Virus record (IMG/VR): IMGVR_UViG_3300025018_000001
Length of the DNA stretch: 64,000 bases
Strand: one strand, 5' to 3'
From: a virus
Lineage: Duplodnaviria > Caudoviricetes
This document shows positions 1 to 64,000 of the stretch, piece after piece (positions within the stretch are counted from its first letter, which is position 1; each line of letters starts with the position of its first letter). The notes below the pieces were generated by a model, which searched no databases, was not told the origin of the DNA, and saw only the letters and a program-made list of their open reading frames with translations. A program made the translations under genes and the position numbers.

Positions 1-181
1 AACACAAGACAATTTTTGCAGGTGATGTGGATCTTAAAGTAATATATCCACAAAAGAGTGAGTCTGATGCAAGTTATCACAGTGGCTTCGGCCCAGTAGC
101 CTTACAAAGAAAGCAGCTATGCTCTAAATGGTACGGGGACAATTTATACAAACTTTTAAAAAATAATAACATAGAATTCTA

Positions 182-1024
182 ATGATTGAAAATACTGACT
201 TTATATTAAAAGAACCCAAAAATCCTTCATACTCCGTTACGTATGGTCTATACACAGATAAAGAAAAATATCCGTGGAATAGTATTAAAAATCCGTATAT
301 AGATGAGACAGAAAGTACAATAGAAGGTGTATTGTCTAAAGCTAACGTAGCTAAATGGCACGCATGTTTTTCCAGTTTAGGTGATAGATTAAGTAATAAA
401 GACTATACAAGAATAGTTTATTATTTTAAACCACATGATACAATGTCAAAGAAAATAAGTTTGCGTTGGTTAATATTAGCAAAACAACACAAGCTTCTAC
501 CAAGATATGTTAATGTGAAAAAAATAATAGAAAAGAATAATGTAGTCTTTGATTTAACAAAAGGTAGTTTTAATTTACTGTATGCCTATTTAGCTACAGT
601 ACGAATGATTGTAGAAGAACCTGCCTATGTTAAAAATGCACTAATGTTGGTGGATAAATATAAAATTGACTACTATGTTGCAGTTGTTGCAGCTTCTTAC
701 TTCTGTTTCAGAAACTTTGGTCATTCTTTTTTTAATCCTGGTAATACTTACCCAGGTTTACATTCACCAGATAAATTAACTAAATTATCACTTAAGACAG
801 TTTTAGGTGTGTATAGATTTGTTAATAAAGATGTTAATACTATAGTAAACGATAGTAAACATTTTTCTGCTACTAGCGAAGTTAGTGGGCTTTCCAAAAC
901 AAATGCTGTACTTGATATAAATAAGTGCATTGGTGTAAACGTCCTTAATGTATTAAAAGCAAAAAATGATACGGAGGCGGAAAAAGAGCTTAAAAATATA
1001 TGGGGGGTGATTAATGCAACGTGA
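182..1024 (+). CDS. Hypothetical phage protein (280 aa)
   Basis: Long ORF in a tightly packed + strand gene run; no recognised motif. Confidence 0.75.
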   Translation: MIENTDFILKEPKNPSYSVTYGLYTDKEKYPWNSIKNPYIDETESTIEGVLSKANVAKWHACFSSLGDRLSNKDYTRIVYYFKPHDTMSKKISLRWLILAKQHKLLPRYVNVKKIIEKNNVVFDLTKGSFNLLYAYLATVRMIVEEPAYVKNALMLVDKYKIDYYVAVVAASYFCFRNFGHSFFNPGNTYPGLHSPDKLTKLSLKTVLGVYRFVNKDVNTIVNDSKHFSATSEVSGLSKTNAVLDINKCIGVNVLNVLKAKNDTEAEKELKNIWGVINAT

Positions 1025-1466
1025 AGATTTAGTGCATATACTACCTGGGGTAACTCAGGTACTTTTTGATGATGATGAAAACCCAGAGTATGGTTGGGTA
1101 GATGACGACATGGATGATATGATTGGTGGAACCTTTTTAGTGCAGGAAGTATTAAGTGAGGGTGTTATTCTAAAACATCCTTCTGGAAAAAAATATTCGT
1201 TTCATTACTCTACAATTACTTTAGTTAAAAGTGTACCATACTTTGATACACACATAGAAAACGTTCCAGTAAGTTGCATTAACAAACTGGAACTATCATT
1301 TTTTGAAAGACATTGCAATTATAATGACTATGCAGCAATCAAAAAAATGCTTAAAGCTAAAAGAGTATTGGAGTTTGATAAGGACACCTTGAATCAAATA
1401 CAGCAGCAGTACCCAAGAGTTATTGGTGCTATGCTAAGTAATAAAAAATTAAAAAAAGTAGGATAA
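1014..1466 (+). CDS. Hypothetical protein (150 aa)
   Basis: ORF overlaps the upstream stop; GGGG SD-like sequence upstream. Confidence 0.7.
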   Translation: MQREDLVHILPGVTQVLFDDDENPEYGWVDDDMDDMIGGTFLVQEVLSEGVILKHPSGKKYSFHYSTITLVKSVPYFDTHIENVPVSCINKLELSFFERHCNYNDYAAIKKMLKAKRVLEFDKDTLNQIQQQYPRVIGAMLSNKKLKKVG

Positions 1467-1467
1467 A

Positions 1468-1686
1468 ATGCAAGATGACATGGATAATGATGATAATAGC
1501 CGTAGATACGAATTAAACAAAAAATATCCAAAGGCTAGAGATCAAGATAAGAAAATAAGAAGTCCAGTCAGTAAAGGAAGTGTCAGATCACAAGGCAAAA
1601 AAGCATTGAGAAGATATGTAGATATCTTTACAGCTAAAGGAATTGACGACGACGAAGACTTCGACGATTTTGCTGAATGTGATTGA
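1468..1686 (+). CDS. Small hypothetical protein with acidic termini (72 aa)
   Basis: Starts 1 nt after the upstream stop. Confidence 0.6.
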   Translation: MQDDMDNDDNSRRYELNKKYPKARDQDKKIRSPVSKGSVRSQGKKALRRYVDIFTAKGIDDDEDFDDFAECD

Positions 1687-1717
1687 TATATTATAGTGCT
1701 CATTTAAAGGATTAGAA

Positions 1718-2149
1718 ATGTACGAATTATTATCTAAAGAAGAGGAAGAAGAATTTAGAAGTGATGTTTCGCCAATAGTAAAGCGAGATACTAAAATTCC
1801 TCCTGTCAGAGAAGAAAAACCATTTAATGTGTATGTTGGTAAATACAACAGAGCGGTGAGTAACGACTCATTAATATTGAGTGGCGTATATGTAGAGCAC
1901 CTTAAAACTGGTATAGTAAAATTTTTAATATCACAAGCTCCAGAAAGAATAAAAAGTGAGCAAGGTGCTTACATAGTATTTTGTGAGATGTTGTTGGATC
2001 ATTTTGTAAAATTAACTAAAGAAAAGAGTTTGCAGTCATTGCTGATGCATACTAGTGACTTAACAGTTTTGGAAGTGTTATTAAAAAATAAATTTGAAAT
2101 AACAAAAACAAAAAATAACTTTTATAGGGCGTTTAAAGTATTAAACTGA
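1718..2149 (+). CDS. Hypothetical protein (143 aa)
   Basis: ORF with AAGGA upstream. Confidence 0.65.
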   Translation: MYELLSKEEEEEFRSDVSPIVKRDTKIPPVREEKPFNVYVGKYNRAVSNDSLILSGVYVEHLKTGIVKFLISQAPERIKSEQGAYIVFCEMLLDHFVKLTKEKSLQSLLMHTSDLTVLEVLLKNKFEITKTKNNFYRAFKVLN

Positions 2150-2153
2150 CGAT

Positions 2154-3737
2154 ATGAAACAATCAAAAATAAAAATAGAGCCATTCGTAACAGATAAAAA
2201 CTTAAGTGAAATTTATCAAACTTCAAAAATTACATTTGCTTTTCTATCAGCACCGCGAGATGGTAATAAACAATGCCATCAATTTGTTAAATGTAGAGAC
2301 TTTCTTCAAGACGCCTTAAGAACATCTTTAACAGGTGTAGCGTCAAAGATATACGGGTTTGAATTTGATGTAAAAAAGAACCCACCAATTGATAATAGAA
2401 AGACAAGAATGATTATTCGCAGTAACATGGCAGACAAAGAGTTTGAGAAAGTTATACTCAAAGCTGAGAAATTGCTGCATCATTACGAACATATGGCAGG
2501 TGTAGTATCAACGTCGATATCTAAAAATGGGAAAGATTATATCCTTTGTAGTTCCAATTTCTGGATGTTTTCTCCTGTATTAATATCGTTATATACGTTG
2601 CTAATTCGTTTAGGTGAATACGATTTAAATTTTACAAAATTCGATAACGTAAGTCTTTTAAAAGCTTACGACACTTTAGCAAAGTCTACAAAGACAGACA
2701 ATGAGGTAAGTTACGTACGAAGTGTAAAAGCTTATATTCATAAGATAGTTATAAATAGTCATTATGTTTTTACAACATTACGTAAGAATAACTATGACGA
2801 TATCTATTTTAAAGATGCCACAATCCACACATTCCACAATGACTCAGGTATAGTTGCATTATGTACTGCCACAGACGCCTCTAAAATACATCATAATAAT
2901 TATAAACGTCTTCAAGACACTTTAAAAGATGATGTAGAAAAAATCAGTGATTTACCTGTTGTATTTTGTCCTGGTACTTATGACATCAGTAAATACTATG
3001 CTCCTAACGGTTGGAACTTTGCGGTTGTTGATATGGTAGATGATGTACATAAAGTCATAACACAATTTGCAAAATGCAGAGAACAGCTTACTGCTAGATT
3101 TGGTAAAGAGTGCAAAAACAAAACATTTGATAAATTCAATATGTGTGTAGTAGTAGATGGTACGTTAGATGACTCTGCAAGAATGATGCGTCACAAAAGA
3201 GAGCTGTTCCTTGCCAAAAGGGTCCTCAATTTTATTGAGGCAAAGTATGATATAAAAAAGACTACAATATCCACAGTGTGTCTAAAGATTGCTAAAACGC
3301 GTCGTAGATATTACAGTTGGTTGTTTTCTGGCAGTACTGAGTGGTTAAATAGTCCAGTAATGTTAAGTCTTTACTCTCTTATTATTAGAGCTGTTGCGAA
3401 CTATTGCTCATACTCTGGTAAAGATCCAAAGAATATTAATGATGACGTACTTGATGAAATCTATTCTTACAGACGAGGTACGAATTCTTACTCGAATAAA
3501 GATTTATTATTATTGAAATCTTTTTGTAAACAGATTGATAAGATATTACAAAATAGGAAAGAGTTATTTGCTAATGATACTACTATGGCAGATAATTACT
3601 TTGTGTCCGAGAAAAAAGTTAAGGAATTGGTTTATGCAAACGCTCCTTTTAGTACGATTGGTGTGGCTTCACTTGTTAACAATCAACATATAGATCATGA
3701 ATTACAGAAAAAATTTAAGGAGTTAAAAGCATGTTAA
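2154..3737 (+). CDS. Hypothetical protein with an internally duplicated domain (527 aa)
   Basis: Paired motifs QFVKCRDFL/QFAKCREQL and WMFSPVLISLYTLLIR/WLNSPVMLSLYSLIIR. Confidence 0.8.
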   Translation: MKQSKIKIEPFVTDKNLSEIYQTSKITFAFLSAPRDGNKQCHQFVKCRDFLQDALRTSLTGVASKIYGFEFDVKKNPPIDNRKTRMIIRSNMADKEFEKVILKAEKLLHHYEHMAGVVSTSISKNGKDYILCSSNFWMFSPVLISLYTLLIRLGEYDLNFTKFDNVSLLKAYDTLAKSTKTDNEVSYVRSVKAYIHKIVINSHYVFTTLRKNNYDDIYFKDATIHTFHNDSGIVALCTATDASKIHHNNYKRLQDTLKDDVEKISDLPVVFCPGTYDISKYYAPNGWNFAVVDMVDDVHKVITQFAKCREQLTARFGKECKNKTFDKFNMCVVVDGTLDDSARMMRHKRELFLAKRVLNFIEAKYDIKKTTISTVCLKIAKTRRRYYSWLFSGSTEWLNSPVMLSLYSLIIRAVANYCSYSGKDPKNINDDVLDEIYSYRRGTNSYSNKDLLLLKSFCKQIDKILQNRKELFANDTTMADNYFVSEKKVKELVYANAPFSTIGVASLVNNQHIDHELQKKFKELKAC

Positions 3738-4636
3738 AGCGTAACACGATAGGTACAGATCCTGAGTTTTTCATTCGTTCAGATAAAGGTAAATATCTGA
3801 ATGCAGAAACAATGTTCCCAGGCACTAAGGATGAACCTTTTCCTATGAATAGTGGAGCTGGGTTACAGACGGATAATGTGGCTGTGGAGTTTGCTAGCCC
3901 AGTGGGTAAAGATGGTGGGGATTTAGTTACTAAGCTCAGAAATACTTTTAAAGAGCTTTTTCTTATGATGCCCGCCAATACCGTACTTGACTTATCACCA
4001 GCAGCATTGTTTGATAATGATCAGTTACAAACAGAACAAGCGCAGTTGTTTGGTTGTTCTCCAAGTTACTGTGCGTGGGATTTGGTTGAAAATGAAAGAC
4101 CGAATGCAACAGTAAGTAATTTAAGAAGCGTAGGTGCTCATATTCACATTGGTAAAGCAGATGGGGATGGTAATGACTTCCTACTAGATCCGTATGGTAA
4201 AATCAATACCGTACGTATGTGTGATGCTTTTCATGGTATTATTAGTGTTGTTTTAGATACCTCAAAAGAAAGTGTAATGAGAAAAGCACTTTATGGTAAG
4301 GCTGGAGAACACAGACCAAAAGAGTATGGGGTAGAATATAGAACACTATCCCCATTCTGGATGAAAAGCCCAAGCCTAGTAATGCTTATTGATGCATTGA
4401 CAACAGATGCGCTCAGGTTCGTAAGAGAAGAGCGTCATGAAGAATTAATAGCTGAACTTGGTGGGGCCGAAGTTATACGTAATATAATTAACAACGGCGA
4501 TGTTGACAAAGCTAGAGAAGTGATTGAGAATGTATTGTTTAATCACATGTCTGAAGATTCTAAACATTTCTTCAAAGAATGTAGCGATGCTATAGCACAG
4601 TATGATTTTAAGAAAGAATGGCAACTAACTGCCTAA
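3731..4636 (+). CDS. phiEco32-like COOH-NH2 ligase type 2 (glutamine synthetase/GCS fold)
   Basis: IGTDPEFF, TDNVAVEF, GAHIHIG, YGKAGEHRPKEYGVEYRTLSPFW. Confidence 0.9.
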   Translation: MLKRNTIGTDPEFFIRSDKGKYLNAETMFPGTKDEPFPMNSGAGLQTDNVAVEFASPVGKDGGDLVTKLRNTFKELFLMMPANTVLDLSPAALFDNDQLQTEQAQLFGCSPSYCAWDLVENERPNATVSNLRSVGAHIHIGKADGDGNDFLLDPYGKINTVRMCDAFHGIISVVLDTSKESVMRKALYGKAGEHRPKEYGVEYRTLSPFWMKSPSLVMLIDALTTDALRFVREERHEELIAELGGAEVIRNIINNGDVDKAREVIENVLFNHMSEDSKHFFKECSDAIAQYDFKKEWQLTA

Positions 4637-4664
4637 TTACAAAATAATTTCACAGAGGAAAAAC

Positions 4665-5444
4665 ATGAAAATTGCACTACCTATATTTGATGGCGGTACC
4701 AGATTGGGAATTAATTCCGTGTATGTTCATTTTATTAGCAATGCTGGATTTGAACCATTTTTGGTAACAAGCGCAAATGATTTCAAAAAAGTAGCTACGG
4801 AATGTGATGGCTTACTATTACCTGGGGGTATTGACGTAGAACCTACTTTTTACGGGGAAGACAACTTCGGTAGTGAAAACTGTGACCCAGAGAAAGATGA
4901 TTTTGATAGAAGATTACTTCATGCATTCATTGCTGAAGGTAAAAAAGTATTTGGTATTTGTAGAGGGCACCAACTTATTGTTAAAGAGTTCTTGCACGTG
5001 TTTCATGATGCCTGTCAAGGTATGTCATTTTGGCAACACATTAATAACCATGCTTTAGCTACGGCTAGAAGTGCTAAACGTTCAACACCTACTCATAGCG
5101 TTACTGTAAATCCCGCAATTCTGTATGGTTTACATGATGGGCAGAAGCTTAGTAATATTTTCACAAATTCCATGCATCATCAAGCATTGTTGGTGGATGG
5201 TACTAAGAACTTATCAAAAGTTATTGATGCGAATAATTTCATCAAATGCATTGGTGTTACCCCTTTCGGTGCACCAACATCAAAAGAGAACGATTGGTTA
5301 GTTGTTGAAGCTGTTGATATAAAGCTGAATGGTGTTTTAATGCGCGGCGTACAATGGCATCCAGAAGAGCTTATGGATATCGGCTTGCTAACTCATTATT
5401 TTGCGGGGGTAGCAAAGGCAGATGGAGTCAAATTATACAGGTAA
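4665..5444 (+). CDS. Class I glutamine amidotransferase / peptidase C26 (PuuD-like)
   Basis: LLLPGGIDV, GICRGHQ (nucleophile Cys), NSMHHQAL, GVQWHPE. Confidence 0.9.
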   Translation: MKIALPIFDGGTRLGINSVYVHFISNAGFEPFLVTSANDFKKVATECDGLLLPGGIDVEPTFYGEDNFGSENCDPEKDDFDRRLLHAFIAEGKKVFGICRGHQLIVKEFLHVFHDACQGMSFWQHINNHALATARSAKRSTPTHSVTVNPAILYGLHDGQKLSNIFTNSMHHQALLVDGTKNLSKVIDANNFIKCIGVTPFGAPTSKENDWLVVEAVDIKLNGVLMRGVQWHPEELMDIGLLTHYFAGVAKADGVKLYR

Positions 5445-5670
5445 AATATTCTGGTCTGCTGAGATAGGCTTCGGAGATAATTCGATACATTTTCGCAGAG
5501 TTACAAGGGTTGACTTAAAGGAGTACATTGCTAGTGCTCCTGAGAGTATCAAATCAATAAAAGACGTAGATATCATAAACAAGTATGTAGTTCCTTTTGT
5601 TTATGATATGTATAAACTCCGCAAACATAATATACAATATGTAATCGTAAAGAGGGCTGCAATAGAATGA
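5422..5670 (+). CDS. Hypothetical protein (82 aa)
   Basis: Overlaps both neighbouring genes. Confidence 0.55.
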   Translation: MESNYTGKIFWSAEIGFGDNSIHFRRVTRVDLKEYIASAPESIKSIKDVDIINKYVVPFVYDMYKLRKHNIQYVIVKRAAIE

Positions 5671-6050
5671 GTAAAGAATTGAAAGTATTTGTATATGGTA
5701 CGTTGAAAGTTGGTGGTAGATTTTCAACACGTTTTGATGCATCAAGAATAACTTCAAGAGTCGGTAGAATTAGAGGTGAATTGTACGACTTAGGTAGTTT
5801 TCCAGGTGTGAAGTTACAAGGAGATTCTGAAGTAATAGGAGAAGTGCATACATACAAAAATGCTGAAGAAGTAGAAAAGTCTTTTGATAGAATTGAAGGC
5901 TTCAGCGGAGCAGGTAAACCTCATAATCTTTATGAGAAACGTGTAGTAACTGCCTTCACTGACGATGGTGAGGAGTCATGTATTATGTATGAGTTTGCAC
6001 GTCCAATTGAAGCAGATAGAAAAATAAAGGAAGGAGTATGGCAGATATGA
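5667..6050 (+). CDS. Gamma-glutamylcyclotransferase (AIG2/YtfP-like)
   Basis: VFVYGTLK, G-x-LYDLG-x-FPG, V-x-GEV, DRIEG. Confidence 0.9.
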   Translation: MSKELKVFVYGTLKVGGRFSTRFDASRITSRVGRIRGELYDLGSFPGVKLQGDSEVIGEVHTYKNAEEVEKSFDRIEGFSGAGKPHNLYEKRVVTAFTDDGEESCIMYEFARPIEADRKIKEGVWQI

Positions 6051-6316
6051 AAATATTTGGATTAGTCACCAACGACTTTGAAATTGAAATAGGTAAAAAG
6101 TTTGATGACGCTGGTGAAGCTCATGTAGTAAAAGAAATAAAATATTTTGAGTCCTCTCAAGTGTACAACAGGTTCATACACGAACCTATTTACGTAGTAG
6201 AGTATACTGAAGGTACAATGAAAACAGTAATACCAGTAAGAGCTGTAACAGCGCTACAAATAGATACTAAAAAAGAAGAGGCAATTAAGCCTGACTTAGC
6301 TGGACTCGGTGAATAA
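6038..6316 (+). CDS. Hypothetical protein (92 aa)
   Basis: AAGGAG SD; coupled to neighbouring genes. Confidence 0.65.
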   Translation: MADMKIFGLVTNDFEIEIGKKFDDAGEAHVVKEIKYFESSQVYNRFIHEPIYVVEYTEGTMKTVIPVRAVTALQIDTKKEEAIKPDLAGLGE

Positions 6317-6999
6317 TGAAGATTTTAATTGTTGGTGGTTATGATGGTTATGAAACTCCTTTCGTAGGTTTAGGGGACATAACATTCGACGAAGACGAAT
6401 TCTTGGCCGCACCAGAAGATTTTGGTTTGTTGGTATTTGCCGGTGGTGAGGATGTGAATCCTGCATTTTACGGACATACCTCACCAAAACATATGTGTGG
6501 TTATAATACACGAAGAGACGTTGCAGAAAAAGAACTTTACGACATTGCAGCAAAGTATAATATTAAAATGACTGGTATATGCCGTGGAAGTCAATTTCTT
6601 AATGTAATGGCTGGTGGTGTGATGATGCATCATATTACTAATCATGGTGTGAGTCACTTAATGACTACCATAGATGGTAAAGATATTCAAGTTACATCAA
6701 CGCATCATCAGATGTGTATGCCAGCACAACACGGGCATATAATGGCGTGGTCTTCTGAACGTAGGTCTACTGTTTACTACGGCGATAAAGATGAGCAAGT
6801 AAAATATACTGGAAGAGAAGTTGAAAGTATATATTACCCAAAAGAAAATATATTTGCTGTACAATTTCATCCAGAATATATGAACCGCGAGAGTGCTGGC
6901 TTTAATTGGTATAGGAGTACAGTAGTTGATTTTTTGCAGTTGTCCGAAGAAGAGTTTACAAAGAAATATTTAACTAAATCTTTGGAAGCTACTGTATAA
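6316..6999 (+). CDS. Second class I glutamine amidotransferase / peptidase C26
   Basis: FAGGEDVNP, GICRGSQ, STHHQM, AVQFHPE. Confidence 0.9.
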   Translation: MKILIVGGYDGYETPFVGLGDITFDEDEFLAAPEDFGLLVFAGGEDVNPAFYGHTSPKHMCGYNTRRDVAEKELYDIAAKYNIKMTGICRGSQFLNVMAGGVMMHHITNHGVSHLMTTIDGKDIQVTSTHHQMCMPAQHGHIMAWSSERRSTVYYGDKDEQVKYTGREVESIYYPKENIFAVQFHPEYMNRESAGFNWYRSTVVDFLQLSEEEFTKKYLTKSLEATV

Positions 7000-7003
7000 A
7001 TAC

Positions 7004-7036
7004 TAAGGGTAGTTGGTAATATATCAGCTACCCTTA
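7004..7036 (+). terminator. Intergenic 12-bp hairpin (terminator or processing site)
   Basis: TAAGGGTAGTTG pairs with CAGCTACCCTTA just after the stop; no U-tract. Confidence 0.45.
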
Positions 7037-7054
7037 CTAATGTGAGATACATAG

Positions 7055-7567
7055 ATGACTAAATTTATAGAGAATGTAGGAAAACAAGTGTTCATGGTGG
7101 CAGAAGAGAAACGTAGTGCTACTCTTCTAACTTTTTATAATAAACCTGAGGAGGTTATTTCCTTATTTAATAGTAGTATAGCTGGAAGTATTTCAGAGAT
7201 GTCACTATTTCATGGGACACTTACTAAAGCAATAAGTATACCTGAGGATATTAATACAAATATTGACATAACTATTATAGTAAGGCAAAATAAAAATAAC
7301 AGCGCTGTATTAATACCCTGTGTTAATTTAGACTATGCTCAAGAAGTAATATCTGCATTAGTAGGGTCATCCGTATCAGACGATGATAAATACAGTGAAG
7401 AAGTTATTGAAGACATAATTGGACTAAGTCAAAAGAATATTGATAACATCTTTATATTTTATGGTTACGAGGTTGAGTTGCACTACTCTTTTGATAAAAC
7501 AGAGCTTGACGAAGAAATATTAGAAGGGAGCAAAGAAATTTATGAGCAAATCTCCTCCGAACAATGA
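7055..7567 (+). CDS. Hypothetical protein (170 aa)
   Basis: ORF only. Confidence 0.65.
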   Translation: MTKFIENVGKQVFMVAEEKRSATLLTFYNKPEEVISLFNSSIAGSISEMSLFHGTLTKAISIPEDINTNIDITIIVRQNKNNSAVLIPCVNLDYAQEVISALVGSSVSDDDKYSEEVIEDIIGLSQKNIDNIFIFYGYEVELHYSFDKTELDEEILEGSKEIYEQISSEQ

Positions 7568-7907
7568 TAAATTCACATTGTACTACCATACTGGAATATA
7601 TCATCTGTTTTCCGGTAGAGTAATTGGGTACATTGATGATAAACAATTTGCAGCACTGTTAACATCTCCACAGATATTAGCAAGAAAATTAAGTACTATG
7701 CCTCCATTAGACTTTTATGATGTTATTAGTCCTAAAGCGGTGAAGTTACGTCTAGCTTTTTTAGCAAGAGACAGTAACAATAATAGGCACCTAATACTAT
7801 CAGGAGTAATAAAAGAAATAGAAAGTTCATTATCATATGGTTACGGCGAAATAGCCTATGTGGATGAATGCAATAATATGTTTTGTTTAGAAACGGAGGT
7901 AGAATAA
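7542..7907 (+). CDS. Hypothetical protein (121 aa)
   Basis: ORF only; GGAG upstream. Confidence 0.6.
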   Translation: MSKSPPNNDKFTLYYHTGIYHLFSGRVIGYIDDKQFAALLTSPQILARKLSTMPPLDFYDVISPKAVKLRLAFLARDSNNNRHLILSGVIKEIESSLSYGYGEIAYVDECNNMFCLETEVE

Positions 7908-7913
7908 ATTAAT

Positions 7914-8648
7914 ATGTTAACTACATCATTACTACCTGTAAATAAATGTATTGTTACAGACTATTTACAGTCAACAAAGTTAGCCCATTATACCTCTGGT
8001 TATCTGGTGTACATAGAGGGTATTCAAAATGATATAGATGTACTTTGTTCAATGCTAGTAACCAGTGCTGGAGGGAAGTTGTCTCATAGGCCTTCTTTAA
8101 CTAAAATACGCACACCTGTAGTATTCTTTGATGATTTAGTTAAAACAGGTGTGTACGGAAAAAGTAGTTGCTTTCTTTTGGTTGACACAACTAATGTATC
8201 TTATTTAGACCTAAAAGGTGTTGACTTTATAAATATGTTGTATGCTAGAATAGTTAGTTTAAATAGGATTAGTTGTAATTATTTTAATAACAACGTCTTA
8301 GTAAATAACAATCCTACTATAAAAAAATTCTTCCAGGATTATAACGCAGCAGCTAAAGTACATAGTAAAGCAATGGTAGAAAAAGTAAATACCTCTGAAA
8401 AAAGGGTAAATCTAATACATAATATGTTATTATTAGAAAGTTTTATAAAAAAGAATCTTCCTCAACCAGTACAAAATATGAATTTTTTACAGAGGGCTTA
8501 TACAGTTGCAAGAGATTACGAGCGTAAGGCAACACATAAAAAGATTGAGGCTCTTTTAAAAAACAAGGACTGCGCAAAAATATTAAGCGATAACCAGGAG
8601 AACAAAGATGCTTTACATAGGTACAAAAATAGTGGTTATTGGCTCTAA
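7914..8648 (+). CDS. Hypothetical protein (244 aa)
   Basis: GGAGG upstream. Confidence 0.7.
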   Translation: MLTTSLLPVNKCIVTDYLQSTKLAHYTSGYLVYIEGIQNDIDVLCSMLVTSAGGKLSHRPSLTKIRTPVVFFDDLVKTGVYGKSSCFLLVDTTNVSYLDLKGVDFINMLYARIVSLNRISCNYFNNNVLVNNNPTIKKFFQDYNAAAKVHSKAMVEKVNTSEKRVNLIHNMLLLESFIKKNLPQPVQNMNFLQRAYTVARDYERKATHKKIEALLKNKDCAKILSDNQENKDALHRYKNSGYWL

Positions 8649-9429
8649 CGTAAAGAGAAAAGCTGGTCCCCGTATAGGCAGTATAGGTTTCATAGTAGAT
8701 ATAATGACTAATAAACGTATGACTTTATTAGGTAATAATCTTGTATGTGATGCCTATATACTATTTATTCAATATGGTTTTCAAAAGCAGCAACGGTATG
8801 AGTTAAAAAGAGTAATGGTTGCTATACCTAGGTTAGAAAATTGGCCTTGTGATATAGATAAAGTACTTACTAAAACAGTCAAGTCAGTGAAAACAGACGC
8901 ATCAATCAGGCTACCCCTTTTAATGATATGCCCTGTTACACAATTTAATGATAAGGACTTACAGCATAAGGTACATAGCCATCTATTGAATGGCACCATG
9001 CGTTATAAATTACAAAATGTAGCGTATGTACAAAATTCTAAGCGTTTTCCTAACACAGAGCGCCTACATGCAACACTGCCTGAAGGTGCCAAAACGTTTT
9101 TACGTGTAAGTACCGTAGGTATAAACCCAAATGCTTTGAATATTTTATTGTCAAAAGTATTTGAGAAGGACAAATATGTTTTAAGGGAGGTACTTGAGCT
9201 TGTTTTAAAATTGGATGCTCTTCGTAATATAACCGAAAAACAGTCAAAAGCACCGATAGGACCTAAAGGTAATGACATTATATTTAATAGTTTATTCAAA
9301 CCTTACGAATTTAGGAGATGTATTATAGAGTCCGGCAAATATGCCCCAAAGGAACTCTTTGCTTTCTGTGTACAACTTAGTAATAGTCTTATAATCGAAG
9401 GAATTAAAGTTGTAAATAAACATGTATAA
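8608..9429 (+). CDS. Hypothetical protein (273 aa)
   Basis: ORF overlapping the upstream gene. Confidence 0.7.
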   Translation: MLYIGTKIVVIGSNVKRKAGPRIGSIGFIVDIMTNKRMTLLGNNLVCDAYILFIQYGFQKQQRYELKRVMVAIPRLENWPCDIDKVLTKTVKSVKTDASIRLPLLMICPVTQFNDKDLQHKVHSHLLNGTMRYKLQNVAYVQNSKRFPNTERLHATLPEGAKTFLRVSTVGINPNALNILLSKVFEKDKYVLREVLELVLKLDALRNITEKQSKAPIGPKGNDIIFNSLFKPYEFRRCIIESGKYAPKELFAFCVQLSNSLIIEGIKVVNKHV

Positions 9430-9440
9430 AAGGGGATACA

Positions 9441-12400
9441 ATGTTTCATTCAAATCTGGATGTAATCGTTACTGGCTTCGTAGGACAGTTCAATTCAAGA
9501 ATTCTTACAAGAGCCAATGCTCAAACATTTTCAGCCTCTATAGCTGTAGATAATAATGAGACAGAGTTGAATTTTATAATGAAAAGGGATGATATTCAGC
9601 ATGTATTATCTATACCGAAACCTTTTATGGAGAATTCGGTTAAACTCGTAAGAGTAAATGGTATCGACAGAGCTGTTGGAAAGTATTTTTGGAAAGTACA
9701 AGAGCGTCTCATGGAATATGAAGATGTAATTTATGAGGTGCTCTTCGGCTATCCAGCACACATGTTGCCAGAGTACATGATTAAGAGTAACTCATCAGCT
9801 ATGCAACAGCTTCGCTACGCATTTGAGAATAACAAATTGGCTATAACTTTACGAAGTATTCAGAAAAGAATAAACTTCGTAATAAATAATCTTCCGATTC
9901 ATGAAACTAATCTAAATTCTTTTGTGATGAATCGAAGAATAACAATATTTGACCCGGAGTTCGATGTTCTTTCTAATCCTGAAGATCAACATGCTTATCA
10001 AGTAGAGAAAAATAAGACCTACTTTGACAAAGGATGGACATCTTTAGGTTTGTCTGACGGCTGTCTTGCAGGAAAGAACTACATGTTGGACTTTGATCTT
10101 CGTAATCTTTCACCGTTTGGAAGCAACTTTCATAACCCACAGAGAAATCTTTATTCTACTCTTGGTATGCGTGGAGATGAAGAACCTTTGGTACATTCAA
10201 CAACGACATTCGCATTAGCTAATGAAGGCTTAACAAGAAAAGGTTGGAACTTGTTTACTATCTTCGTAGACATTCCTGACGTATGGGAAGATCAATTGAT
10301 GGTAGATTCTAGCCATGCCGACAAATTCATTGAATACACAAAACGATATACGTGTTTTGGTGATGTATTGGTTAAAGAAGGTGATGAATTAGCCACCGAC
10401 GACCAGCTTTTTGTAAATAGAGCAGGTGAAATCAAAGCATTCGATATTCAATGCGATCACGCTGTAGTAACCTCTATTGAGGAGAAGGAAGATAATATAG
10501 GTGGGGTTCTCTTCCCAACAAATATTGTTACTATAACCTATAAACGTCATCTTAAAGATGGCACCAAACTTACTAATCTTGCTGCTAACAAGGGTGTTAT
10601 TAGACTGCGCGACCTTGGATATGCAATTAACCCTGCCACTGGAAAACAACAGAAGATAGACGTCATTGTATCAGCAAAGGCTGTATTAAAGAGAAAGAAC
10701 TACACTCAAATACTTGAGGCAATGCTTAACAATTTGAATGGTAATCAAACTGTTGTAGTACCTGATGGTGTTGTAGTAACAGAGGATGTTCTTTCCACAG
10801 CGTTAAAATCCATTGGGCATAATGCAGATGGTACATGGATATGCAAAACCTACGCCGGTGATTTTAGATGTATAGCTGGAAATGTGTTTTGGGGAGTAAC
10901 TCATGATGCTGATGATACTATATGGCGTCCAGGTGCTACTAAAGCTGTGAATGGTAGGGGTTTGCGTGAAGCAGGGCTTAAATTCTCAACAATTGAATTT
11001 CGTGCGCTTACTACACGTTTTGGTGAGAATAATCCTGTGGAAAAAGAAATACTCCACTATGCACAAGGTTACAAAGATGTAAAAGAGTTGCTCACTGTTC
11101 TTAAATATAAGTTAGGTAAGAAGAGTGTTGAGCACTTGACTCACAACGTAAAGGATATTAACCCTCTGCGTCAAGAAGACGGCATTATGATTCAACCAGA
11201 AGAGTTGGTTGATACTATAGTAGATCCTGATAGAGCAGAAGAAGGTTTTATGCTCAAATTGCCAGTTGAATATCAGGTAGTAATTGACCATGAATTCAAC
11301 GTATTAGCTAGTGGTTTCCCCTGTGTTGTGGGTGATACTATTGGTGACAAGAAGGTTTTCAAAGTAATATCACTGGATTCAATATACGTGCCTTACGAGA
11401 ATCTTCGGCGTTGTTGGAAACATGACATCGGGAGAGTGGGACTTAATGACATTGGTAATGCTTTAAACACCATAGTTATAATGTCTCATAATTATTTAAT
11501 TGATAATGTAGCACCACTCAATACTACGATGCTGTATAAGGCAATTGGGACTTACTTCAGTATAGTTGCAAGCAAGCTTAGTACTAAACGAGGTGAATTG
11601 AGTGTTCACGCAATGGCTGTAAGATATCCTCATTCAGCTAAAGGCGTAGCTACATTGAGTAATGAACTGGAACCTAATACTATTGAAATACATTCCAGTA
11701 TGGCAAATAGCCTTAATGTAGTAGATGGTGATATCGTATTAGTTGAACGATTCCCATGTTTAGGTTTTATGTCTATCCGCCCACAGAAGGTAAAGGTAAC
11801 TGAAGATCCTTTGTGTAAATTCACAGTAAGGGTTAGTGGTAATAGTTTAGGTTCTTTATCTCTTGACTTTGATGGTGATGTGCTATATATTGCAGCTTTC
11901 TACTCTAAAGATGCTATTGCAGCACTGAAGAGAGAATTCTATACACCAAACGAGTATTGCATAAAGCATATCAAAGCTTTCAACAGCAAGATGGGTACTC
12001 CTAGAATAATGGAGATGGCATTAGCTGACTATATGATTACTCCTTTTGAGGCTTTAACAAAGGAAAGTCATGCTGAAATAGTTAGTAAACTTACTGGTGT
12101 AAAGAGTAACACTGGTCCTGTAGTAGCATTAGCTTACAATCTTCTCAGAATTATGGAAAACTCTGACATTTCTGGTGACAGAGAGTTGGAATGCGAAGTA
12201 GAAGTGTTTATGGATACAGTTGCTAACTCTGTATTCAAACAGAAACACGGGGCTAAATCGCTTCATAAAGTGGTTACAGATGCGGTTTGTGCTGCAGACC
12301 TGGAAACCTTGATAAGTGAAGGGTTTGATCCTAAAACTTCCGAAATAATTTGTAAGCAGATTACAGAAAAAGCGGCACAGGTTGGGATAAATGACGTAGC

Positions 12401-12695
12401 TGCTTATCATAAACTAATTACAGCTAAGGGAGGAAGCAACGTAATTAATAAGATTGTACGCGAACAGAACGTACTGTACTTCACTAGTAGAGCAAGTTTG
12501 TCAAGCTGTAGGATTGTTAAGAACTTAATGGATTATCAGAAAGTTGATATTCCTAGTAAAGTTTTTAGCAAGATTATGAGTTTGAATTCATCCTTGTCTA
12601 CTGTGGATCATGAAGCTTTGAAAGGAATGCAAACACCAGAATCAATGATGTATTGTTCTGAGGTACTCAAAGCTTTGAACATGTTAATAAAATAA
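9441..12695 (+). CDS. Single-polypeptide two-barrel DNA-dependent RNA polymerase (beta- and beta-prime-like cores fused)
   Basis: Beta-like LSPFGSNFHNPQRNLY, DVWEDQLMV, DGTKLTNLAANKGVI; beta-prime-like VERFPCL and catalytic LDFDGD. Confidence 0.88.
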   Translation: MFHSNLDVIVTGFVGQFNSRILTRANAQTFSASIAVDNNETELNFIMKRDDIQHVLSIPKPFMENSVKLVRVNGIDRAVGKYFWKVQERLMEYEDVIYEVLFGYPAHMLPEYMIKSNSSAMQQLRYAFENNKLAITLRSIQKRINFVINNLPIHETNLNSFVMNRRITIFDPEFDVLSNPEDQHAYQVEKNKTYFDKGWTSLGLSDGCLAGKNYMLDFDLRNLSPFGSNFHNPQRNLYSTLGMRGDEEPLVHSTTTFALANEGLTRKGWNLFTIFVDIPDVWEDQLMVDSSHADKFIEYTKRYTCFGDVLVKEGDELATDDQLFVNRAGEIKAFDIQCDHAVVTSIEEKEDNIGGVLFPTNIVTITYKRHLKDGTKLTNLAANKGVIRLRDLGYAINPATGKQQKIDVIVSAKAVLKRKNYTQILEAMLNNLNGNQTVVVPDGVVVTEDVLSTALKSIGHNADGTWICKTYAGDFRCIAGNVFWGVTHDADDTIWRPGATKAVNGRGLREAGLKFSTIEFRALTTRFGENNPVEKEILHYAQGYKDVKELLTVLKYKLGKKSVEHLTHNVKDINPLRQEDGIMIQPEELVDTIVDPDRAEEGFMLKLPVEYQVVIDHEFNVLASGFPCVVGDTIGDKKVFKVISLDSIYVPYENLRRCWKHDIGRVGLNDIGNALNTIVIMSHNYLIDNVAPLNTTMLYKAIGTYFSIVASKLSTKRGELSVHAMAVRYPHSAKGVATLSNELEPNTIEIHSSMANSLNVVDGDIVLVERFPCLGFMSIRPQKVKVTEDPLCKFTVRVSGNSLGSLSLDFDGDVLYIAAFYSKDAIAALKREFYTPNEYCIKHIKAFNSKMGTPRIMEMALADYMITPFEALTKESHAEIVSKLTGVKSNTGPVVALAYNLLRIMENSDISGDRELECEVEVFMDTVANSVFKQKHGAKSLHKVVTDAVCAADLETLISEGFDPKTSEIICKQITEKAAQVGINDVAAYHKLITAKGGSNVINKIVREQNVLYFTSRASLSSCRIVKNLMDYQKVDIPSKVFSKIMSLNSSLSTVDHEALKGMQTPESMMYCSEVLKALNMLIK

Positions 12696-12711
12696 AAGAG
12701 GTAAAAGTATT

Positions 12712-13089
12712 ATGGCCAAAGCAGTAGGATTAAGTTTTAACAGGGTTTGTCTTTTGGGTAGAGTAACCGGAGACCCTGTAGTAAATGGGGAATGGGTTTC
12801 TTTTCAATTTAAGACAATCGTACCAAAACTCGGCCCAGATAATAAATGGGTTGAGGCAGAAGTAATGGTACCGATTATGTCCAACGATCCCAGAAAGGTT
12901 GAAACGGTAACAAACTTTGTACAAGACGAGCGTCAATTGTACATTGAGGGTTACGTAGAAGCCTGGGATGGTGGATGTGGTGTATTTATTGGTATGATTA
13001 AGCTTGGTTCTAAAACCATGTATGATGCTGACGCTCAACAGGGTGGGTATCAAGGTGGAGGACAGAAGAAAGGAAACTTTCCAAGTTAA
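12712..13089 (+). CDS. ssb: Single-stranded DNA-binding protein (OB fold)
   Basis: FNRVCLLGRVTGDP, RQLYIEGYV, Gly/Gln-rich tail. Confidence 0.75.
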   Translation: MAKAVGLSFNRVCLLGRVTGDPVVNGEWVSFQFKTIVPKLGPDNKWVEAEVMVPIMSNDPRKVETVTNFVQDERQLYIEGYVEAWDGGCGVFIGMIKLGSKTMYDADAQQGGYQGGGQKKGNFPS

Positions 13090-13109
13090 TAAGTAAATAA
13101 TGACGGGTA

Positions 13110-13562
13110 GTGGTAGCTACTGTAGTTACCACTACTTTGTGTTTTAACGGAGAAACTATGCAACCAGATGTTAGCTTACAGAAAGTACAAGCAGCACCAG
13201 ATATTACAATTGATAAACCGAATACACAAGAAGAACGACTACGTGAACTTGAAGCTAAGATGTCATCAATAGCACAAATGCTATATATGTTTAAAAGATC
13301 TGGCTTGCCTAAAAAGGTAGTGTGTACTAAACGTAATACTACAGCTGAGGGATTACCATACAATACCTGTTTTTTAGGGTATACTAAGGGGTCCACTTAC
13401 CCGTATATTTTAGTGGTAAGTGAAGAAGGTAAATATATGATAGGAGACAGAGAATTCGATACGCTAGACGCAGCAACTGAAATTATTTGCGGAGAAGCGG
13501 TAAATGGATTCAATTTTTGGCAAACATTCGAAGGGATGTCTTTGGAAGAGTTTATCAAATGA
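13110..13562 (+). CDS. Hypothetical protein with possible C-terminal RAMA/DUF4357-like DNA-binding domain
   Basis: F-x-TLDAATEIICG-x-x-VNGFNFW resembles the F-x-S-x-S-AAA...NGW-x-x-W pattern. Confidence 0.45.
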   Translation: MVATVVTTTLCFNGETMQPDVSLQKVQAAPDITIDKPNTQEERLRELEAKMSSIAQMLYMFKRSGLPKKVVCTKRNTTAEGLPYNTCFLGYTKGSTYPYILVVSEEGKYMIGDREFDTLDAATEIICGEAVNGFNFWQTFEGMSLEEFIK

Positions 13563-14947
13563 TTGTAGAAATATGCAATGTATTAAATGTAGATATAACT
13601 GATGAGATATTGCTGCAAATTGTTCTAGATGATCTTACATATGATAATCCATTGTATAAAGAAGCAGTCAAAGCATTTAGGTCTACTAGAGGCATTCAGC
13701 AAGTACTAAAAAACTTTACCTACTCTAATGGTTTATACCAATTACCAAGAGGGTACTTTAGTAGACTTTGTGCTATAGCACAAGAATTAAACATACCTAT
13801 AGAGTTTACCGACTCAAGGGCTGTTGTTCCATTTGATACTCAATATAATCATTCGATACAGTTGAGAGATTATCAGATGCCAGCACTTACAGCGCTATCT
13901 AAACATTCGGACGGTCTTCTTGTAGCTCCGGCAGGTAGTGGTAAAACAATTATAGGTATAGCTACTATTCTAATGTGCGGGCAAAGGAGTTTGTGGATTA
14001 CCCATACAAAACAACTATTATTTCAATTTGTTGATAGGATACAGAAATTTGTAGAGATACCAGACACTGATATAGGATTAATATATAATGGTAAATGGGA
14101 TGTAGATAAACCGATAACTGCTGCATTAGTACAAACTTTAAGAACAGATACACAAAAATTACAAGAAATATCTAAAAATTTTGGTACTATAATAACAGAC
14201 GAGTGCCATCATCAGCCTAGTTCCACGTTTACAGAAGTTATAACACAATTGAACCCTTACTACTTGTTTGGTTTAACAGCTACACCTGCAAGAAGAGATG
14301 GTTTAGAGACAGTGCTGTTTCAAAATTTAGGTCCAATAAGGCATACTATACCAAGGGCCGCTGTTACTGACGGTGTATTAACACCAATAATAAATACAAG
14401 ATATTTGGATACACCTGGTATACCTGAAGAAGTAACTTATCAAAAACTCTTACAAACACTTACAAAGAGTGCTTTTAGAAACACTATAATAACAAGAGAT
14501 GTTGTTTCGCAAGCAGTAACAGGAAACATATGTATTGTTGTGACTGAGAGAGTATCACATGCAGAAATACTATTTGCTAAAATAAAGAAGCTATGGCCAA
14601 AAACAGGAATAATGATTGGTAAAAATTCTGATAAGCTGAGGGATAAAACTTTAGATGAACTACACAATGGGGATATTACTGTACTAGTATGTACTTCCCA
14701 TTTACTTGGTGAAGGTTTCGACTACGCTCCACTCAATAGATTGTTTATTGGGTTACCTTTTCGTAATATCGCAAGATGTGAACAACTAGTAGGGAGAGTT
14801 CAACGTATTAGTGAAGGTAAGATAGATGCTATTATATTTGACTATGTTGACAACCATGGACTAACTAAACATCAATACAAAAACTTTGGTGACTCAGGCT
14901 GCCGTTATAATGTGTATAGAAAGCTAGGTTGTAAAATCTTGCAGTAG
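13559..14947 (+). CDS. Superfamily 2 DExH helicase
   Basis: APAGSGKT, DECHH, GLTATP-x-RRDG, LLGEGFD, QLVGRVQR; start placed at the ATGA overlap at 13559. Confidence 0.92.
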   Translation: MIVEICNVLNVDITDEILLQIVLDDLTYDNPLYKEAVKAFRSTRGIQQVLKNFTYSNGLYQLPRGYFSRLCAIAQELNIPIEFTDSRAVVPFDTQYNHSIQLRDYQMPALTALSKHSDGLLVAPAGSGKTIIGIATILMCGQRSLWITHTKQLLFQFVDRIQKFVEIPDTDIGLIYNGKWDVDKPITAALVQTLRTDTQKLQEISKNFGTIITDECHHQPSSTFTEVITQLNPYYLFGLTATPARRDGLETVLFQNLGPIRHTIPRAAVTDGVLTPIINTRYLDTPGIPEEVTYQKLLQTLTKSAFRNTIITRDVVSQAVTGNICIVVTERVSHAEILFAKIKKLWPKTGIMIGKNSDKLRDKTLDELHNGDITVLVCTSHLLGEGFDYAPLNRLFIGLPFRNIARCEQLVGRVQRISEGKIDAIIFDYVDNHGLTKHQYKNFGDSGCRYNVYRKLGCKILQ

Positions 14948-15011
14948 TGGTTACATACTTATTTTTTGGTGGTTTGGTGATTTAGTATACATATAATAGT
15001 GAGGTAAATTT

Positions 15012-16106
15012 ATGCAAATAGAAAGATCTGAAGTAATGTCAAAACTTGCTGGTATAGAAGATAGTCTTATAAGAATTCCCGAAGGCTTGAGAAAAGAGCT
15101 TCAAGTTGATTTGGGCAATATTATTATAGTTAAGGGTTTACCCTTGCAAGTTAATAAAGCGTTCAAACAAGAGGCTATTCCGTCAGTTTTAAAGGCATTC
15201 GTATCAGACAACGTAATAAAAAAGTTAGGCATACCAACGCATAACTTGTCACTTGAACAACATATAACAATGGGCTGTGATCCAGAGTTATTTTTAGTAG
15301 ATATGAAAACAAATAGGTTGTATAATCCAGGTTTCTTAGTAAAAAAGACAGCTACTGTGGGTTACGATGGTATGTTGGCAGAGTTAAGACCAGCCCCTGA
15401 TGTAGACCCAGACGAGGTTGTAAATAATCTTTATAAACTAATAGTTGAACTAAAAAATGTACTAATAAAACATAGGCTCCATAATGTGCGTATGATTGCC
15501 AAGTCTGGTGGGTGGAATTTATTCGCCGGATTTCATGTCCATTTGGGTATACCTAAAAAATTATTAGACCCTGGAATGCCAAATTATATAAAAATATTAA
15601 GAGTAATACTAAAGTCATTAGACTACTACGTAGGTACTCTAGCAGTTTTAGCAGAAGGTAAAGACTACACTAGAAGATGTAACCCACTTGTTGCTTATGG
15701 AAAAGTAGGCGATTTCAGAGTAGATAACAGAACACTTGAATACAGAGTACCTGGTGGTGCATTATTAAAGCACCCAGATTTAACTAGGGGTCTGATAAGT
15801 GTGTCTTCTTTAGTAGCACATGATGTGATTGAAAGACTTCGAGTGTTTACAAATGATTTTGTTGGGGACATCGAAGACGAAAGTACTTTAGCAAAACAAA
15901 TCTATCCTAATTTGATAGATACACAGCACATGTTCCCTCTGATATGTGCACCTGACGTAGGGAAAGCATTTAAAGAATTGGATAACGTTCAACAAGATTT
16001 AAGTTGTATGGTCAACTACGACTATTATAGAGAGTCTCTAGAACGCTTTTATAACTTACTACATATAAAAATAGCCGATGATATTTGGCTTAATTGGAGT
16101 AAATAG
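15012..16106 (+). CDS. phiEco32-like COOH-NH2 ligase type 2 with extra N-terminal domain
   Basis: MGCDPELFL, GYDGMLAELRP, AGFHVHLG, YGKVGDFR, LEYRVPGG. Confidence 0.88.
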   Translation: MQIERSEVMSKLAGIEDSLIRIPEGLRKELQVDLGNIIIVKGLPLQVNKAFKQEAIPSVLKAFVSDNVIKKLGIPTHNLSLEQHITMGCDPELFLVDMKTNRLYNPGFLVKKTATVGYDGMLAELRPAPDVDPDEVVNNLYKLIVELKNVLIKHRLHNVRMIAKSGGWNLFAGFHVHLGIPKKLLDPGMPNYIKILRVILKSLDYYVGTLAVLAEGKDYTRRCNPLVAYGKVGDFRVDNRTLEYRVPGGALLKHPDLTRGLISVSSLVAHDVIERLRVFTNDFVGDIEDESTLAKQIYPNLIDTQHMFPLICAPDVGKAFKELDNVQQDLSCMVNYDYYRESLERFYNLLHIKIADDIWLNWSK

Positions 16107-17714
16107 ATGTATAACGATAAATGGATATTTTTTAATAACCTACCTGGAAAACCAGCACTTTCTAATGAGGAAGTAAAATACTGGCTTGGTAGTTTAAATA
16201 AAGTTTTGAAAGTAGGAGTTGAATTTGAATTCAATCTTCAAGATGCGAAAGGTTTTTGTAGAGGAGCTAGTGAAAGTTGTCCATGTGTAAATATGAATGA
16301 TGCACATGATTGTTGGAAAGCCTGTTTGAATGAAGCAGAGTGCAAGGTATTGCTTGGTAAAGATTTCGATATGCAATGTCATAAACAATTCTGCAGCGGC
16401 TTTAGAAGTGCATGTATATCGTGTAAAGACTTTAAAGTTAATTGTTTAAACTGTAAATATATGTATGACCCAAGCCATGACCCAGATTCAATTAGACAGT
16501 TTTTGCGTAATTATTTAGAGCCATCAAAAAGTTATGGTAATTTAAGTAGGACAGGTGTTCATAGTGTTGTATGTGATGGTTCTTTATTAGGTGAAGGTCA
16601 GGAGGGTAAAGGTGTAGAAATAATTACTGTTGGTAGACGTGTTGATTATTGGGAATTTTACAATATGATTAGTGATATCATAACATCCTCTATACAAAAA
16701 GGCGCTTATGTCAATGAGAGATGTTCAACACATATACATGTACTGACAGGTTATTTTGATGCACAGGAGAGAGATTCCAGATTCAATGATGTGAATGATT
16801 TGGAAAAACCACTTCCTCAAATAGTAATGGCTAACTTTCATCAATTATGTAGAAGATACCAAAATGCTCTAACTTGGATGTCTATGGGTTTAGACCAGCC
16901 TGAACAACTCACTAGGTGGGAAAAGTATAGAGTGTCATTACTCGATACTTCACCAGTGTCTATGTCTATGCCTGACATAATAAGAAGATTAGAAGAAATA
17001 TCCTATAAGCCCCGTGGTAAGTATGGTTGGGCTAACTATATGTACTCTAAATTTAATCATAACAACGATGTAACAAGATTTCATGCAGAGATGCGGGTAT
17101 TGGATGGCATGATGTCTGCAAGTGTCGTAACAGCAATGTGTTGTTTATATCAGGCACTACTGGTTAAAGCTGTTGAAATATCTAAGTATGGTCTACTTGA
17201 ACTAGGTTCTAAAGAATGGTTTGACCAAACTATAGACATTAAGCATAGACTGTTGAACAATGCCCCACAAGGATGGAGCGAAAACAGGTTTTCTAATACT
17301 GAGAACTTGAGAGAAGAGCACATGGAGATTCTTAGAATGGAGTCTTTAGATCTACTTAACCAAATAAAACATCTGTTAATGCGAACTGGTCCAGCGTTTG
17401 AAGTATTGGAGAAGTTAGCACAAAAACCTGTTGCTTTCTTTAGATGTGATGGAGAGTCATGGGAAAGTATTGAAGAACACTTTGCTGTATTTAGAGCTAG
17501 TGAAACTATTTTAGATCAAAAAATTGATGAAATTATTGATTTTAGAACTATATCTGGCTGTAAAGATGAGATGACATGGCTTGAAAAAGTAAGTGGTATG
17601 TTAGAGAAGGAAGGTATAGCTACCATTGAGCAAGTTCTAAATAATGTCGCTATCCAAAAACGGAATGGGTTATGTATTTGGTCGGATAACCTCGGAACTT
17701 TATTAAAAGTATAA
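16107..17714 (+). CDS. Putative amidoligase (Amidoligase_2-like COOH-NH2 ligase) with Cys-rich insert
   Basis: VGVEFEF, DGSL, GVEIIT, CSTHIHV, AEMR. Confidence 0.8.
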   Translation: MYNDKWIFFNNLPGKPALSNEEVKYWLGSLNKVLKVGVEFEFNLQDAKGFCRGASESCPCVNMNDAHDCWKACLNEAECKVLLGKDFDMQCHKQFCSGFRSACISCKDFKVNCLNCKYMYDPSHDPDSIRQFLRNYLEPSKSYGNLSRTGVHSVVCDGSLLGEGQEGKGVEIITVGRRVDYWEFYNMISDIITSSIQKGAYVNERCSTHIHVLTGYFDAQERDSRFNDVNDLEKPLPQIVMANFHQLCRRYQNALTWMSMGLDQPEQLTRWEKYRVSLLDTSPVSMSMPDIIRRLEEISYKPRGKYGWANYMYSKFNHNNDVTRFHAEMRVLDGMMSASVVTAMCCLYQALLVKAVEISKYGLLELGSKEWFDQTIDIKHRLLNNAPQGWSENRFSNTENLREEHMEILRMESLDLLNQIKHLLMRTGPAFEVLEKLAQKPVAFFRCDGESWESIEEHFAVFRASETILDQKIDEIIDFRTISGCKDEMTWLEKVSGMLEKEGIATIEQVLNNVAIQKRNGLCIWSDNLGTLLKV

Positions 17715-17767
17715 CATGTGTTGGGTGGTTGTACTTTGTTATAATCACTCAACACGATAAAGAGGGA

Positions 17768-18502
17768 ATGATGGGCGGAATTTTTGGATTTACCTTATTG
17801 AATAATAATAAAATGGGTAAGGATAGTATCATTACTCTAACCACTGAGCTACTAAAAAGTCAGTTAGGTCCTACAGAAGAAATTAATATAGCTATAACAA
17901 CAAGCGAAAACATACACGTAATCAAAACTAATATGTCAATTCCTCGTTTTATAGCTACTAAAGAGTTCAAAGAGTTTATGCACAACGCTCTAAAAGATAT
18001 TACTATATATTCACTAATTGGTAGTTTCAAAGATAAGGTTACATACAAAGAATTCTTAGATTTAAATGATGAGCCTATGGTTACATTTGGTGAGGTAGTA
18101 TGTGTACAAAAAGAAAAAGAATTTACAGACGTAGATTCTGGTGGTGTGGTTGTTGCTGAAATATTTGATAGATATGAATTCGCAATCGACCTAACTACTC
18201 GTATAAAAACTGCAGCTAAGGATGTTAAATTGTATGCGGCTGTACATGCTGCTTACCCATCTTGTCTGTTAATAGCAAAACACACAGCAGACCCGTTGGA
18301 ATTGTGTATGTTCGCACAATATGGTGTGTTTATTTTTTCTTCTATTTCAAAAAGTGTAGACAAGGTTACACAATTGTTGTTGCTTGGTAAACGAGAAACA
18401 GTAGAGATGTTCTCATATCAAGCCTTTTTACTTAATATGAGTACAAATACGTATAAAGTAATAAACTCTTATTCTGGAAATGTAAATTATGCAATTAAAT
18501 GA
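17768..18502 (+). CDS. Degenerate class II (Ntn) glutamine amidotransferase-like protein
   Basis: Begins (M)MGGIFGF after an AGAGGG SD, resembling MCGIFG without the catalytic Cys. Confidence 0.45.
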   Translation: MMGGIFGFTLLNNNKMGKDSIITLTTELLKSQLGPTEEINIAITTSENIHVIKTNMSIPRFIATKEFKEFMHNALKDITIYSLIGSFKDKVTYKEFLDLNDEPMVTFGEVVCVQKEKEFTDVDSGGVVVAEIFDRYEFAIDLTTRIKTAAKDVKLYAAVHAAYPSCLLIAKHTADPLELCMFAQYGVFIFSSISKSVDKVTQLLLLGKRETVEMFSYQAFLLNMSTNTYKVINSYSGNVNYAIK

Positions 18503-20258
18503 AAGTTTTCTACTAGGTCATTGTAGAACACCGGGAGTAACCTATGAAGGATTAACAATACCTAAGTTACAACCTGTAATTTTTACAAATGTACCTGGTG
18601 ACTCATGTTATTTTATAAATCAATTCGGGACTAGTAATACAAGACGTCCCTGGGATGTCGGACAAGAAAGAGTTAATAGAATCTTGAAAGGCGATGTAGC
18701 TAGACATAAAGTTTTTTCTAATAGAGAAATTTCTTTTATGTTAGCGTATACAGAAACTAAACAAATCAGTATAAACTTCTTAAGGTCACTTGCAGAAGGG
18801 CATAAAAGATGTACATTTGTACTCACAGGATCACGTCTAAAAACACTTGTTGAGGATATACCTAAACTTGAGAAAGAATTTAAAACATTTTATAGAACTT
18901 ACGAGTACTATGAAGATGCCTCAAGAAGTAATGATAATTATATATTTATGTTATCTATATATGATTTGTCAACAATAGTAGCAAATTTGAAAAATAGGAC
19001 TATCGACGGTTTTGGTTTAGCGATTGAGGTATTAAATAAGTACAATACTTCAAGGTATAAAATGCCTATGCCTAGTTATTCAACATATATGATTTTTACA
19101 AACAACTATGAAGATGTTTATTTCAGAGACTGCGTAGAAATTATAAGATGTTCTCATATCGACTACGGAAATATGTCTGATATGGTTTATCAATTAGTAA
19201 AGTACCAAAAAGACGAGGATTTTATAGGTGCTGTAAGTTTTGAAAAATCTTTAAAACCGCAAATGAAGTTTAAAACACCAAGTAGCGCACGTATTTCAAT
19301 ACAAGAAATGGAAGCACATGAAAAATCTGTTATAAAAGCCAAACAATTGGATTCAGACGCTAAATTCAAGGCACGTATGTCTGCCAAACCTGTGAGAGCG
19401 GAATGGGACCCAGCATTTGATGACTTAGATACTTATGAGTTTAAAACAGTACATGCTAATGATGAGTTTCAACAAGTACCAATACCTGTACCTGCACCTG
19501 TACCTACAACAGATATGGACTTATTAAATGAATCTGAGTATGAAAAATATATGGCTTATGCTAATGATATAACTGCTAAGGCTATTAAAACAGTGACTGC
19601 TAAGGCTATTAAAACAGGCGTGTGTTTTTCTGATGGGGAGTTGGCAGCTCTCCAGAAAACAATTAAGGACGTAGGCCTTGAAGGTACTGTGGATGTTAAA
19701 CGCAAGTCTTCAGATAATACTACTAATGAAATATTACAAGTAGACCCAGATATGTATGGGACTGCTAATTTTATGCCAAAATCTGCGCCGGTTATAGATG
19801 ATGGCCCTGATTGGTGGGGTGCTATAGAAGAAGGTATCTCTGATGTTGCAGCGGTACCGCAGGTAGATAATAAACATGTGACTTCACATAAAGTTGTTAA
19901 AGCTACTAGAAGTGCTGTATCTCCTACAGGAAGGCATAAAAAAGAAGATATGTATAGAATGATGTACAGTGGAGGTGGTGGTAAAAGTAATATAGCTCCC
20001 CAGAAAAAAACTATACTCGACTACGAAGCATATGAGGTAGATGTTATTAATGAGATAGCTGAATCGGTAGAAAAGAAAAAACAACAAAATGTTAAATCAG
20101 GGCAAAAAGTGTATGTTGCTTCAAATAAAGCGCATAAATCAAAACGGAACACCAGTAAAGTAATTAGCACTAGTGCTACTGCTACTGCGACTACCACTTT
20201 TGATACTGAGTACAGTGGTGGCTTTACTACCATTAGTGATACTTTTATAAAATATTAA
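18489..20258 (+). CDS. Hypothetical protein with low-complexity C-terminal half (589 aa)
   Basis: Long ORF; Pro/Val- and Thr/Ala-rich tracts. Confidence 0.75.
   Translation: MQLNESFLLGHCRTPGVTYEGLTIPKLQPVIFTNVPGDSCYFINQFGTSNTRRPWDVGQERVNRILKGDVARHKVFSNREISFMLAYTETKQISINFLRSLAEGHKRCTFVLTGSRLKTLVEDIPKLEKEFKTFYRTYEYYEDASRSNDNYIFMLSIYDLSTIVANLKNRTIDGFGLAIEVLNKYNTSRYKMPMPSYSTYMIFTNNYEDVYFRDCVEIIRCSHIDYGNMSDMVYQLVKYQKDEDFIGAVSFEKSLKPQMKFKTPSSARISIQEMEAHEKSVIKAKQLDSDAKFKARMSAKPVRAEWDPAFDDLDTYEFKTVHANDEFQQVPIPVPAPVPTTDMDLLNESEYEKYMAYANDITAKAIKTVTAKAIKTGVCFSDGELAALQKTIKDVGLEGTVDVKRKSSDNTTNEILQVDPDMYGTANFMPKSAPVIDDGPDWWGAIEEGISDVAAVPQVDNKHVTSHKVVKATRSAVSPTGRHKKEDMYRMMYSGGGGKSNIAPQKKTILDYEAYEVDVINEIAESVEKKKQQNVKSGQKVYVASNKAHKSKRNTSKVISTSATATATTTFDTEYSGGFTTISDTFIKY
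19572..19617 (+). repeat. In-frame tandem duplication with 24-nt period (TAKAIKT x2)
   Basis: ACTGCTAAGGCTATTAAAACAG at 19572 and 19596. Confidence 0.9.
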
Positions 20259-20279
20259 ACAACGAGAGGAAATTTAAAT

Positions 20280-21983
20280 ATGTGTGGGATTATAGGCGTA
20301 CTGGCTTTAGGTGCGGCAAAAGAGGATCTACGAACAGACGTTATGCGATTTCTATTTACTGAGTTACTTCAGTTGACTGAGGAACGAGGTAAAGACGCCA
20401 CAGGTGTATCAGCACTATTTTCTGATGGTATGTCTTATATACAAAAAGGACCTATAACTGCAACAGAGTTTATAGGTAATTTAGGAGATGAGGAAACCAC
20501 ATATAATAGTTTTCTAAACAATTGTGACTCATATAGTGATGCTAATGAAGCAGAACTGAAATTGTTTATGGGGCATTGTCGAAAAAGTTCGGTTGGTGGT
20601 GCTTTTGATAATGTAAACAACCATCCAATTAAGGTTGGAGAAATTGTTGGTGTACACAACGGCACATTAGAGAATCATAACAAAGTTTTTACTAATCTTG
20701 ATTGTAAGCGTGATGGTGTTGTTGATACAGAAGCTATTATGCGCTTGTTAAATCATTATACCAATTATTGTACAGACCCTTTCACGATAGAAGGTATGGA
20801 AGAGACAGCTAAACGACTTGAAGGGGCGTATAGTGTATTAGCTTATAATGCTAATAACCCCTTTCAAGTTTGTATCATGAGAAAAGAACGCCCATTTGAG
20901 ATTGCCTTAATCAGGGATTATGGTATTATGTTGATTGCTTCGGACAAGGCATTCTTTGTGAAAGCCCTGTATCAATATAATAAATTTGCATATTTGTTTA
21001 ATAACGATTTTAAACCTATTGACGTAGAAGAAGTGGAAGCATTTACACTACCTCTGGATAATGTAGGGATTATTAACTTGAATGTTGATGTAACTGACGA
21101 CACAGTAATTGAAGATCTTATTCTACGTAAAGATGTGTTTAAGTCTGAAAAATTGTGGAGAATGCCAACTAAGACCTATGGTAAAAGAACTACTTATAAT
21201 GGTCACCAACATGTGAACAATAATGTTGGTAAAAAAAACGACATTCAAAACGGAACAAAAGAAACAACAGCAACAACACAAAAAGACGTTCCAGTCAAGG
21301 ACGATTTTAAAGGTAAAGTCTTTTGCAAACGACTTAATGCTTATGTTAACCAAGAGAAAATAGATGAAAATAAATCTGCTGGTCCTAAAGTAGTAAGTAT
21401 TAATGGTGGAAAAGTACAAGATCTGAAACAAGAAGAGCTGATTGACTTTAAAGAAGTAAAAGATCTTACAATAACCGCAAAAGAACAAGCCGTTCCTATT
21501 ATTATGAGTGAGGTAAAAGCAGTGGATGCAACTTTGGCAGAGGCTATGAAAGCAGCAACGGCGCATGAGAATTTTAATACACGTTTCAGTAATAGTAAGG
21601 AAGTTATTGACGCTTTAGATATTAGATCTGAAGATACTTTGGATAGTATCCCAGCTTTTGCGCTTGTTAATAAAACTAAAGATACCGTGTACAAAGAGGC
21701 TTTTGTAGACGGTGCTTTATGGTACAAAGAGACTCATAGTGATGCAGATAATACTGTTGACCCTACCGCAGCTGTACGTATAGCCAAGCACGTTGTAGAG
21801 GTGTTTGGTAATGTTATGTGTCAGTTGGCGAATGGGCGTGAAGAGGATTATGCATCTAAGATATTAATGGAGTTAAAGAAAAAGAATATCACTGAGCTAA
21901 CCTTAGAAAATGTAAGAAGAATATTTTCAAAAGGAGATAAGATATCCTGTAAGGCCCTGGTTGCTTTGGAGGATGTAATATAG
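20280..21983 (+). CDS. Class II (Ntn) glutamine amidotransferase with long C-terminal extension
   Basis: MCGIIG, RGKDATG, GHCR, NNHP, GVHNG, VDTE. Confidence 0.9.
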   Translation: MCGIIGVLALGAAKEDLRTDVMRFLFTELLQLTEERGKDATGVSALFSDGMSYIQKGPITATEFIGNLGDEETTYNSFLNNCDSYSDANEAELKLFMGHCRKSSVGGAFDNVNNHPIKVGEIVGVHNGTLENHNKVFTNLDCKRDGVVDTEAIMRLLNHYTNYCTDPFTIEGMEETAKRLEGAYSVLAYNANNPFQVCIMRKERPFEIALIRDYGIMLIASDKAFFVKALYQYNKFAYLFNNDFKPIDVEEVEAFTLPLDNVGIINLNVDVTDDTVIEDLILRKDVFKSEKLWRMPTKTYGKRTTYNGHQHVNNNVGKKNDIQNGTKETTATTQKDVPVKDDFKGKVFCKRLNAYVNQEKIDENKSAGPKVVSINGGKVQDLKQEELIDFKEVKDLTITAKEQAVPIIMSEVKAVDATLAEAMKAATAHENFNTRFSNSKEVIDALDIRSEDTLDSIPAFALVNKTKDTVYKEAFVDGALWYKETHSDADNTVDPTAAVRIAKHVVEVFGNVMCQLANGREEDYASKILMELKKKNITELTLENVRRIFSKGDKISCKALVALEDVI

Positions 21984-21989
21984 ATTAAT

Positions 21990-23318
21990 ATGCCTAAACC
22001 ATTAATTATTATACCTTCCGAGTCAATGGATGGTAATAAAAAACCTGACAGGGATGAGAATGTCCTGCTGAGAATGGCTAAAGCTACTAGAAATAGTGTA
22101 GCACTGGATGATGACAGTGTTACACTATCTGGTATAGCTAAAGATAAAAAACTCAACGTATTCAAAGCGTATACTAAGGATTTAATAAAAGTAAGAGAGT
22201 TTATCCTAAATGATACATTACAATATGATGATTCTTCAAGAGTAGCTTTTGTATCATCAAGGACGTTTAAAGAACTAGGTGGTACAGGCGACTTTTTAGA
22301 TTTAAGTAATATTCAAGCGCCACCTCCGCCACCACTTAAAAAGGTAGAAAAAGAGGTAATTGATAAATTACTTATAGGAACAGATCCAGAACTTCTTCTT
22401 ATGTTACAAGGTAAAGTAGTTAATGCTTCTGGTATTGATGGCTTCGATAAGAAAGCTAAGTTTGGTTCTGATGGTGCTATGGCTGAAATGAGACCAGATC
22501 CTGCTTTATCGGCTGAAGGTCTTGTTGCCAATATACAAAAGATTTTGAATGACCAAAAGCTACAAGAAAAAGTGTCTAAGTATGACTTGATTAGTTCTTG
22601 TTATCATGAAGAAGACGCAAGAGATTATCCAGTTGGAACACATATTCATATTGATAATCCAGCTAAGATTGCACAGTTACCTGTAGAACAAAGATATCGT
22701 TTATTCGCAGTAACAAACAAAATAATGGACGAGTTACTTACTGTACCAGCTGTGCGTTTAGATGGTCAGAAGGGCCATAATAGACGGGCTAAGTGTAGAA
22801 TGAGTACACACAATGGTTATGGTAATGATTATGGTAAAGGTTATGGCTTTTTTGGTGAGTGGCGTGAATGTCATGGTAGGTTAGAACATAGAAGTATGTC
22901 TGGGCTTGTTCTTATGAACCCCGCTGTGGCTAAAGCTGTATTTGGTACGGCGCAGGCTATTGCTGAGGCGGTATATAATGAAGCGCTTCAAAATGATTTG
23001 AATAAAGACTTTATTTTACCAAATGATTTTGATTATAAGAACATATATAAAGCAACCTTCAAAAAATGGGGAGACATACCACTTGCAGAAACTTTAAATT
23101 GTACACTATCTTCAAAAGAAATAGCAACACTGATGGACTCCAGTGATAGAAAAGTTGTATCTACTGGTTATATCAAAAAATGGCTTACTAAAATCAGAAC
23201 TTTATCAACGTATGGTAAATTTTCTGAACATATCGAAGCTTTAGGAGATATACTATCTTCTTCAGATAAAGTTATTGATGGTTTCGATACAAATATTAAA
23301 AACACATGGAAGGATTAA
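21990..23318 (+). CDS. phiEco32-like COOH-NH2 ligase type 2 with extra N-terminal domain
   Basis: IGTDPELLL, SDGAMAEMRP, VGTHIHI, GYGFFGEWR, LEHRSMSG. Confidence 0.88.
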   Translation: MPKPLIIIPSESMDGNKKPDRDENVLLRMAKATRNSVALDDDSVTLSGIAKDKKLNVFKAYTKDLIKVREFILNDTLQYDDSSRVAFVSSRTFKELGGTGDFLDLSNIQAPPPPPLKKVEKEVIDKLLIGTDPELLLMLQGKVVNASGIDGFDKKAKFGSDGAMAEMRPDPALSAEGLVANIQKILNDQKLQEKVSKYDLISSCYHEEDARDYPVGTHIHIDNPAKIAQLPVEQRYRLFAVTNKIMDELLTVPAVRLDGQKGHNRRAKCRMSTHNGYGNDYGKGYGFFGEWRECHGRLEHRSMSGLVLMNPAVAKAVFGTAQAIAEAVYNEALQNDLNKDFILPNDFDYKNIYKATFKKWGDIPLAETLNCTLSSKEIATLMDSSDRKVVSTGYIKKWLTKIRTLSTYGKFSEHIEALGDILSSSDKVIDGFDTNIKNTWKD

Positions 23319-23325
23319 TTAAATT

Positions 23326-24408
23326 ATGAAAAGCACTTATGTATGGTACTCTCCGGCAACTGATGTAACTGGTAAAAAACTTCAAGAAGCTTTAGATGCT
23401 TCCGGCGGAACGGCAAAACCACCTGCTGATAAAACGCATGTTATTTGTTGGGGTACAAAAACAGATGCAGATGTAGTACTAAACAATGGTAAAGTATACA
23501 ATCATCCAAACAAAATTCGTGTTAATCGTAATAAGGTTGGTGCGTTGGGTGCATTGCGCAAAGGTGATGTTAATGTGGCTAATTTCACTGAAAACTTTAA
23601 ACTTGCTGGTAATAAGGAATACCCTTTTCCTTTGGTAGCACGTACTAAATTTCATCAGGGTGGTGCTGGTTTCTGGTTGTGCCTCTCTGCAGCTATGATT
23701 GCACAAGCAGTAAAAGAAGGTGCTCAATATATTCAGACATTCATTGATATTAAAGATGAATATCGTCTCCATGTGGTTGGTGATAATGTTATCTATGGAG
23801 TACGTAAAGTACAACGTGATAATCTTCAGGAAGCTTTTGCTGCACATTACGCGGAATATGTAGATGCCAAAGCAGTGAAGGGTAAAGTCAACCTTGACAA
23901 AGCTACCATGGATTATGTGCTGAAGAAAATTGCGCCTAAACTTGCACCAAGCCCAGATATGATAATTCGTTCTAATACGCGTGGATGGAAGTTCAGCAAA
24001 GTGGCCAATGATAATCTTGATAAAGGGCTTGTAGCTGAAGCAGTTAAAGCAGTTAAAGCACTTGGTCTAGATTATGCCGCAGTAGACTGTTGTATTGATA
24101 CCACTGGTAAAGCGTATGTTATTGAGTGTAACTCTGGTCCTGGCCTCGACGGTACATCTTTTGACGCATGGACTACTGCCTTTAAAGATTTGGTAGCTCC
24201 TCCAAAAGCGGCTGCTAAGAAGGCTGCTGCTGCTCCAATTGAACAGGCGGTTAAAGCTAATGTTGGTGTTGCTGCTGCTAAACTTGGTGGTGCTAATGCT
24301 AAACAACGTCTCAAAGAAAGAGCTGCTTTTCTCGCTCAATTGGCGGAAGTTGCTGATGATGCTGATGCAGAACTCTTGGAAAAATTGTTGAAGAAAGCAA
24401 ATATGTAA
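23326..24408 (+). CDS. ATP-grasp ligase (RimK-like, phage type)
   Basis: FPLVART-x-FHQGGAG, IQTFIDIKDEYRLHV, ALGLDYAAVD, VIECNSGPGL. Confidence 0.9.
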   Translation: MKSTYVWYSPATDVTGKKLQEALDASGGTAKPPADKTHVICWGTKTDADVVLNNGKVYNHPNKIRVNRNKVGALGALRKGDVNVANFTENFKLAGNKEYPFPLVARTKFHQGGAGFWLCLSAAMIAQAVKEGAQYIQTFIDIKDEYRLHVVGDNVIYGVRKVQRDNLQEAFAAHYAEYVDAKAVKGKVNLDKATMDYVLKKIAPKLAPSPDMIIRSNTRGWKFSKVANDNLDKGLVAEAVKAVKALGLDYAAVDCCIDTTGKAYVIECNSGPGLDGTSFDAWTTAFKDLVAPPKAAAKKAAAAPIEQAVKANVGVAAAKLGGANAKQRLKERAAFLAQLAEVADDADAELLEKLLKKANM

Positions 24409-24416
24409 TATAAAAG

Positions 24417-24881
24417 GTGCTTAGTATGGATAAGTTCAAATTTATTATAGATGAGCAAAGTGTAGCTGAACAAATTGCTGACTTGTTGAATACTTATAAT
24501 AAACTAAAAGTTATTCATACTAAGCATACTGTTTTAGCAAACAATATTATATATTTAGTGAAACAAAAATATATAGAGGGTTCACCAAAAATTATTGGTT
24601 GTGTTGGTATAGATAAGATAGACCATTCTATGACAACATTAAGACATCTATGTGTTGATGTAAATCAGCGACAGACAGGTATAGGTTTAGAGTTGCTTAA
24701 TAATGCTCTGGCATATGTTAGTACAAAGTATGTACAAATGCATATAAGACATGATAACCTACCAAGTGTTCATTTAGCTAGTAAACTGGGATTTCTAGTT
24801 GACACTTATGACATTAAAAACGGATATTTCATATTAACAGTAAAAAAGGAAGCCCATGCTGAAACCTATAGAGTACATTGA
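24417..24881 (+). CDS. GNAT-family N-acetyltransferase
   Basis: LRHLCVD-x-x-QRQTGIG acetyl-CoA motif; N-x-x-S-x-x-LASKLGF. Confidence 0.8.
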   Translation: MLSMDKFKFIIDEQSVAEQIADLLNTYNKLKVIHTKHTVLANNIIYLVKQKYIEGSPKIIGCVGIDKIDHSMTTLRHLCVDVNQRQTGIGLELLNNALAYVSTKYVQMHIRHDNLPSVHLASKLGFLVDTYDIKNGYFILTVKKEAHAETYRVH

Positions 24882-25569
24882 AGTAACACTGGATAAACGA
24901 GGTATTAAACAAAAAGGTTTGTTTCTTCACTATGATGAAACAACCCAAATGATTAGGCTAATTATTGATTGTAACAATACAACTGGATCTTTTTCCTTGA
25001 CATTTGCTCCTATTACAAGTATACTTATTAAAGATTCTGAAAGTACAACAAGTTCTAATTTTAGTCAGGCAGGTGAATCACAAAAACTTGCTATTGAGTT
25101 GATATTAGAAGCGAGTCATCAGTTGAAAAAAGACAATCGTCTTAATGCTTCTGGTTTTGTAAATATTGCATCATATAAAGATGTACCACACACATATAGA
25201 AAAATGGAGATGACAAATTTGCCTGTAGTAACAAATAGTAATAATTTAGTTGGTACAACAAATCACACTACTGTACAGCCACCAAAGATAAACTTTCTTG
25301 TAAGTAAGCCTACATATTATGTTAATAATTTACCGGCTAAAAAGATTGCAATTATCTTTAGAAAATCAGAGTTGCCGACAGATAAAATGCTTAAAACAAT
25401 GAGCAAGAGGGTCAGTGCGGCAAGTCTTGGTACTTATAAAATAAAAGCAAAGCCACTAAGTGAAGTTGATATTGAACCGCCAAAAACAGAAGCGCAAGAA
25501 TACTTAGACGCTTATGGTGGTGATTATGATGATTTTACTTATGCGGGAATGCATGGAAGAATGATGTAA
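24856..25569 (+). CDS. Hypothetical protein (237 aa)
   Basis: Coupled ORF directly upstream of ruvB. Confidence 0.7.
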   Translation: MLKPIEYIEVTLDKRGIKQKGLFLHYDETTQMIRLIIDCNNTTGSFSLTFAPITSILIKDSESTTSSNFSQAGESQKLAIELILEASHQLKKDNRLNASGFVNIASYKDVPHTYRKMEMTNLPVVTNSNNLVGTTNHTTVQPPKINFLVSKPTYYVNNLPAKKIAIIFRKSELPTDKMLKTMSKRVSAASLGTYKIKAKPLSEVDIEPPKTEAQEYLDAYGGDYDDFTYAGMHGRMM

Positions 25570-26552
25570 TGATAATAGGTAATACGAATATAAAAGAGCA
25601 GATTCATGTAGCTTTAGAGTCTGCTCGAAAAAGAAACATGGCGCCACCGCATATGTTAATGTCAGGACATCCTGGTTGTGGTAAAACATCAACTGCCAAA
25701 GAAGTAGCTAAACAATTTGGGACTGACTTTATTTCGTTAATACCTGAAGCATTAAAAGACCAACGTTCTATACTCGACCTTTTGGATTCTTTAAACTTTA
25801 CAGGTTATGATGAGCTTGGTAATAGAGTAGCACCTATCCAACCTACCGTAGTATTTATAGATGAATGTCATAGGATTCCAATGTACGGCCAAGAAAAACT
25901 TGGTATGATAATGGAAAACTTTACTATGGATACTGGTAAAGTAGGAAAAGTTTACTGGGTACCTTATTTCACAGTTATAGGTGCTACTACTCTCGCTGGT
26001 AATATGTCTAAACCTTTTTTAGATAGGTTCAAGTTAAATTTCTTTTTTGAAACCTACAATATAGAGGACTCTATTGACATTGTAAGTTACCATGCAAAAA
26101 GATTAAAAGTACCAATGACTAAAAAAGCTATGGTTGATGTAGCCTCAAGAGGTAGGGGCGTACCTAGAATTATGGTAAAGTATCTAGAAAGATGTAGAGA
26201 TATGATGCTATCTATTGGGAGTGCCATGGTAACAAGTAATTTAAGTAATGCTACTTTTGAAAGTCTTGAAATAGATAAAAGAGGTTTTAATAAAATTGAG
26301 TTAAAAGTTTTACGTGCTTTATATGATTATGATAAACCACTATCATTAGAAAATTTAGTAATGATGACTGGTGAATCAAAACAAACAATACAGAGTGACA
26401 TTGAATCACACTTAATTAAAAATGGTTTGCTTGTAAGATCAGGTAAAGGTAGAACTATAACCCCTTTAGGACGAATGTATCTTGAAGAAGAAGGATATGC
26501 AGGTAGTGGTATGGGTAGAAAAACTATACCCATAAATTATGTCCGGTTGTAG
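25569..26552 (+). CDS. ruvB: RuvB-like Holliday junction branch-migration ATPase
   Basis: GHPGCGKT, FIDECHR, FTVIGATT, PFLDRF, SRG-x-GVPR, LVRSGKGR-x-IT. Confidence 0.9.
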   Translation: MIIGNTNIKEQIHVALESARKRNMAPPHMLMSGHPGCGKTSTAKEVAKQFGTDFISLIPEALKDQRSILDLLDSLNFTGYDELGNRVAPIQPTVVFIDECHRIPMYGQEKLGMIMENFTMDTGKVGKVYWVPYFTVIGATTLAGNMSKPFLDRFKLNFFFETYNIEDSIDIVSYHAKRLKVPMTKKAMVDVASRGRGVPRIMVKYLERCRDMMLSIGSAMVTSNLSNATFESLEIDKRGFNKIELKVLRALYDYDKPLSLENLVMMTGESKQTIQSDIESHLIKNGLLVRSGKGRTITPLGRMYLEEEGYAGSGMGRKTIPINYVRL

Positions 26553-27054
26553 TGCAACTATTTGATTTGCTGAGTGTGGTTAAATACGGTTTGTGTGGAG
26601 TGGTTGGGTGTGGATGTGGTGCTACTTGCACTAACAGCACTAACCTAGTATCATCCAAAAAGTAATATGTAATAATCTAAGTAGGATTAGCTTTGCTAAT
26701 GTTGAAAAGTATTACTAATAAGAAAATGAATATCATTATAGCTCAGGCGTAGTAATATTATCTAAGAAAACCCTGGTAGATGTAACCAGGTGGGTTTTGT
26801 GGGTCTTTTTTCCTCCTAAAGAAATAAAAACACCTTTGTGCATATGAGTTTTTGCGCATAAAATACTGTCTTCTTTGATTTTTTCTTCTCTACAGCAAGC
26901 AAAAAATCCAACAGATAATAGAGAACCGTTCGAATCGGTTCTATTCATGGACTTTACTTATATGGAGTACCTAGCGACAGGGGGTCAATGTGTCGCGCTT
27001 CAGCCAGTTTTACTAACAACCACTAAAATAAAAAATAACAACGAGGGAAACACT

Positions 27055-27543
27055 ATGAAACCAGAAGCAGCAAAACAACAAGAACTTAATGAAGACGACC
27101 TGAGAAGCTTTAATGAAGATATTAAATACGTTTATTTTGGTCGGCGTAAGGCATCTAACAAACACGATGGTGTTGTGTGTGTAGGATATAAAATTGATAA
27201 GTCGGGTACTGTACTCAGACTCGCTGCTGCCTTTTGTAGCCCTGAAGATATTTTTGAAAAGAGTGAAAGTCGTAAGAGAGTAAATGTACGTATTAACGCT
27301 GGAGCATTTGAAGACCTCGTAAAAGATGTTGCTGAAATTTCTGAAGATAATCCACTCTTCTCCGACATGAAGTACGAAGAGATTATCAGTCTTATTGTCG
27401 CTGCCTTAAATTCTGCTATTCCTCCATTTTGGCGTGCCAATTATAAAACATTCCTTAATAACGCAAAACCTTATCCAAAATTTGCACGTATCCCACTTCC
27501 TTGGTGGTTATCTAATGTTACTTTGGCTTCAGTAAAACAATAG
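27055..27543 (+). CDS. Hypothetical protein
   Basis: GAGGG SD before ATG at 27055; the ORF-track start at 26875 is probably too long. Confidence 0.65.
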   Translation: MKPEAAKQQELNEDDLRSFNEDIKYVYFGRRKASNKHDGVVCVGYKIDKSGTVLRLAAAFCSPEDIFEKSESRKRVNVRINAGAFEDLVKDVAEISEDNPLFSDMKYEEIISLIVAALNSAIPPFWRANYKTFLNNAKPYPKFARIPLPWWLSNVTLASVKQ

Positions 27544-27553
27544 TACTCTTTAA

Positions 27554-27593
27554 TAATACTACATAGGTAAATAAACTAACCTGTGTAGTATTA
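27554..27593 (+). terminator. 14-bp hairpin immediately 5' of tRNA-Leu
   Basis: TAATACTACATAGG / CCTGTGTAGTATTA with one G-U pair. Confidence 0.5.
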
Positions 27594-27597
27594 CCAA

Positions 27598-27679
27598 GCA
27601 AGAGTGGTGTAATTGGTAGCCACCCAGGTCTTAGAAGCCTGTGCCTTCGGGTGTGAGAGTTCGAGTCTCTCCTCTTGCA
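27598..27679 (+). tRNA. tRNA-Leu(UAG)
   Basis: Acceptor GCAAGAG/CTCTTGC, anticodon arm CAGGT-CTTAGAA-GCCTG, long variable arm, GAGAG-TTCGAGT-CTCTC. Confidence 0.93.
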
Positions 27680-27719
27680 TATAAAACAAATCAAATAAAA
27701 TAATTAAACATGAGGTAGT

Positions 27720-28016
27720 ATGTCAACAACAGAAAATAAATTTGGTAAATTAAGATTGTCTGTTGAAGGAACAAATAATGGTTCTGGGTTTGATATATTC
27801 TATGACTTTGGTAAATCATTAGATTTTGCTGAATTCACATCAAAACATGAATTTTATTTTATCCAACCATGGATGCAATTTCCTTCGAAAGAATATAGTG
27901 ATACTTGTAAATTAGTATCTATTGAACTAGTAAAAAGATTTAATCAATATGATGACCTAGTACGAGAAAATAAAAGGTTATTAGAATGTATTGAACATTT
28001 AAAAAAACAAGGATAA
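27720..28016 (+). CDS. Hypothetical protein (98 aa)
   Basis: GAGG SD. Confidence 0.65.
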   Translation: MSTTENKFGKLRLSVEGTNNGSGFDIFYDFGKSLDFAEFTSKHEFYFIQPWMQFPSKEYSDTCKLVSIELVKRFNQYDDLVRENKRLLECIEHLKKQG

Positions 28017-28018
28017 CT

Positions 28019-28495
28019 ATGATAACTGTAATTCAGGGTTTAAAAAGAATTAAACACCTACTGCGTAAAATCGAAACAACACAAGGGCGTATTGCTCGTT
28101 GGTGCTCTTATACAAATGATGAAGAACCATTGTATACTGATATCAACGCCCTTATCCAATCTGCAAACGATATGCAAGCCGAAGTTGGTAAAATTCGTCA
28201 TGCTATTCATAAACTCAATGCAACTACAGTAGTTACTTTTAAGGATAAAGAAACCACCCTTGATGAGTTATTAATTGAGGCCACGGTGAACATTCCTGTA
28301 CGCATTGCTACATTGAAAACTCTTCGTAGGAAAGAGAAAAATGGTTACATGCATAATGCCAAGCAAGAAGTAAAGGTAATTCTACAGTACGATCCACATA
28401 AACGTGATAAAGATTTGGATGCCTTAATTGAATTGCAATCTGATATTAATGATTTTATTGATATTATGAACATTCAATTAGAACTTCCAATGTAA
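28019..28495 (+). CDS. Helical protein resembling the DIP1984/DUF6847 family
   Basis: Pattern AI-x-x-LNATT...YDP...D-x-L...I...N recalled from that family. Confidence 0.55.
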   Translation: MITVIQGLKRIKHLLRKIETTQGRIARWCSYTNDEEPLYTDINALIQSANDMQAEVGKIRHAIHKLNATTVVTFKDKETTLDELLIEATVNIPVRIATLKTLRRKEKNGYMHNAKQEVKVILQYDPHKRDKDLDALIELQSDINDFIDIMNIQLELPM

Positions 28496-28497
28496 TT

Positions 28498-28702
28498 TAA
28501 TTGTATGGGTAGTGATAAAGATCTATAAAAAATCTTTTAACTGATATCAGGGGCTGGACAACCAGCAAGATTAGGTTTAAGGACTAAGGTATTAGGAATA
28601 TAGGTTTTAGTTGTTATATCACAAATAAAAATCCTTGTAGTAGAATGTGGTTTTTAAAAGATTTCCCTTTAGGTGCTCACAAGGCAGCTATCTGTACAAT
28701 TA
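28498..28702 (+). ncRNA. ~205-nt structured RNA 3' of the DIP1984-like gene
   Basis: 15-bp closing stem with G-U pairs (28498-28512/28688-28702), 11-bp inner stem (28530-28540/28654-28664), GCTGG-ACAA-CCAGC hairpin. Confidence 0.6.
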
Positions 28703-28706
28703 GTAA

Positions 28707-28778
28707 AGGGATGTAACTCAATGGTAGAGTACCAGGTTTTGAGCCTGGGAGTTGTAGGTTCAAGTCCTACCGTCCCCG
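28707..28778 (+). tRNA. tRNA-Gln(UUG)
   Basis: CCAGG-TTTTGAG-CCTGG anticodon arm, GTAGG-TTCAAGT-CCTAC, G73, unpaired 1:72. Confidence 0.9.
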
Positions 28779-28780
28779 AA

Positions 28781-28915
28781 TAATACAACAAAGGTATACG
28801 TGTAAGAAACATAAGAGAAATAGATGGTACTCTGGCTGAGTACATACTCACTGCGCTACCCGTGCAGAGTGACATTAGGTTATATAGACTCTTAGGCCTC
28901 GTTATTGTTGTATTA
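28781..28915 (+). ncRNA. ~135-nt structured RNA between tRNA-Gln and tRNA-His
   Basis: TAATACAACAA/TTGTTGTATTA 11-bp closing stem; inner hairpins GTACTC/GAGTAC and TCACTGC/GCAGAGTGA. Confidence 0.5.
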
Positions 28916-28923
28916 GTTTTGCA

Positions 28924-28994
28924 GTGGGGTTAGCTCAATTGGTCAGAGCACCTGGTTGTGGCCCAGGAGAAGGGGTTCGAGTCCCCGCCTCACC
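28924..28994 (+). tRNA. tRNA-His(GUG), 4-bp T stem
   Basis: GCTC/GAGC D arm, CCTGG-TTGTGGC-CCAGG, GGGG-TTCGAGT-CCCC, C73. Confidence 0.82.
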
Positions 28995-29003
28995 CAATTT
29001 AGT

Positions 29004-29366
29004 ATAGTTAAGGAGGTAGGCTTAGAAGCAGCTATTGGTACAAGGAACTAAATACATTGCCAAATGTTGTAGTTTTTCAGGGCCAGCGTAGTTAAACTAG
29101 CTAAAAAACTAGGGAGAACTATTGCCTTTAAAGAGTAGATCGTGATACTTGGAACAGTATACTAGGTAGAGGAAACCTACCATAGCTGTTCCCTCTTACA
29201 GATGTGGGTCAGATCCAAAGATGAACTCTTGGGCAGGGCTGTAAGATGCGCTGCGGAGTCGTTCACCAGTGACTGTGAGTAATGAGTGGTTGCCTACTTG
29301 ATGATACACACACTGCGAAGTTAGACGCAACCATGGATTTTTTGGCGTAACAGCACACTTTTCTAT
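29004..29366 (+). ncRNA. ~365-nt RNA containing a split mimic of the 23S rRNA L11-binding GTPase-associated centre
   Basis: AAGGAGGTAGGCTTAGAAGCAGCTAT (29010-29035), CCTTTAAAGAGT (29125-29136) and GCGTAACAGCACACTT (29345-29360) in rRNA order, with self-paired inserts. Confidence 0.75.
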
Positions 29367-29388
29367 TCTAATTTTACGGAGAAACTTT

Positions 29389-29640
29389 ATGGGCAAGACG
29401 TGTAAGTTTTGTTTAAGTGAAGATTTAATACCAGTACATGATCATTACATCTTTTGTGCCAACTGTACAGCTATCTATACATCTATGATATTAATATCAA
29501 AATCTTGTGAACATATAAACGATGGTTCTATATCTGTTGATAGAGTGCCTTGGTATAAGGAACTCAGACAAACGTTCCCATATATAATAGATGATAAATG
29601 CTCTGAGTGTGGAAAAGAAGCAATCGCTGATGGATGGTAA
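29389..29640 (+). CDS. Small Cys-rich (Zn-ribbon-like) protein
   Basis: CKFC, CANC, CSEC; GGAG SD. Confidence 0.6.
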   Translation: MGKTCKFCLSEDLIPVHDHYIFCANCTAIYTSMILISKSCEHINDGSISVDRVPWYKELRQTFPYIIDDKCSECGKEAIADGW

Positions 29641-29652
29641 ATTTATTATGAG

Positions 29653-29922
29653 GTGTTTATGGATCTTTTAGAATTTTTTGATATTTATAATATAAATCAT
29701 TTAATTGCCTACAAATATCTAACAGAAACAGGTACATGGCCGGAGGGATTTATACCCGACAAATGTATATTGTCTAATGTATGGCAGTATCAGCTAGCGG
29801 CAAAAATGGCTGTAGCTTATGTAAATCTTGGTGTAGCAGGTAAAATACCAAGTATACTAGAGGAATCTGCCAGAATGACAAAGGAAGAAGAGGATGAAAT
29901 AATAAGAAGGGGTTACTTCTAA
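29653..29922 (+). CDS. Hypothetical protein (89 aa)
   Basis: GAGGTG SD. Confidence 0.6.
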   Translation: MFMDLLEFFDIYNINHLIAYKYLTETGTWPEGFIPDKCILSNVWQYQLAAKMAVAYVNLGVAGKIPSILEESARMTKEEEDEIIRRGYF

Positions 29923-29951
29923 CAAACTAATATAGGATTAAAGGAGAAGGA

Positions 29952-30542
29952 ATGTGGTATAATTTTTTTATTATTGGTGGTATATGGTTCTGGCTTCTGT
30001 TTGCATTAGAAATGTGCTCTTTATTTTATTATACATACAATGAGGATACTGCAGAGTCATGTATAAGTTTTGTAATCTTCCTTGCTATTATACATTTATT
30101 TGGTGACGCCTCTTTATTTACGTACATTCAGAATAATAGTATGGATACTCTACGCTATATATCATTATATCTTGGTATTGGTGTAGGTTTCTACTTTTTT
30201 TACTCTGCGTACAAAATGTTTACGTTTAAAATGTATGCTAGAGAACTTAAAGAAAAGTGGGGGAAAATTACTAATACTGATGAATCATGGGAAAAATATT
30301 TCTCTGCCGCAGTATCAGTTAAAGAAAGAAAAAAAGCCAGCTTAGACTATTACAAAGAAAGAGCACCGTTATGGATTATATGGTGGCCAGTAGTATCTAT
30401 TACCGCTTTGTTAGGCGACTTCCTGGTTAATTGTGTGAAGTATACATACACGTTATTTTTTGAACGTATAATCAAAAAGATGCATGGTGCCATTTTAGGT
30501 AACTCTATACCTCCAGAAGATCCTATGAGTAAAAGATGGTAG
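29952..30542 (+). CDS. Membrane protein (196 aa)
   Basis: Several hydrophobic segments; AAGGAG SD. Confidence 0.7.
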   Translation: MWYNFFIIGGIWFWLLFALEMCSLFYYTYNEDTAESCISFVIFLAIIHLFGDASLFTYIQNNSMDTLRYISLYLGIGVGFYFFYSAYKMFTFKMYARELKEKWGKITNTDESWEKYFSAAVSVKERKKASLDYYKERAPLWIIWWPVVSITALLGDFLVNCVKYTYTLFFERIIKKMHGAILGNSIPPEDPMSKRW

Positions 30543-30548
30543 TAAGCT

Positions 30549-30755
30549 ATGCATAAATTTCCCGAAGAAAAACCAAAAGAAAACCTATCTGTCATTGCTT
30601 ATACAAAAAATGGTGGTATTTACCTAGCTAATTACAGAAAATCACTTACATGGTCTGGTTATAAAATGCAATTTATCAATACACTTAGTAGAGGTTTTGC
30701 TATAGATCAAGTAATAGGTTGGAATAGAATTCCACAAACAACGGATACACTATGA
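30549..30755 (+). CDS. Small DUF551-like phage protein
   Basis: FPEEKP...V-x-x-W-x-x-IP pattern. Confidence 0.45.
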   Translation: MHKFPEEKPKENLSVIAYTKNGGIYLANYRKSLTWSGYKMQFINTLSRGFAIDQVIGWNRIPQTTDTL

Positions 30756-30789
30756 CAATATAAAATATAACTTGACAAAGTAATATAAA

Positions 30790-31104
30790 ATGTATATACA
30801 GTTAAAAGATAAAGATAATTTCAAATCAGGTGTCTTGTATATTCATTGTGATACAGAAGAGTTCCTTGCTCAGATAAACAAATGGTTAGTTGAATTAAAA
30901 GACTGGGTGGCATCTACTGTATATTCTGGTATGCCACTTAGTAGATTTGACCCAGAAGTAGCTATGGTTGATTTGATATGGTATCTTTGTAAGTACTACG
31001 ATGAAACAAGTATGCTAAGAGAAAAAGGAAGGATAATTGGTACGTTTAGATTGGTACCTTACTCAGTAGCCGATAAAGATATTACTACTATACTATTGAA
31101 TTAG
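30790..31104 (+). CDS. Hypothetical protein (104 aa)
   Basis: ORF only. Confidence 0.6.
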   Translation: MYIQLKDKDNFKSGVLYIHCDTEEFLAQINKWLVELKDWVASTVYSGMPLSRFDPEVAMVDLIWYLCKYYDETSMLREKGRIIGTFRLVPYSVADKDITTILLN

Positions 31105-31126
31105 TTTAAAAATTTTAAGGAGTGGA

Positions 31127-31504
31127 ATGAAAACATTTAATATTTATGCAAATCCTCAGAAGCAGTATAAGGCAGTTAAAATTGGATGGTCTTGGCCAGG
31201 ATTCTTTTTTTGTATTGTTTGGGCATTGATTAAACAGATGTGGGCAGTTGCAGGAATTCTTTTTGCAGTATTTTTTGTTATTGGAATGCTTACGGCTGGA
31301 ATGCCCGAAGATGTTTCTAACGGTTTGCTTAATATTTTATCATTGGGTGCTTCTCTCCTAGTTGGTTTTCAAGGAAACAATTGGGTCAGAGCTAACTTGC
31401 TTTCTCGTGGATATGAGTTGATAGACACTGTAACAGCTACTAATAAGGAAGCAGCTATTGCCTTATTCCTTAGATCTTCATCACCAGTAGCAGTAGCAGC
31501 ATAA
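31127..31504 (+). CDS. DUF2628-like membrane protein
   Basis: AVKIGWSWPGFFF...WAL...GNNW...L-x-x-RGY. Confidence 0.8.
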   Translation: MKTFNIYANPQKQYKAVKIGWSWPGFFFCIVWALIKQMWAVAGILFAVFFVIGMLTAGMPEDVSNGLLNILSLGASLLVGFQGNNWVRANLLSRGYELIDTVTATNKEAAIALFLRSSSPVAVAA

Positions 31505-31512
31505 AGTTGTGG

Positions 31513-31585
31513 GCGCCTGTAGCTCAGTGGATAGAGCATTTGCCTTCTAAGCAAAAAGTCGTTGGTTCGAGTCCAACCCGGCGTA
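31513..31585 (+). tRNA. tRNA-Arg(UCU)
   Basis: TTTGC-CTTCTAA-GCAAA, GTTGG-TTCGAGT-CCAAC. Confidence 0.92.
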
Positions 31586-31601
31586 AATTTAAGATGTACC
31601 T

Positions 31602-31674
31602 ACTCCTATACCTCAATTGGTTAGAGGGCACGCCTTATAAGCGTGTCATATGGGTTCAATCCCCGTTGGGAGTA
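31602..31674 (+). tRNA. tRNA-Ile(UAU)
   Basis: ACTCCTA/TGGGAGT, CCTC/GAGG, CACGC-CTTATAA-GCGTG, A73. Confidence 0.9.
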
Positions 31675-31689
31675 AATGATATTAAACTA

Positions 31690-31724
31690 ACTTCCTATAT
31701 AGTAAATCGAACTATATAGGAGGT
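31690..31724 (+). promoter_or_regulatory. Hairpin sequestering the RBS of the HNH gene
   Basis: ACTTCCTATATAG / CTATATAGGAGGT; the GGAGGT SD lies in the 3' strand. Confidence 0.65.
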
Positions 31725-31729
31725 GTCTG

Positions 31730-32302
31730 ATGGTATGTGAGAATTGTGGTTCAATCCATGATGGTAATTATGGCTCAGGAAGGTTTTGTTGTGAAAAATG
31801 TGCAAGAAGTTTCTCAACAAAATTTAATCGAGAAGAAACAAACAGAAAAGTAAGTAAAACTCTTGGTGGTAAATGCTATAAGCCTAAAGAGAAATATTGT
31901 TTATACTGTGGTGATAAGTTAAGCAGCACTGCTAAAAAGTTTTGTAATAACAATAGTTGTATGCATGAGTACGCATATTTATTAAATGTAAATAGTTGGT
32001 TACTTAATGTATATGACTTTAAAGATGTAATGAAGTGTCCAGAATTTATAAGAGACTATTTATTAGATAAATATAATAATAGCTGTTCTCTTTGTGGTTG
32101 GAAAGAAGTAAATCCATTGCTAAAAAGACCAATATTAGAAATAGAGCATATAGATGGTAATTGTATGGATCATTCTTATAAGAATGTTACATTACTGTGT
32201 CCAAACTGTCATACTTTAACCCCAACTTATAGAGGATTAAATATAAATAATCCAAAAAGAGATAAACGTATAACTTACGGTGGACGTTCTTTTAAAAAAT
32301 AA
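31730..32302 (+). CDS. HNH endonuclease (free-standing, adjacent to tRNAs)
   Basis: N-terminal CENC/CCEKC, CSLCGW, LEIEHIDGN, LLCPNCH. Confidence 0.9.
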   Translation: MVCENCGSIHDGNYGSGRFCCEKCARSFSTKFNREETNRKVSKTLGGKCYKPKEKYCLYCGDKLSSTAKKFCNNNSCMHEYAYLLNVNSWLLNVYDFKDVMKCPEFIRDYLLDKYNNSCSLCGWKEVNPLLKRPILEIEHIDGNCMDHSYKNVTLLCPNCHTLTPTYRGLNINNPKRDKRITYGGRSFKK

Positions 32303-32328
32303 CAATAAAAATTAATCATTGGTGCTTT

Positions 32329-32640
32329 ATGAAGACTAAATACAGTAATCTTCTAGGGTTTAGAGTGATAGAGAAAGCGTCTTTAGTTGAAGACGGGCCA
32401 TTAGTAATTGTAAAAAGATCAATGATTAACAGATTATTTTCCTGGCCTTGGCGACCTATGGTCAAAGAGGAAGCGGTGGTAAGTAAAAGGCCGTCTAAAA
32501 TAATACATAAAGCTGGTGATTTTTTAATAATGCACCCGCTTGTGGCAAAGAAACTAAGATTTTACATAAGATGTAACAAATACTCTCTCGTAAGAATTTA
32601 TTTATTACAATACATGAAAGAACACGATAGTAAAATATAG
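32329..32640 (+). CDS. Hypothetical protein (103 aa)
   Basis: ORF only. Confidence 0.55.
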   Translation: MKTKYSNLLGFRVIEKASLVEDGPLVIVKRSMINRLFSWPWRPMVKEEAVVSKRPSKIIHKAGDFLIMHPLVAKKLRFYIRCNKYSLVRIYLLQYMKEHDSKI

Positions 32641-32649
32641 GGAGATACT

Positions 32650-33114
32650 ATGAATTTCAATGTAACTTTTTCAACTAATACTTCTGATGAAAGTCTTGTC
32701 GAAAAAATGGGACGTCCAGGGTTAGATTTACTGGATGTTGTTAGAGAAGAAAATCCAGAAACTAAAACATTACCTGCTCACAGCTTCTATATTAATAATG
32801 GGTGTCCAATAAACGGGTCAGACCTTTGTGTAGAGTTGACAGAAGCACAGGCTAGAGCTTCTGGGCATTTTAATGCAGACACAAGTGTGGATGTGCAGGT
32901 AGAGGAACATGCATTCTCGAAATATGTAATTAATACATTAGAAAAGAATTATAGTGAATCTGCTTCAGAGTTACGTATATGTGGTATTAATACTGGCATG
33001 TTTAAAGAGAAAACAAAACGGCTTGACCATGTGCGGGTCGATAACAAGTTTGATTATGACGCACTTAGAAGTGATTGGGCAGCTGCTGGACATCCTCTTA
33101 ATTGGAAACAGTAG
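32650..33114 (+). CDS. Hypothetical protein (154 aa)
   Basis: GGGAG SD. Confidence 0.7.
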   Translation: MNFNVTFSTNTSDESLVEKMGRPGLDLLDVVREENPETKTLPAHSFYINNGCPINGSDLCVELTEAQARASGHFNADTSVDVQVEEHAFSKYVINTLEKNYSESASELRICGINTGMFKEKTKRLDHVRVDNKFDYDALRSDWAAAGHPLNWKQ

Positions 33115-33635
33115 CCATGATATTTAATCCAAGAATACATACAAGTAAAATGAGTCATCCAAAAAGTGCTGACCATAAAAGATACTTTGTATATAAAGAA
33201 GGTAAATGTTACTTGGAAGGTGCTTGTTTAGACACAATGCATACCTTTGTATCACAAAGACGTGAATCACTTGGTATAGATAAAAAAGTAGTAGTATTAA
33301 GAACAAACCTTTTTACTACACTCAGAGATGCTGGTTACATAGTTGAGTCTGTGACGGCTTCTTATGATGCTTTGGTAAAAGAATTTTTAGAAGACAAAGA
33401 AAAATGTAGACAAAAGTATAAAGATGATTTATACTCTTGGTTAGGTATACTCGATATGAGTAAAGAAACTTTTGAAAAGTTTTATGACTTAGCTAAACTA
33501 CTAGGCGATATCGAAACCTTTGAATTTGGTTATGAAGAAAGTAGATACGATGAAAAACACAAAGCATTTGAAGAAGATTTAAAAGAGCTTGTAGGTGTAG
33601 GATTGTCCTTAGTTAAGGATTTAAGACAACGATAA
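33102..33635 (+). CDS. Hypothetical protein (~170 aa)
   Basis: ORF; true start may be the ATG at 33118. Confidence 0.65.
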   Translation: METVAMIFNPRIHTSKMSHPKSADHKRYFVYKEGKCYLEGACLDTMHTFVSQRRESLGIDKKVVVLRTNLFTTLRDAGYIVESVTASYDALVKEFLEDKEKCRQKYKDDLYSWLGILDMSKETFEKFYDLAKLLGDIETFEFGYEESRYDEKHKAFEEDLKELVGVGLSLVKDLRQR

Positions 33636-33651
33636 TAGGTAAAGGTGACAC

Positions 33652-33804
33652 ATGAGAAGAACTAGTACAAAGAAGATAAAGAATCGTAAAATTAATCAAA
33701 TGTCAAAAGCAACTTTAACTGAGTTCATAAAAGATCTTGAAAAAGATAATCAAGTAAACAGTAAAGTGTATGCAATGGCTAAAAACCAGTTGCTGAATAA
33801 ATAA
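33652..33804 (+). CDS. Small basic protein (50 aa, not in ORF track)
   Basis: AAAGGTG SD, ATG at 33652, MRRTSTKKIKNRK... Confidence 0.55.
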   Translation: MRRTSTKKIKNRKINQMSKATLTEFIKDLEKDNQVNSKVYAMAKNQLLNK

Positions 33805-33819
33805 CACCAAAACACTTAG

Positions 33820-34461
33820 GTGACCCTTATGAGAGTACTTTATATTGTCTTTCTATTTTTATTGCTGTCTTGTCAACAAGTATTTGCAACTATAATTCGT
33901 GAAAATGGTTGTACTTATGACTGCCATGAAGAGTCAAGAACTTATGAGCAGCACTACACAACGTACAAGGAAATAAAACATCTTGACTTTGTTAAAGAGA
34001 TGCAGTATTTTGAAAGAACATCAACCCCTGTTATAGGGCCAAATGAAGTACTCCATGATTGTAAAGATTATAAAGACTGGGATAACATAGTAGAAGACAC
34101 TAACAGAGGTAAATCTACTGGTTATAAAGTTGTAGATAATAAACTTTTTACCAATGAAGGTAAGAGATATCTACGTTGTAATGACCCAGCTAACGAGAAG
34201 TGGATTAAAAGATGGACAGAAGAAGTAGAGATTGTTAAACCTATTGAATGGTCTGAATTTATACCTATTGATAATATAGACTATCTTACTATCAGTAAAT
34301 GGGTATGTGTTCCTATTCCTAACTACTTTCACAGTAGTGGTGGTGGATATCATCATGGTGGAGGTGGTGGTGGAACACAACCTGTGCCTGAGCCAGCAAC
34401 TATGCTTTTGTTCGGTACTGGGCTTGTAGGTCTTGCATCTATTAAAAAATTTGGTAAGTGA
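33820..34461 (+). CDS. Secreted PEP-CTERM (exosortase-targeted) protein
   Basis: N-terminal signal peptide; Gly linker then VPEPATMLLFGTGLVGLA plus basic tail. Confidence 0.88.
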   Translation: MTLMRVLYIVFLFLLLSCQQVFATIIRENGCTYDCHEESRTYEQHYTTYKEIKHLDFVKEMQYFERTSTPVIGPNEVLHDCKDYKDWDNIVEDTNRGKSTGYKVVDNKLFTNEGKRYLRCNDPANEKWIKRWTEEVEIVKPIEWSEFIPIDNIDYLTISKWVCVPIPNYFHSSGGGYHHGGGGGGTQPVPEPATMLLFGTGLVGLASIKKFGK

Positions 34462-34505
34462 GGTTTTTTGGGTGGTGGCTTACCGAAAAATAAAAAGGAT
34501 TAAAA

Positions 34506-34982
34506 ATGTATAGTAAGGCACTACGTAAAATTTATATAGTAACATGTGGCTTTTTAATTGGTATACTTGGCATCATCGGAACGTATTATGGTATAGCCAA
34601 ATACAATAAACTACACACAGAATTTTTGTTTGTATATAAAGTACTACCTGTATTAATTATACTAGACCCAGATCATTATATTATACATGGTGATACTTCC
34701 GTGGGTAGTCAGATGGGTGCAGTGTTACTTATAGAAGATGTTAATGATCCAAATACACTCAGGCATGAGTTAATTCATGTAAAACAACAATATCGTACCT
34801 TATTTATGTATAGCAGTTTTATGTATTGGACAAATGCAGAATACAGATTACGTGCAGAATATGAAGCTTACGCCGCAGAACAAAATACTTCCCAAGATGT
34901 AATAATAGATTCACTTTATAATTACTACAACTTAGGTATGACAAAGGAACAAATAACTTCTTTTATAAGTAGTTACAATTAA
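34506..34982 (+). CDS. Membrane-anchored zincin-like metalloprotease domain protein
   Basis: LRHELIHVKQ (HExxH) and downstream EYEAY. Confidence 0.65.
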   Translation: MYSKALRKIYIVTCGFLIGILGIIGTYYGIAKYNKLHTEFLFVYKVLPVLIILDPDHYIIHGDTSVGSQMGAVLLIEDVNDPNTLRHELIHVKQQYRTLFMYSSFMYWTNAEYRLRAEYEAYAAEQNTSQDVIIDSLYNYYNLGMTKEQITSFISSYN

Positions 34983-35013
34983 CCATAAAATATTAACAAC
35001 GAGGAGTAAAGGC

Positions 35014-35286
35014 ATGGCAAAGGAACAGAAACCAACTACACTGAGAGACATGGCCGCAGGATTATTCGTATCGGCACCGCCTAAAAAGAAAACGTATTCT
35101 CAGATTGTATCGAAGTTCAACGAGACTCGTGTTGAATTACAGGAACTTGTTGCTGACAGTGAAGCAGCTATTATACAAATTGAAGAAGACATCAAAGAGC
35201 TTGAAGTTGAGAAAACTGAAGTTCTTGAAGAAAAAAGTAACGCCATTACTACACTTGACTTTCTTGACAAGTTTGTAAAAGGTTAA
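35014..35286 (+). CDS. Coiled-coil hypothetical protein (90 aa)
   Basis: GAGGAG SD. Confidence 0.7.
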   Translation: MAKEQKPTTLRDMAAGLFVSAPPKKKTYSQIVSKFNETRVELQELVADSEAAIIQIEEDIKELEVEKTEVLEEKSNAITTLDFLDKFVKG

Positions 35287-35289
35287 TAC

Positions 35290-35484
35290 ATGTCTGATGA
35301 GCTACATACTGATGATATAGTATTTAGGCTTACCAAGAGAGCAGAGATTCGAAGACAAATAACAACGCGTAAAAGTGTAATTGAAGGTAAACCAGACCGT
35401 ATTTCAGACATATTGGAAGAGGCTGCAAAAGAAATTGTAGCTTTAAGATCTCACATATTGCTTTTAACCGCTGAAAAGCATTAA
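35290..35484 (+). CDS. Hypothetical protein (64 aa)
   Basis: ORF only. Confidence 0.6.
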   Translation: MSDELHTDDIVFRLTKRAEIRRQITTRKSVIEGKPDRISDILEEAAKEIVALRSHILLLTAEKH

Positions 35485-35490
35485 AAATGA

Positions 35491-35837
35491 TTGTCGTGGG
35501 TGGGGAAAGGATTGTATAAGGACTTTAAATCCGAAGGAAGTTTTCCATTTAGTAGACGCTAATAACTACTTGTATAAGTATGGAACGGCTAGTCACCGCG
35601 TGTGTATCGGCACACAACAATCCTGTATTACCACAACTAGTATGGTTACTCTGCTAGTTGTGTAAAAATGAGGAGTAACTATATAAAGTTTTAGTTTATA
35701 GTACATAAGCGATAATGCCTTAAAACTTTATGAAATAACTTAATAAATGACGCGACATATAAACTAGCGTAAGTCTTTGGCATTAGAGGCGATTGGTAAC
35801 AGTAGCCACCCTGCGACGCGTGAACTGGGTGGCTACT
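35491..35837 (+). ncRNA. Non-coding region with multibranch and pseudoknotted RNA structure
   Basis: AGGATTGT/ACAATCCT closing stem with several arms; stem 35683-93/35721-31 with loop pairings downstream; final 11-bp GC-rich hairpin. Confidence 0.45.
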
Positions 35838-35953
35838 AACCAATTTTTAATATTTGTACTAAGTGGTTTATGTTTCATAGCCATATAATGGGCCGGGACT
35901 CTCATTAACACTGCTGAACACTTTGATAAACTATTAAATATGAACCACTTATT

Positions 35954-36187
35954 ATGAATATTAAAAAATTAGATCTACATGGTATTAGACATGCAGATGT
36001 TAAGCAACTAGTTATACACTTCATTGAAGATAACTGGGGGTCAGAGGAAGATTTTGAAATAGTTACAGGACATAGTGCTAACATGAAGAGTATAGTTCTT
36101 AATGTACTAGATGAATACAAACTTCCATATACAGTTGGAGAAATATTCAACTCACTGGCACCTAAAATAACATTTTGGATGAAATAA
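35954..36187 (+). CDS. Stand-alone Smr-domain protein
   Basis: LDLHG, IVTGHS. Confidence 0.75.
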   Translation: MNIKKLDLHGIRHADVKQLVIHFIEDNWGSEEDFEIVTGHSANMKSIVLNVLDEYKLPYTVGEIFNSLAPKITFWMK

Positions 36188-36307
36188 TGAAAATAAAAGA
36201 TGTATGTTACACATGTGGTTATTTTGACCCAGACCTTGGTAAAGGAAAACGTTATAAATGTTTTACAGATAAGTGTCCAGTTAAAACGTTAGGGTCAGCC
36301 AAAGTAA

Positions 36308-36592
36308 GTGCTTTACTACGGGAGCACAAAAAGAATGCCAAAAAATAATTATATAGTATACGATTGGCTAGAAGTAAGAGATGCTACTGATTCTTTGTAC
36401 AAAAGATTATTTAATGTAAAAATAGATAATTTTGTTAAAGATGTCTGTAGCAATGGGTTGCCACATGCAATGACCTCCGTATTAGCTGCAGCTTTTGTAC
36501 ATGGTTTAATCAAAGAAGATGCAGATGTTGATAAAGTTATTAATGCTTATTTACAGTTAGAAGATGTGGGATTTATCGGTGTGAAAGAGTAA
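36308..36592 (+). CDS. Hypothetical protein
   Basis: ORF; likely ATG start near 36335. Confidence 0.5.
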   Translation: MLYYGSTKRMPKNNYIVYDWLEVRDATDSLYKRLFNVKIDNFVKDVCSNGLPHAMTSVLAAAFVHGLIKEDADVDKVINAYLQLEDVGFIGVKE

Positions 36593-36706
36593 AGATTTGT
36601 TGTGGTTAAAGATTATTTGTGCAGCTTGTGGCTGGGTTTTGTGGTCATTAATTAACTAACCTTACTAACTTACACTTAAAAGAGGTGACGTCATGTAACA
36701 TTTTAC

Positions 36707-36735
36707 TTGCATAATTAATAGAAATAGATTATAAT
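36707..36735 (+). promoter_or_regulatory. Sigma70-type promoter for the RNA cluster
   Basis: TTGCAT-N17-TATAAT. Confidence 0.7.
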
Positions 36736-36780
36736 AGAGGATATAAATGATAGTTAGAAGTAGTAGATAGTTTTAAATTT

Positions 36781-36858
36781 CGTATTACAGGTAGTGTTAA
36801 ACATGGTTACTTCAATTGGTGAAAAATACACCTTGTTTGTTAGTTCTCCTGTAATACG
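36781..36858 (+). ncRNA. Stand-alone Y-RNA-like element E
   Basis: CGTATTACAGG/CCTGTAATACG stem; TAGTGT...TGGTTACTTC...TTAGTTCT family motifs. Confidence 0.7.
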
Positions 36859-36863
36859 AGTTC

Positions 36864-36947
36864 GCGGGGGTGGTGGAATAGGTAGACACAAGGGACTTAA
36901 AATCCCTCGGCTGCAATGCCATGAGAGTTCAAGTCTCTCCCTCCGCA
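36864..36947 (+). tRNA. tRNA-Leu(UAA)
   Basis: AGGGA-CTTAAAA-TCCCT, long variable arm, GAGAG-TTCAAGT-CTCTC. Confidence 0.93.
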
Positions 36948-36960
36948 TACAATTAATAAT

Positions 36961-37033
36961 GCCGGTGTAGCTCAGTTGGAAGAGCGCCTCCCTTGTAAGG
37001 AGGATGTCACGGGTTCGATTCCTGTTACCGGCT
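36961..37033 (+). tRNA. tRNA-Thr(UGU)
   Basis: GCCGGTG/TACCGGC, CCTCC-CTTGTAA-GGAGG. Confidence 0.93.
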
Positions 37034-37054
37034 CAGTATATAAAGGTGAATTCA

Positions 37055-37267
37055 ATGGGTGTTTTGAGTTGTGATAGACCTGGTTGCGATAACATAATGT
37101 GTGATAGGTATTCAGGTAAACATGGTTATTTATGTTGGGAATGTTTTAATGAATTGGTTGCTAAAAAAATACCTGTAAGCGAGTTCATGCGTACAATAAG
37201 AGCAGAAGAAGATGAGAATCCTTATACTGAAGAATTTTATAATGAAATTTTTCCAATACGAAATTAA
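37055..37267 (+). CDS. Small Cys-rich protein
   Basis: AAAGGTG SD, ATG at 37055; CDRPGC...CWEC. Confidence 0.6.
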   Translation: MGVLSCDRPGCDNIMCDRYSGKHGYLCWECFNELVAKKIPVSEFMRTIRAEEDENPYTEEFYNEIFPIRN

Positions 37268-37270
37268 TTA

Positions 37271-37344
37271 CTGGGTGTAGCTCAGTCCGGTAGAGTACGT
37301 GCCTTGGACGCACGGAGTCGTTGGTTCGAATCCTACCTTAGGAG
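37271..37344 (+). pseudogene. tRNA-Pro(UGG)-like gene with unpaired acceptor stem
   Basis: D arm and CGTGC-CTTGGAC-GCACG intact; 3' acceptor strand CTTAGGA does not pair with CTGGGTG. Confidence 0.65.
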
Positions 37345-37398
37345 CAATATACCCATAACAATAATAACAATAAGTGTATTTAAACAACAGGAGTTACC

Positions 37399-37995
37399 AT
37401 GTTTAGAATTGGTTTGGAGTTAGAAGAATTTTGTGTCAATGGAGAAAAAGAAGTTATCTTAATACCGAAAGAGTCAAATATACCACATGATGGTTGTGGC
37501 TGGCTCATCGAATACAGAAGTGATGCAAGTAAAGATATTGTTGATGCCGTGTTTAGTTTACGTGCACATGAGTATAAAACAATTGAAACGCTAAAGAAAT
37601 TTAATGTATCCGGCGCTAGAATACCTGTAATGAAACCAAATAAAACTGTACGTATGGCTGCAAGAAAACGGTTCATTAAAGGCCTTGTACAATTTAACAA
37701 CATTTATGGTCATCAGTGTCATAAGAATACTCTAGCTGAAGCAGTTGCTGCTATACATATTTCTGTAACCTTTAGTGTTGAAGGTAAACATGGTAGTATA
37801 AATAAAGTATGGGACTTTCCTGATTTTATACGTCATATGGATAAAAAATTTGCTGAAGAGATATCAGCTGCGAAAAGACGTCCAGGTTTTTATGAAATTA
37901 AAAGTGACGGTAGAGTAGAGTATAGATCTTTACCAAATAATGTTGATTTAACAAAACTGATGTATGAAGTAAATGCATATAAGTTTAAATATTAA
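37399..37995 (+). CDS. Minimal COOH-NH2 ligase-fold protein (198 aa)
   Basis: IGLELEEF, DGCGWLIEYRS, AAIHIS, PGFYEIKSDGRVEYRSLP. Confidence 0.65.
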   Translation: MFRIGLELEEFCVNGEKEVILIPKESNIPHDGCGWLIEYRSDASKDIVDAVFSLRAHEYKTIETLKKFNVSGARIPVMKPNKTVRMAARKRFIKGLVQFNNIYGHQCHKNTLAEAVAAIHISVTFSVEGKHGSINKVWDFPDFIRHMDKKFAEEISAAKRRPGFYEIKSDGRVEYRSLPNNVDLTKLMYEVNAYKFKY

Positions 37996-38004
37996 AAGTT
38001 GTAA

Positions 38005-38139
38005 TGCTATTTAGTGTAACGGCAAGCATGCTAAAATCTCCTTATCTGTTAGTTCCCTTACGTAAAAGTAAGTGGTGTAAGATATGGTTACTTCATATCA
38101 TAAATGAGAAGACTGGTTCGACTCCAGAAATAGCTACCA
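38005..38139 (+). ncRNA. tRNA-Y RNA chimera A (CAU anticodon-like loop, encoded CCA)
   Basis: Acceptor, D and T arms; inserted hairpin with GTTCC/TGGTGT internal loop then TGGTTAC-TTCAT-ATCATAA-ATGAG. Confidence 0.75.
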
Positions 38140-38157
38140 AAAATTAAAATAAGGATT

Positions 38158-38304
38158 TGATCTGTAGCTCAGTTGGCTAGAGCAGCTGTTTAAAAAAGCC
38201 TGTTTTTGTTTGTTCCTCCTTTCTCCTCCTTCGTTGTGGATGGTGTAGAAAACAGATACTTCATATGGCACAGCGGGTCGTCAGTTCGAGTCTGACCAGA
38301 TCAA
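38158..38304 (+). ncRNA. tRNA-Y RNA chimera B
   Basis: TGATCTG/CAGATCA, GCTC/GAGC, GCTGT/ACAGC, GTCAG-TTCGAGT-CTGAC; insert CTGTTTT...GTTCC...TGGTGT..AAAACAG-ATACTTC. Confidence 0.75.
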
Positions 38305-38314
38305 CAATAAAGTT

Positions 38315-38416
38315 TAAAAACATACCAGATACTAGGGTGCGGTTGGTTTCGAAAGCCAATGAATCTAGTAGAGAGCGGCGGAAAATACAGCGAGATGAGT
38401 TCGAGGTATGTTTTTA
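38315..38416 (+). ncRNA. Structured RNA displaying a Ser(CGA)-like anticodon stem-loop
   Basis: TAAAAACATACC/GGTATGTTTTTA, TACTAG/CTAGTA, TTGGT-TTCGAAA-GCCAA. Confidence 0.5.
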
Positions 38417-38429
38417 TTTAATATGTATA

Positions 38430-38563
38430 GCGGATGTAGCTCAGCTGGGAGAGCGCCTTCATCATAGACACTGTATTAGCTTATTCCCTATTTTAAATAG
38501 TGGTGTATAACACAGATACTTCAACCAAGAAGGAAGTCGATAGTTCAAGCCTATCCATCCGCG
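38430..38563 (+). ncRNA. tRNA-Y RNA chimera C
   Basis: GCGGATG/CATCCGC, CCTTC/GAAGG, GATAG-TTCAAGC-CTATC; insert CTGT..TTATTCC-CTATT/AATAG-TGGTGT..ACAG-ATACTTC. Confidence 0.75.
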
Positions 38564-38583
38564 ACTTTAAAAGGAAATATTAT

Positions 38584-38754
38584 ATGAGATACGATGAAAA
38601 TTTAACGAAAGAAGCTGTACATGAGTGGGCTATTAAACATTTTAAAGGGCCTATAGAAGTGTATGCATTTAGAAAAACTTTTGTAGCAGTATGCAAAGAA
38701 GAAGTTGTAAATGTCCACTGTGATACTGGTTCAGTTGAAGTGGAAGATAGATGA
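38584..38754 (+). CDS. Small hypothetical protein (56 aa)
   Basis: AAGGA SD, ATG at 38584. Confidence 0.5.
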   Translation: MRYDENLTKEAVHEWAIKHFKGPIEVYAFRKTFVAVCKEEVVNVHCDTGSVEVEDR

Positions 38755-38759
38755 TATAT

Positions 38760-38832
38760 TGCGGGTTAGAGAAACGGCCATCTCGCTAGGCTCATATCCT
38801 GGAAACAACCGGTTCAACTCCGGTACCCGCTA
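38760..38832 (+). tRNA. tRNA-Met(CAU), initiator-like
   Basis: 1:72 mismatch, A11-U24, CTAGG-CTCATAT-CCTGG, ACCGG-TTCAACT-CCGGT; lacks the full three G-C pairs of the anticodon stem. Confidence 0.85.
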
Positions 38833-38836
38833 AATT

Positions 38837-38925
38837 TAAAACTTGAATGGTGAATAGTATGGTTACTTCTATAGACTCTTAATCTAACCAAAAACAACCT
38901 TACTAGTATGTTCCTTCAAGTTTTA
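38837..38925 (+). ncRNA. Stand-alone Y-RNA-like element F with Lys(CUU) anticodon stem-loop
   Basis: TAAAACTTGAA/TTCAAGTTTTA; TGGTGAATAG..TGGTTACTTC; TAGA-CTCTTAA-TCTA; GTTCC. Confidence 0.75.
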
Positions 38926-38954
38926 ATACTTGCTGATGATGTAGTTGATTTGTA

Positions 38955-39025
38955 ACTAGGGTGGTGAATAGAACAGTTACTTCACTGTAAATGAAAAAAC
39001 GACTGTTCTAGTCTGTTCCCTCTAA
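38955..39025 (+). ncRNA. Stand-alone Y-RNA-like element G with Tyr(GUA) anticodon stem-loop
   Basis: AGGG/CCCT; TGGTGAA; TAGAACAG/CTGTTCTA; TTAC-TTCA-CTGTAAA-TGAA; GTTCC; directly upstream of the Ro gene. Confidence 0.75.
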
Positions 39026-39048
39026 TTCGTGTTAAAGGAGAAAACACA

Positions 39049-40455
39049 ATGGCAAAGTTAAACAAAGTACCCCAGTCCCTTAGAACTCATAATGGTGCAG
39101 TAGCTAAACACATCTCCCCTGAAAACATGCTTAGACGTTCTATTATGTCTTGCTTGCTTTGGGAAAAAGAGTACTACGAAGATGGTGTTACTATCGCACA
39201 ACGAATCGAAAAATTAGTACCACTAGTTGACCCAATGGTTGTTGCAGACTTGGCGATACTTGCTCGTACTAATATGAACCTCAGGCATGTACCACTGTTA
39301 CTGGTAAACACCATGCTAAAGTTCCCTGAACACAAGAAATATGCACGAGAAGTAATAGGTAAAGTTGTTAATCGTCCTGATGAACTTGGCGAACTTCTTA
39401 CTATGTACTTTGGTGGCGGAACCAAGAATAAACCATTGGCTAACTCTTTAAAGAAGGGTCTTGCTGATGCGTTTTGTAAATTCAATGAGTACCAGTTAGC
39501 TAAGTACAACAGGGAAGAAGCAATAAAACTCCGTGATGTACTGTTCCTGACTCATGCAAAACCAGTAGACAACACTCAGGCAGTGTTGTGGAAAAAGCTT
39601 ATCGGTGGCTTCTGTAAAAATTGTGGTGAAAGTCACTATAGCAAAGATACAAAACGAGTAGAGCCTAAAACAGAGGCTTGTTCACAGTATGAAGAGCTTA
39701 CGTTGGCTACACCTGACACTTGGGAAGTCGCTTTATCTTCTGGTGGAAACAAGCGTGAACACTGGACAAGACTACTTAAAGAAGGAAAGCTTGGTGCACT
39801 GGCACTGCTTCGTAACTTACGTAATATGCTTACTGCCGGTATTGATAAACAACAAATAGCAGAAGCTTTTACAAAGACTGACCTTAGTAAAGTTCTACCT
39901 TACAGGTACATAGCTGCTGCAAAGTATGCTCCAGGTTTGGAAAATATACTGGAAGATGGTATGTTCAAGAGCTTGAAAAATGCACCTCGTATGGAAGGAC
40001 GCACAACGCTGCTTATAGATGTTTCTGGTAGCATGGATTGGGCCTTATCTGCTAAGTCTGATCTTAAGAGATTGGATGCTGCTTGTGGTTTAGCTATGCT
40101 ACTTCGTGAAATCTGTGAAGACGTAGATATATTCACATTCAGTACCAGGCTTGTGCAGGTACCACCAAGAAGAGGGTTTGCTTTAAAAGAAGCCATAGAG
40201 CGTAGTCAAGGTCATAGCTCAACTTACCTTGGTAGGTCTTTAAAAGAGTTACAAAGTAAAACAAAATGTGATAGACTTATTGTTATCACAGATGAACAAT
40301 CGAACGACGCCGTACCAGATCCAAAAGGTACTGGCTATATGATAAACGTAGCTTCTGCCAGAAATGGTGTTGGTTACGGTGCTTGGACTCATGTAGATGG
40401 TTTTAGTGAGTCTGTAGTACGTTGGATTCAGGAATTGGAAAATGATAAAAAATAA
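39049..40455 (+). CDS. rsr: Ro60/Rsr (TROVE + vWA) RNA-binding protein
   Basis: LRRSIMSCLLWE, LRHVPLLL, RPDE, YQLAKY, LRDVLFL-x-H-x-KP, TWE, LLRNLRN, LP-x-R-Y, IDVSGSM, VITDEQ. Confidence 0.93.
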   Translation: MAKLNKVPQSLRTHNGAVAKHISPENMLRRSIMSCLLWEKEYYEDGVTIAQRIEKLVPLVDPMVVADLAILARTNMNLRHVPLLLVNTMLKFPEHKKYAREVIGKVVNRPDELGELLTMYFGGGTKNKPLANSLKKGLADAFCKFNEYQLAKYNREEAIKLRDVLFLTHAKPVDNTQAVLWKKLIGGFCKNCGESHYSKDTKRVEPKTEACSQYEELTLATPDTWEVALSSGGNKREHWTRLLKEGKLGALALLRNLRNMLTAGIDKQQIAEAFTKTDLSKVLPYRYIAAAKYAPGLENILEDGMFKSLKNAPRMEGRTTLLIDVSGSMDWALSAKSDLKRLDAACGLAMLLREICEDVDIFTFSTRLVQVPPRRGFALKEAIERSQGHSSTYLGRSLKELQSKTKCDRLIVITDEQSNDAVPDPKGTGYMINVASARNGVGYGAWTHVDGFSESVVRWIQELENDKK

Positions 40456-40477
40456 GTTATGGTAGATGTGTAATACT

Positions 40478-40517
40478 AGTAGCTAGAAACTGGCAATTTT
40501 TAGCTACTTTAATTTTT
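40478..40517 (+). terminator. Rho-independent terminator after the Ro gene
   Basis: AGTAGCTAGAAA/TTTTTAGCTACT stem followed by TTAATTTTT. Confidence 0.65.
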
Positions 40518-40532
40518 GTGTAGTCAACATGG

Positions 40533-40561
40533 TTGACAATCATTGATTATGTGTGTATTAT
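40533..40561 (+). promoter_or_regulatory. Strong sigma70-type promoter
   Basis: TTGACA-N17-TATTAT; -35 lies in the palindrome GTCAAC-ATG-GTTGAC. Confidence 0.75.
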
Positions 40562-40783
40562 GTATTTACTATTTTAGTATTTCTGCTGGCAACAGATTTA
40601 CTAAGCTTTTTAAGACTGGAAAACAATATAACAAGATGGCCGTCCCTTTTATCGAATAGCTGCATCGCGCTGCGAAAGATCCGGGACCTCCTAGTTTGAG
40701 TTCGAAAGTTTAAGCAACTAGGTTGAATGGGTAGGGGTGGGGATTTTTTATCATTTATTATTAATTTAAATATTTGGGGGTGT

Positions 40784-41110
40784 ATGGAAAGAGATCTTTG
40801 TGACTTGATGGCGAACGGTGGTGATGACTTTGGTAGCCAGTATGACTATAATTCAGATGAATGTACTTCAAGAGAATTTGGTAGTCGAGATCTAGGTACA
40901 GCAATGACTTTTGCAGAGATGCTCGCAGAAGAAGAATCATTGTCCGGTTTAATGGAGTCAATGGATGCACACGACCCAGAAGAATTGTTGGAAGCTATGG
41001 AAATAGCCCAAGACAAAGATAAAGTAACACGTGTTAGTCTTAAGAGTAGGAATACGGATGCTCCTGCTTTTGAACAATACGTTTATGCAAAATGTGGACT
41101 AGTTAGATAA
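40784..41110 (+). CDS. Acidic hypothetical protein
   Basis: GGGGG SD, ATG at 40784. Confidence 0.6.
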   Translation: MERDLCDLMANGGDDFGSQYDYNSDECTSREFGSRDLGTAMTFAEMLAEEESLSGLMESMDAHDPEELLEAMEIAQDKDKVTRVSLKSRNTDAPAFEQYVYAKCGLVR

Positions 41111-41295
41111 TGCCTATTTACAATTACGAGTGTTCTGTCTGTAAAAAAAAGTATGAATCTATACAACCGATGGACACTAAAACAATACAATGTACTTGTG
41201 GTGAAACAGCTAAAAAAGTACCGTCTCTAACTAATTTTCAACTAAAAGGTGGAGGTTGGGCAAAAGATGGATACAGTAGCGGTGGTAAAAAGTAG
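41110..41295 (+). CDS. FmdB-family zinc-ribbon protein
   Basis: MPIYNYEC-x-x-C...C-x-CG...F-x-LKGGGW-x-x-DGY. Confidence 0.9.
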   Translation: MPIYNYECSVCKKKYESIQPMDTKTIQCTCGETAKKVPSLTNFQLKGGGWAKDGYSSGGKK

Positions 41296-41584
41296 TTGCG
41301 AATTTGAAAATAATATGTTAAACTTACTTATCGGTAAGAGGTATTCAATAACACTATTCGCACATGACACGCCAATGGTTGGTACAATTAAATCAAAAGA
41401 AGCTAAGGATAAATCAAATCATACTTATTGGTTTTCTTGGTGGGATGAAGCACGAAAACAAAATGTAGGACATTACATATTTGATAGAGGTTATGCTAAT
41501 ACCAAAAGAACAATTGTATATAATCAATATAGTATACGTACATGTAAAGAAGTATGTCCTAACATTGACCCTAAAAAAGATTAA
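41249..41584 (+). CDS. Hypothetical protein
   Basis: ORF; true start probably downstream. Confidence 0.5.
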   Translation: MEVGQKMDTVAVVKSSCEFENNMLNLLIGKRYSITLFAHDTPMVGTIKSKEAKDKSNHTYWFSWWDEARKQNVGHYIFDRGYANTKRTIVYNQYSIRTCKEVCPNIDPKKD

Positions 41585-41590
41585 GGAGAC

Positions 41591-42115
41591 GTGATGTTGC
41601 TCGTCGAAAAAGCAATGCTATTTGCTATTGAAGCACATAAAGGTACATTTAGAAAATTTGATGGTACAGCTTATATAAAACATCCTTTTTCTGTCATGGG
41701 GATTATGACTGAATACTCGGATGACCCTGCTGTACTAGCGGCTTGTCTACTACATGACACAGTCGAAGATATTGATGATATTACATTAGAAACAATGCAC
41801 GATACATTTGGTGAACGAGTGGCGAGTAACGTTTTTTATGTTACAGAAAAAGCTACTAAAGCTGACGGTAGTCGTAGAGTACGAAAAGAAATTGACCGTA
41901 TTCATTACAGTAAAGGTACAGTAGATTCACAAAATATAAAAGTAGCGGATATGTTGGATAATATTCCTGGTATTGTATTATGCGACCCTAAATTTGCACC
42001 TATATACTTAGAAGAAAAAAGACAGCTTTTATGGAGCTTAACAAAAGCAGTTCCAGATATAAAAGCTAAAGCAGAAAGACTAATAAACCAGATGTACTTA
42101 ATTCTAGGTAATTAG
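41591..42115 (+). CDS. HD-domain (p)ppGpp hydrolase-like protein (Mesh1/SAH type)
   Basis: A-x-EAH-x-G-x-FRK...YIKHP, LLHDTVED, IKVADMLDN. Confidence 0.85.
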   Translation: MMLLVEKAMLFAIEAHKGTFRKFDGTAYIKHPFSVMGIMTEYSDDPAVLAACLLHDTVEDIDDITLETMHDTFGERVASNVFYVTEKATKADGSRRVRKEIDRIHYSKGTVDSQNIKVADMLDNIPGIVLCDPKFAPIYLEEKRQLLWSLTKAVPDIKAKAERLINQMYLILGN

Positions 42116-42121
42116 TTTATA

Positions 42122-42257
42122 GGCCTGTTAGCTCAATCGGTTAGAGCATTAAGCTAAACCTTATTAGCTAGTTCCCTATTTAATTATAGCGGTGTATAAT
42201 ATGGTTACTTCTCTTATGATAAAAGAAAGATGGTAGGTTCGAATCCTCCACAGGCCA
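42122..42257 (+). ncRNA. tRNA-Y RNA chimera D (Ile-like body, GAU anticodon-like loop)
   Basis: GGCCTGT/ACAGGCC-A, D and T arms; insert CCTTATTA-GCTAGTTCC-CTAT/ATAG-CGGTGT-ATAATATGG-TTAC; TCTT-ATGATAA-AAGA. Confidence 0.78.
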
Positions 42258-42476
42258 AATTAAATTATTAACAAATGAATAAGGTCTCTGGTTGAGTAAT
42301 TCTAGATAGGGTGGTTCAATTCCGCCCGCCTTGAAAAATGTTGGGGTTGATGTGTTAGTCCTCCATGTATAGCTCCTAGGTAAGCTTACAGAAGCACTCA
42401 AGTGTAAACTGCAACTCTTCGTGGTTATCAGACTAAACCACGTTAACTTAATAGGGAGATTCCAAATAAGAAAAAC

Positions 42477-43199
42477 ATGAAAGAACCAAATGAGATAGAT
42501 ATTCTCGACTTGAATTATCCTTTACTTGTGAAATTTAAGGAGAAGTGTCCTGGTACTTTTGCACATAGCAAGAAATTAGCAGAAGTATTAGAAAAAATAG
42601 GTACTGCGCTTGGTCTTGATTCCAAAGTATTAAAAACTATAGGTCTGTATCATGATGTAGGTAAAATGGTAACACCTGTTTTATATTCTGAGAATCAACC
42701 AATAGATTTTAATCCACATGATAACCTGGAGCCTTGGATTTCATTTGCTCTAGTAGCTGGTCATGTAGCGCACTCAGTACAAATACTACTAAACGACCCT
42801 AACTTTGATGATGAGTTGGTAAAAGTATGCTCTCAACATCATGGCACAACTCTAGCTTTGTGCTTCTTTAAGAAAAGTGGTAGTGAAAATGAAGAGGAGT
42901 ATAGATACACAACACTTCGTCCACAATCTTTTGAAGCCGCATTACTAATGATTTGTGACCATCTAGAAGCACGTATTCGTTCTGAAATGAATAGCGGTAG
43001 GATAACAGATAAAGAGGGTATTGAAAATATAGTAGAGATAGTTTTCAATAGTTTAGTAGACGATGGTCAATTCGATGATGTAGCCGTACCGAGTTTTAAA
43101 ATATTACGGACACTGAAAAGTACACTGAAATTAGAATTTTCAGAGTTGTTCGAAGACCATAAGCGTATAGACTACGCACAAGATACAGTAAAGAAATAA
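42477..43199 (+). CDS. Stand-alone HDIG phosphohydrolase (PgpH/7TM-HD-like catalytic domain)
   Basis: PGTFAHS, LYHDVGK, ENQ...NPHD, QHHGTT, P-x-SFEAALLMICD. Confidence 0.85.
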   Translation: MKEPNEIDILDLNYPLLVKFKEKCPGTFAHSKKLAEVLEKIGTALGLDSKVLKTIGLYHDVGKMVTPVLYSENQPIDFNPHDNLEPWISFALVAGHVAHSVQILLNDPNFDDELVKVCSQHHGTTLALCFFKKSGSENEEEYRYTTLRPQSFEAALLMICDHLEARIRSEMNSGRITDKEGIENIVEIVFNSLVDDGQFDDVAVPSFKILRTLKSTLKLEFSELFEDHKRIDYAQDTVKK

Positions 43200-43216
43200 C
43201 TTTTGGTTAAGCTACT

Positions 43217-43429
43217 ATGACAATGAAAGTTTACAAAGTTGGCGAAAAATCTAAAGCCATATGTCACATCTGCAAAGCGATTAAAGAAACAACTTTTGAT
43301 TTAAGAGACGTTCCTCTTTCTGATGGTACAGCTATTGCTAAAGAAGCATTGGTAGGTATTTGTGATACTTGTAATACTATTGTGTCAATGCCAGCGCAGC
43401 ACATACATTATAAAAAATTGAGTTTGTAA
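43217..43429 (+). CDS. Zn-ribbon protein (YgiT/MqsA N-terminal-like)
   Basis: CHIC...CDTC. Confidence 0.55.
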   Translation: MTMKVYKVGEKSKAICHICKAIKETTFDLRDVPLSDGTAIAKEALVGICDTCNTIVSMPAQHIHYKKLSL

Positions 43430-43597
43430 TACTAATAGTATCAAACTGCTTCCGCAAAGAAGTGTAAGTGAAAGAAAGCAGCCTGTGAATAGGCCTAAGA
43501 CGACTATATGTACCGCACGTAAAGTGGCTGACATGGTAGCGTGGTTGCCATCGTAAGGACGAAAACCCTAAGTGCAAATCTTGTAAAACTATTAGTA
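43430..43597 (+). ncRNA. ~170-nt structured intergenic RNA
   Basis: TACTAATAGT/ACTATTAGTA closing stem; CTGCTT/AAGCAG; ATGGTAGC/GTTGCCAT. Confidence 0.45.
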
Positions 43598-43622
43598 CTA
43601 CTTTTACCTACATACAGGAGTA

Positions 43623-43808
43623 ATGATGGAGAAAAATGAAACTGTTTGTGTAATAACCACTGTAAATATGTGTGCTAAATGCCCAAACTTTGTTGATAAT
43701 TATGGTTGGGATAACGATTGGTGTAAGCATAAAGACGCTTCATGTATGTGGATTTATGATGCTAGTATAATTGATCCAAATTGTCCTATTAGGAAAAAAA
43801 AATGTTGA
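43623..43808 (+). CDS. Small Cys-rich protein
   Basis: AGGAG SD; C-x-x-CP...C...CP. Confidence 0.6.
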   Translation: MMEKNETVCVITTVNMCAKCPNFVDNYGWDNDWCKHKDASCMWIYDASIIDPNCPIRKKKC

Positions 43809-44017
43809 ACAAACTGAGACGTAATTCATTAGGCATAGCTCTTAGGAGTAATCAACCGGAGTTAGTTGGTCGTTTATTAGTGGTTATTGACAATCTAAAA
43901 GATAATTGGTTAAGAGTACGTCTAATGCAACTTGGAAGTCATTGTAATGTAGACTGGGCTAAAGATGATTTTGTGATACCTAGAGAACATTTTTTATTTA
44001 TAAACAAAAGGTTATGA
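43802..44017 (+). CDS. Hypothetical protein (71 aa)
   Basis: Coupled ORF. Confidence 0.55.
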   Translation: MLNKLRRNSLGIALRSNQPELVGRLLVVIDNLKDNWLRVRLMQLGSHCNVDWAKDDFVIPREHFLFINKRL

Positions 44018-44018
44018 T

Positions 44019-44189
44019 ATGAAAGTCAAGGATGCAAAAGCATTATTAGATACCTTCGATGATGAAGCTGAATTAGTATTACTAGGAGAAGACTCAACAA
44101 CCTATGATATTAAAAACTGCGACACTGCTAAAGACTCCAAACTGGTTTGGTTTGAAATAAAAGAAACCGGAATGTGTGATGGCTGTTAA
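44019..44189 (+). CDS. Small hypothetical protein (56 aa, not in ORF track)
   Basis: ATG at 44019 just after the upstream stop; MKVKDAKALLDTFDDEAE. Confidence 0.55.
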   Translation: MKVKDAKALLDTFDDEAELVLLGEDSTTYDIKNCDTAKDSKLVWFEIKETGMCDGC

Positions 44190-44240
44190 GTAAATATTAA
44201 TGTAACTAGTAATTTTATAACTCGTATTAACGTATTATTA

Positions 44241-44341
44241 TAGTATGAGTTAGCGCAACTTAGACCAGTGAATTGAGATACGGCGTTCAGCAGTAACTGG
44301 TTACTTCAATGTAGATACGCCGTTGGTCCTAACTTGTACTA
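44241..44341 (+). ncRNA. Distal Y-RNA-like candidate upstream of nadM
   Basis: 13-bp closing stem, GACCA/TGGTC, CGGCGT/ACGCCG; contains GTGAA and TGGTTACTTC motifs. Confidence 0.5.
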
Positions 44342-44342
44342 T

Positions 44343-44391
44343 AGTAGTATAATTATTACTAATCCTTAGATGCTATGATGCGATAGGAGAA
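44343..44391 (+). promoter_or_regulatory. NAD-gene leader motif, copy 1
   Basis: AGTAGTATAAT..AATCCTTAGATGCTATGATGCGATAGGAGAA, shared with 45776-45818. Confidence 0.65.
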
Positions 44392-44396
44392 GTGAA

Positions 44397-45290
44397 ATGA
44401 AAGAACAATCCGCAAATGTAGGCGTTGTAATTGGTCGTTTCCACGTAGACGATCTCCACGAAGGTCACCTAAATCTACTTTCTACAGTAGAGAACTCACA
44501 CAGTAGACTTATTATTTTTGTAGGTCTATCTCACAACAAATGTACTTATAATAACCCTTTAGATTTTGAATCAAGGCGGTCTATGTTACAAGCACATTAT
44601 CCAAAAGCAACTATTCTTTATATTAGAGACGTACATGACGATGTGATCTGGTCCAAAGATCTCGATAATAAAATATTGAACTTAATAGGGCCTAATCAAA
44701 CCGTATGTCTTTATGGTAGTAGGGATTCTTTTATTCCGTATTATCATGGAAAATTTCCAGTTAAAGAACTTGTACAAGAAACTTATTTCTCAGGCACCGA
44801 AGTACGCAAACAAGTAGCTATTAGATCCAATTCTACTAGAGACTTTAGAGCAGGTGCTATATGGGCGTTAGGTAATCAGTATGCATCCCCTAATTTTACT
44901 ATTGATGTTGCTATATTCAATGATGATTTTACTCGTGTCCTTCTCGGTCGCAAAATAAGAGAATCAAAATATAGATTCATTGGCGGCTTTATTCAAAACT
45001 CAGAGAAGATATCTGATGCCGTTGCAAGGGAAGCGTTGGAAGAAACTCATCTCGTACTTAATAATATTACTTACATTGATAGTTTCCCGTCTACTGACTG
45101 GCGTTACAAAGGTGAAAGAGATAAGATTACTACTATACTCCATACTGCTACAATTAAATCAGGCACACCTGAACCAGATGATGATATACATGAGCTTCGT
45201 TGGTTTGACTTCAACGGTGAAGTAATGGAACATCTCGTCCCAGAGCATCTTGAAATGATGAATCAGTTGTTACTCAAATCACGGAGTTAA
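44397..45290 (+). CDS. nadM: Bifunctional NMN adenylyltransferase / Nudix ADP-ribose pyrophosphatase
   Basis: IGRFH-x-x-x-LHEGH, NPL-x-F, Nudix box GG-x5-E-x7-REALEET. Confidence 0.92.
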   Translation: MKEQSANVGVVIGRFHVDDLHEGHLNLLSTVENSHSRLIIFVGLSHNKCTYNNPLDFESRRSMLQAHYPKATILYIRDVHDDVIWSKDLDNKILNLIGPNQTVCLYGSRDSFIPYYHGKFPVKELVQETYFSGTEVRKQVAIRSNSTRDFRAGAIWALGNQYASPNFTIDVAIFNDDFTRVLLGRKIRESKYRFIGGFIQNSEKISDAVAREALEETHLVLNNITYIDSFPSTDWRYKGERDKITTILHTATIKSGTPEPDDDIHELRWFDFNGEVMEHLVPEHLEMMNQLLLKSRS

Positions 45291-45298
45291 TTATAATA

Positions 45299-45496
45299 AT
45301 GATAAGAAAAACTGTATGCTTACCTATAAAAGTACCAGAAGGTAAGTACTGTTGGGAATATAACGTAGCTGGTACCTGTGATTACCATGATAATGAAGGT
45401 GGTACATCTGTATGTACATTACACTTTGATGTTAAAGAAACAAAGAAAGGCGTTATTAAGGACCCACTTTGCGCCTCATTAACATTGGTGAAATGA
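45299..45496 (+). CDS. Small Cys-containing protein
   Basis: ORF only. Confidence 0.55.
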   Translation: MIRKTVCLPIKVPEGKYCWEYNVAGTCDYHDNEGGTSVCTLHFDVKETKKGVIKDPLCASLTLVK

Positions 45497-45559
45497 CTGG
45501 CAAAAGACATATATGGTCATGAAATAACAGCAGATAGTGCCACAGAACTTGAAGGGCTT

Positions 45560-45772
45560 ATGTGTTGGAATAATCATAGGGTATTCAGCCTTATAAAAGA
45601 TAGACATGGTGTATTCTGGTCTGGATGGGATATAAACAGACATTATCCACACACATGGGAGCATCATGCTGACAATCTTGGTAGCGACCCTGAAGAAGCT
45701 AAAAGGTTACACAAAATAGAAACAGATAGAATACGAGCTAAGATTGATGAAGATCCATCAAGATGCTGGTAA
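45560..45772 (+). CDS. Hypothetical protein (70 aa)
   Basis: ORF only. Confidence 0.5.
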   Translation: MCWNNHRVFSLIKDRHGVFWSGWDINRHYPHTWEHHADNLGSDPEEAKRLHKIETDRIRAKIDEDPSRCW

Positions 45773-45775
45773 TAG

Positions 45776-45818
45776 AGTAGTATAATATAAATCCTAGATG
45801 CGTTGATGCAAGGGAGAA
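45776..45818 (+). promoter_or_regulatory. NAD-gene leader motif, copy 2
   Basis: AGTAGTATAAT..AATCCTAGATGCGTTGATGCAAGGGAGAA. Confidence 0.65.
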
Positions 45819-45823
45819 ACAAC

Positions 45824-47170
45824 ATGAAAAGAAGAAGCTTAGTATTTAAAACGGATTCCTATAAATCAAGTCACTGGTTACAGTTCCCTGAGAATAGAGG
45901 AAGTTACTACTACATAGAATCACGTGGTGGTGCAGAAGAAGTACTCTTCTTTGGTCTACAAGCAGTCATCAAAAGAATACTTTCAAAAATGCCTACAAAG
46001 AAAGAAGTTAAAAAAGCTGCTAAATTCTGGGCAAACCACGGAGTTGCTTTCAATAAGAAAGGTTGGATGAAACTTGTTAAACTTGGTTATTATCCGATTG
46101 AAATTCACGCTGTGGAAGAAGGTAAATTAATAAAAACAAAAGAAGTACAAGTAACAATTGAGTCTACTGATGACCGATTTGGTTGGCTTCCTGGTTGGAT
46201 TGAGACGACGTTGCTCCAGCTATGGTATCCTACTACAGTTGCGACGAAGCAATTCGAGTGTAAGAAAGTTATACTTGAGTACTTAAAGAAAACTGGTACC
46301 CCTGAAGATGCACCATTCAAACTACACTCATTTGGTTATAGAGGTGTTAGTTCTGAGGAGTCTGCTGGCATAGGTGGATCTGCTGAGTTACTTACATCCA
46401 TGGGTACTGACACTGTTGCTGGTATACTTGAAGCACAAGACATGTACAATACTAACGCTATGCTTGGCTTTAGTATAAATGCAGCGGAACACAGTACTAT
46501 TACTGCCTGGGGAAGAGAGTTTGAGCGTGATGCATACGAGAATATGCTCAATCAATTTCTTAAGCCTGGGGCTATTGTAGCAGTTGTGTCTGATAGCTAT
46601 GACCTAAGTAATGCTGTACTGAAGTATTGGGGTGGTGAGTTTAAAGAACGTATAATTCAATCAGGTGGTACATTGGTAGTGCGGCCTGATTCCGGTGAGC
46701 CATCTGAGATAGTACTTAGAACTCTTGAACAACTTGGCGAATGCTTTGGTACTGAAGTAAATGCTAAAGGATATAAAGTTCTTCCAAGTTACGTAAGAGT
46801 GATCCAAGGCGATGGCCTTAATGGTGCTGACGATATACGTAAAGTATTAGAAGTTATAACAGAGGCCGGTTGGTCCGCTGACAACGTAGCATTTGGTATG
46901 GGTGGTGGATCATTACAACAAGTCAACCGTGACACCTACAAATATGCTATGAAGATGTCTGCCATTTTCAAAAAGAACAAGGATGGCCAATTTGCTTGGT
47001 CTGATGTATTTAAAGAACCTGCTGATGCACCGTGGAAAAATAGTAAGAAAGGTAGATTTGATAAATTAAATCTACCACTTATTTGGAAAGATGGTAAGTT
47101 TTTTAAACAGTACACATTTGAAGAAGTGCGTGCTAACGCAATGGGTGAGCTTGAACGTAAGACAAGTTAA
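45824..47170 (+). CDS. nadV: Nicotinamide phosphoribosyltransferase (NAMPT)
   Basis: KTDSYKSSH, FFGLQ, FGYRG, AAEHS, VSDSYD, VRPDSG, IQGDG, FGMGG. Confidence 0.93.
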   Translation: MKRRSLVFKTDSYKSSHWLQFPENRGSYYYIESRGGAEEVLFFGLQAVIKRILSKMPTKKEVKKAAKFWANHGVAFNKKGWMKLVKLGYYPIEIHAVEEGKLIKTKEVQVTIESTDDRFGWLPGWIETTLLQLWYPTTVATKQFECKKVILEYLKKTGTPEDAPFKLHSFGYRGVSSEESAGIGGSAELLTSMGTDTVAGILEAQDMYNTNAMLGFSINAAEHSTITAWGREFERDAYENMLNQFLKPGAIVAVVSDSYDLSNAVLKYWGGEFKERIIQSGGTLVVRPDSGEPSEIVLRTLEQLGECFGTEVNAKGYKVLPSYVRVIQGDGLNGADDIRKVLEVITEAGWSADNVAFGMGGGSLQQVNRDTYKYAMKMSAIFKKNKDGQFAWSDVFKEPADAPWKNSKKGRFDKLNLPLIWKDGKFFKQYTFEEVRANAMGELERKTS

Positions 47171-47319
47171 CTCAGAGGGTGCAGAAGGACTATAGTAACT
47201 GACAAGATTATATGAATTCGAGTGCCTGATGGTGTTGCCGTGGAGGTTATGTATTATGGGAGTCTGTCAAACTCTTTAACTGAGGATAACGGTAACACCA
47301 CATTTTTTAAGGAGACTAT

Positions 47320-47526
47320 ATGGGATTTGCAACATTGCCAGAAAAGAAAAAGATAAAACCACGATATAAGAATACGCTTGTATGTCAAGAGTGTGGTACT
47401 GAATTTGGAGCCAACGTTACGTTTGTGCGAGGTATATCAGAGATACGTGGAACAGACTTTGAAAGATTTACACCACTAACTAAGATAGAAAAAGGCACAT
47501 GTCCCATGTGTAGTAATAATGTATAA
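47320..47526 (+). CDS. Zn-ribbon small protein
   Basis: CQECG...CPMC; AAGGAG SD. Confidence 0.6.
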   Translation: MGFATLPEKKKIKPRYKNTLVCQECGTEFGANVTFVRGISEIRGTDFERFTPLTKIEKGTCPMCSNNV

Positions 47527-47716
47527 GCGTAGCGGTGGGACTACAGACATAGAAGTAGTAAATCATATTGACTATATTGTTGTTGAGCCAAAAGTTAACC
47601 CTAAAAAGAAAATAAAAACATCTATGTATAAAGAGTCTAAAATAGCCCGTCACACAACAGTTGGTGGAAAGGGTATCGTAGGTAGGATATACAATAAAAA
47701 AGGTAAGAAGCTATGA
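47519..47716 (+). CDS. Small basic protein
   Basis: Coupled ORF. Confidence 0.5.
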   Translation: MYKRSGGTTDIEVVNHIDYIVVEPKVNPKKKIKTSMYKESKIARHTTVGGKGIVGRIYNKKGKKL

Positions 47717-48162
47717 TGCAGACATTAAATTGTGATATACTACACGGCTTAAAAGCAGACCAAAAAACAGTTATACTGCACGGTTGTAATTGTTTTAATA
47801 CGATGGGTGCAGGTATTGCAAAGTATTTACGTGGTAAATTTCCAAACGTATATGCAGTAGATTGTGCAACAAAGCGTGGCGACAAGAATAAATTAGGCAC
47901 ATGTAGTAGGGCAGTAATAAGTCATAACTTACATATTCTAAATTGTTATACTCAGTACAACTACGGAAGAGAGAAGAAGCTATATGCAAATTATATAGCT
48001 ATTGATGAATGTTTTAAAAGAATTGCTGCTGATTATGACACTACTTGGGAAATACGTATGCCTAGAATAGGTTGTGGCCTTGCCGGTGGTGATTGGGAAG
48101 TAATTGGTGCTTTGGTTGTTAATAATTTTAATAAGCATAACACAAACATATATTTTAAATAG
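47713..48162 (+). CDS. Macrodomain protein (ADP-ribose binding/hydrolase)
   Basis: HGCNC-x-x-TMGAGIA, MPRIGCGLAGGDW. Confidence 0.9.
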   Translation: MMQTLNCDILHGLKADQKTVILHGCNCFNTMGAGIAKYLRGKFPNVYAVDCATKRGDKNKLGTCSRAVISHNLHILNCYTQYNYGREKKLYANYIAIDECFKRIAADYDTTWEIRMPRIGCGLAGGDWEVIGALVVNNFNKHNTNIYFK

Positions 48163-48170
48163 GACTTAAC

Positions 48171-48983
48171 ATGTTGACAGAAATTAAAAAGAAAGAATTT
48201 GCTAATGGTTGTGTATATCTTTATGAGACTAAAGATAATTACCCCTTAGAAGTTACAGATACATTTTTACCAGCTTATACAAAAGATTCTATAGGTACTC
48301 ATCAAAATTTCCTTAAGGATGGTAACCTTGGTAGTAGAGATGAACGTTGGATGATTGGTGTATCAACTATGTCAGGATGTCCAGTAGGATGTAGATTTTG
48401 CGCAACAGCTAGTATGAAAAGATGTAGGAATCTTAAATCCCCTGAGATAGTAGCGCAAGTAGTTGAAATGGTGGCAAAACAAAAGAAAGAGTTAGTTGAA
48501 GGTTTGGTACTTGGTAAACGTGAAGGAGAGTTTAAAATAAACTACACACGTATGGGCGAACCATTTCTAAATATAGATGAAGTTAAAGCTGCTATTAAAG
48601 CAATTGATACTATACTTGCTGGTACTAAAGTACATCATTACATTTCCACTATTGGTGTAAAAGGCGCCGATTATTCATGGATTAAAGATAATATTACCTT
48701 ACAATTCTCTGTACATTCTTTTAATGAAGAGTACCGTGACTGGTTAATTCCTTTCAAGAACAAAATATCTTTGGAAGAAATGGGAAAGGTCAGGACAGGA
48801 AGTAAACTAAAAACAACTATCAACCTTACTCTAGCTAGAGCACGCGATTTTGATATTGATGCTTTGAAAAAGTATTTTGACCCTGAATATTTTTTTATTA
48901 AGATAAGCCCTATCAATGAAAATGATGTGTCAAAAAGTAATCAAATGGGTAGCGGGATTATTGGTCAGCATAATATAGTTTAA
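48171..48983 (+). CDS. RlmN/Cfr-like radical SAM protein
   Basis: S-x-x-SGCPVGCRFCAT, RMGEPFLN, ISTIG, LQFSVH. Confidence 0.8.
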   Translation: MLTEIKKKEFANGCVYLYETKDNYPLEVTDTFLPAYTKDSIGTHQNFLKDGNLGSRDERWMIGVSTMSGCPVGCRFCATASMKRCRNLKSPEIVAQVVEMVAKQKKELVEGLVLGKREGEFKINYTRMGEPFLNIDEVKAAIKAIDTILAGTKVHHYISTIGVKGADYSWIKDNITLQFSVHSFNEEYRDWLIPFKNKISLEEMGKVRTGSKLKTTINLTLARARDFDIDALKKYFDPEYFFIKISPINENDVSKSNQMGSGIIGQHNIV

Positions 48984-48988
48984 TATTA

Positions 48989-49294
48989 TTGGAGGGTACA
49001 TGTATGGCAATAGATCTTAAATCAGAAGTAGCCTTATTAAAAAAGTTAAAGAAAAGATTTTCGAGCAACGACTTATATTTTATGTCAATACAAGACATGT
49101 ATGAGGAGGGCTTGATTACACAAAAAGCTTTTAGATCAATTACTAATTGGTTAGCTAATATAGGTCAACCTAAAACAAGTGTAAGTATAAAAAGTAATGT
49201 AGGTCGAAATAGGGTAATACCTAGAAAAGAAATTGTACAAGAAGTTGACCCATGTAGTCATGGTGGAGGAAGCTTTAGAAATACATCATGTTAA
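48989..49294 (+). CDS. Hypothetical protein
   Basis: ORF. Confidence 0.55.
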   Translation: MEGTCMAIDLKSEVALLKKLKKRFSSNDLYFMSIQDMYEEGLITQKAFRSITNWLANIGQPKTSVSIKSNVGRNRVIPRKEIVQEVDPCSHGGGSFRNTSC

Positions 49295-50174
49295 ATACAA
49301 CGTTTACAAATAAGTTACAGTTTAGAAAAAAGAGTTGTAGTTTAAATGAAAAAAATGGTATTGATATACCTCACAATTACGTTAATATTTATGTAAAAAT
49401 TACAAGTAATTGTAATGCTAAATGTAACTTTTGTGTATATCGTAACAAAACACATAATACAAAGGAACAGTTTGACTTTATTAAGTTTGAAAACATGTTA
49501 TTGTTATTAGAAGCAGAAGACATACACATACATAAAGTGTCTTTTACGGGTGGTGAACCTTCAATGTATTGTAATAGGCTTGCAAAATGTTTAAACAGTA
49601 TAGCAAAGTTAAAATACAAACCATTTATTGTAGTAAATTCTAACGGATTTAGACTTAATTTGTTACAGCAATTCAAAGAGATTGACAGTATATCCCTTTC
49701 AAGGCATACACTAACTGACATAAGTAACTGTAGTGTATTTGGTACATTATCTGTTGCAAAAATCGCAGATATGAAACAAAATGTTAGTAACAAGATACAC
49801 TTGACCTGTAATCTAATAAAAGGACGTGTTGACTCAGAAAAAACTATAATTGATTACTTAGAAAAAGCGGCATCTCTTGGTATATATATGATGTTGGTTT
49901 TGTTAGTCTTATGAAGGTAAATGATTTTTGTACTAAACACCACGTAGATTTCAACGATATAGAATTTAAAGATCCATCCATAGTATGTAATAAGGAATGG
50001 ACTTATTCCGATATATGTAGGTGTAAAAATTTTATATACTTACCTGAGGAAGGAACTAAAGTAGTTAAATTTTACTCGCGCTACAGGTGTAGGAATGACG
50101 CAGAAGCTGAGAGTAACTACGTCTTTGATGATGGATACTTAAAAGATAATTTTAGTGGTAAAATAATTTACTGA
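49288..50174 (+). pseudogene. Radical SAM protein split by a +2 frameshift in a TA run (ORFs 49288-49914 and 49911-50174)
   Basis: CNAKCNFC, FTGGEP, NSNG; removing one AT at 49881-49889 gives ...GIYDVGFVSLMKVNDFC... in one frame. Confidence 0.7.
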
Positions 50175-50184
50175 GGAGGCTATT

Positions 50185-50382
50185 ATGGCAGAAGAAATAA
50201 GAAGACAAACTACTGATGGTAGGATGGTTACCAAAGAAGAATACATTAAAGAAGTTAAAGAAGCACTTATAAAAATTCAACTAGCTGAAGCTGGTTATGA
50301 CTATGCTATAGCTGTTGCTACGGATGCTGAGGTTAAAGCTGGTGCAGCTTGTGGACAATTAGCTATCATTAATGAGAGTTAA
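50185..50382 (+). CDS. Hypothetical protein (65 aa)
   Basis: GAGGAGG SD. Confidence 0.65.
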   Translation: MAEEIRRQTTDGRMVTKEEYIKEVKEALIKIQLAEAGYDYAIAVATDAEVKAGAACGQLAIINES

Positions 50383-50707
50383 TATGAAAAAAGTTTATAT
50401 ATCTTCTAAATACAGCGAAGGTGACAAAGATACTAATGTACAAGCACAAGTAACAGCTGGAAACTTACTAATAGATCGAGGTTTTAATCCCTTTGTACCA
50501 CTTTTGACACATTATTTAGATAAAGACCAGCCAAGACCTTATAATTACTGGCTAGGTGCCTTGATTGAGTGGTTAAAATTGTGTGATTGTTTATTAAGAC
50601 TTGAAGGAGCAAGCCCAGGAGCTGATATAGAAGTAATGATGGCAAAGCGTTTAGGTATACCAGTCTTCTATTCTATTGAAGAACTACTTAGCCATTATAA
50701 AAAGTAA
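50372..50707 (+). CDS. DUF4406 / nucleoside deoxyribosyltransferase-like protein
   Basis: VYISS-x-Y, GFNPFVP, CD-x-LL-x-L-x-G-x-S-x-GA-x-x-E. Confidence 0.7.
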   Translation: MRVNMKKVYISSKYSEGDKDTNVQAQVTAGNLLIDRGFNPFVPLLTHYLDKDQPRPYNYWLGALIEWLKLCDCLLRLEGASPGADIEVMMAKRLGIPVFYSIEELLSHYKK

Positions 50708-50718
50708 AGGAGGAGGCC

Positions 50719-51342
50719 ATGTTTAAATACCCAAGGACGTATCATTTACCATGGTCTCCTGGCGTAACAAAAGATGATAAGATAATAAAATCTACAGAGC
50801 ACTTTGTAGGTAAAAGAGTAATAGTAACAGAAAAATTAGATGGTGAATGTACTACAATTAAAAGAGGTCGTATACATGCACGCTCTATGGATTCTAAAGA
50901 TCATATATCAAGACACTGGATTAAAAATCAGTATGGTTATTTAACTAACGTTTTGAATACTGCTACTAGGGTATGTGGTGAGAATGTATTTGCTGAACAT
51001 TCTATTGCTTATCAAAATCTTATCAGTTTTTTTTACGCCTTCTCAGTATGGAATTTTTCAACTTGTTTATCATGGGATACTACACTTGAAGAATTAAAAT
51101 TTTTAAACATAGCACATGTACCAGTTATATATGATGGTATTTGGGACGAAGACCTTATAAAAAATATACCTGTTACCCCTACTGAAAAAGGTGATATGGA
51201 GGGGTATGTTGTAAGAATGGCTAGTTCTTTTGATATAATAGATTTTGACTATAATATTGCTAAGTATGTTAGAGCCGGGCATGTACAAACAGATGAGCAC
51301 TGGTTAAGTAAACCTGTTGTAAAAAATAAATTAAAGATATAA
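50719..51342 (+). CDS. ATP-dependent RNA ligase (Rnl2-like, short)
   Basis: KYPRTYHLPWSPG, TEKLDG, CGEN, EGYVVR, AKYVR-x-x-HVQTD-x-HW. Confidence 0.88.
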   Translation: MFKYPRTYHLPWSPGVTKDDKIIKSTEHFVGKRVIVTEKLDGECTTIKRGRIHARSMDSKDHISRHWIKNQYGYLTNVLNTATRVCGENVFAEHSIAYQNLISFFYAFSVWNFSTCLSWDTTLEELKFLNIAHVPVIYDGIWDEDLIKNIPVTPTEKGDMEGYVVRMASSFDIIDFDYNIAKYVRAGHVQTDEHWLSKPVVKNKLKI

Positions 51343-51353
51343 AGGAATTTAAT

Positions 51354-51788
51354 ATGTCAGATATACCAGCTGGTTACCAGCTTCGGGTCACTACGTGGGA
51401 AAATGATGGTGACCACTATAGTACAGAAATAACCTCTGGGTTAACTAAGGAAGACACAAGGTTTCTTATTTCTATTGCAGAACAGTTTAGTAAAAAAGGT
51501 AAATATGGGAATGACTTCATAAAAGACACTGATTTAATTGAAGTTATATCAAATGCTTTAGAAAGTAGCTCAGGTATAACATTACTAATGCGAGCTGATT
51601 GGCAAGAAGCTTTACAAAATAGTATTGATGAGGGTGATGGTGCTTATTATTTACATGAAATACTAAGTGATACTTTACTAAGCTGCCCTCAAGAGGACTA
51701 TGGTTCTGGGTTCTGTAGAAATGTGGAAACAATAGAAGTTTATTATATACCTGAAGATATTACTGAGGTAACAAAAGAATTTATTTAA
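51354..51788 (+). CDS. Hypothetical protein (144 aa)
   Basis: AAGGA SD. Confidence 0.7.
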   Translation: MSDIPAGYQLRVTTWENDGDHYSTEITSGLTKEDTRFLISIAEQFSKKGKYGNDFIKDTDLIEVISNALESSSGITLLMRADWQEALQNSIDEGDGAYYLHEILSDTLLSCPQEDYGSGFCRNVETIEVYYIPEDITEVTKEFI

Positions 51789-51796
51789 AGGAGTTA

Positions 51797-52942
51797 ATGA
51801 TGGAAAGGCAATTAGCATCTATCCAAAAAATCGTAGATTTACAACCTATCGCTGGCGCGGACAGAATTGAAGTTGCCTTTGTATTAGGTTGGCAATGTGT
51901 TGTAAAGAAAGGTGAATTTAATGTGGGTGACTTATGTGTATATTTTGAAATAGATTCTCAATTACCACCACATAAAGCCTTTGATTTTATGGCAGACCGT
52001 AAGTATAGAGTACGTACTATTAAGCTACGAAAACAAATTGCGCAGGGATTGGCATTACCAATAAGTGTACTAACTCATTTTAGTAGTAAGCTTCTTAATA
52101 AATACAAAGAAGGTGATGATGTTACTACTTTAATAGGCGTTACTAAATATGAACCACGTCCTGATAATGTAGATCCAAGTAGTAAAAAGAAACTAAAGCC
52201 AGTAGTTAATTATTTGATGGACTACTTCTGGTTCAGGAAGCTGTACAATATTATTATGCCAGGTAAGACTAAAGGTAACTTTCCTGAGTTTATTAATAAG
52301 ACTGACGAGACACGTATACAAAGTTGTCCTATACTTCTGAGAAAGAATATTGGTAAGTCCTTCTACTTTACTGAAAAACTTGATGGCAGTTCGGCATCTT
52401 ACTTCTTTAATACTGCTTTAGTTGGCAAAAAGCTAGGCTTATTCAATAAAGATAAAGGTAATGGCTTTGGTGTTTGCTCTAGAAATCTAAGGCTTGTTAC
52501 ACCGGATAATAGATACTGGTGGAAGTATGCTAAAGACCATGAGCTTGAAGATAAGATAACATGTATGTCAAAGTACTTAGGATTCAGTATTGCTGTACAA
52601 GGAGAATTAATAGGTCCAGGTATTCAGAAGAATAAGTACTGTCTTGATGACTTAGACTTCTATTGTTTCAATATCTTTAATATAGATGATAAAGTATATG
52701 TGTCTATAGAAAAGAAAGAAGAGGTATGTAAACTATTTGGTATAAAAACTGTACCGCGTGATGATACTGTAGTTGTTCTTACTGAAGATCATGACGTAAA
52801 CTTTTTTGTTAATCTTTCTAAGAGAAAGAGTAAATTAAACAAGAAAGTTACGGCTGAGGGTATTGTTGGTAGATGCACTGATGATGATACTATAAGTTTT
52901 AAAGTTATAAATCCCGAATGGTTATTGAAGAACGATGAGTAA
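51797..52942 (+). CDS. RNA ligase, DRB0094 family
   Basis: R-x-LASIQ, ADRIE, W-x-CVVKKG, VYFEIDS, TEKLDGSS, QGELIGPGIQKN, EGIV, SFKVIN. Confidence 0.92.
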   Translation: MMERQLASIQKIVDLQPIAGADRIEVAFVLGWQCVVKKGEFNVGDLCVYFEIDSQLPPHKAFDFMADRKYRVRTIKLRKQIAQGLALPISVLTHFSSKLLNKYKEGDDVTTLIGVTKYEPRPDNVDPSSKKKLKPVVNYLMDYFWFRKLYNIIMPGKTKGNFPEFINKTDETRIQSCPILLRKNIGKSFYFTEKLDGSSASYFFNTALVGKKLGLFNKDKGNGFGVCSRNLRLVTPDNRYWWKYAKDHELEDKITCMSKYLGFSIAVQGELIGPGIQKNKYCLDDLDFYCFNIFNIDDKVYVSIEKKEEVCKLFGIKTVPRDDTVVVLTEDHDVNFFVNLSKRKSKLNKKVTAEGIVGRCTDDDTISFKVINPEWLLKNDE

Positions 52943-52964
52943 TAAATCTTAATTGTGAGGTATT

Positions 52965-53303
52965 ATGAGTTTATATTTAGAGTTGTATCATGGTAGAGAT
53001 AATGTAGATGATAACCTTGATGACTGGGGATTTGACGGGCCAGTAATAGGTCCATTAGAACATATGACGTTCACCTATATGAATGTTATAAGAATATTTT
53101 TTGCTAAGGAAGCAGTGGCTAAGGCATGTGGTTTTGAAGGTAAGGAAGACAACTGGATAACATTTGAAGATGACTTACTATCATTTCAAGGCAAGTACTA
53201 TGGTGATTTCTCACTTATTGATTTACCGGCTGCCAAAGTTAAGGCTATGCGTAAAGAAATAAATAGAGTAAACGCTATTCCTTTTAACAAATACAATAAA
53301 TAG
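52965..53303 (+). CDS. Hypothetical protein (112 aa)
   Basis: GAGG SD. Confidence 0.65.
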   Translation: MSLYLELYHGRDNVDDNLDDWGFDGPVIGPLEHMTFTYMNVIRIFFAKEAVAKACGFEGKEDNWITFEDDLLSFQGKYYGDFSLIDLPAAKVKAMRKEINRVNAIPFNKYNK

Positions 53304-53305
53304 CT

Positions 53306-53584
53306 ATGAAAAGAATACCAGTTATAGTTTGTGCTGCTCTACGTAAAGACGACCTAATTATAGCTGGTCCAAGACACTTTGATGGTATTATGCGTGCCCA
53401 AATAAGAGCGATCTTAGGGGATGAGGCAAAGAAATTTGCTTATGCTGAACAAGGTTTTGTGGATCAGTTTGGTACTTTTTGGAATCGTATTGATGCTATG
53501 ATGTTAGCAAGAGCATCTGGACAACCGTTAGATATGAAAAGGAACGGCTCTAAAACAGAATTATTTAGTGAGGGTTTATATTAA
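53306..53584 (+). CDS. Hypothetical phage protein (92 aa)
   Basis: VCAA...G-x-RH...QGF-x-DQ-x-G-x-F pattern familiar from phage proteins. Confidence 0.7.
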   Translation: MKRIPVIVCAALRKDDLIIAGPRHFDGIMRAQIRAILGDEAKKFAYAEQGFVDQFGTFWNRIDAMMLARASGQPLDMKRNGSKTELFSEGLY

Positions 53585-53589
53585 AAGAG

Positions 53590-53835
53590 GTGTTAATGGA
53601 CAAAACAACTGTAAGAATACATAATGAGATACCTGACTTATTGAAGCCAGCCTTTCATGTAGATAGACCTTGGGATGTTATTGCTGCTTATCCAGAGGCT
53701 GCTTGGAAAGCATTAAAAATTATTCATGATGAAAATATTCAATTAAAAGAAGAGATTGCACAAATGCAAAGTGCAGCTAAAGTAACAGAAGTAATACAAA
53801 ACTGCGGTGAAAATCGTTGTAGGGTTGATAAATGA
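53590..53835 (+). CDS. Hypothetical protein
   Basis: GAGGTG SD. Confidence 0.6.
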   Translation: MLMDKTTVRIHNEIPDLLKPAFHVDRPWDVIAAYPEAAWKALKIIHDENIQLKEEIAQMQSAAKVTEVIQNCGENRCRVDK

Positions 53836-54131
53836 TCGCGTACAAATTAGTACGTAAAAGAAAAGACGGTACATTAGCACCACTGTTTATAAACAGAAAG
53901 CTAACTTTTAAACTCAACGAATGGCTGCAAGCGGAATGTGTCCCTACTAAAGGATACGCAGTACGTCAAGGATGGCACACTACAAGCGCTCCTGAAGCAC
54001 CACACCTAAGTAATAAGGGCAGAGTATGGGTAAGGGTAGAAATTGATGACTACGACGAACTACAGCGTCCTATAGCTCAAGGTGGTTTATGGTTTATAGC
54101 TCAAAAAATGAAGGTACTAAACGAACTATGA
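53832..54131 (+). CDS. Hypothetical phage protein (99 aa)
   Basis: ATGA overlap. Confidence 0.7.
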   Translation: MIAYKLVRKRKDGTLAPLFINRKLTFKLNEWLQAECVPTKGYAVRQGWHTTSAPEAPHLSNKGRVWVRVEIDDYDELQRPIAQGGLWFIAQKMKVLNEL

Positions 54132-54445
54132 AAATTAAAGCTAGGCAAATCAAACCAGGAATGGTGATTGACAAAAAATTCAAGGGTGACCATGATTACA
54201 TGCTTGTTACTTCAGTTAAAGGTTATAAAGAAGTAGAGTGTGCTCACTTTAATCATTGTGATGGTTATATGGGACGTATGATTGGTTTCTATGATGGTAA
54301 AGAAAAAGTAAAAGTCATTACCAATAAAAAGAAAAGGGCTAAGATAATTAAAGATATCCTTGATGATGTATTCAAACTTCTTCATGATACTGAAGATAAT
54401 GTGGCTCTTATAAAACTTATTCAAGCTATGGATAAAGGTATATGA
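54128..54445 (+). CDS. Hypothetical protein
   Basis: ATGA overlap start at 54128. Confidence 0.65.
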   Translation: MKIKARQIKPGMVIDKKFKGDHDYMLVTSVKGYKEVECAHFNHCDGYMGRMIGFYDGKEKVKVITNKKKRAKIIKDILDDVFKLLHDTEDNVALIKLIQAMDKGI

Positions 54446-55029
54446 ATATAAATCAGACAATTATAAGAAGTATACTTAAACACCCATTACTATACAAAGA
54501 CGTAAACTTTGAACTGTCTCGTGACAAAGTTCTTAATCACCTATTCTTTACTAATGGTAATGGATTTGATTGGTGTAATGGAGAACTTGTTGATGTTTTT
54601 GAAGGTGACAAGCATGAGCCTATGCAAATACCAGAAAATTACTTTAGTACTCCTATAATGAGTACAGAGAAAGATGAAAGTGCATTGTTCAAAAAATTTC
54701 GTGAACAAGATGGTGAAGCGTATAAACCACATGAGATATGTTCCAAAGAGGCACTTACAATTTATCCTATTTGTCAGTATGCTGCTATAATGAATTTACC
54801 AAAGGATTTAAAACTCGATTGGTTAGAAGCTGGCGAGGATGCGTGTTACTTAGCTTTAGACTACTTTACTAACCCTTATAAACATTGCCGTGATCATTAT
54901 ATAAAGCAGTGGATGGTGCGTAGAGAGTATGATAAAATAAAAGCTTTTTTAAAGGAGCAAGTACATTTTATTAGCTTAAGTATTTTAGAACTAAGTAGAA
55001 TTAAAAATGGTTGGTATAAGCACAACTGA
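54442..55029 (+). CDS. Hypothetical protein (195 aa)
   Basis: ATGA overlap. Confidence 0.7.
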   Translation: MNINQTIIRSILKHPLLYKDVNFELSRDKVLNHLFFTNGNGFDWCNGELVDVFEGDKHEPMQIPENYFSTPIMSTEKDESALFKKFREQDGEAYKPHEICSKEALTIYPICQYAAIMNLPKDLKLDWLEAGEDACYLALDYFTNPYKHCRDHYIKQWMVRREYDKIKAFLKEQVHFISLSILELSRIKNGWYKHN

Positions 55030-55049
55030 TGAACTAGGAGGATTTAACT

Positions 55050-55289
55050 TTGGTAGATGCTAAATGGATACCTATAACAGATATGGTTTTGGGGGGAAGA
55101 TACGTCTGTATAGCTCGCAACTTTGATATTGGTACTTGGAATGGTAAAGAATTTAAATATAGGCGTGCAGGACAGCTTGGTACAGAACTACATTGGGATA
55201 ATGGGGAACCGCACGGCACTGTAAAACCTTTCGTGTTACTGTCTTTAGATAATGACGTAATCAATACTTATAAAAGTAGGGTAGGCTAA
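55050..55289 (+). CDS. Hypothetical protein (79 aa)
   Basis: AGGAGG SD, TTG start. Confidence 0.6.
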   Translation: MVDAKWIPITDMVLGGRYVCIARNFDIGTWNGKEFKYRRAGQLGTELHWDNGEPHGTVKPFVLLSLDNDVINTYKSRVG

Positions 55290-55439
55290 TGAAATTTCAT
55301 AGATTCATGTCACAAGAAGAAGTACAAGAACAAGTGTCTAAAGCTATGGTACCTCATATAATACGATTTGTAATAAAAATAATGTGCTTAGCTGTACTAA
55401 CACTTATACTAATTAATTATTAACGTAGAAGGAATTAAA

Positions 55440-56066
55440 ATGAAAACAAAACTGTTATTGTGCATTGCTGTATTAATGTTAAGTGTAACATGTGCATTTG
55501 CTGCTGCACCTACAGACACGGTAATATCACAAGAAGCATTACTTAATATGAACTCAAATGAACGAAACGCTATATTTGACGCTTTAAAAGAACAGAATAA
55601 ATTGAAAGCAAAAGCCATTGCTTCTGTTAATACAGAAACTGTACAAGCACTTGCCAATATGGATGTTGAAACATTTAAAGGTAAGGCTGTAGCTGTAGCT
55701 GATACTCTTGTGGTGTTCTTTGATAAGCTCGGTGTCAAAGCAAATGAGTTTGTTAAAACTGATGTTGGTCTACTTGCAGCTATAGGTATTATATATAAGA
55801 TGGGTGTATTTGGATCTTTATGGGACGCTACTGTCGGTACTATAGGTATTGGTATTTTTCTTATTATTCTGTATAAACTTAACACAAGAAAAATTATAGT
55901 AGTAAAAAAATATGGTATGGATGGTAAAGAAGTGTCCTCACAGGAAACTTTAGTACCTAAGTTTTCAGCAGTCGGTACAGATGACGATAATGATAGAACT
56001 ATATACTCTGTAATAGGTTCTATAATTTGCGTTGTTATGATAGTAATATTCTTAGCGTGTATGTAA
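55440..56066 (+). CDS. Membrane protein with signal peptide (208 aa)
   Basis: Signal-peptide-like N-terminus, 2-3 hydrophobic helices. Confidence 0.75.
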   Translation: MKTKLLLCIAVLMLSVTCAFAAAPTDTVISQEALLNMNSNERNAIFDALKEQNKLKAKAIASVNTETVQALANMDVETFKGKAVAVADTLVVFFDKLGVKANEFVKTDVGLLAAIGIIYKMGVFGSLWDATVGTIGIGIFLIILYKLNTRKIIVVKKYGMDGKEVSSQETLVPKFSAVGTDDDNDRTIYSVIGSIICVVMIVIFLACM

Positions 56067-56067
56067 T

Positions 56068-56328
56068 ATGATGAAATTTAATAGACAAAAATGTAGCAAT
56101 ATATTTTGGATATGGGCGGGTATAGGTAGTATATTTTTTGTTATATGGGGTTTTACTTTTTTGCATTTAGCTACATTAGAGAATGTAACTCCAATAGCCT
56201 TGTCTGCAAGATCTCCAATTGCTTTTGGTACATTAATATTTATATCAGGGCCACTAGTGTGGATTGCTATATGTATTGTATTAGTAGGTATATTATGTAG
56301 TAACATACTTCCCTTCTTATTCACCTAA
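56068..56328 (+). CDS. Small two-helix membrane protein
   Basis: Two hydrophobic segments. Confidence 0.6.
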   Translation: MMKFNRQKCSNIFWIWAGIGSIFFVIWGFTFLHLATLENVTPIALSARSPIAFGTLIFISGPLVWIAICIVLVGILCSNILPFLFT

Positions 56329-56332
56329 CTAC

Positions 56333-56374
56333 AATAGCTAGTACAATAGAGTCATAACTATTGTACTAGCTATT
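56333..56374. terminator. Perfect 17-bp hairpin at the strand-switch point (likely bidirectional terminator)
   Basis: AATAGCTAGTACAATAG / CTATTGTACTAGCTATT between convergent gene blocks. Confidence 0.75.
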
Positions 56375-56537
56375 GGTCACACATAGCAGTAGTGGTTTAT
56401 ATATCTATATTCAATTCTATCTTTAGGGTCTTTTGGTTTAACTCCATATACTCTATATTTATATTCATTTTCTTGTCCACAAACAGGACACATTTCAAAC
56501 ACAGTTATATACCAATATTTCCCCATAGTACAACTCC

Positions 56538-57281
56538 TTAAATAGTTATAATCTCTGCATGATCTTTATGTATTATTACTTGGTGCTCTACATGACAACT
56601 TAATCTACCAGAATCAGTAACTACAGTCCAACCGTCAGATAGCCTGTGATTATCCGCAGGACCATCTACTAACATTGGTTCTATACAGATGCACATACCA
56701 GCTTTTAATTTTATACCTTCTATATCCCTACCAAAGTTATGTATAGCAGGTTCCATATGTAAATCTCTACCTATACCATGACCTATATAGTTCTTTACTA
56801 CAGAGTAGCCATATTCTGTCGCGTATGACTCGATTACTCTACCTATGGTACCAGTAGTCACCCCTTCTTTAGCTTCCAATATAGCCCCATTTAAAGCCAT
56901 TTGGGACACATCTATTAAATCTTGTTTGTTCTCGTCAATACTACCTACACCAACAGTAAATGCCGCATCACCATAAAACCCATCTTTAAGCACACCCACA
57001 TCTACACTAAGTATATCACCATCCTCAAGTTTCCTAACGTTCGGAAAGCCATGTACTATAACTTCATTAGTACTACAGCAAGTACAAAAAGGAAAGCCTC
57101 TATAACCCTTAAAAGCGGGTACACCTCCTTCAGCTAGTATTATTTTTTCAGCTACGCTGTCTAACTCTAGAGTAGATATTCCTGGAGCTACTAGTTTCTG
57201 TAGTTCTTTATGCACTAGGGCTACTATTCTACCACTCTCTCTCAACTTGTACAAGTCACTACTAGTATGTGTAACTACCAA
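56538..57281 (-). CDS. map: Methionine aminopeptidase type I
   Basis: STNEVIVHG-x-P, VDVG, YGDAA-x-T, GHGIG-x-x-LH, IEPM, SCHVEH. Confidence 0.95.
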   Translation of the reverse strand: MVVTHTSSDLYKLRESGRIVALVHKELQKLVAPGISTLELDSVAEKIILAEGGVPAFKGYRGFPFCTCCSTNEVIVHGFPNVRKLEDGDILSVDVGVLKDGFYGDAAFTVGVGSIDENKQDLIDVSQMALNGAILEAKEGVTTGTIGRVIESYATEYGYSVVKNYIGHGIGRDLHMEPAIHNFGRDIEGIKLKAGMCICIEPMLVDGPADNHRLSDGWTVVTDSGRLSCHVEHQVIIHKDHAEIITI

Positions 57282-57409
57282 GGTACTCTCCTTATGTCTG
57301 TTTTTTCGCCCCCTAAGTACTACTCAGTAAGTAAGTAAGTACTACTTATACGTTAGTTTGTTTTTGTTTGTTTGGGGTGTTTCTCCCCAGTTTTTTTTTT
57401 AATTTTACT

Positions 57410-57463
57410 GCGAAGCGAGCCGCCTATTGAACCGGTATACTTTTCATACCTGTGAATATTTTA
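57410..57463 (-). repeat. ~54-nt dispersed repeat, copy 1
   Basis: GCGAAGCGAGCC-GCC..TTGAACCGG....CTTTTCATACCT..GAA.ATTTTA shared with 58762-58814. Confidence 0.85.
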
Positions 57464-57748
57464 AGACGTTACTATTTTAATAAGTTGATCATGAAACTGA
57501 CTACTTTCTGTACTACATAAATTAGTCATCTCATGTTCTATAACAGCTTTTTTATTAGATAAGGATTTAATTTTACCTTTCATAAGCCCCCTATAATGGA
57601 TCTGCATAAAAACCACTTCATCTCCTATATTAAGCTCACTACCTAGAAAATCTTTTTTCATTTCTGCCACCTCATTCACACTACATTCTACAAATCTTAT
57701 TGGAAATAACTTTCGCCACAATCTTATAAATATATTTCTTTCAGGCAT
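57461..57748 (-). CDS. Hypothetical protein
   Basis: ORF; second half KDFLGSELNIGDEVVF is typical of small phage proteins. Confidence 0.6.
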   Translation of the reverse strand: MPERNIFIRLWRKLFPIRFVECSVNEVAEMKKDFLGSELNIGDEVVFMQIHYRGLMKGKIKSLSNKKAVIEHEMTNLCSTESSQFHDQLIKIVTS

Positions 57749-57871
57749 TATTATTTCGGCAAAATCACCATTTAGTTTCTCATTAAGATGTGTTGGTTAA
57801 AAGCTATTTCCCAATAGTTATTACCAAGTCTTCTGAATCTGATTACCTTCATGACAACCTCTTATTTAATT

Positions 57872-58729
57872 TTACGATACAAACACTATCCCATCGCATA
57901 CTTGGTCTTCACTTGTTATTGTAATAACCTCCTTCTCTAAAGGTTTAATTTTAATATAATGATCAGAAAATTTTACAGGCATAAAGCCTAAAAAAGCATC
58001 AGTCGAAAATAAGAACTTACCATCCCAAAACCATGTTTCATTTTTGTCTTTCTTTGGTTGCAGCATAGTGCCAGGTTTTAGTGAAGATAGTAAAGCTTTT
58101 CTACCTATGTTACTAAAACTAGTTATATAACTTTGTAAATTAACAGTTTTTGATACTTCATTAAATATATCTGGAAAAAATTCTTTTAGATGTTTAACAA
58201 ATAATGGTACTTCCTTTAATCTATAATCAGTAATCTCTCCACCAAACATAGCCATAGGTCTATGTCGTAATAACATCTCTATAGTTTTTACATTGAAATC
58301 TTTTTCATGTATAAATGGGCTGCCGGAAGACATGAAAGTAGCGTTAGATATAAAAGGTGCTTTAGATTCATAACTCATATGGGGATAAGGTAAATAGTAG
58401 TAATCACCTACCTTAGCTATTAATTTTTCAGTAGTTGTTAATTTGTTTAAAAACTCTGCATACCTAGTTTGTCTTTCAGAGATCCATGTTCTAAAAGCCC
58501 TAGCACGCTTAGTAGGCCCGTATTCATGACTTACCTTACCATTGGGACAACGGCAATTAAACATATCTTTTTGTACACATTTACCAAAAGAATATAGGCT
58601 GCAAGTGTCTTTAGAAGAACAAGAGTAAATCCAACATTCTGCTCTATCAGATGCTTTAGATTTAAAAATAGATTTAGTTGGGTCATATACACGTACATCT
58701 ATTATTTCATACTTTTTATTATCTACCAT
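57872..58729 (-). CDS. Hypothetical Cys-containing protein (285 aa)
   Basis: AAAGGAG SD. Confidence 0.75.
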   Translation of the reverse strand: MVDNKKYEIIDVRVYDPTKSIFKSKASDRAECWIYSCSSKDTCSLYSFGKCVQKDMFNCRCPNGKVSHEYGPTKRARAFRTWISERQTRYAEFLNKLTTTEKLIAKVGDYYYLPYPHMSYESKAPFISNATFMSSGSPFIHEKDFNVKTIEMLLRHRPMAMFGGEITDYRLKEVPLFVKHLKEFFPDIFNEVSKTVNLQSYITSFSNIGRKALLSSLKPGTMLQPKKDKNETWFWDGKFLFSTDAFLGFMPVKFSDHYIKIKPLEKEVITITSEDQVCDGIVFVS

Positions 58730-58761
58730 ATTATAATTCTCCTTTAACTCCCGGCCCTCTG

Positions 58762-58814
58762 GCGAAGCGAGCCAGCCCTTGAACCGGCTCTCTTTTCATA
58801 CCTACGAAATTTTA
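58762..58814 (-). repeat. ~54-nt dispersed repeat, copy 2
   Basis: Aligns with 57410-57463. Confidence 0.85.
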
Positions 58815-58818
58815 CAAA

Positions 58819-58986
58819 CTAAAATGGTATTTCGTCCCAATTATATGGCCTTTTAAACGCGAGTTGCTGTATGTGTGGGCATCTTGAGCATTTAGTAGTT
58901 ACTACCAATGCGTTGTTACCTGTCCATACAGGTTCTTGTAGTGTAAGTCTGTGACCAAATATTTTACAAAGTAATTTAGATATCAT
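58819..58986 (-). CDS. Small Zn-binding protein (DUF1660-like, 55 aa, not in ORF track)
   Basis: MISKLLCKIFGHR...CSRC. Confidence 0.55.
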   Translation of the reverse strand: MISKLLCKIFGHRLTLQEPVWTGNNALVVTTKCSRCPHIQQLAFKRPYNWDEIPF

Positions 58987-59179
58987 AAAAAGGCTCCTTA
59001 GGGTGGTTACCGTAGTTTTTACACTTAGGATTTATACAATTAAATGCACCAATAAAGGTGTATTTTTTAAAAGAAGTACTACCACATACAGAACATAGCC
59101 TTGTAGGGAACGGAGACTCTCTTAAAAATCTTATTAATGGTGGTTCTGGTGGATGTTTCATAATATTATTAACTATCAA
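58976..59179 (-). CDS. Small Zn-ribbon protein
   Basis: CSVCG...CINPKC. Confidence 0.5.
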   Translation of the reverse strand: MIVNNIMKHPPEPPLIRFLRESPFPTRLCSVCGSTSFKKYTFIGAFNCINPKCKNYGNHPKEPFYDI

Positions 59180-60110
59180 ATAAGTAACTTAAACTCTGCT
59201 CGTTATGAATACCTTCAATAGCTTCTGCAAAAAGAGTGGCTGAAGAAAGTACTTCTATCTTAGAGGATAATTTTATACTTGTATTGCATATAGTATCAGT
59301 CACATATAGCTTTCCAATTGATGACCTTTCTAAAGTATTTATTGCTTTTCCGCTAAGTACGGGGTGAGTACAATAACATTCTACGGAAGCAGCACCATTA
59401 TTCAATAACACATTAGCTGCTTTTACTAAGGTACCTCCTGAATCTACCATATCATCAGCTATAATACAGTTCTTACCTTTTACCTCACCTATCAAAAACA
59501 TTTCTCCTATTTCTGAAGGCCCTGTACGTTGCTTATATATCATAGCTACACCACAACCTAACTTACCTGCATAACTCTTTGCCACTTTTATAGACCCCGC
59601 GTCTGGAGCTACAATACATATTTCATTATTAGGGTGGTTAGCACTTATATGGGGTACAAATACATTAAACATATGTAAATTATCTACAGGGATATCGAAA
59701 AATCCAGCTATCTGTGGGCTATGTAACTCGGAAGTTAATAGTCTATCAGTACCTGCTGTCATTATTAAATTAGCCACTAATTTAGCTGATATAGGTACAC
59801 GTGAAATAACTTTTCTATCTTGTCTACTATAAGGGTAACAAGGAAGCACAGTGGTAACTCTATAACAGCTAGACCTTTTAAGGGCATCAAGTATAAGTAG
59901 TAACTCCATTATATGAGTATCTGTTGTATTGCTTGCACCCTGTATCACAAATACATCTTTGTTACGTACATTTTCTTGTATTTCTACTCTACACTCCCCA
60001 TTACCAAATGTGCCTGTCATTACAGAAGTTAAAGGGACACCCAATAATTCAGCTATGTTAGTAGCTAAAAATGGGTTTGAACTACCGGAAATAATCGCTA
60101 ATTCTTTCAT
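59169..60110 (-). CDS. prs: Ribose-phosphate pyrophosphokinase (PRPP synthetase)
   Basis: DVFVIQ, PCYPYSRQDRK, ISAKLVA, ELHSPQI-x-GFFDIPVDNL, VAPDAG, DDMVDSGGT. Confidence 0.95.
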   Translation of the reverse strand: MKELAIISGSSNPFLATNIAELLGVPLTSVMTGTFGNGECRVEIQENVRNKDVFVIQGASNTTDTHIMELLLILDALKRSSCYRVTTVLPCYPYSRQDRKVISRVPISAKLVANLIMTAGTDRLLTSELHSPQIAGFFDIPVDNLHMFNVFVPHISANHPNNEICIVAPDAGSIKVAKSYAGKLGCGVAMIYKQRTGPSEIGEMFLIGEVKGKNCIIADDMVDSGGTLVKAANVLLNNGAASVECYCTHPVLSGKAINTLERSSIGKLYVTDTICNTSIKLSSKIEVLSSATLFAEAIEGIHNEQSLSYLFDS

Positions 60111-60382
60111 ATTAATTCCTCAATTTTTTGTTTTTGTAGGTTGCTCATGTAGTTTTTAAGGTTATGCTTTGCTTCAGCAGCATAGTGTTCAAGTATAATT
60201 GCCTTATCAACCATAAGATTCTTAGTGGAAAAAGTGCGTTGAAAGAATATCTCCTCTCCTGATATCTCGTCAAAGGTTTTAACACGTAAAGAACATCCAT
60301 AATTCTCGCATATCACGCCAACAATACAGTCGTAACCTATCAGATATTCAATTCTTAAAAGGTCTCTTGATGTAATCAACAT
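60107..60382 (-). CDS. Hypothetical protein (91 aa)
   Basis: AAGGAG SD. Confidence 0.6.
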   Translation of the reverse strand: MLITSRDLLRIEYLIGYDCIVGVICENYGCSLRVKTFDEISGEEIFFQRTFSTKNLMVDKAIILEHYAAEAKHNLKNYMSNLQKQKIEELI

Positions 60383-60424
60383 AATTGCTCTCCTTTATTT
60401 TTAAGTATTTTTTAATTATTACTA

Positions 60425-60453
60425 ATTATACATTATTATATAAAGGAAAGCAA
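60425..60453 (-). promoter_or_regulatory. Sigma70-type promoter for the prs block
   Basis: Minus strand TTGCTT-N17-TATAAT. Confidence 0.65.
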
Positions 60454-60465
60454 GTAAAATGTTAA

Positions 60466-61329
60466 TTATTTATTTTGTCCCTTAAACCTGTGGTACATTA
60501 AAGCCTGATACCATTCAGTATGCCAATTACGATCAAAATTTGCCCTAGAGTTACAAGATCTACAAACTGTTATTAAATTATTAGGATCACAATTCTTTTT
60601 ATTATAATCTATGTGATGAATATTTAAAACATTATCAGTTTTAAAGCAGTATGGGTTCTGACAAATATTATTATCTCGTGTCCTGATGGCTGCTTTGTAA
60701 TATTTATCAGACCAGATTGGGCAGTACTTCTGAAAAGATAAGCCACCTTTCCAGTTCCAATGCCCTTCTCCACACTGTTTTATTATAGCACAAGTTGGGC
60801 ATCTGTATCCAAAGTTGAAGTTTCCTAAAGTAGTACTATGATTATGGCCATTAGGACATTTATATTTTAATTTGGAGTTACTATTTACATAGCTTTTGGA
60901 TAATAAAGTATAGCTCTCCTTTTCAAAAATATTTCGAACGTCAGTATAATTTAGTAAGACATTTCCAGCACATACACCACATCGTTTACCTTGCTGAAAA
61001 TTTGCCCATGAAATAGATGTATTATGTTCTTTATCACAGAGATAGTTTAGCTTAATATGTGCATTTATATATTTTTTAGATAATAAAATATATCCTTCTT
61101 TTTCAAAAGCTTCTTTAATTTGCTTGTAAGTCTTCTTAATTTTATTAGAGCAATAGGGACACCTATTTCCTCCTTGAAAACCGTGCCAGCTAATAAAATG
61201 CTTATGTCCATTACAACAAACATATTCAAGTAATTGCTTATTATTTTTATATTCTTTAGTTATTAATATAAAACCTGCACTGAAAAAAGCTTTGGCTATA
61301 AAAGCTATATTTAATGGTACCTTACCCAT
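60466..61329 (-). CDS. HNH endonuclease with three tandem Zn-ribbon repeats
   Basis: Repeats Y-x-LLS-x-x-Y-x-N...L-x-Y-x-C-x-x-x-H...F-x-x-G-x-RC-x-x-C; C-terminal RD-x-x-x-CQ...IHHIDY...N...C-x-x-C. Confidence 0.88.
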   Translation of the reverse strand: MGKVPLNIAFIAKAFFSAGFILITKEYKNNKQLLEYVCCNGHKHFISWHGFQGGNRCPYCSNKIKKTYKQIKEAFEKEGYILLSKKYINAHIKLNYLCDKEHNTSISWANFQQGKRCGVCAGNVLLNYTDVRNIFEKESYTLLSKSYVNSNSKLKYKCPNGHNHSTTLGNFNFGYRCPTCAIIKQCGEGHWNWKGGLSFQKYCPIWSDKYYKAAIRTRDNNICQNPYCFKTDNVLNIHHIDYNKKNCDPNNLITVCRSCNSRANFDRNWHTEWYQALMYHRFKGQNK

Positions 61330-61330
61330 A

Positions 61331-61894
61331 TTATTGTATATCTGCCATAGAACTTTCTAGTTTTAAATGTATACCAGTTTCATCTACTCTAAAAGTCTCA
61401 AACCTTACTTTACCTTTTCCTACTAAATCTCTAACTTTTCTTTGACTGGCACTTAGTTTTGCTTTACCAGACTTAAATTCTATAAAAATTATAGCATCTT
61501 CTTCTATTTGTAACCCATCACAAGGCCAGCCTAAAAAATGAAAAGATTTGTGGTCATACATGTACCCGTTAGTAAAAGGTAATAGTTGTTCTGAAATTTG
61601 TCCTAAGCGTACCTCACTAGATTTCTTTTGGCTAATAACCGTATTATTCTTTGTCTTAAGCCTCTCTATGCCAATGTTTTGTGTATTAATTTCTGAACGT
61701 TGGCTTAGTATAAGATTTTTCTGCTGCTCAACCAACTCATTCAAATCTAATAACTCTGCTTTTGTTTGTTCAGAAAGCTCCAGTGCATTTTGTAACTTCT
61801 TGTTATTTTTGCTTACTAACCTTTTAAAGAATATATAACACAACAAAACTATAGCTAGTATAATAGTTATGTTCATAAGTGCAATTGATGTCAT
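61331..61894 (-). CDS. Archaeal-type Holliday junction resolvase-like PD-(D/E)xK nuclease with N-terminal TM/coiled coil
   Basis: SQKKSSEVRLGQISEQLLPF, FLG-x-P-x-D, FIEFKSG...Q. Confidence 0.82.
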   Translation of the reverse strand: MTSIALMNITIILAIVLLCYIFFKRLVSKNNKKLQNALELSEQTKAELLDLNELVEQQKNLILSQRSEINTQNIGIERLKTKNNTVISQKKSSEVRLGQISEQLLPFTNGYMYDHKSFHFLGWPCDGLQIEEDAIIFIEFKSGKAKLSASQRKVRDLVGKGKVRFETFRVDETGIHLKLESSMADIQ

Positions 61895-61896
61895 TG

Positions 61897-62487
61897 TTAA
61901 TTCTCATTCCTTACACAAGATACGTAAGAAGTCATAGCATCATACCCTTCCTGCACACCCCTTGTTGTAGCAGCAAAAGAGAATGTAGACTTGGTTTCAA
62001 ATGAGTAAGTTTTTGCTGTTTTAAACACATCTTGATTAGCACCAATGAATACAAACTCCCAACCAAACTGCTCTTTACGTTGCTCAATCAAAGCCTTGAC
62101 CTGTGCAGCTGTAAACTCTTTAGATGAGTTCTCCTCACCATCAGTTATAACACATACAATAACTTTGGCTGGTCGGTCTTTAGCCTTCATAGCCAACATC
62201 TGCTGACCAACTTTGTTGATAACATTACCAAGAGTGTCATTCAAAGCTGTAGAACCGTTAGGTGAGTAGTTAGCAAAACTTAGTAAGCTAATATCCTCTA
62301 AAGGCTCATTGTCTGCAAGGTACTCATAAGTATTGTCAAATAAACAAACTGTAGCTAGTGCCTTACCTTTTATTTCACGTTGCGCTTTTACAAAATTATT
62401 AAAGCCGTCAATAGCTCCCTGCTTAATTGCTGACATGGAACCACTCTTGTCTACTACCATTGCGATAAATGTTAAATTCTTTTTCAT
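61897..62487 (-). CDS. vWA domain protein
   Basis: VDKSGSM (MIDAS), TALND, ITDGEENSS, FIGAN; start at MKKNL (62487). Confidence 0.9.
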   Translation of the reverse strand: MKKNLTFIAMVVDKSGSMSAIKQGAIDGFNNFVKAQREIKGKALATVCLFDNTYEYLADNEPLEDISLLSFANYSPNGSTALNDTLGNVINKVGQQMLAMKAKDRPAKVIVCVITDGEENSSKEFTAAQVKALIEQRKEQFGWEFVFIGANQDVFKTAKTYSFETKSTFSFAATTRGVQEGYDAMTSYVSCVRNEN

Positions 62488-62492
62488 TGTAC

Positions 62493-62795
62493 TTACCCCC
62501 GTTGGAATATTGTATTTATTGTTTTTTCTTGCTTCTCTTTTAGTATATAGTATATCATAATACCTAACCATATTGCGTTGGCTACGGCTATAAAAATACC
62601 TCCTAAAAAAGATGCCCATTGACCAAGATGTGGATAATAATATAGATTCCATATGGACCAAGTACTAAAGAATGCCACAGCTCTCCAATCCACACCTTTA
62701 ACCTTTTTTTCTTTTAGTAAATTTAAAATACTTAGTAGTATAAATGGTGCACCTAGTAGTTCATAAGTACCATTTATAACGTCTTGCCAAGTCAT
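62493..62795 (-). CDS. Small three-helix membrane protein (PQ-loop/SemiSWEET-like)
   Basis: Hydrophobic helices; K-x-VKGV-x-W...W-x-x-W pattern. Confidence 0.5.
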   Translation of the reverse strand: MTWQDVINGTYELLGAPFILLSILNLLKEKKVKGVDWRAVAFFSTWSIWNLYYYPHLGQWASFLGGIFIAVANAIWLGIMIYYILKEKQEKTINTIFQRG

Positions 62796-62800
62796 TATAA

Positions 62801-62811
62801 CCCCCCCCCCC
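62801..62811 (-). repeat. G11 homopolymer at the RBS position
   Basis: 11 consecutive C on the + strand, 6 nt before the ATG at 62795. Confidence 0.8.
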
Positions 62812-62817
62812 TAATAG

Positions 62818-63519
62818 TTATTCCTGCGCTGCGTCCTCTTCATAGTCTAATCTTTTATGATATATATTAGATATTTCTGATGTCAGAATTTTCCTTATTA
62901 CTCTTAATTGCCCAAGTGATAATATATCTAACTGTTCATCCTCTATCATACCATTTATGAGTCTATCTATTGTTGCCTTGTAGTCATTTAGTTTTCCACC
63001 ATTAGCTAAGGCCCTACAAGCGCTTTCTACAACATCACAACACATCAATATACATGATTCTACCGAAGTAGGTTTGGAAGACCTATACTTAAAATGGTCC
63101 TCCACAATTACACCTTCGTATAATTCTTTAGCTTTTAGATATATAGATTTTATAGTACTATTACCATGATGCTCACTCACTATTTTTATAACTTCTTGTG
63201 GCACATCTAACTGTATCAACTTTAACACACTGTCAGACAAATGCCTAGATATAAACTGGAACGAAACTTGTGGGTCTAATTTGTCATGTGGATTTATACC
63301 ATTTGATTGATTCTCTATAAAATTATCAGGGTTTAAACATTTACCAATATCATGTAAAGTAGCTGCTAATATTAAAGCATCTGTATTTAAATCCAACTCT
63401 TTGGATAAAGGTTCACATAATTGTGCTACATTTTGGCAGTGTCTGAATGTACCAGGTGCTATCTCTTTAAATCTATCCAGTACATGTACACTACTTAGTA
63501 AAAACTCTTTAGTATCCAT
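62818..63519 (-). CDS. Second stand-alone HDIG phosphohydrolase (PgpH/7TM-HD-like)
   Basis: APGTFRH, LHDIGK, ENQ...NPHD, EHHG, KP-x-SVES-x-ILM-x-CD. Confidence 0.85.
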   Translation of the reverse strand: MDTKEFLLSSVHVLDRFKEIAPGTFRHCQNVAQLCEPLSKELDLNTDALILAATLHDIGKCLNPDNFIENQSNGINPHDKLDPQVSFQFISRHLSDSVLKLIQLDVPQEVIKIVSEHHGNSTIKSIYLKAKELYEGVIVEDHFKYRSSKPTSVESCILMCCDVVESACRALANGGKLNDYKATIDRLINGMIEDEQLDILSLGQLRVIRKILTSEISNIYHKRLDYEEDAAQE

Positions 63520-63671
63520 TTTATTGCCTATTATGAAGAATTATTTATTAATTACTGATATATTATTACCAGCCATTGAAGGTACCATTATACCAAATAT
63601 ACAATAGAGTGTCAATACTAATAATGCGTATAAATAAAGCTAATAAAATCCCTCATACCTGTTATCTTGGT

Positions 63672-63998
63672 TTAATTACTTAAAGCCACCTCATATTTTT
63701 TACAAGGTAGTTCACAGAATATAGATAGTTCACAAGCTATTTCTACTGCTTTATCTACATCGTGCCCTAAGTGGAGAGCAGCAAGAGCGAAGTCCATCCC
63801 AGCACCTATAGCAGAAAAGTTGAATATTTCTTCTACAAAGAAGCTCTGGACTCCGAACACGTGGCTATCAACAATAAATATATAATCATTGTTAATAGTA
63901 GGGGAGTTGGTTTTCTTGTTTTTCCAATCCGAGAACTCTGATAAAAAATTAATCAGTGCCGCTTCAGATGCTTGCTCTGGTCTACGTGTACTACAAAA
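63672..63998 (-). CDS. Partial Ntn-hydrolase / proteasome-beta (HslV-like) fold protein, runs off window
   Basis: Frame open to the window edge; C-terminal SAIGAG-x-x-FALAAL-x-LG...AVE-x-A. Confidence 0.55.
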   Translation of the reverse strand, partial: FCSTRRPEQASEAALINFLSEFSDWKNKKTNSPTINNDYIFIVDSHVFGVQSFFVEEIFNFSAIGAGMDFALAALHLGHDVDKAVEIACELSIFCELPCKKYEVALSN

Positions 63999-64000
63999 TA

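Follow-up and report, generated by a model that had tools for sequence, protein, structure and literature searches.

The Ro60 locus of an uncultivated phage

The DNA analysed here, a window of 64,000 nucleotides from a giant phage, encodes a protein of the Ro60 type, and upstream of its gene lie three small elements, E, F and G, which the initial annotation took for stand-alone Y-like RNAs displaying anticodon stem-loops and, possibly, serving as decoys for anticodon nucleases. The locus thus raises the questions of whether these elements are RNAs of a recognizable kind, whether they would partner the Ro60 protein and what an anticodon-like arm at their tips might be for.

The Ro60 gene product (468 aa) combines a TROVE ring (E-value 1.8e-22) with a vWA domain, and matches the Ro60 protein of Thermus phage phiLo (PDB 9KOP/9L5Y) with an E-value of 1.9e-27 and ~28% identity; this protein is presumably the one that E, F and G partner. 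All three elements share the strand of the gene and lie 2.2 kb (E), 124 nt (F) and 24 nt (G) upstream of it (Table 1). Element E ends 5 nt before a tRNA-Leu gene, F starts 4 nt after a tRNA-Met gene, and G ends 9 nt before the ribosome-binding site (RBS), with no terminator between G and the Ro60 ATG; this placement of G and the leader that follows it are kept in the related loci L001, L002 and L003. The terminator-like hairpin just 3′ of the Ro60 stop codon is likely to mark the end of an F-G-Ro60 transcription unit. A promoter may lie upstream of E, where a candidate can be read by eye; a promoter scan did not list it, since its −35 hexamer is only a 3/6 match. A similar TTGTTA-N17-TATAAT arrangement, also read by eye, occurs upstream of E in L002.

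The window further encodes tRNA genes, two RNA ligases, HD phosphohydrolases, NAMPT, NUDIX and Macro domains. A search for near-identical DNA in cultured phages returned only a match to the tRNA-Leu. The phage itself is uncultivated and was seen in aquifer and cold-spring metagenomes; no RNA data set is on record as containing this DNA, and four runs labelled as RNA consist of contigs of relatives, which are probably DNA and carry neither ends nor strand.

Table 1. Predicted features of the Ro60 locus, with positions in the window
Feature	Position	Strand	Basis or description
Promoter-like TTGCAT-N17-TATAAT	36707..36735	+	read by eye; ~45 nt upstream of E
Putative short Y RNA E	36781..36858	+	model R1, 73.8 bits
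E, terminal stem	36781-36791 / 36848-36858		11 bp
E, UAGUG / GUUCU	36792-36796 / 36843-36847		
E, stem 2	36798-36806 / 36831-36839		
E, UUACUUC	36807-36813		
E, apex	36811-36823		UUCA-AUUGG-UGAA, 5-nt loop
tRNA-Leu gene	from 36864		
tRNA-Met gene	to 38833		
Putative short Y RNA F	38837..38925	+	model R1, 73.7 bits
F, terminal stem	38837-38847 / 38915-38925		11 bp
F, UGGUG / GUUCC	38848-38852 / 38910-38914		
F, stem 2	38855-38862 / 38898-38905		
F, UUACUUC	38863-38869		
F, anticodon-arm-like hairpin	38872-38886		UAGA-CUCUUAA-UCUA
Putative short Y RNA G	38957..39024	+	model R1, 74.6 bits; initial annotation 38955-39025
G, terminal stem	38957-38961 / 39020-39024		5 bp, UAGGG/CUCUA
G, UGGUG / GUUCC	38962-38966 / 39015-39019		
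G, stem 2	38969-38976 / 39003-39010		
G, UUACUUC	38977-38983		
G, anticodon-arm-like hairpin	38981-38995		UUCA-CUGUAAA-UGAA
RBS of Ro60	39034-40		AAAGGAG
Ro60 gene	39049..40455	+	468 aa, TROVE ring + vWA; TROVE E 1.8e-22
Terminator-like hairpin + T run	40478..40518	+	scan; just 3′ of Ro60 stop

Conserved structure of E, F and G

The structural reading of the initial annotation stood throughout: the three elements are located on the + strand where it had placed them, the ends of E and F pair over 11 bp (5 bp in G), the motifs GUUACUUC, U(A/G)GUG (5′ strand) and GUUC(C/U) (3′ strand) are present, the apical sequences of all three are as read, and G directly precedes the Ro60 start. Two stems are common to the elements, the terminal one and a second of 8 bp, as are a bulged U, a clamp of 2 bp that covaries, the UGGUG/GUUCC loop and the GUUACUUC motif. 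Element E carries an A-rich tract 3′ of its apex, the linker of F reads ACCAAAAAC, and that of G is A-rich. The z-scores of the minimum free energy are −3.9 for E and −2.8 for both F and G.

A covariance model, R1, was built from E, F, G and their homologues in L001, L002, L003 and L008, and the search for further members was anchored on Ro60 loci, because an open pattern scan would bring too many chance matches. Among the training homologues, 89% of cells are paired (71.5% in shuffles and 44–56% in slid controls) and 12 of the 15 pairs change on both sides; in 133 distinct sequences that had not entered the model the corresponding values are 96% against 62% and 15 of 15. In the window and loci L001–L009, R1 yields 27 matches at E-values up to 1, 23 of them at 1e-4 or better; it also recovers 156 matches in 78 viral loci and 161 in another set of 83 loci (80 bacterial and three phage). 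About 340 elements were found in DNA of phages, bacteria and metagenomes, in each case beside a Ro60 gene. They form arrays of up to five, either upstream or downstream of the gene and at distances that vary, and every family match at an E-value of 1e-3 or better lies on the Ro60 strand; within the window, E, F and G are the only strong matches. R1 matches also occur in cultivable relatives, namely, crAss001 (positions 4018–4733 of L174, in the unannotated stretch that follows the TROVE gene), the Xylella phage Usme / Xanthomonas group (L171) and CcrColossus (L170). Orthologues of E in L001 and L002 carry compensatory changes, and those of F occur in L001, with the same loop, and in L003, where the loop is CUAUUAA. 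With filters off, R1 found no match in Thermus phage phiLo, whose experimentally tested Yrl RNAs it does not recognize, or in Ralstonia phage RsoM2USA. The covariation among homologues, together with independent R1 matches beside Ro60 in every collection searched, sets E, F and G apart from chance and confirms them, at the level of sequence comparison, as genuine conserved structured RNAs on the Ro60 strand.

Relationship to known Ro60 partner RNAs

The bacterial YrlA and YrlB Y RNAs share an Rsr-binding motif, GNCGAAN0-1G, followed by a conserved YUAY (Chen 2014, PMC4201824). In the present family, the conserved handle combines a bulged U with a clamp (G:C or A:U), the 5′ strand bearing GG(U/C)GAA and the 3′ strand GUUCC; in the relatives it reads UGGCGAAG, and the GC-richer members carry GGCGAAG, which fits the published motif, just as the YUAC after the handle fits YUAY. 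The window elements show variants of it, GGUGAAU in F and G and AGUGUUA in E, rather than GNCGAA. The Rfam YrlA model (RF02553) does not match E, F or G even at E-values up to 10, no Y RNA match was obtained for them with Rfam at permissive E-values, and in a test of 20 related loci no match reached the YrlA gathering score; long R1 matches do enclose sub-threshold YrlA matches, for example, positions 1355–1407 within 1312–1440 of L006. Because the published Rsr-binding motif recurs in the GC-richer members, E, F and G can be assigned to a known kind of RNA: we consider it probable that they are phage-encoded short Y RNAs, minimal members of the YrlA/YrlB lineage in which the tip would act as an effector module. 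The initial description as stand-alone Y-like RNAs is accordingly supported by the YrlA/YrlB-class handle and the co-occurrence with Ro60, and it is shared motifs and synteny that would tie the elements to proven Ro60 binders.

A close parallel, compared by description and not by sequence, is the YrlB type (YrlB of S. Typhimurium and M. smegmatis, Yrn2 of D. radiodurans; PMC4201824). Like E, F and G, these are second, shorter RNAs beside rsr on the same strand, long hairpins with a GNCGAA-type motif and without the full tRNA-like domain; they are processed from a common precursor and bind Ro60, which is proven there and would hold for our elements by analogy. Unlike them, F and G end in a 7-nt loop of the anticodon type. 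YrlA (RF02553; PMC4201824; crystal structure in Wang et al. 2018, bioRxiv 10.1101/312249) has the same handle, with paired ends and GNCGAA followed by YUAY, whereas E, F and G lack its T arm, closed acceptor hairpin and D arm. In the YrlA literature, the hairpin after YUAY is a poorly conserved ‘V’ arm, and the RNA mimics the tRNA elbow without an anticodon loop; in the clade of E, F and G, by contrast, this hairpin has the dimensions of an anticodon arm and its loop signature.

The Ro60 protein of phage phiLo, a homologue of the one encoded in the window, binds two Y-like RNAs (Yrl1/Yrl2) encoded upstream of it, as well as host PNPase, in vitro (NAR 2025, PMC12135203). Both RNAs are short, have a stem-bulge-stem layout, contain a CGAA motif and are encoded immediately upstream of the Ro60 gene; in contrast to F and G, no anticodon-like tip has been described for them, and R1 found no match in their locus. 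Metazoan Y RNAs (Stein et al. 2005, as cited in PMC4201824) follow the same plan of a Ro60-bound, bulged terminal stem and a variable apical recruiting module, but differ in the absence of sequence relation, the motif GGUCCGA, Pol III genes, an oligo-U tail and the lack of a tRNA-derived tip.

An anticodon-arm-like tip and its origin

In 65 of 155 distinct family members, the conserved UUC is followed immediately by a 7-nt loop, five times more often than in shuffles (mean 12, maximum 22), and 40 of these 65 combine Y32, U33 and R37 (shuffles: mean 1.1, maximum 5). Conservation within the loop reaches 71% for C32, 75% for U33, 69% for A37 and 71% for A38, whereas the middle triplet varies freely, with 36 different versions, and A34 appears in only three of 49 canonical loops. 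In close pairs, substitutions hit the triplet at 7/30, compared with 25/638 elsewhere; L050 and L046, for instance, differ at two loop positions only, identical stems display GUU in L014, GUG in L028, AUU in L013 and AUG in L035, and single loci carry several different triplets. The hairpin stem covaries as well (UUCA/UGAA, UUCGC/GCGGG, UCGA/UCGA, CAUA/UAUG, UAGA/UCUA). Measured against the shuffles, the tip is evidently not due to chance, and we found no description of an anticodon-like tip on Y RNAs in the literature searched.

For the window itself, the claim that the elements display anticodon stem-loops stands for F and G, whose loops bear the signature Y32, U33, R37 and A38, albeit on stems of 4 bp, one pair short of the 5 bp in a true anticodon stem, and falls for E, which has a 5-nt loop, no anticodon-like hairpin in any of its orthologues and a conserved tip of its own, AAUUGG(Y)GAAAA. 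The expectation that homologues vary the triplet while keeping U33 and a purine at 37 is largely borne out across the family, and the loop of G is kept in its L001 orthologue, but the hairpin is missing from the syntenic orthologues in L002 and L003. Given this absence and the other tips carried by about two thirds of the family, the anticodon-like tip is dispensable in evolution.

Relatives of 125–140 nt point to where the hairpin came from. They carry a T arm, a closed acceptor hairpin and a D arm in the permuted order of YrlA, and the hairpin occupies the anticodon-arm place of this complete, circularly permuted tRNA. Un-permuted in silico, 22 of 37 are called by ARAGORN as a tRNA with that triplet as anticodon (two to four of 37 in the control with a shuffled hairpin region), and three long relatives reach the threshold of the Rfam tRNA model. 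Brute-force deletion of the insert from the four relatives of tRNA topology gave a clear call for only one, A (tRNA-Met CAU), and ambiguous results for B, C and D. The short elements themselves received no ARAGORN call; the Rfam tRNA model (RF00005), whose gathering score is 29, aligns the hairpin of G with its anticodon arm at a score of 16.6 bits. The F and G hairpins would most simply have been inherited from a permuted tRNA domain, in line with the dimeric-tRNA model of Y RNA origin (bioRxiv 10.1101/312249).

Competing explanations

Could the hairpin be a neutral leftover of the ancestral tRNA, with the short Y RNAs acting through the handle alone as a gate or a PNPase tether? Its loss from the L002 and L003 orthologues of G, the other tips of two thirds of the family, the unconstrained triplet and its place in the permuted tRNA, which fits the dimeric-tRNA model, would all agree with this, but we consider it rather unlikely, as a neutral relic would not keep four loop positions at ~70% each. 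The excess of 7-nt loops over shuffles, the covarying stem and conservation that spans phages and bacteria whose Ro60 proteins are only 44–55% identical likewise argue against it.

On the idea put forward in the initial annotation, here extended to nucleases of the colicin E5/D type, the tips would be decoys for anticodon nucleases (also PrrC, AriB, PtuAB and VapC-type) or sensors of cleavage by them, with Ro60 protecting the rest of the RNA or reporting the cut. In a broader form, phage and bacterial Y RNAs would be programmable baits for anticodon-specific tRNases, be they phage-defence nucleases or inter-bacterial toxins, with Ro60 shielding the bait or coupling its cleavage to RNA repair or decay. 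Loop geometry that is retained while the triplet changes fast, the presence of several triplets per locus and on identical stems, and the richness of the window in tRNA-conflict and counter-defence genes would suit such a role. There are also precedents: phage tRNAs counter anticodon nucleases, according to two reports (PMC10264068, PMC11555353), and in phage Bas63 a Ro60-like protein acts against a defence system (PMC11482910). Fast triplet change is, however, equally expected for three unconstrained bases. The triplets, among which Ser, Asn, Arg and Lys are commonest, form no interpretable pattern when read as a list of targets, and some (AUU, AUG) match no normal tRNA. Many anticodon nucleases, moreover, require tRNA modifications or the whole tRNA body. 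We do not favour the decoy idea for E, F and G, because E and the G orthologues of L002 and L003 are without the hairpin, and because Acidobacteriota commonly carry the same kind of hairpin in chromosomal Ro60 loci whose neighbours are ordinary cellular ones; the unnatural triplets and the simpler origin from a permuted tRNA domain weaken it further. Both the decoy reading and its broader bait version are improbable in our estimation.

Slightly less probable still is that E, F and G are cis-acting parts of transcripts, with G as an autoregulatory leader through which Ro60 would control its own translation and with E and F as structures for processing or spacing within the tRNA operon. The conserved position of G, so close to the RBS and with no terminator before the ATG, and the abutment of E and F on tRNAs would fit, but elsewhere in the family the elements form arrays on either side of Ro60 at variable distance, and Y RNAs of M. 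smegmatis are processed from an rsr precursor (PMC4201824). A cis-acting role and that of a free Y RNA are not exclusive. As to the tRNA neighbours, abutting a tRNA is the usual release route of small RNAs.

That the elements are functionless, decayed tRNA genes or fragments, as their location within a tRNA cluster and the 16.6-bit score of G might suggest, is very improbable and is contradicted by the lack of D, T and acceptor arms, the strong covariation of stems that are not those of a tRNA and the handle conserved beside Ro60 in hundreds of loci.

A possible mechanism and its implications

The reading that we prefer, namely, short Y RNAs with an effector tip, suggests the following course of events. 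Given that tRNA-Leu adjoins E, tRNA-Met adjoins F and the Ro60 leader contains G, tRNA-processing nucleases would cut the three RNAs from the tRNA-cluster and Ro60 transcripts. Through the handle, they would bind the phage Ro60 ring and either gate it or tether it to a further factor, such as host PNPase, by analogy with D. radiodurans, Salmonella and phiLo. The tip would be the effector module and, in F and G, what was left of the anticodon arm of a permuted tRNA domain after deletion of the T arm, acceptor hairpin and D arm. With the loop shape (C32, U33, A37, A38) apparently under selection and the triplet free, the tip is most likely offered to a protein that reads the shape of an anticodon loop and not one particular anticodon. 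Since E has a different conserved tip, Ro60 is probably brought together with different partners by the three RNAs.

Knowledge of Ro60 and Y RNAs goes back 40 years, and short Y RNAs as such are not new; what the present comparison of sequences appears to add is an anticodon-arm-shaped hairpin in a large clade of Y RNAs that extends from giant phages, crAss001 and phages of Xanthomonas/Xylella and Caulobacter to chromosomes of Acidobacteriota. Its minimal versions consist of the Ro60 handle and this hairpin and nothing else. The permuted-tRNA layout of the long relatives refines the published model of the origin of Y RNAs from tRNA transcripts. The search for the effector narrows to proteins that read anticodon loops, that is, modification enzymes, repair ligases, synthetases and anticodon nucleases, and RNAs of the minimal type, being very small and easily synthesized, offer themselves as baits for finding it.

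Architecture and genomic context

The source of the window is a large uncultivated phage, the DNA of which occurs in aquifer and cold-spring metagenomes; its nearest relatives are contigs from IMG/VR, up to 228 kb in length. Its Ro60 protein is homologous to the crystallized Ro60 of Thermus phage phiLo (E 1.9e-27), and the gene block beyond it likely consists of counter-defence and RNA-repair genes; one of the two RNA ligases carries a PHA02142 OB-fold domain. Inspection of the sequence recovered E, F and G, three small RNA elements near the Ro60 gene, exactly as described in the initial annotation. All three fold as long imperfect hairpins with their own two ends paired, the closing stem being 11 bp in E and F and 5 bp in G (MFE z-scores of -3.9 for E, -2.8 for F and -2.8 for G). 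The shared plan opens with the terminal stem, then one bulged U and two clamp pairs. Next comes an internal loop, whose 5' strand reads U(G/A)GUG and whose 3' strand reads GUUC(C/U), and above it a second stem of 8 bp. This leads into (G)UUACUUC and the variable tip, after which an A-rich linker joins the return strand. The 3' end of E lies 5 nt ahead of tRNA-Leu, F begins 4 nt past tRNA-Met, and the Ro60 start codon is found 24 nt past the 3' end of G.

Coordinates of the features (window positions unless stated otherwise)
Feature	Position	Description
tRNA cluster	27.5-42.3 kb
E	36781-36858 (+)	Y RNA element
tRNA-like gene	37277-37337	Rfam tRNA model, positions 7-64 only, 42 bits
tRNA-topology genes	38005-38139, 38158-38304, 38430-38563, 42122-42257	134-147 nt, internal Ro60 handle
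Conserved structured RNA	38318-38415 (L001 about 3405-3500)	~95 nt, between two tRNA-topology Y RNAs
F	38837-38925 (+)	Y RNA element
G	38957-39024 (+)	Y RNA element
Ro60 protein	39049-40455	468 aa; TROVE ring and Ro60-type vWA domain (domain search)
Gene block 3' of Ro60	41591-43199 and 44397-52942	Two HD-domain phosphohydrolases, NUDIX, NAMPT (NAD salvage), Macro-domain proteins, two radical-SAM enzymes, two RNA ligases
crAss001 matches to model R1	L174 4018-4733 (record about 96056-96771)	Three to four members, E 6e-10 to 0.015

At their ends, the four tRNA-topology genes form the usual acceptor, D and T arms of a tRNA, and they hold the loop-closed handle inside, the reverse of the YrlA topology. 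In the first, the handle is flanked by the D arm and by an anticodon arm, UUCAU-AUCAUAA-AUGAG, and ARAGORN calls tRNA-Met(CAU) once the insert is deleted in silico; the same deletion in the other three gave an ambiguous outcome. The conserved structured RNA (MFE z-score -2.95) has a ~75-nt core near-identical in the related locus L001 and outer stems substituted on both strands with pairing kept, and an Rfam search at E up to 10 returned no match to it. The tRNA-like gene, with the loop CUUGGAC, drew no ARAGORN call, and its flanks show no acceptor stem by eye.

A Ro60-linked family of the YrlA lineage

The three elements belong to a structured and conserved RNA family linked to Ro60. Searches with the Ro60 protein reached related phage contigs with syntenic elements, namely, all three in L001, E and G in L002, F and G in L003 and three in tandem in L008. 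The terminal stems of the homologues are wholly different in sequence and nevertheless keep their pairing: in a 13-sequence alignment, 89% of cells were paired, compared with 71.5% in shuffles and 44-56% with partners slid, and 12 of 15 pairs had changed on both sides. The first clamp pair alternates between G:C (UGGUG...GUUCC) and A:U (UAGUG...GUUCU, in E). R1, a covariance model built from E, F, G and homologues, found non-training members in L004-L007 and L009, that is, in every other metagenome Ro60 locus fetched, and detected 156 members in 78 viral Ro60 loci and 161 in 80 bacterial and three cultured-phage loci. All lie on the Ro60 strand; most are no more than a few hundred bases from the gene, and each locus has one to five. 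Across 133 distinct viral sequences, in an alignment that is model-fitted and biased toward structure, 96% of cells were paired (62% in shuffles) and 15 of 15 pairs covary. The chromosomal Ro60 genes of L090-L169, mostly from Acidobacteriota Terriglobales, are 52-55% identical to the phage protein and have upstream arrays of family Y RNAs, at most five per array, short and long forms mixed, with differing anticodon-like triplets.

In GC-richer relatives, the 5' motif is UGGCGAAG, which we equate with the GNCGAAN0-1G motif present in YrlA and YrlB and linked to binding of Rsr, the bacterial Ro60, and the YUAC after the second stem is the conserved YUAY of the same study (Chen et al. 2014, PMC4201824). 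Long forms of 125-140 nt, about one quarter of the viral matches and more than half of the bacterial ones, contain T and D arms with a closed acceptor hairpin between them, a permuted order typical of YrlA, and their cores match the Rfam YrlA model below threshold (E 1e-6 to 5e-4; for example, L006:1355-1407 within the R1 match L006:1312-1440). Taken together, these observations indicate that the handle motifs of E, F and G correspond to those of YrlA, making theirs the putative Ro60-binding handle of that lineage. E, F and G are abbreviated forms that lack the tRNA-like body. Their counterparts are YrlB/Yrn2, known from Salmonella, M. smegmatis and D. radiodurans as the 'second' Y RNAs. As Y RNAs, they are of an already known kind, and their initial identification as Y-like was right. 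Membership in the Rfam YrlA family itself is ruled out, since RF02553 matched none of the three in a search of the window; its gathering score was reached in none of 20 related loci tested.

A tRNA-derived tip

The anticodon stem-loop proposed for these RNAs is real and widespread. Among 155 distinct phage and metagenome members, scored for a hairpin beginning on the conserved UUC, 65 have a 7-nt loop (shuffles: mean 12, maximum 22), which in 40 cases combines pyrimidine-32, U33 and purine-37 (shuffles: mean 1.1, maximum 5) and in 31 reads CU-NNN-AA. Conservation reaches 71% for C32, 75% for U33, 69% for A37 and 71% for A38, and positions 34-36 hold 36 different triplets. When a short spacer is permitted, as in F, there are 49 canonical hairpins with 27 triplets, and A34 occurs in only three of the 49. 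The hairpin stem covaries (UUCA/UGAA, UUCGA/UCGAG, UUCGC/GCGGG, CAUA/UAUG, UAGA/UCUA). U33 and purine-37 are largely kept family-wide as the triplet varies. The hairpin is absent from the syntenic G orthologues in L002 and L003. The tip of E differs, being the recurrent AAUUGG(Y)GAAAA, also present in L001, L006 and L008 and, as close variants, in many viral loci.

In long relatives, the hairpin stem has 5 bp, and an AGGUC-type variable loop of 5 nt and then a T arm come after it, as in a tRNA read from position 27. When 37 long elements were un-permuted in silico by cutting the acceptor hairpin and removing the Y stem, ARAGORN called a tRNA with the hairpin triplet as anticodon in 22, compared with 2-4 when the hairpin region was shuffled, and the Rfam tRNA model matched three long relatives at threshold. 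These results identify the long-form clade as complete, circularly permuted tRNAs with an opening between positions 26 and 27, to which the Ro60 handle is attached; F and G retain the handle plus the anticodon arm alone. The tip is tRNA-derived. In the YrlA literature, this hairpin is treated as a 'V' (variable-arm) stem-loop of poor conservation, and YrlA is described as having no anticodon loop (PMC4201824; bioRxiv 10.1101/312249); our literature search for an anticodon signature in Y RNA tips found no description, so that the anticodon-arm tip is apparently new to print.

Role of the tip

Across ten close pairs, not all independent, substitutions affected 7 of 30 triplet positions, 5 of 40 in the loop flanks and 25 of 638 in the remainder. 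L050 and L046 differ at two of 67 nt, both within the loop, and identical stems carry GUU (L014), GUG (L028), AUU (L013) or AUG (L035); between the window and L001, the F and G loops are identical and nine other positions have changed. Either diversifying selection or a simple absence of constraint could produce the fast triplet change.

The initial annotation cast the anticodon-like tips as decoys against anticodon nucleases. The neighbourhood of tRNAs, RNA ligases, HD enzymes and NAD-salvage genes is compatible with such a role, phage tRNAs are reported to counter anticodon nucleases (PMC10264068 and PMC11555353), and a Ro60-like phage protein is reported to counter a defence system (PMC11482910). 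However, the tip also occurs in bacterial chromosomes, can vanish from orthologues and includes some non-natural triplets, and we consider the decoy role improbable. In bacterial Ro60 loci, we found 36 canonical hairpins (e.g. UCGA-CUGUAAA-UCGA), mostly in Terriglobales, where the surrounding genes are ordinary chromosomal ones (a GGDEF/EAL protein and MsrA, for instance).

Selection acts on the shape of the loop and not on the triplet. The simplest interpretation is a tip offered to a putative protein that recognizes anticodon loops generically. By analogy with M. smegmatis Y RNAs, which are cut from an rsr precursor (PMC4201824), and with YrlA, an RNase P substrate, E, F and G may be released from tRNA and Ro60 transcripts. 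As in other family members, Ro60 would be bound via the handle and might be gated or tethered, in the manner of the Rsr-Y RNA-PNPase machine and of the Ro60-Yrl-PNPase complexes of phiLo (PMC12135203).

R1 matches were also obtained in cultured phages, among them Caulobacter phage CcrColossus, Xylella phage Usme and Bacteroides phage crAss001. In the latter, the members sit in an unannotated ~900-nt gap 3' of the TROVE gene, and the best carries a hairpin followed by ACCAAAAAUA, like F. crAss001 offers a cultivable system for testing this Y RNA family.

Follow-up and report, generated by a model that had tools for sequence, protein, structure and literature searches.

Since 2014 it has been a standing question why the Y RNAs of bacteria mimic tRNA. 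The present analysis asks what kind of RNA is encoded by four elements (A–D) of a groundwater phage that have the ends and arms of a tRNA, share an insert and lie on both sides of a Ro60 gene. Based on the window (the whole 64,000-nucleotide stretch of viral DNA that was analyzed) and on its relatives, our preferred reading, to which we give a probability of roughly 60%, is that A–D are un-permuted YrlA-type Y RNAs, i.e., putative Ro60 partners built in native tRNA topology. Y RNAs beside Ro60 are already known; judged from sequence, A–D are most likely Ro60 partners of this sort with a tRNA topology, and we found no published description of a tRNA-topology Y RNA in the literature.

Structure and conservation of elements A–D

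The four elements, their parts and the Ro60 gene are located as follows, with bit scores from our covariance model, R1.

38005–38139, + strand: A, tRNA-topology candidate Y RNA (130.9 bits)
38040–38094, + strand: module of A (P2 38040–47/38080–87; J5' 38048–56; P1 hairpin 38057–72; J3' 38073–79; tail 38088–94)
38092–38108, + strand: anticodon-like hairpin of A, loop AUCAUAA
38137–38139, + strand: encoded CCA of A
38158–38304, + strand: B, tRNA-topology candidate Y RNA (108.7 bits; module 38200–38262); orthologues at L001 5247–5393 and L002 4883–5030
38430–38563, + strand: C, tRNA-topology candidate Y RNA (104.2 bits; module 38471–38522)
39049–40455, + strand: Ro60 gene (TROVE + vWA), 468 aa (PF05731, E 1.8e-22)
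42122–42257, + strand: D, tRNA-topology candidate Y RNA (113.4 bits; module 42159–42211); orthologues at L001 9133–9261 and L013 10915–11050
42212–42226, + strand: anticodon-like hairpin of D, 3' of the module, loop AUGAUAA, core stem UCUU/AAGA

The preliminary description had placed four elements with an acceptor stem, a D arm and a T arm at these coordinates, and both the pairing and the elbow nucleotides (U8, A14, D-loop GG and T-loop UUCRA) bear this out. All four have the features of the tRNA cloverleaf, with a 7-bp acceptor and both D and T arms. Each acceptor stem is open, being formed by the RNA's own two ends, and is paired at 6/7 positions in A (U1·U72 mismatch) and at 7/7 in B–D, exactly as had been claimed. 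T stems are paired at 4–5 of five positions, with T loops of the form UUCRANY. ARAGORN called none of the four as a tRNA, and the Rfam tRNA model (RF00005) reached D alone, at 41.3 bits and with 75 nt where the anticodon arm should be. A megablast search of 37000–43000 against GenBank phages gave zero matches. Further odd tRNA-like remnants were seen in the window at 37277–37337 and 42280–42345.

The insert layout noticed before (outer stem, loop, capping hairpin and UAC-UUC tail) is present in all four elements as a module of 52–63 nt, in the order P2, internal loop, P1 capping hairpin and tail. P2 has 8 bp, the asymmetric internal loop sets (G/A)UUCC opposite (U/C)GGUGUA, and the tail after P1 reads (U/A)UACUUC. 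In A and D the module comes after the D stem and is followed by an anticodon-like hairpin, whereas in B and C it stands in place of the anticodon loop. The two anticodon-like loops described earlier for A and D are indeed 7 nt long, and each closes a hairpin. The module of B is enclosed by the anticodon stem GCUGU/ACAGC, with the anticodon hairpin absent, while the anticodon stem of C, CCUUC/GAAGG, encloses AUCAUAG, the module and then further nucleotides, also without an anticodon hairpin. The CCA said to be encoded at the end of A is there and is kept in the orthologue of L002, but it is CCG in that of L001; since it is not conserved, it gives little support for tRNA-like maturation.

That the stems differ in sequence and yet stay paired was confirmed by comparison with shuffled sequences. 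Across 9 sequences, 93.9% of cells pair, compared with 66.8 ± 2.0% after shuffling and 37–45% with partners slid, and both sides change in 22 of 29 pairs. Across 23 distinct homologues, stem positions are 96.8% paired (66.8% when shuffled), with both sides changing in 25 of 28 pairs. The acceptor stem covaries at 7/7 pairs, and the D and T stems covary too. Orthologues of A (L001, L002) show compensatory changes in the stem of the anticodon-like hairpin (UUCAU/AUGAG vs UUCUA/UAGAG); those of D (L001, L013) differ in their acceptor, T and P1 stems, and the anticodon-like hairpin is identical across three phages. A covariance model had been proposed as a check, and R1 recovered crAss-type copies outside its training set at 72–80 bits, with ordinary tRNAs and YrlA-type RNAs scoring ≤46 bits. 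An R1 match in L135 was excluded as a tRNA-topology gene, the model having spanned two adjacent YrlA-type units.

Three lineages conserve the tRNA-topology form, namely the clade of the window, the crAss001-like phages and a single contig of higher G+C content (L167, 52% G+C), whose tRNA-topology copy has an encoded ACCA. In the cultured gut phage crAss001, the form is unannotated and lies directly after the early TROVE gene gp96, with copies on the complement strand of NC_049977 at 96453–96596 and 96203–96341. Relatives carry tmRNA genes, which fits bacterial hosts.

The module in other RNAs and its tie to Ro60

Three shorter elements of the window carry the same module.

36779–36860, + strand: E, stand-alone Y-like hairpin; ends form a 13-bp P1, 3 nt before tRNA-Leu (36864)
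38837–38925, + strand: F, stand-alone Y-like hairpin; starts 4 nt past tRNA-Met (38759–38833), inner hairpin loop CUCUUAA
38955–39025, + strand: G, stand-alone Y-like hairpin; just 5' of the Ro60 start codon, inner hairpin loop CUGUAAA

In E, F and G the module of A–D appears in opposite order, and the RNA ends pair as P1. Ends that pair into a candidate Ro-binding stem, a feature of YrlA, were found in E–G and not in A–D. Canonical YrlA-order RNAs were identified in relatives that bear Ro60 (L077, L078, L081, L056, L011, L044, Xanthomonas phage Olaya and CcrColossus), running P1, J3', P2, UUACUUC, T arm, closed acceptor hairpin, D arm, P2', GUUCC and P1', and they use the conserved loop and tail of A–D. 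The YrlA-type RNAs of CcrColossus, a phage already named as having Y RNAs (PMC12135203, citing PMC4201824), read GGCGUAG...UACUUC...GUUCC. The Rfam YrlA model (RF02553) matched the tRNA-like part of the relatives' RNAs at 31–46 bits (E 3e-8 to 4e-3), below its gathering score of 69 bits. The preliminary description had suggested this model for the native sequence of the window, where RF02553 and the Y_RNA models found no match up to E 10 (36500–43500).

The same description had proposed that A–D represent YrlA in circularly permuted form, so that genuine tRNA ends flank an internal Ro module, and the canonical-order RNAs of the relatives support this. The module appears in three arrangements, as a stand-alone hairpin, as a YrlA-type terminal stem and as a tRNA-topology insert. 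Two sub-architectures, a separate anticodon-like hairpin and an anticodon stem enclosing the module, were each seen in both topologies. One could suppose that A–D are tRNA genes in decay, disrupted when a mobile or duplicated segment of Y-RNA-like DNA inserted, given that tRNA finders miss them and that the window holds other tRNA-like remnants; however, pairing is maintained in all five helices, with many compensatory changes, in three phage lineages, the inserts vary in sequence and are constant in geometry, and the permuted module order in E–G cannot come from DNA copying, which leaves decay highly improbable.

The ORF at 39049–40455 is a Ro60; its vWA_Ro60 match (26 bits) falls just below the model cut-off. 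Its best match among solved structures is the Ro60 of Thermus phage phiLo (9KOP/9L5Y, E 1.9e-27), which binds neighbouring Y-like RNAs (PMC12135203). A begins 1044 nt 5' of the Ro60 start codon and A–C span 0.5–1.0 kb upstream, in agreement with the earlier observation of three copies within ~1.1 kb upstream of a Ro60/TROVE gene; D begins 1667 nt 3' of the stop codon.

A first pattern scan of viral contigs gave mostly chance matches and was used only after P1/P2 pairing had been scored. A well-paired module was then present in 12 of 120 viral loci, and a Ro60 homologue in 11 of these 12 vs none of the other 108. In the twelfth (L013), which has no Ro60 in the locus, the D orthologue lies 776 nt from the locus edge. 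The expectation that homologues occur near TROVE genes held for these module loci and for the tRNA-topology matches, 19 of 24 of which have Ro60 in the locus, the remaining five being <800 nt from a cut end. Against it, 10 of 51 YrlA-type matches have no Ro60 in the fetched locus, some of them 2–3 kb from both ends. The module is kept across distant Ro60s (35–78% identity). The putative link between module and Ro60 is of two kinds, statistical and by homology of position.

With regard to position, Rsr, a bacterial Ro60, binds the terminal stem in characterized YrlA and Yrn1 (PMC4201824), and the module, a candidate Ro site, sits in that terminal-stem position; in the related phages it forms what is likely the Ro60-binding stem of Y RNAs. 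The published motif GNCGAAN0-1G overlaps nucleotides needed for Rsr binding. The motif of the window, UGGUG(U/A)A(G), is one base (C to U) away from it, CcrColossus relatives have GGCGUAG, and the loop motif of the window is unlike the vertebrate GGUCCGA. That the module matches neither published motif, and that D adjoins HD genes rather than Ro60, would suit a real module with another partner from the island (an HD enzyme, a ligase or an RNase), traveling with Ro60 as part of a common tRNA/RNA-repair cassette. We consider such a partner quite unlikely, since Ro60 is the single gene common to the loci of crAss001, Xanthomonas phage Olaya (43 kb), CcrColossus and the window, other neighbours differ, and the module sits where Rsr binds YrlA and Yrn1.

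Possible transcription, maturation and function

Downstream of Ro60, a consensus scan marked two sites.

40478–40508, + strand: terminator-like hairpin after Ro60, 12 bp and a T run (consensus scan only)
40533–40561: promoter-like site (consensus scan only)

The scan detected no terminator-like site on the + strand from 36634 to 40478, a hint that the array and Ro60 are co-transcribed. Among the matching sequencing runs, no RNA run carried the window and the DNA matches came from aquifer and cold-spring metagenomes; a cold-spring RNA run compared with 37990–39048 matched nothing. Three wastewater 'cDNA' runs, which are flagged as probably DNA, yielded short contigs of relatives that cover A, B, C, F, G and 38330–38420; these contigs are uninformative on transcription, ends and splicing.

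Once linkers and module are removed, A and D fold as an ordinary cloverleaf: the anticodon stem has 5 bp, its 7-nt loop carries U33 and A37, the variable loop is 4–5 nt long and A73 is present. In C the first six and the last nucleotide inside the anticodon stem would make AUCAUAA. A–D, or at least A and D, might be working tRNAs (CAU Met/Ile2-like, GAU Ile-like) with a tolerated extra arm, or with a new short intervening sequence that a nuclease of the phage or its host cuts out, a neighbouring RNA ligase then joining the ends; the hairpin so released might be a Y-like RNA in its own right. Two RNA ligase genes and HD enzymes lie nearby, and conservation is stronger in the anticodon-like hairpins of A and D than in the surrounding stems, and strict among D orthologues, which would also suit synthetase recognition or decoding. 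We nevertheless regard this as unlikely. We know of no bacterial or phage enzyme that splices an element like this insert. B has no convincing anticodon loop, and the module also occurs in non-tRNA RNAs (E–G and YrlA-type), so it is not intron-specific. In a relative seen on the short wastewater contigs, which may be DNA, the insert is replaced and not removed, with 66 other letters where A has 69. Bacterial and phage group I introns and archaeal bulge-helix-bulge introns resemble the insert in lying in the anticodon region of a tRNA gene. Group I introns, however, are usually >200 nt, and the insert of A–D (60–75 nt) is too short, lacks a group I core and is common to non-tRNA RNAs; the group I model RF00028 had no match in the window, a valid search because a real group I intron at L001 2154–2392 was recovered. 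The archaeal-type intron is defined by two 3-nt bulges with a 4-bp helix between them at the exon-intron borders, together with a splicing endonuclease.

If A–D are un-permuted Y RNAs, they would share a transcript with the tRNA array and Ro60, and host RNase P, 3' trimming enzymes and the CCA-adding enzyme would release and cap them; tRNA enzymes are probably responsible for their maturation. Processing would leave nuclease-resistant RNAs without a closed acceptor loop, the module of which phage Ro60 may bind. The L-shaped body and free 3' end, with the anticodon-like loop in A and D, could then serve as a Ro60-tethered tRNA look-alike for a partner that recognizes tRNA. Anticodon-type triplets on display are CAU (A), GAU (D), CUU (F) and GUA (G), with many others in relatives. 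The neighbours in the window include two RNA ligases (50719–51342 and 51797–52942), two HD enzymes and NAD-salvage genes, and the setting of A–D and Ro60 is likely one of RNA damage or anti-defence. A more elaborate and doubtful possibility is a Ro60 particle with a near-complete, possibly chargeable tRNA, whose anticodon-type loops would lure or sense host enzymes that target tRNA anticodon loops by cleavage or binding, with Ro60 holding this bait and passing damaged ends to the ligases or to a host exonuclease.

Significance and comparison with known systems

The locus and its relatives provide a natural series in which one Ro-type module occurs as short hairpins, as closed-acceptor YrlA-type RNAs and as full tRNA-topology genes with free ends and, in some, an anticodon-like loop. 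At the level of sequence, such a series shows selection on the tRNA part as a tRNA and not just as a stable fold. The cultured phage crAss001, with the form beside gp96, offers a tractable test system. For annotation, the finding accounts for 'failed tRNAs' of 130–150 nt near phage Ro60 genes, and at least one annotated phage tRNA, a CcrColossus tRNA-Gln, was flagged as belonging to a Y RNA.

Permuted tRNA genes of algae and archaea, and tmRNA, likewise place the tRNA fold in other circular orders or combine it with large inserts; the former are processed to normal tRNAs, tmRNA has no Ro module, and neither is linked to Ro60. YrlB, other short Y RNAs and Yrl1/Yrl2 of phiLo (PMC12135203) are short stem-internal loop-stem RNAs adjoining Ro60, as are E–G, but in contrast to A–D they have no tRNA body; the phiLo RNAs carry the motif CGAA, compared with GUGAA or GUGUA in the window. 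Yrn1 of D. radiodurans is bound by Ro and has some tRNA-like features, with an order of T and D arms relative to the ends that is unlike YrlA (PMC4201824), although its ends still make the Ro-binding stem and an open acceptor stem is absent.

The closest likeness is to YrlA (RF02553; Chen et al. 2014, PMC4201824; PDB 6CU1, bioRxiv 10.1101/312249), which is encoded beside Ro60 in several copies per locus and has tRNA-like D and T arms in an L-shaped body joined to the Ro-binding stem at the anticodon side. In published work (bioRxiv 10.1101/312249), YrlA, with its closed acceptor stem, is termed a 'circularly permuted tRNA': its two termini make up the Ro stem and a loop closes the acceptor, whereas the termini of A–D make up the acceptor and the module is capped by a hairpin. 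The separate anticodon-like hairpin kept in A and D is extra relative to YrlA. The nearest precedent for a Ro partner with tRNA-like ends and a CCA tail is the YrlA of M. smegmatis, which RNase P cleaves and to which CCA is added (PMC4201824). There, cutting of the closed loop produces a nicked, two-piece RNA, while the topology of A–D is encoded in the gene and predicts a one-piece RNA.

Fold and covariation of the four tRNA-shaped genes

The four tRNA-shaped candidate Y RNAs lie where the preliminary description had placed them:

A, 38005-38139, + strand, candidate Y RNA
B, 38158-38304, + strand, candidate Y RNA
C, 38430-38563, + strand, candidate Y RNA
D, 42122-42257, + strand, candidate Y RNA

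As it had also proposed, the 7-position end-to-end acceptor strands pair (6/7 in A, 7/7 in B-D), a single insert geometry recurs in all four, and A and D carry anticodon-like loops. U8, A14 and a GG-containing D loop are present in every one, together with a T arm consisting of a 5-bp stem and a UUCRANY loop; the length of 132-147 nt is due to the insert 3' of the D arm. This insert, the module, is composed of an 8-bp stem (P2), an asymmetric internal loop (5' side of ~9 nt ending in (G/A)UUCC, 3' side (U/C)GGUGUA), a capping hairpin of variable length (P1) and a tail, (U/A)UACUUC, immediately 3' of the P2 3' strand. In A and D the tail leads into hairpins with 7-nt loops (AUCAUAA and AUGAUAA, respectively), followed by a variable loop of 4-5 nt and the T arm. 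The module of B and C is enclosed by a 5-bp anticodon stem, GCUGU/ACAGC and CCUUC/GAAGG, respectively. ARAGORN called none of the four, and the Rfam tRNA model matched only D among them, with 75 nt standing in for its anticodon arm. The phage tRNA-Met (CAU; 38759-38833) has a U1.U72 mismatch, as in A.

Covariation was analyzed on a hand-drawn structure of five helices, using a MAFFT alignment of nine sequences (A-D plus the orthologues found in the related viral contigs L001, L002 and L013). Standard pairs made up 93.9% of all cells versus 66.8% when shuffled, falling to 37-45% when the 3' partners were slid, and 22 of 29 pairs had changed on both sides, which bears out the covariation previously claimed for these stems. 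The covariance model trained on these nine sequences (R1) recovered homologues outside its training set, with 72-80 bits on crAss-like contigs and crAss001 itself and 88 bits on a contig of 52% G+C (L167); ordinary tRNAs and YrlA-type RNAs reached at most 46 bits. When the set is widened to 23 distinct sequences, pairing reaches 96.8% of cells, with compensatory change in 25 of 28 pairs; this alignment was fitted to R1 and is thereby biased towards the structure, but the independent MAFFT alignment of the nine sequences agrees with it. Judged from these alignments, the A-D fold is conserved in three lineages, and the covariation rules out decayed tRNA genes, an explanation to which we give almost no weight.

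In 20 of 70 candidate segments, versus 3.6% of shuffles, the tail is followed by a hairpin whose 7-nt loop has U as its second and a purine as its sixth nucleotide. The D hairpin is identical in three phages, while every one of the acceptor, T and P1 stems has changed; the anticodon-like loop thus seems to be recognized by some partner. It is possible that A-D are intron-bearing or working tRNAs, as removing the insert would turn A and D into normal tRNAs and RNA ligases are encoded nearby; however, the insert is devoid of group I features, we know of no suitable nuclease, B has no anticodon loop, and the module is found in non-tRNA RNAs too, so that we consider splicing or decoding unlikely.

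The module and its neighbourhood in the window

A motif search revealed exactly seven well-paired modules in the window, confined to the + strand of the 36.8-42.2 kb stretch, a count that leaves out a looser variant at 44240-44340. The latter is a long intergenic hairpin, 3.8 kb downstream of Ro60, with GGUUACUUC, GUGAAU and a GACCA/UGGUC stem. Three of the seven modules show a motif order opposite to that of A-D:

E, 36779-36860, + strand, stand-alone Y-like hairpin ending 3 nt before tRNA-Leu
F, 38837-38925, + strand, stand-alone Y-like hairpin starting 4 nt after tRNA-Met; 7-nt loop CUCUUAA (Lys CUU-like)
G, 38955-39025, + strand, stand-alone Y-like hairpin; 7-nt loop CUGUAAA (Tyr GUA-like)

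Their order is P1 (paired ends), UGGUG(A/U)A, P2 3' strand, UUACUUC, loop, P2 5' strand, GUUC(C/U) and P1. This circular permutation relative to A-D is unreachable by DNA copying and shows that the conserved thing is the folded loop. In a close relative (L001), a group I intron (2154-2392; 65.6 bits) directly follows the E orthologue.

Other structured elements accompany these genes. A separate RNA between B and C (38315-38416) is closed by a 12-bp stem; it also has an inner UACUAG/CUAGUA stem and a UUGG..CCAA hairpin whose loop is UUUCGAAAG. It has only CAGAUAC in common with the A-D family and is also covered by relatives' contigs. A tRNA-like element at 37272-37355 (42 bits with the Rfam tRNA model, model positions 7-64 only), with a UGG anticodon loop and its acceptor 3' strand shifted by ~13 nt, occupies the leader of the ORF at 37399-37995 and is kept in relatives' contigs. 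Located 3' of D, the 42280-42345 element contains a 6-bp T-arm-like hairpin (GGGUGG UUCAAUU CCGCCC) between AAGG and CCUU; it is perhaps a mini tRNA-like mark for processing.

Consensus scans detected no terminator-like site from 36.6 to 40.5 kb, one at 40478-40508, 3' of Ro60, and after that a promoter-like site (40533-40561). The RNAs, the tRNA array and the Ro60 gene would share transcripts, from which RNase P, 3' trimming and CCA addition would release and cap the RNAs; RNase P release and CCA addition have been reported for M. smegmatis YrlA (PMC4201824). Given the closeness of E and F to tRNA genes, the short forms could be freed by the same enzymes.

In the island at 41591-53000, two HD enzymes (41591-42115 and 42477-43199), one of them of RelA/SpoT type (HD_4), are encoded together with NUDIX, NAMPT and a Macro domain and a pair each of radical-SAM proteins and RNA ligases; the ligases belong to PF09414, and one has a PHA02142 OB domain. 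These neighbours are consistent with an RNA-damage and anti-defence island, and it looks like RNA-repair/NAD-salvage counter-defence. In phage Bas63, a Ro60-like protein is reported to counteract a defence system, and the authors of that preprint guessed that some 'tRNA' genes near its gene are Y RNAs (10.1101/2024.10.10.617714).

Association with Ro60 across phages

The window Ro60 protein (39049-40455) matches TROVE (E 1.8e-22), with phage phiLo Ro60 as the best solved-structure match (E 1.9e-27), and has homologues in viral contigs and cultured phages. A first pattern scan of viral contigs covered 120 loci, in which a module was counted as well paired when at least 10 of the 11 P1/P2 pairs tested were formed. 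Of the 12 loci with such a module, 11 encode a Ro60 homologue (35-78% identity), versus 0 of the 108 others; the twelfth (L013), a D orthologue, sits 776 nt from where the fetched sequence ends. A more specific second scan, in which a few loci overlap contigs already fetched, gave 24 matches in tRNA topology, with Ro60 in the locus for 19 and the remaining 5 located <800 nt from the cut end, on the expected side; Ro60 was in the locus for 41 of 51 matches in the other topology, whose ends form P1. The module is tightly associated with Ro60 genes, and Ro60 would bind at its internal loop. That the module serves a different partner is slightly less probable than splicing or decoding, as Ro60 is the only gene found in all of the widely differing loci of crAss001, a 43-kb Xanthomonas phage and jumbo phages.

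In crAss001, the unannotated gap after TROVE gp96 (NC_049977 complement 95964-96870; L121 5419-6325) contains a short hairpin, a long form and two tRNA-topology genes (L121 5693-5836 and 5948-6086), four modules in all. RefSeq annotates none of them, and in the crAss001 papers searched we found no Y RNA of any sort, only mention of the early TROVE gene. tmRNA genes are located near the Ro60 genes of crAss-like loci (L098 11141-11445; L085 5992-6438).

Relation to YrlA

Longer module RNAs from L077, L078, L081, L056, L011, L044, Xanthomonas phage Olaya and Caulobacter phage CcrColossus follow the published element order of YrlA. Their 5' part comprises P1, UGGUGUAG (GGCGUAG in CcrColossus), P2, UUACUUC, sometimes an anticodon-like hairpin, and the T arm; a closed acceptor hairpin, UA, D arm, the other P2 strand, GUUCC and P1 follow. 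Scores of the Rfam YrlA model (RF02553) for these RNAs range from 31 to 46 bits (gathering score 69; E 3e-8 to 4e-3), with one match covering the whole model. The motif common to YrlA and YrlB, GNCGAAN0-1G, overlaps nucleotides required for Rsr binding (PMC4201824), and GGUGAAG and GGUGUAG are each one base off it. The module thus occupies the Ro60-binding place of characterised Y RNAs.

CcrColossus carries ~8 YrlA-type RNAs upstream of its Ro60 gene; its annotated tRNA-Gln (NC_019406 109217-109284; L122 2131-2198) is the 5' half of one, comprising a module strand, an anticodon-like hairpin with CUG and a T arm. Tandem YrlA-type units with identical P2 sequences (L135 1870-2110), in which the stretch from a D arm to the next T arm mimics tRNA topology (67 bits with R1), hint at a possible evolutionary route between topologies.

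Both sub-types occur in both topologies: the separate anticodon-like hairpin in A and D and in L077 186-300, and the enclosing anticodon stem in B and C and in L077 735-880. Our literature searches brought up no Y RNA whose gene has tRNA topology; tRNA-like YrlA ends have been reported only after cleavage, in one species (PMC4201824). YrlA resembles a circularly permuted tRNA with a closed acceptor (10.1101/312249). The permutation previously proposed for A-D gains support from the YrlA-order relatives with the same module, and by their predicted folds A-D are the same five-helix object as YrlA-type RNAs, opened at the acceptor end and not at P1.
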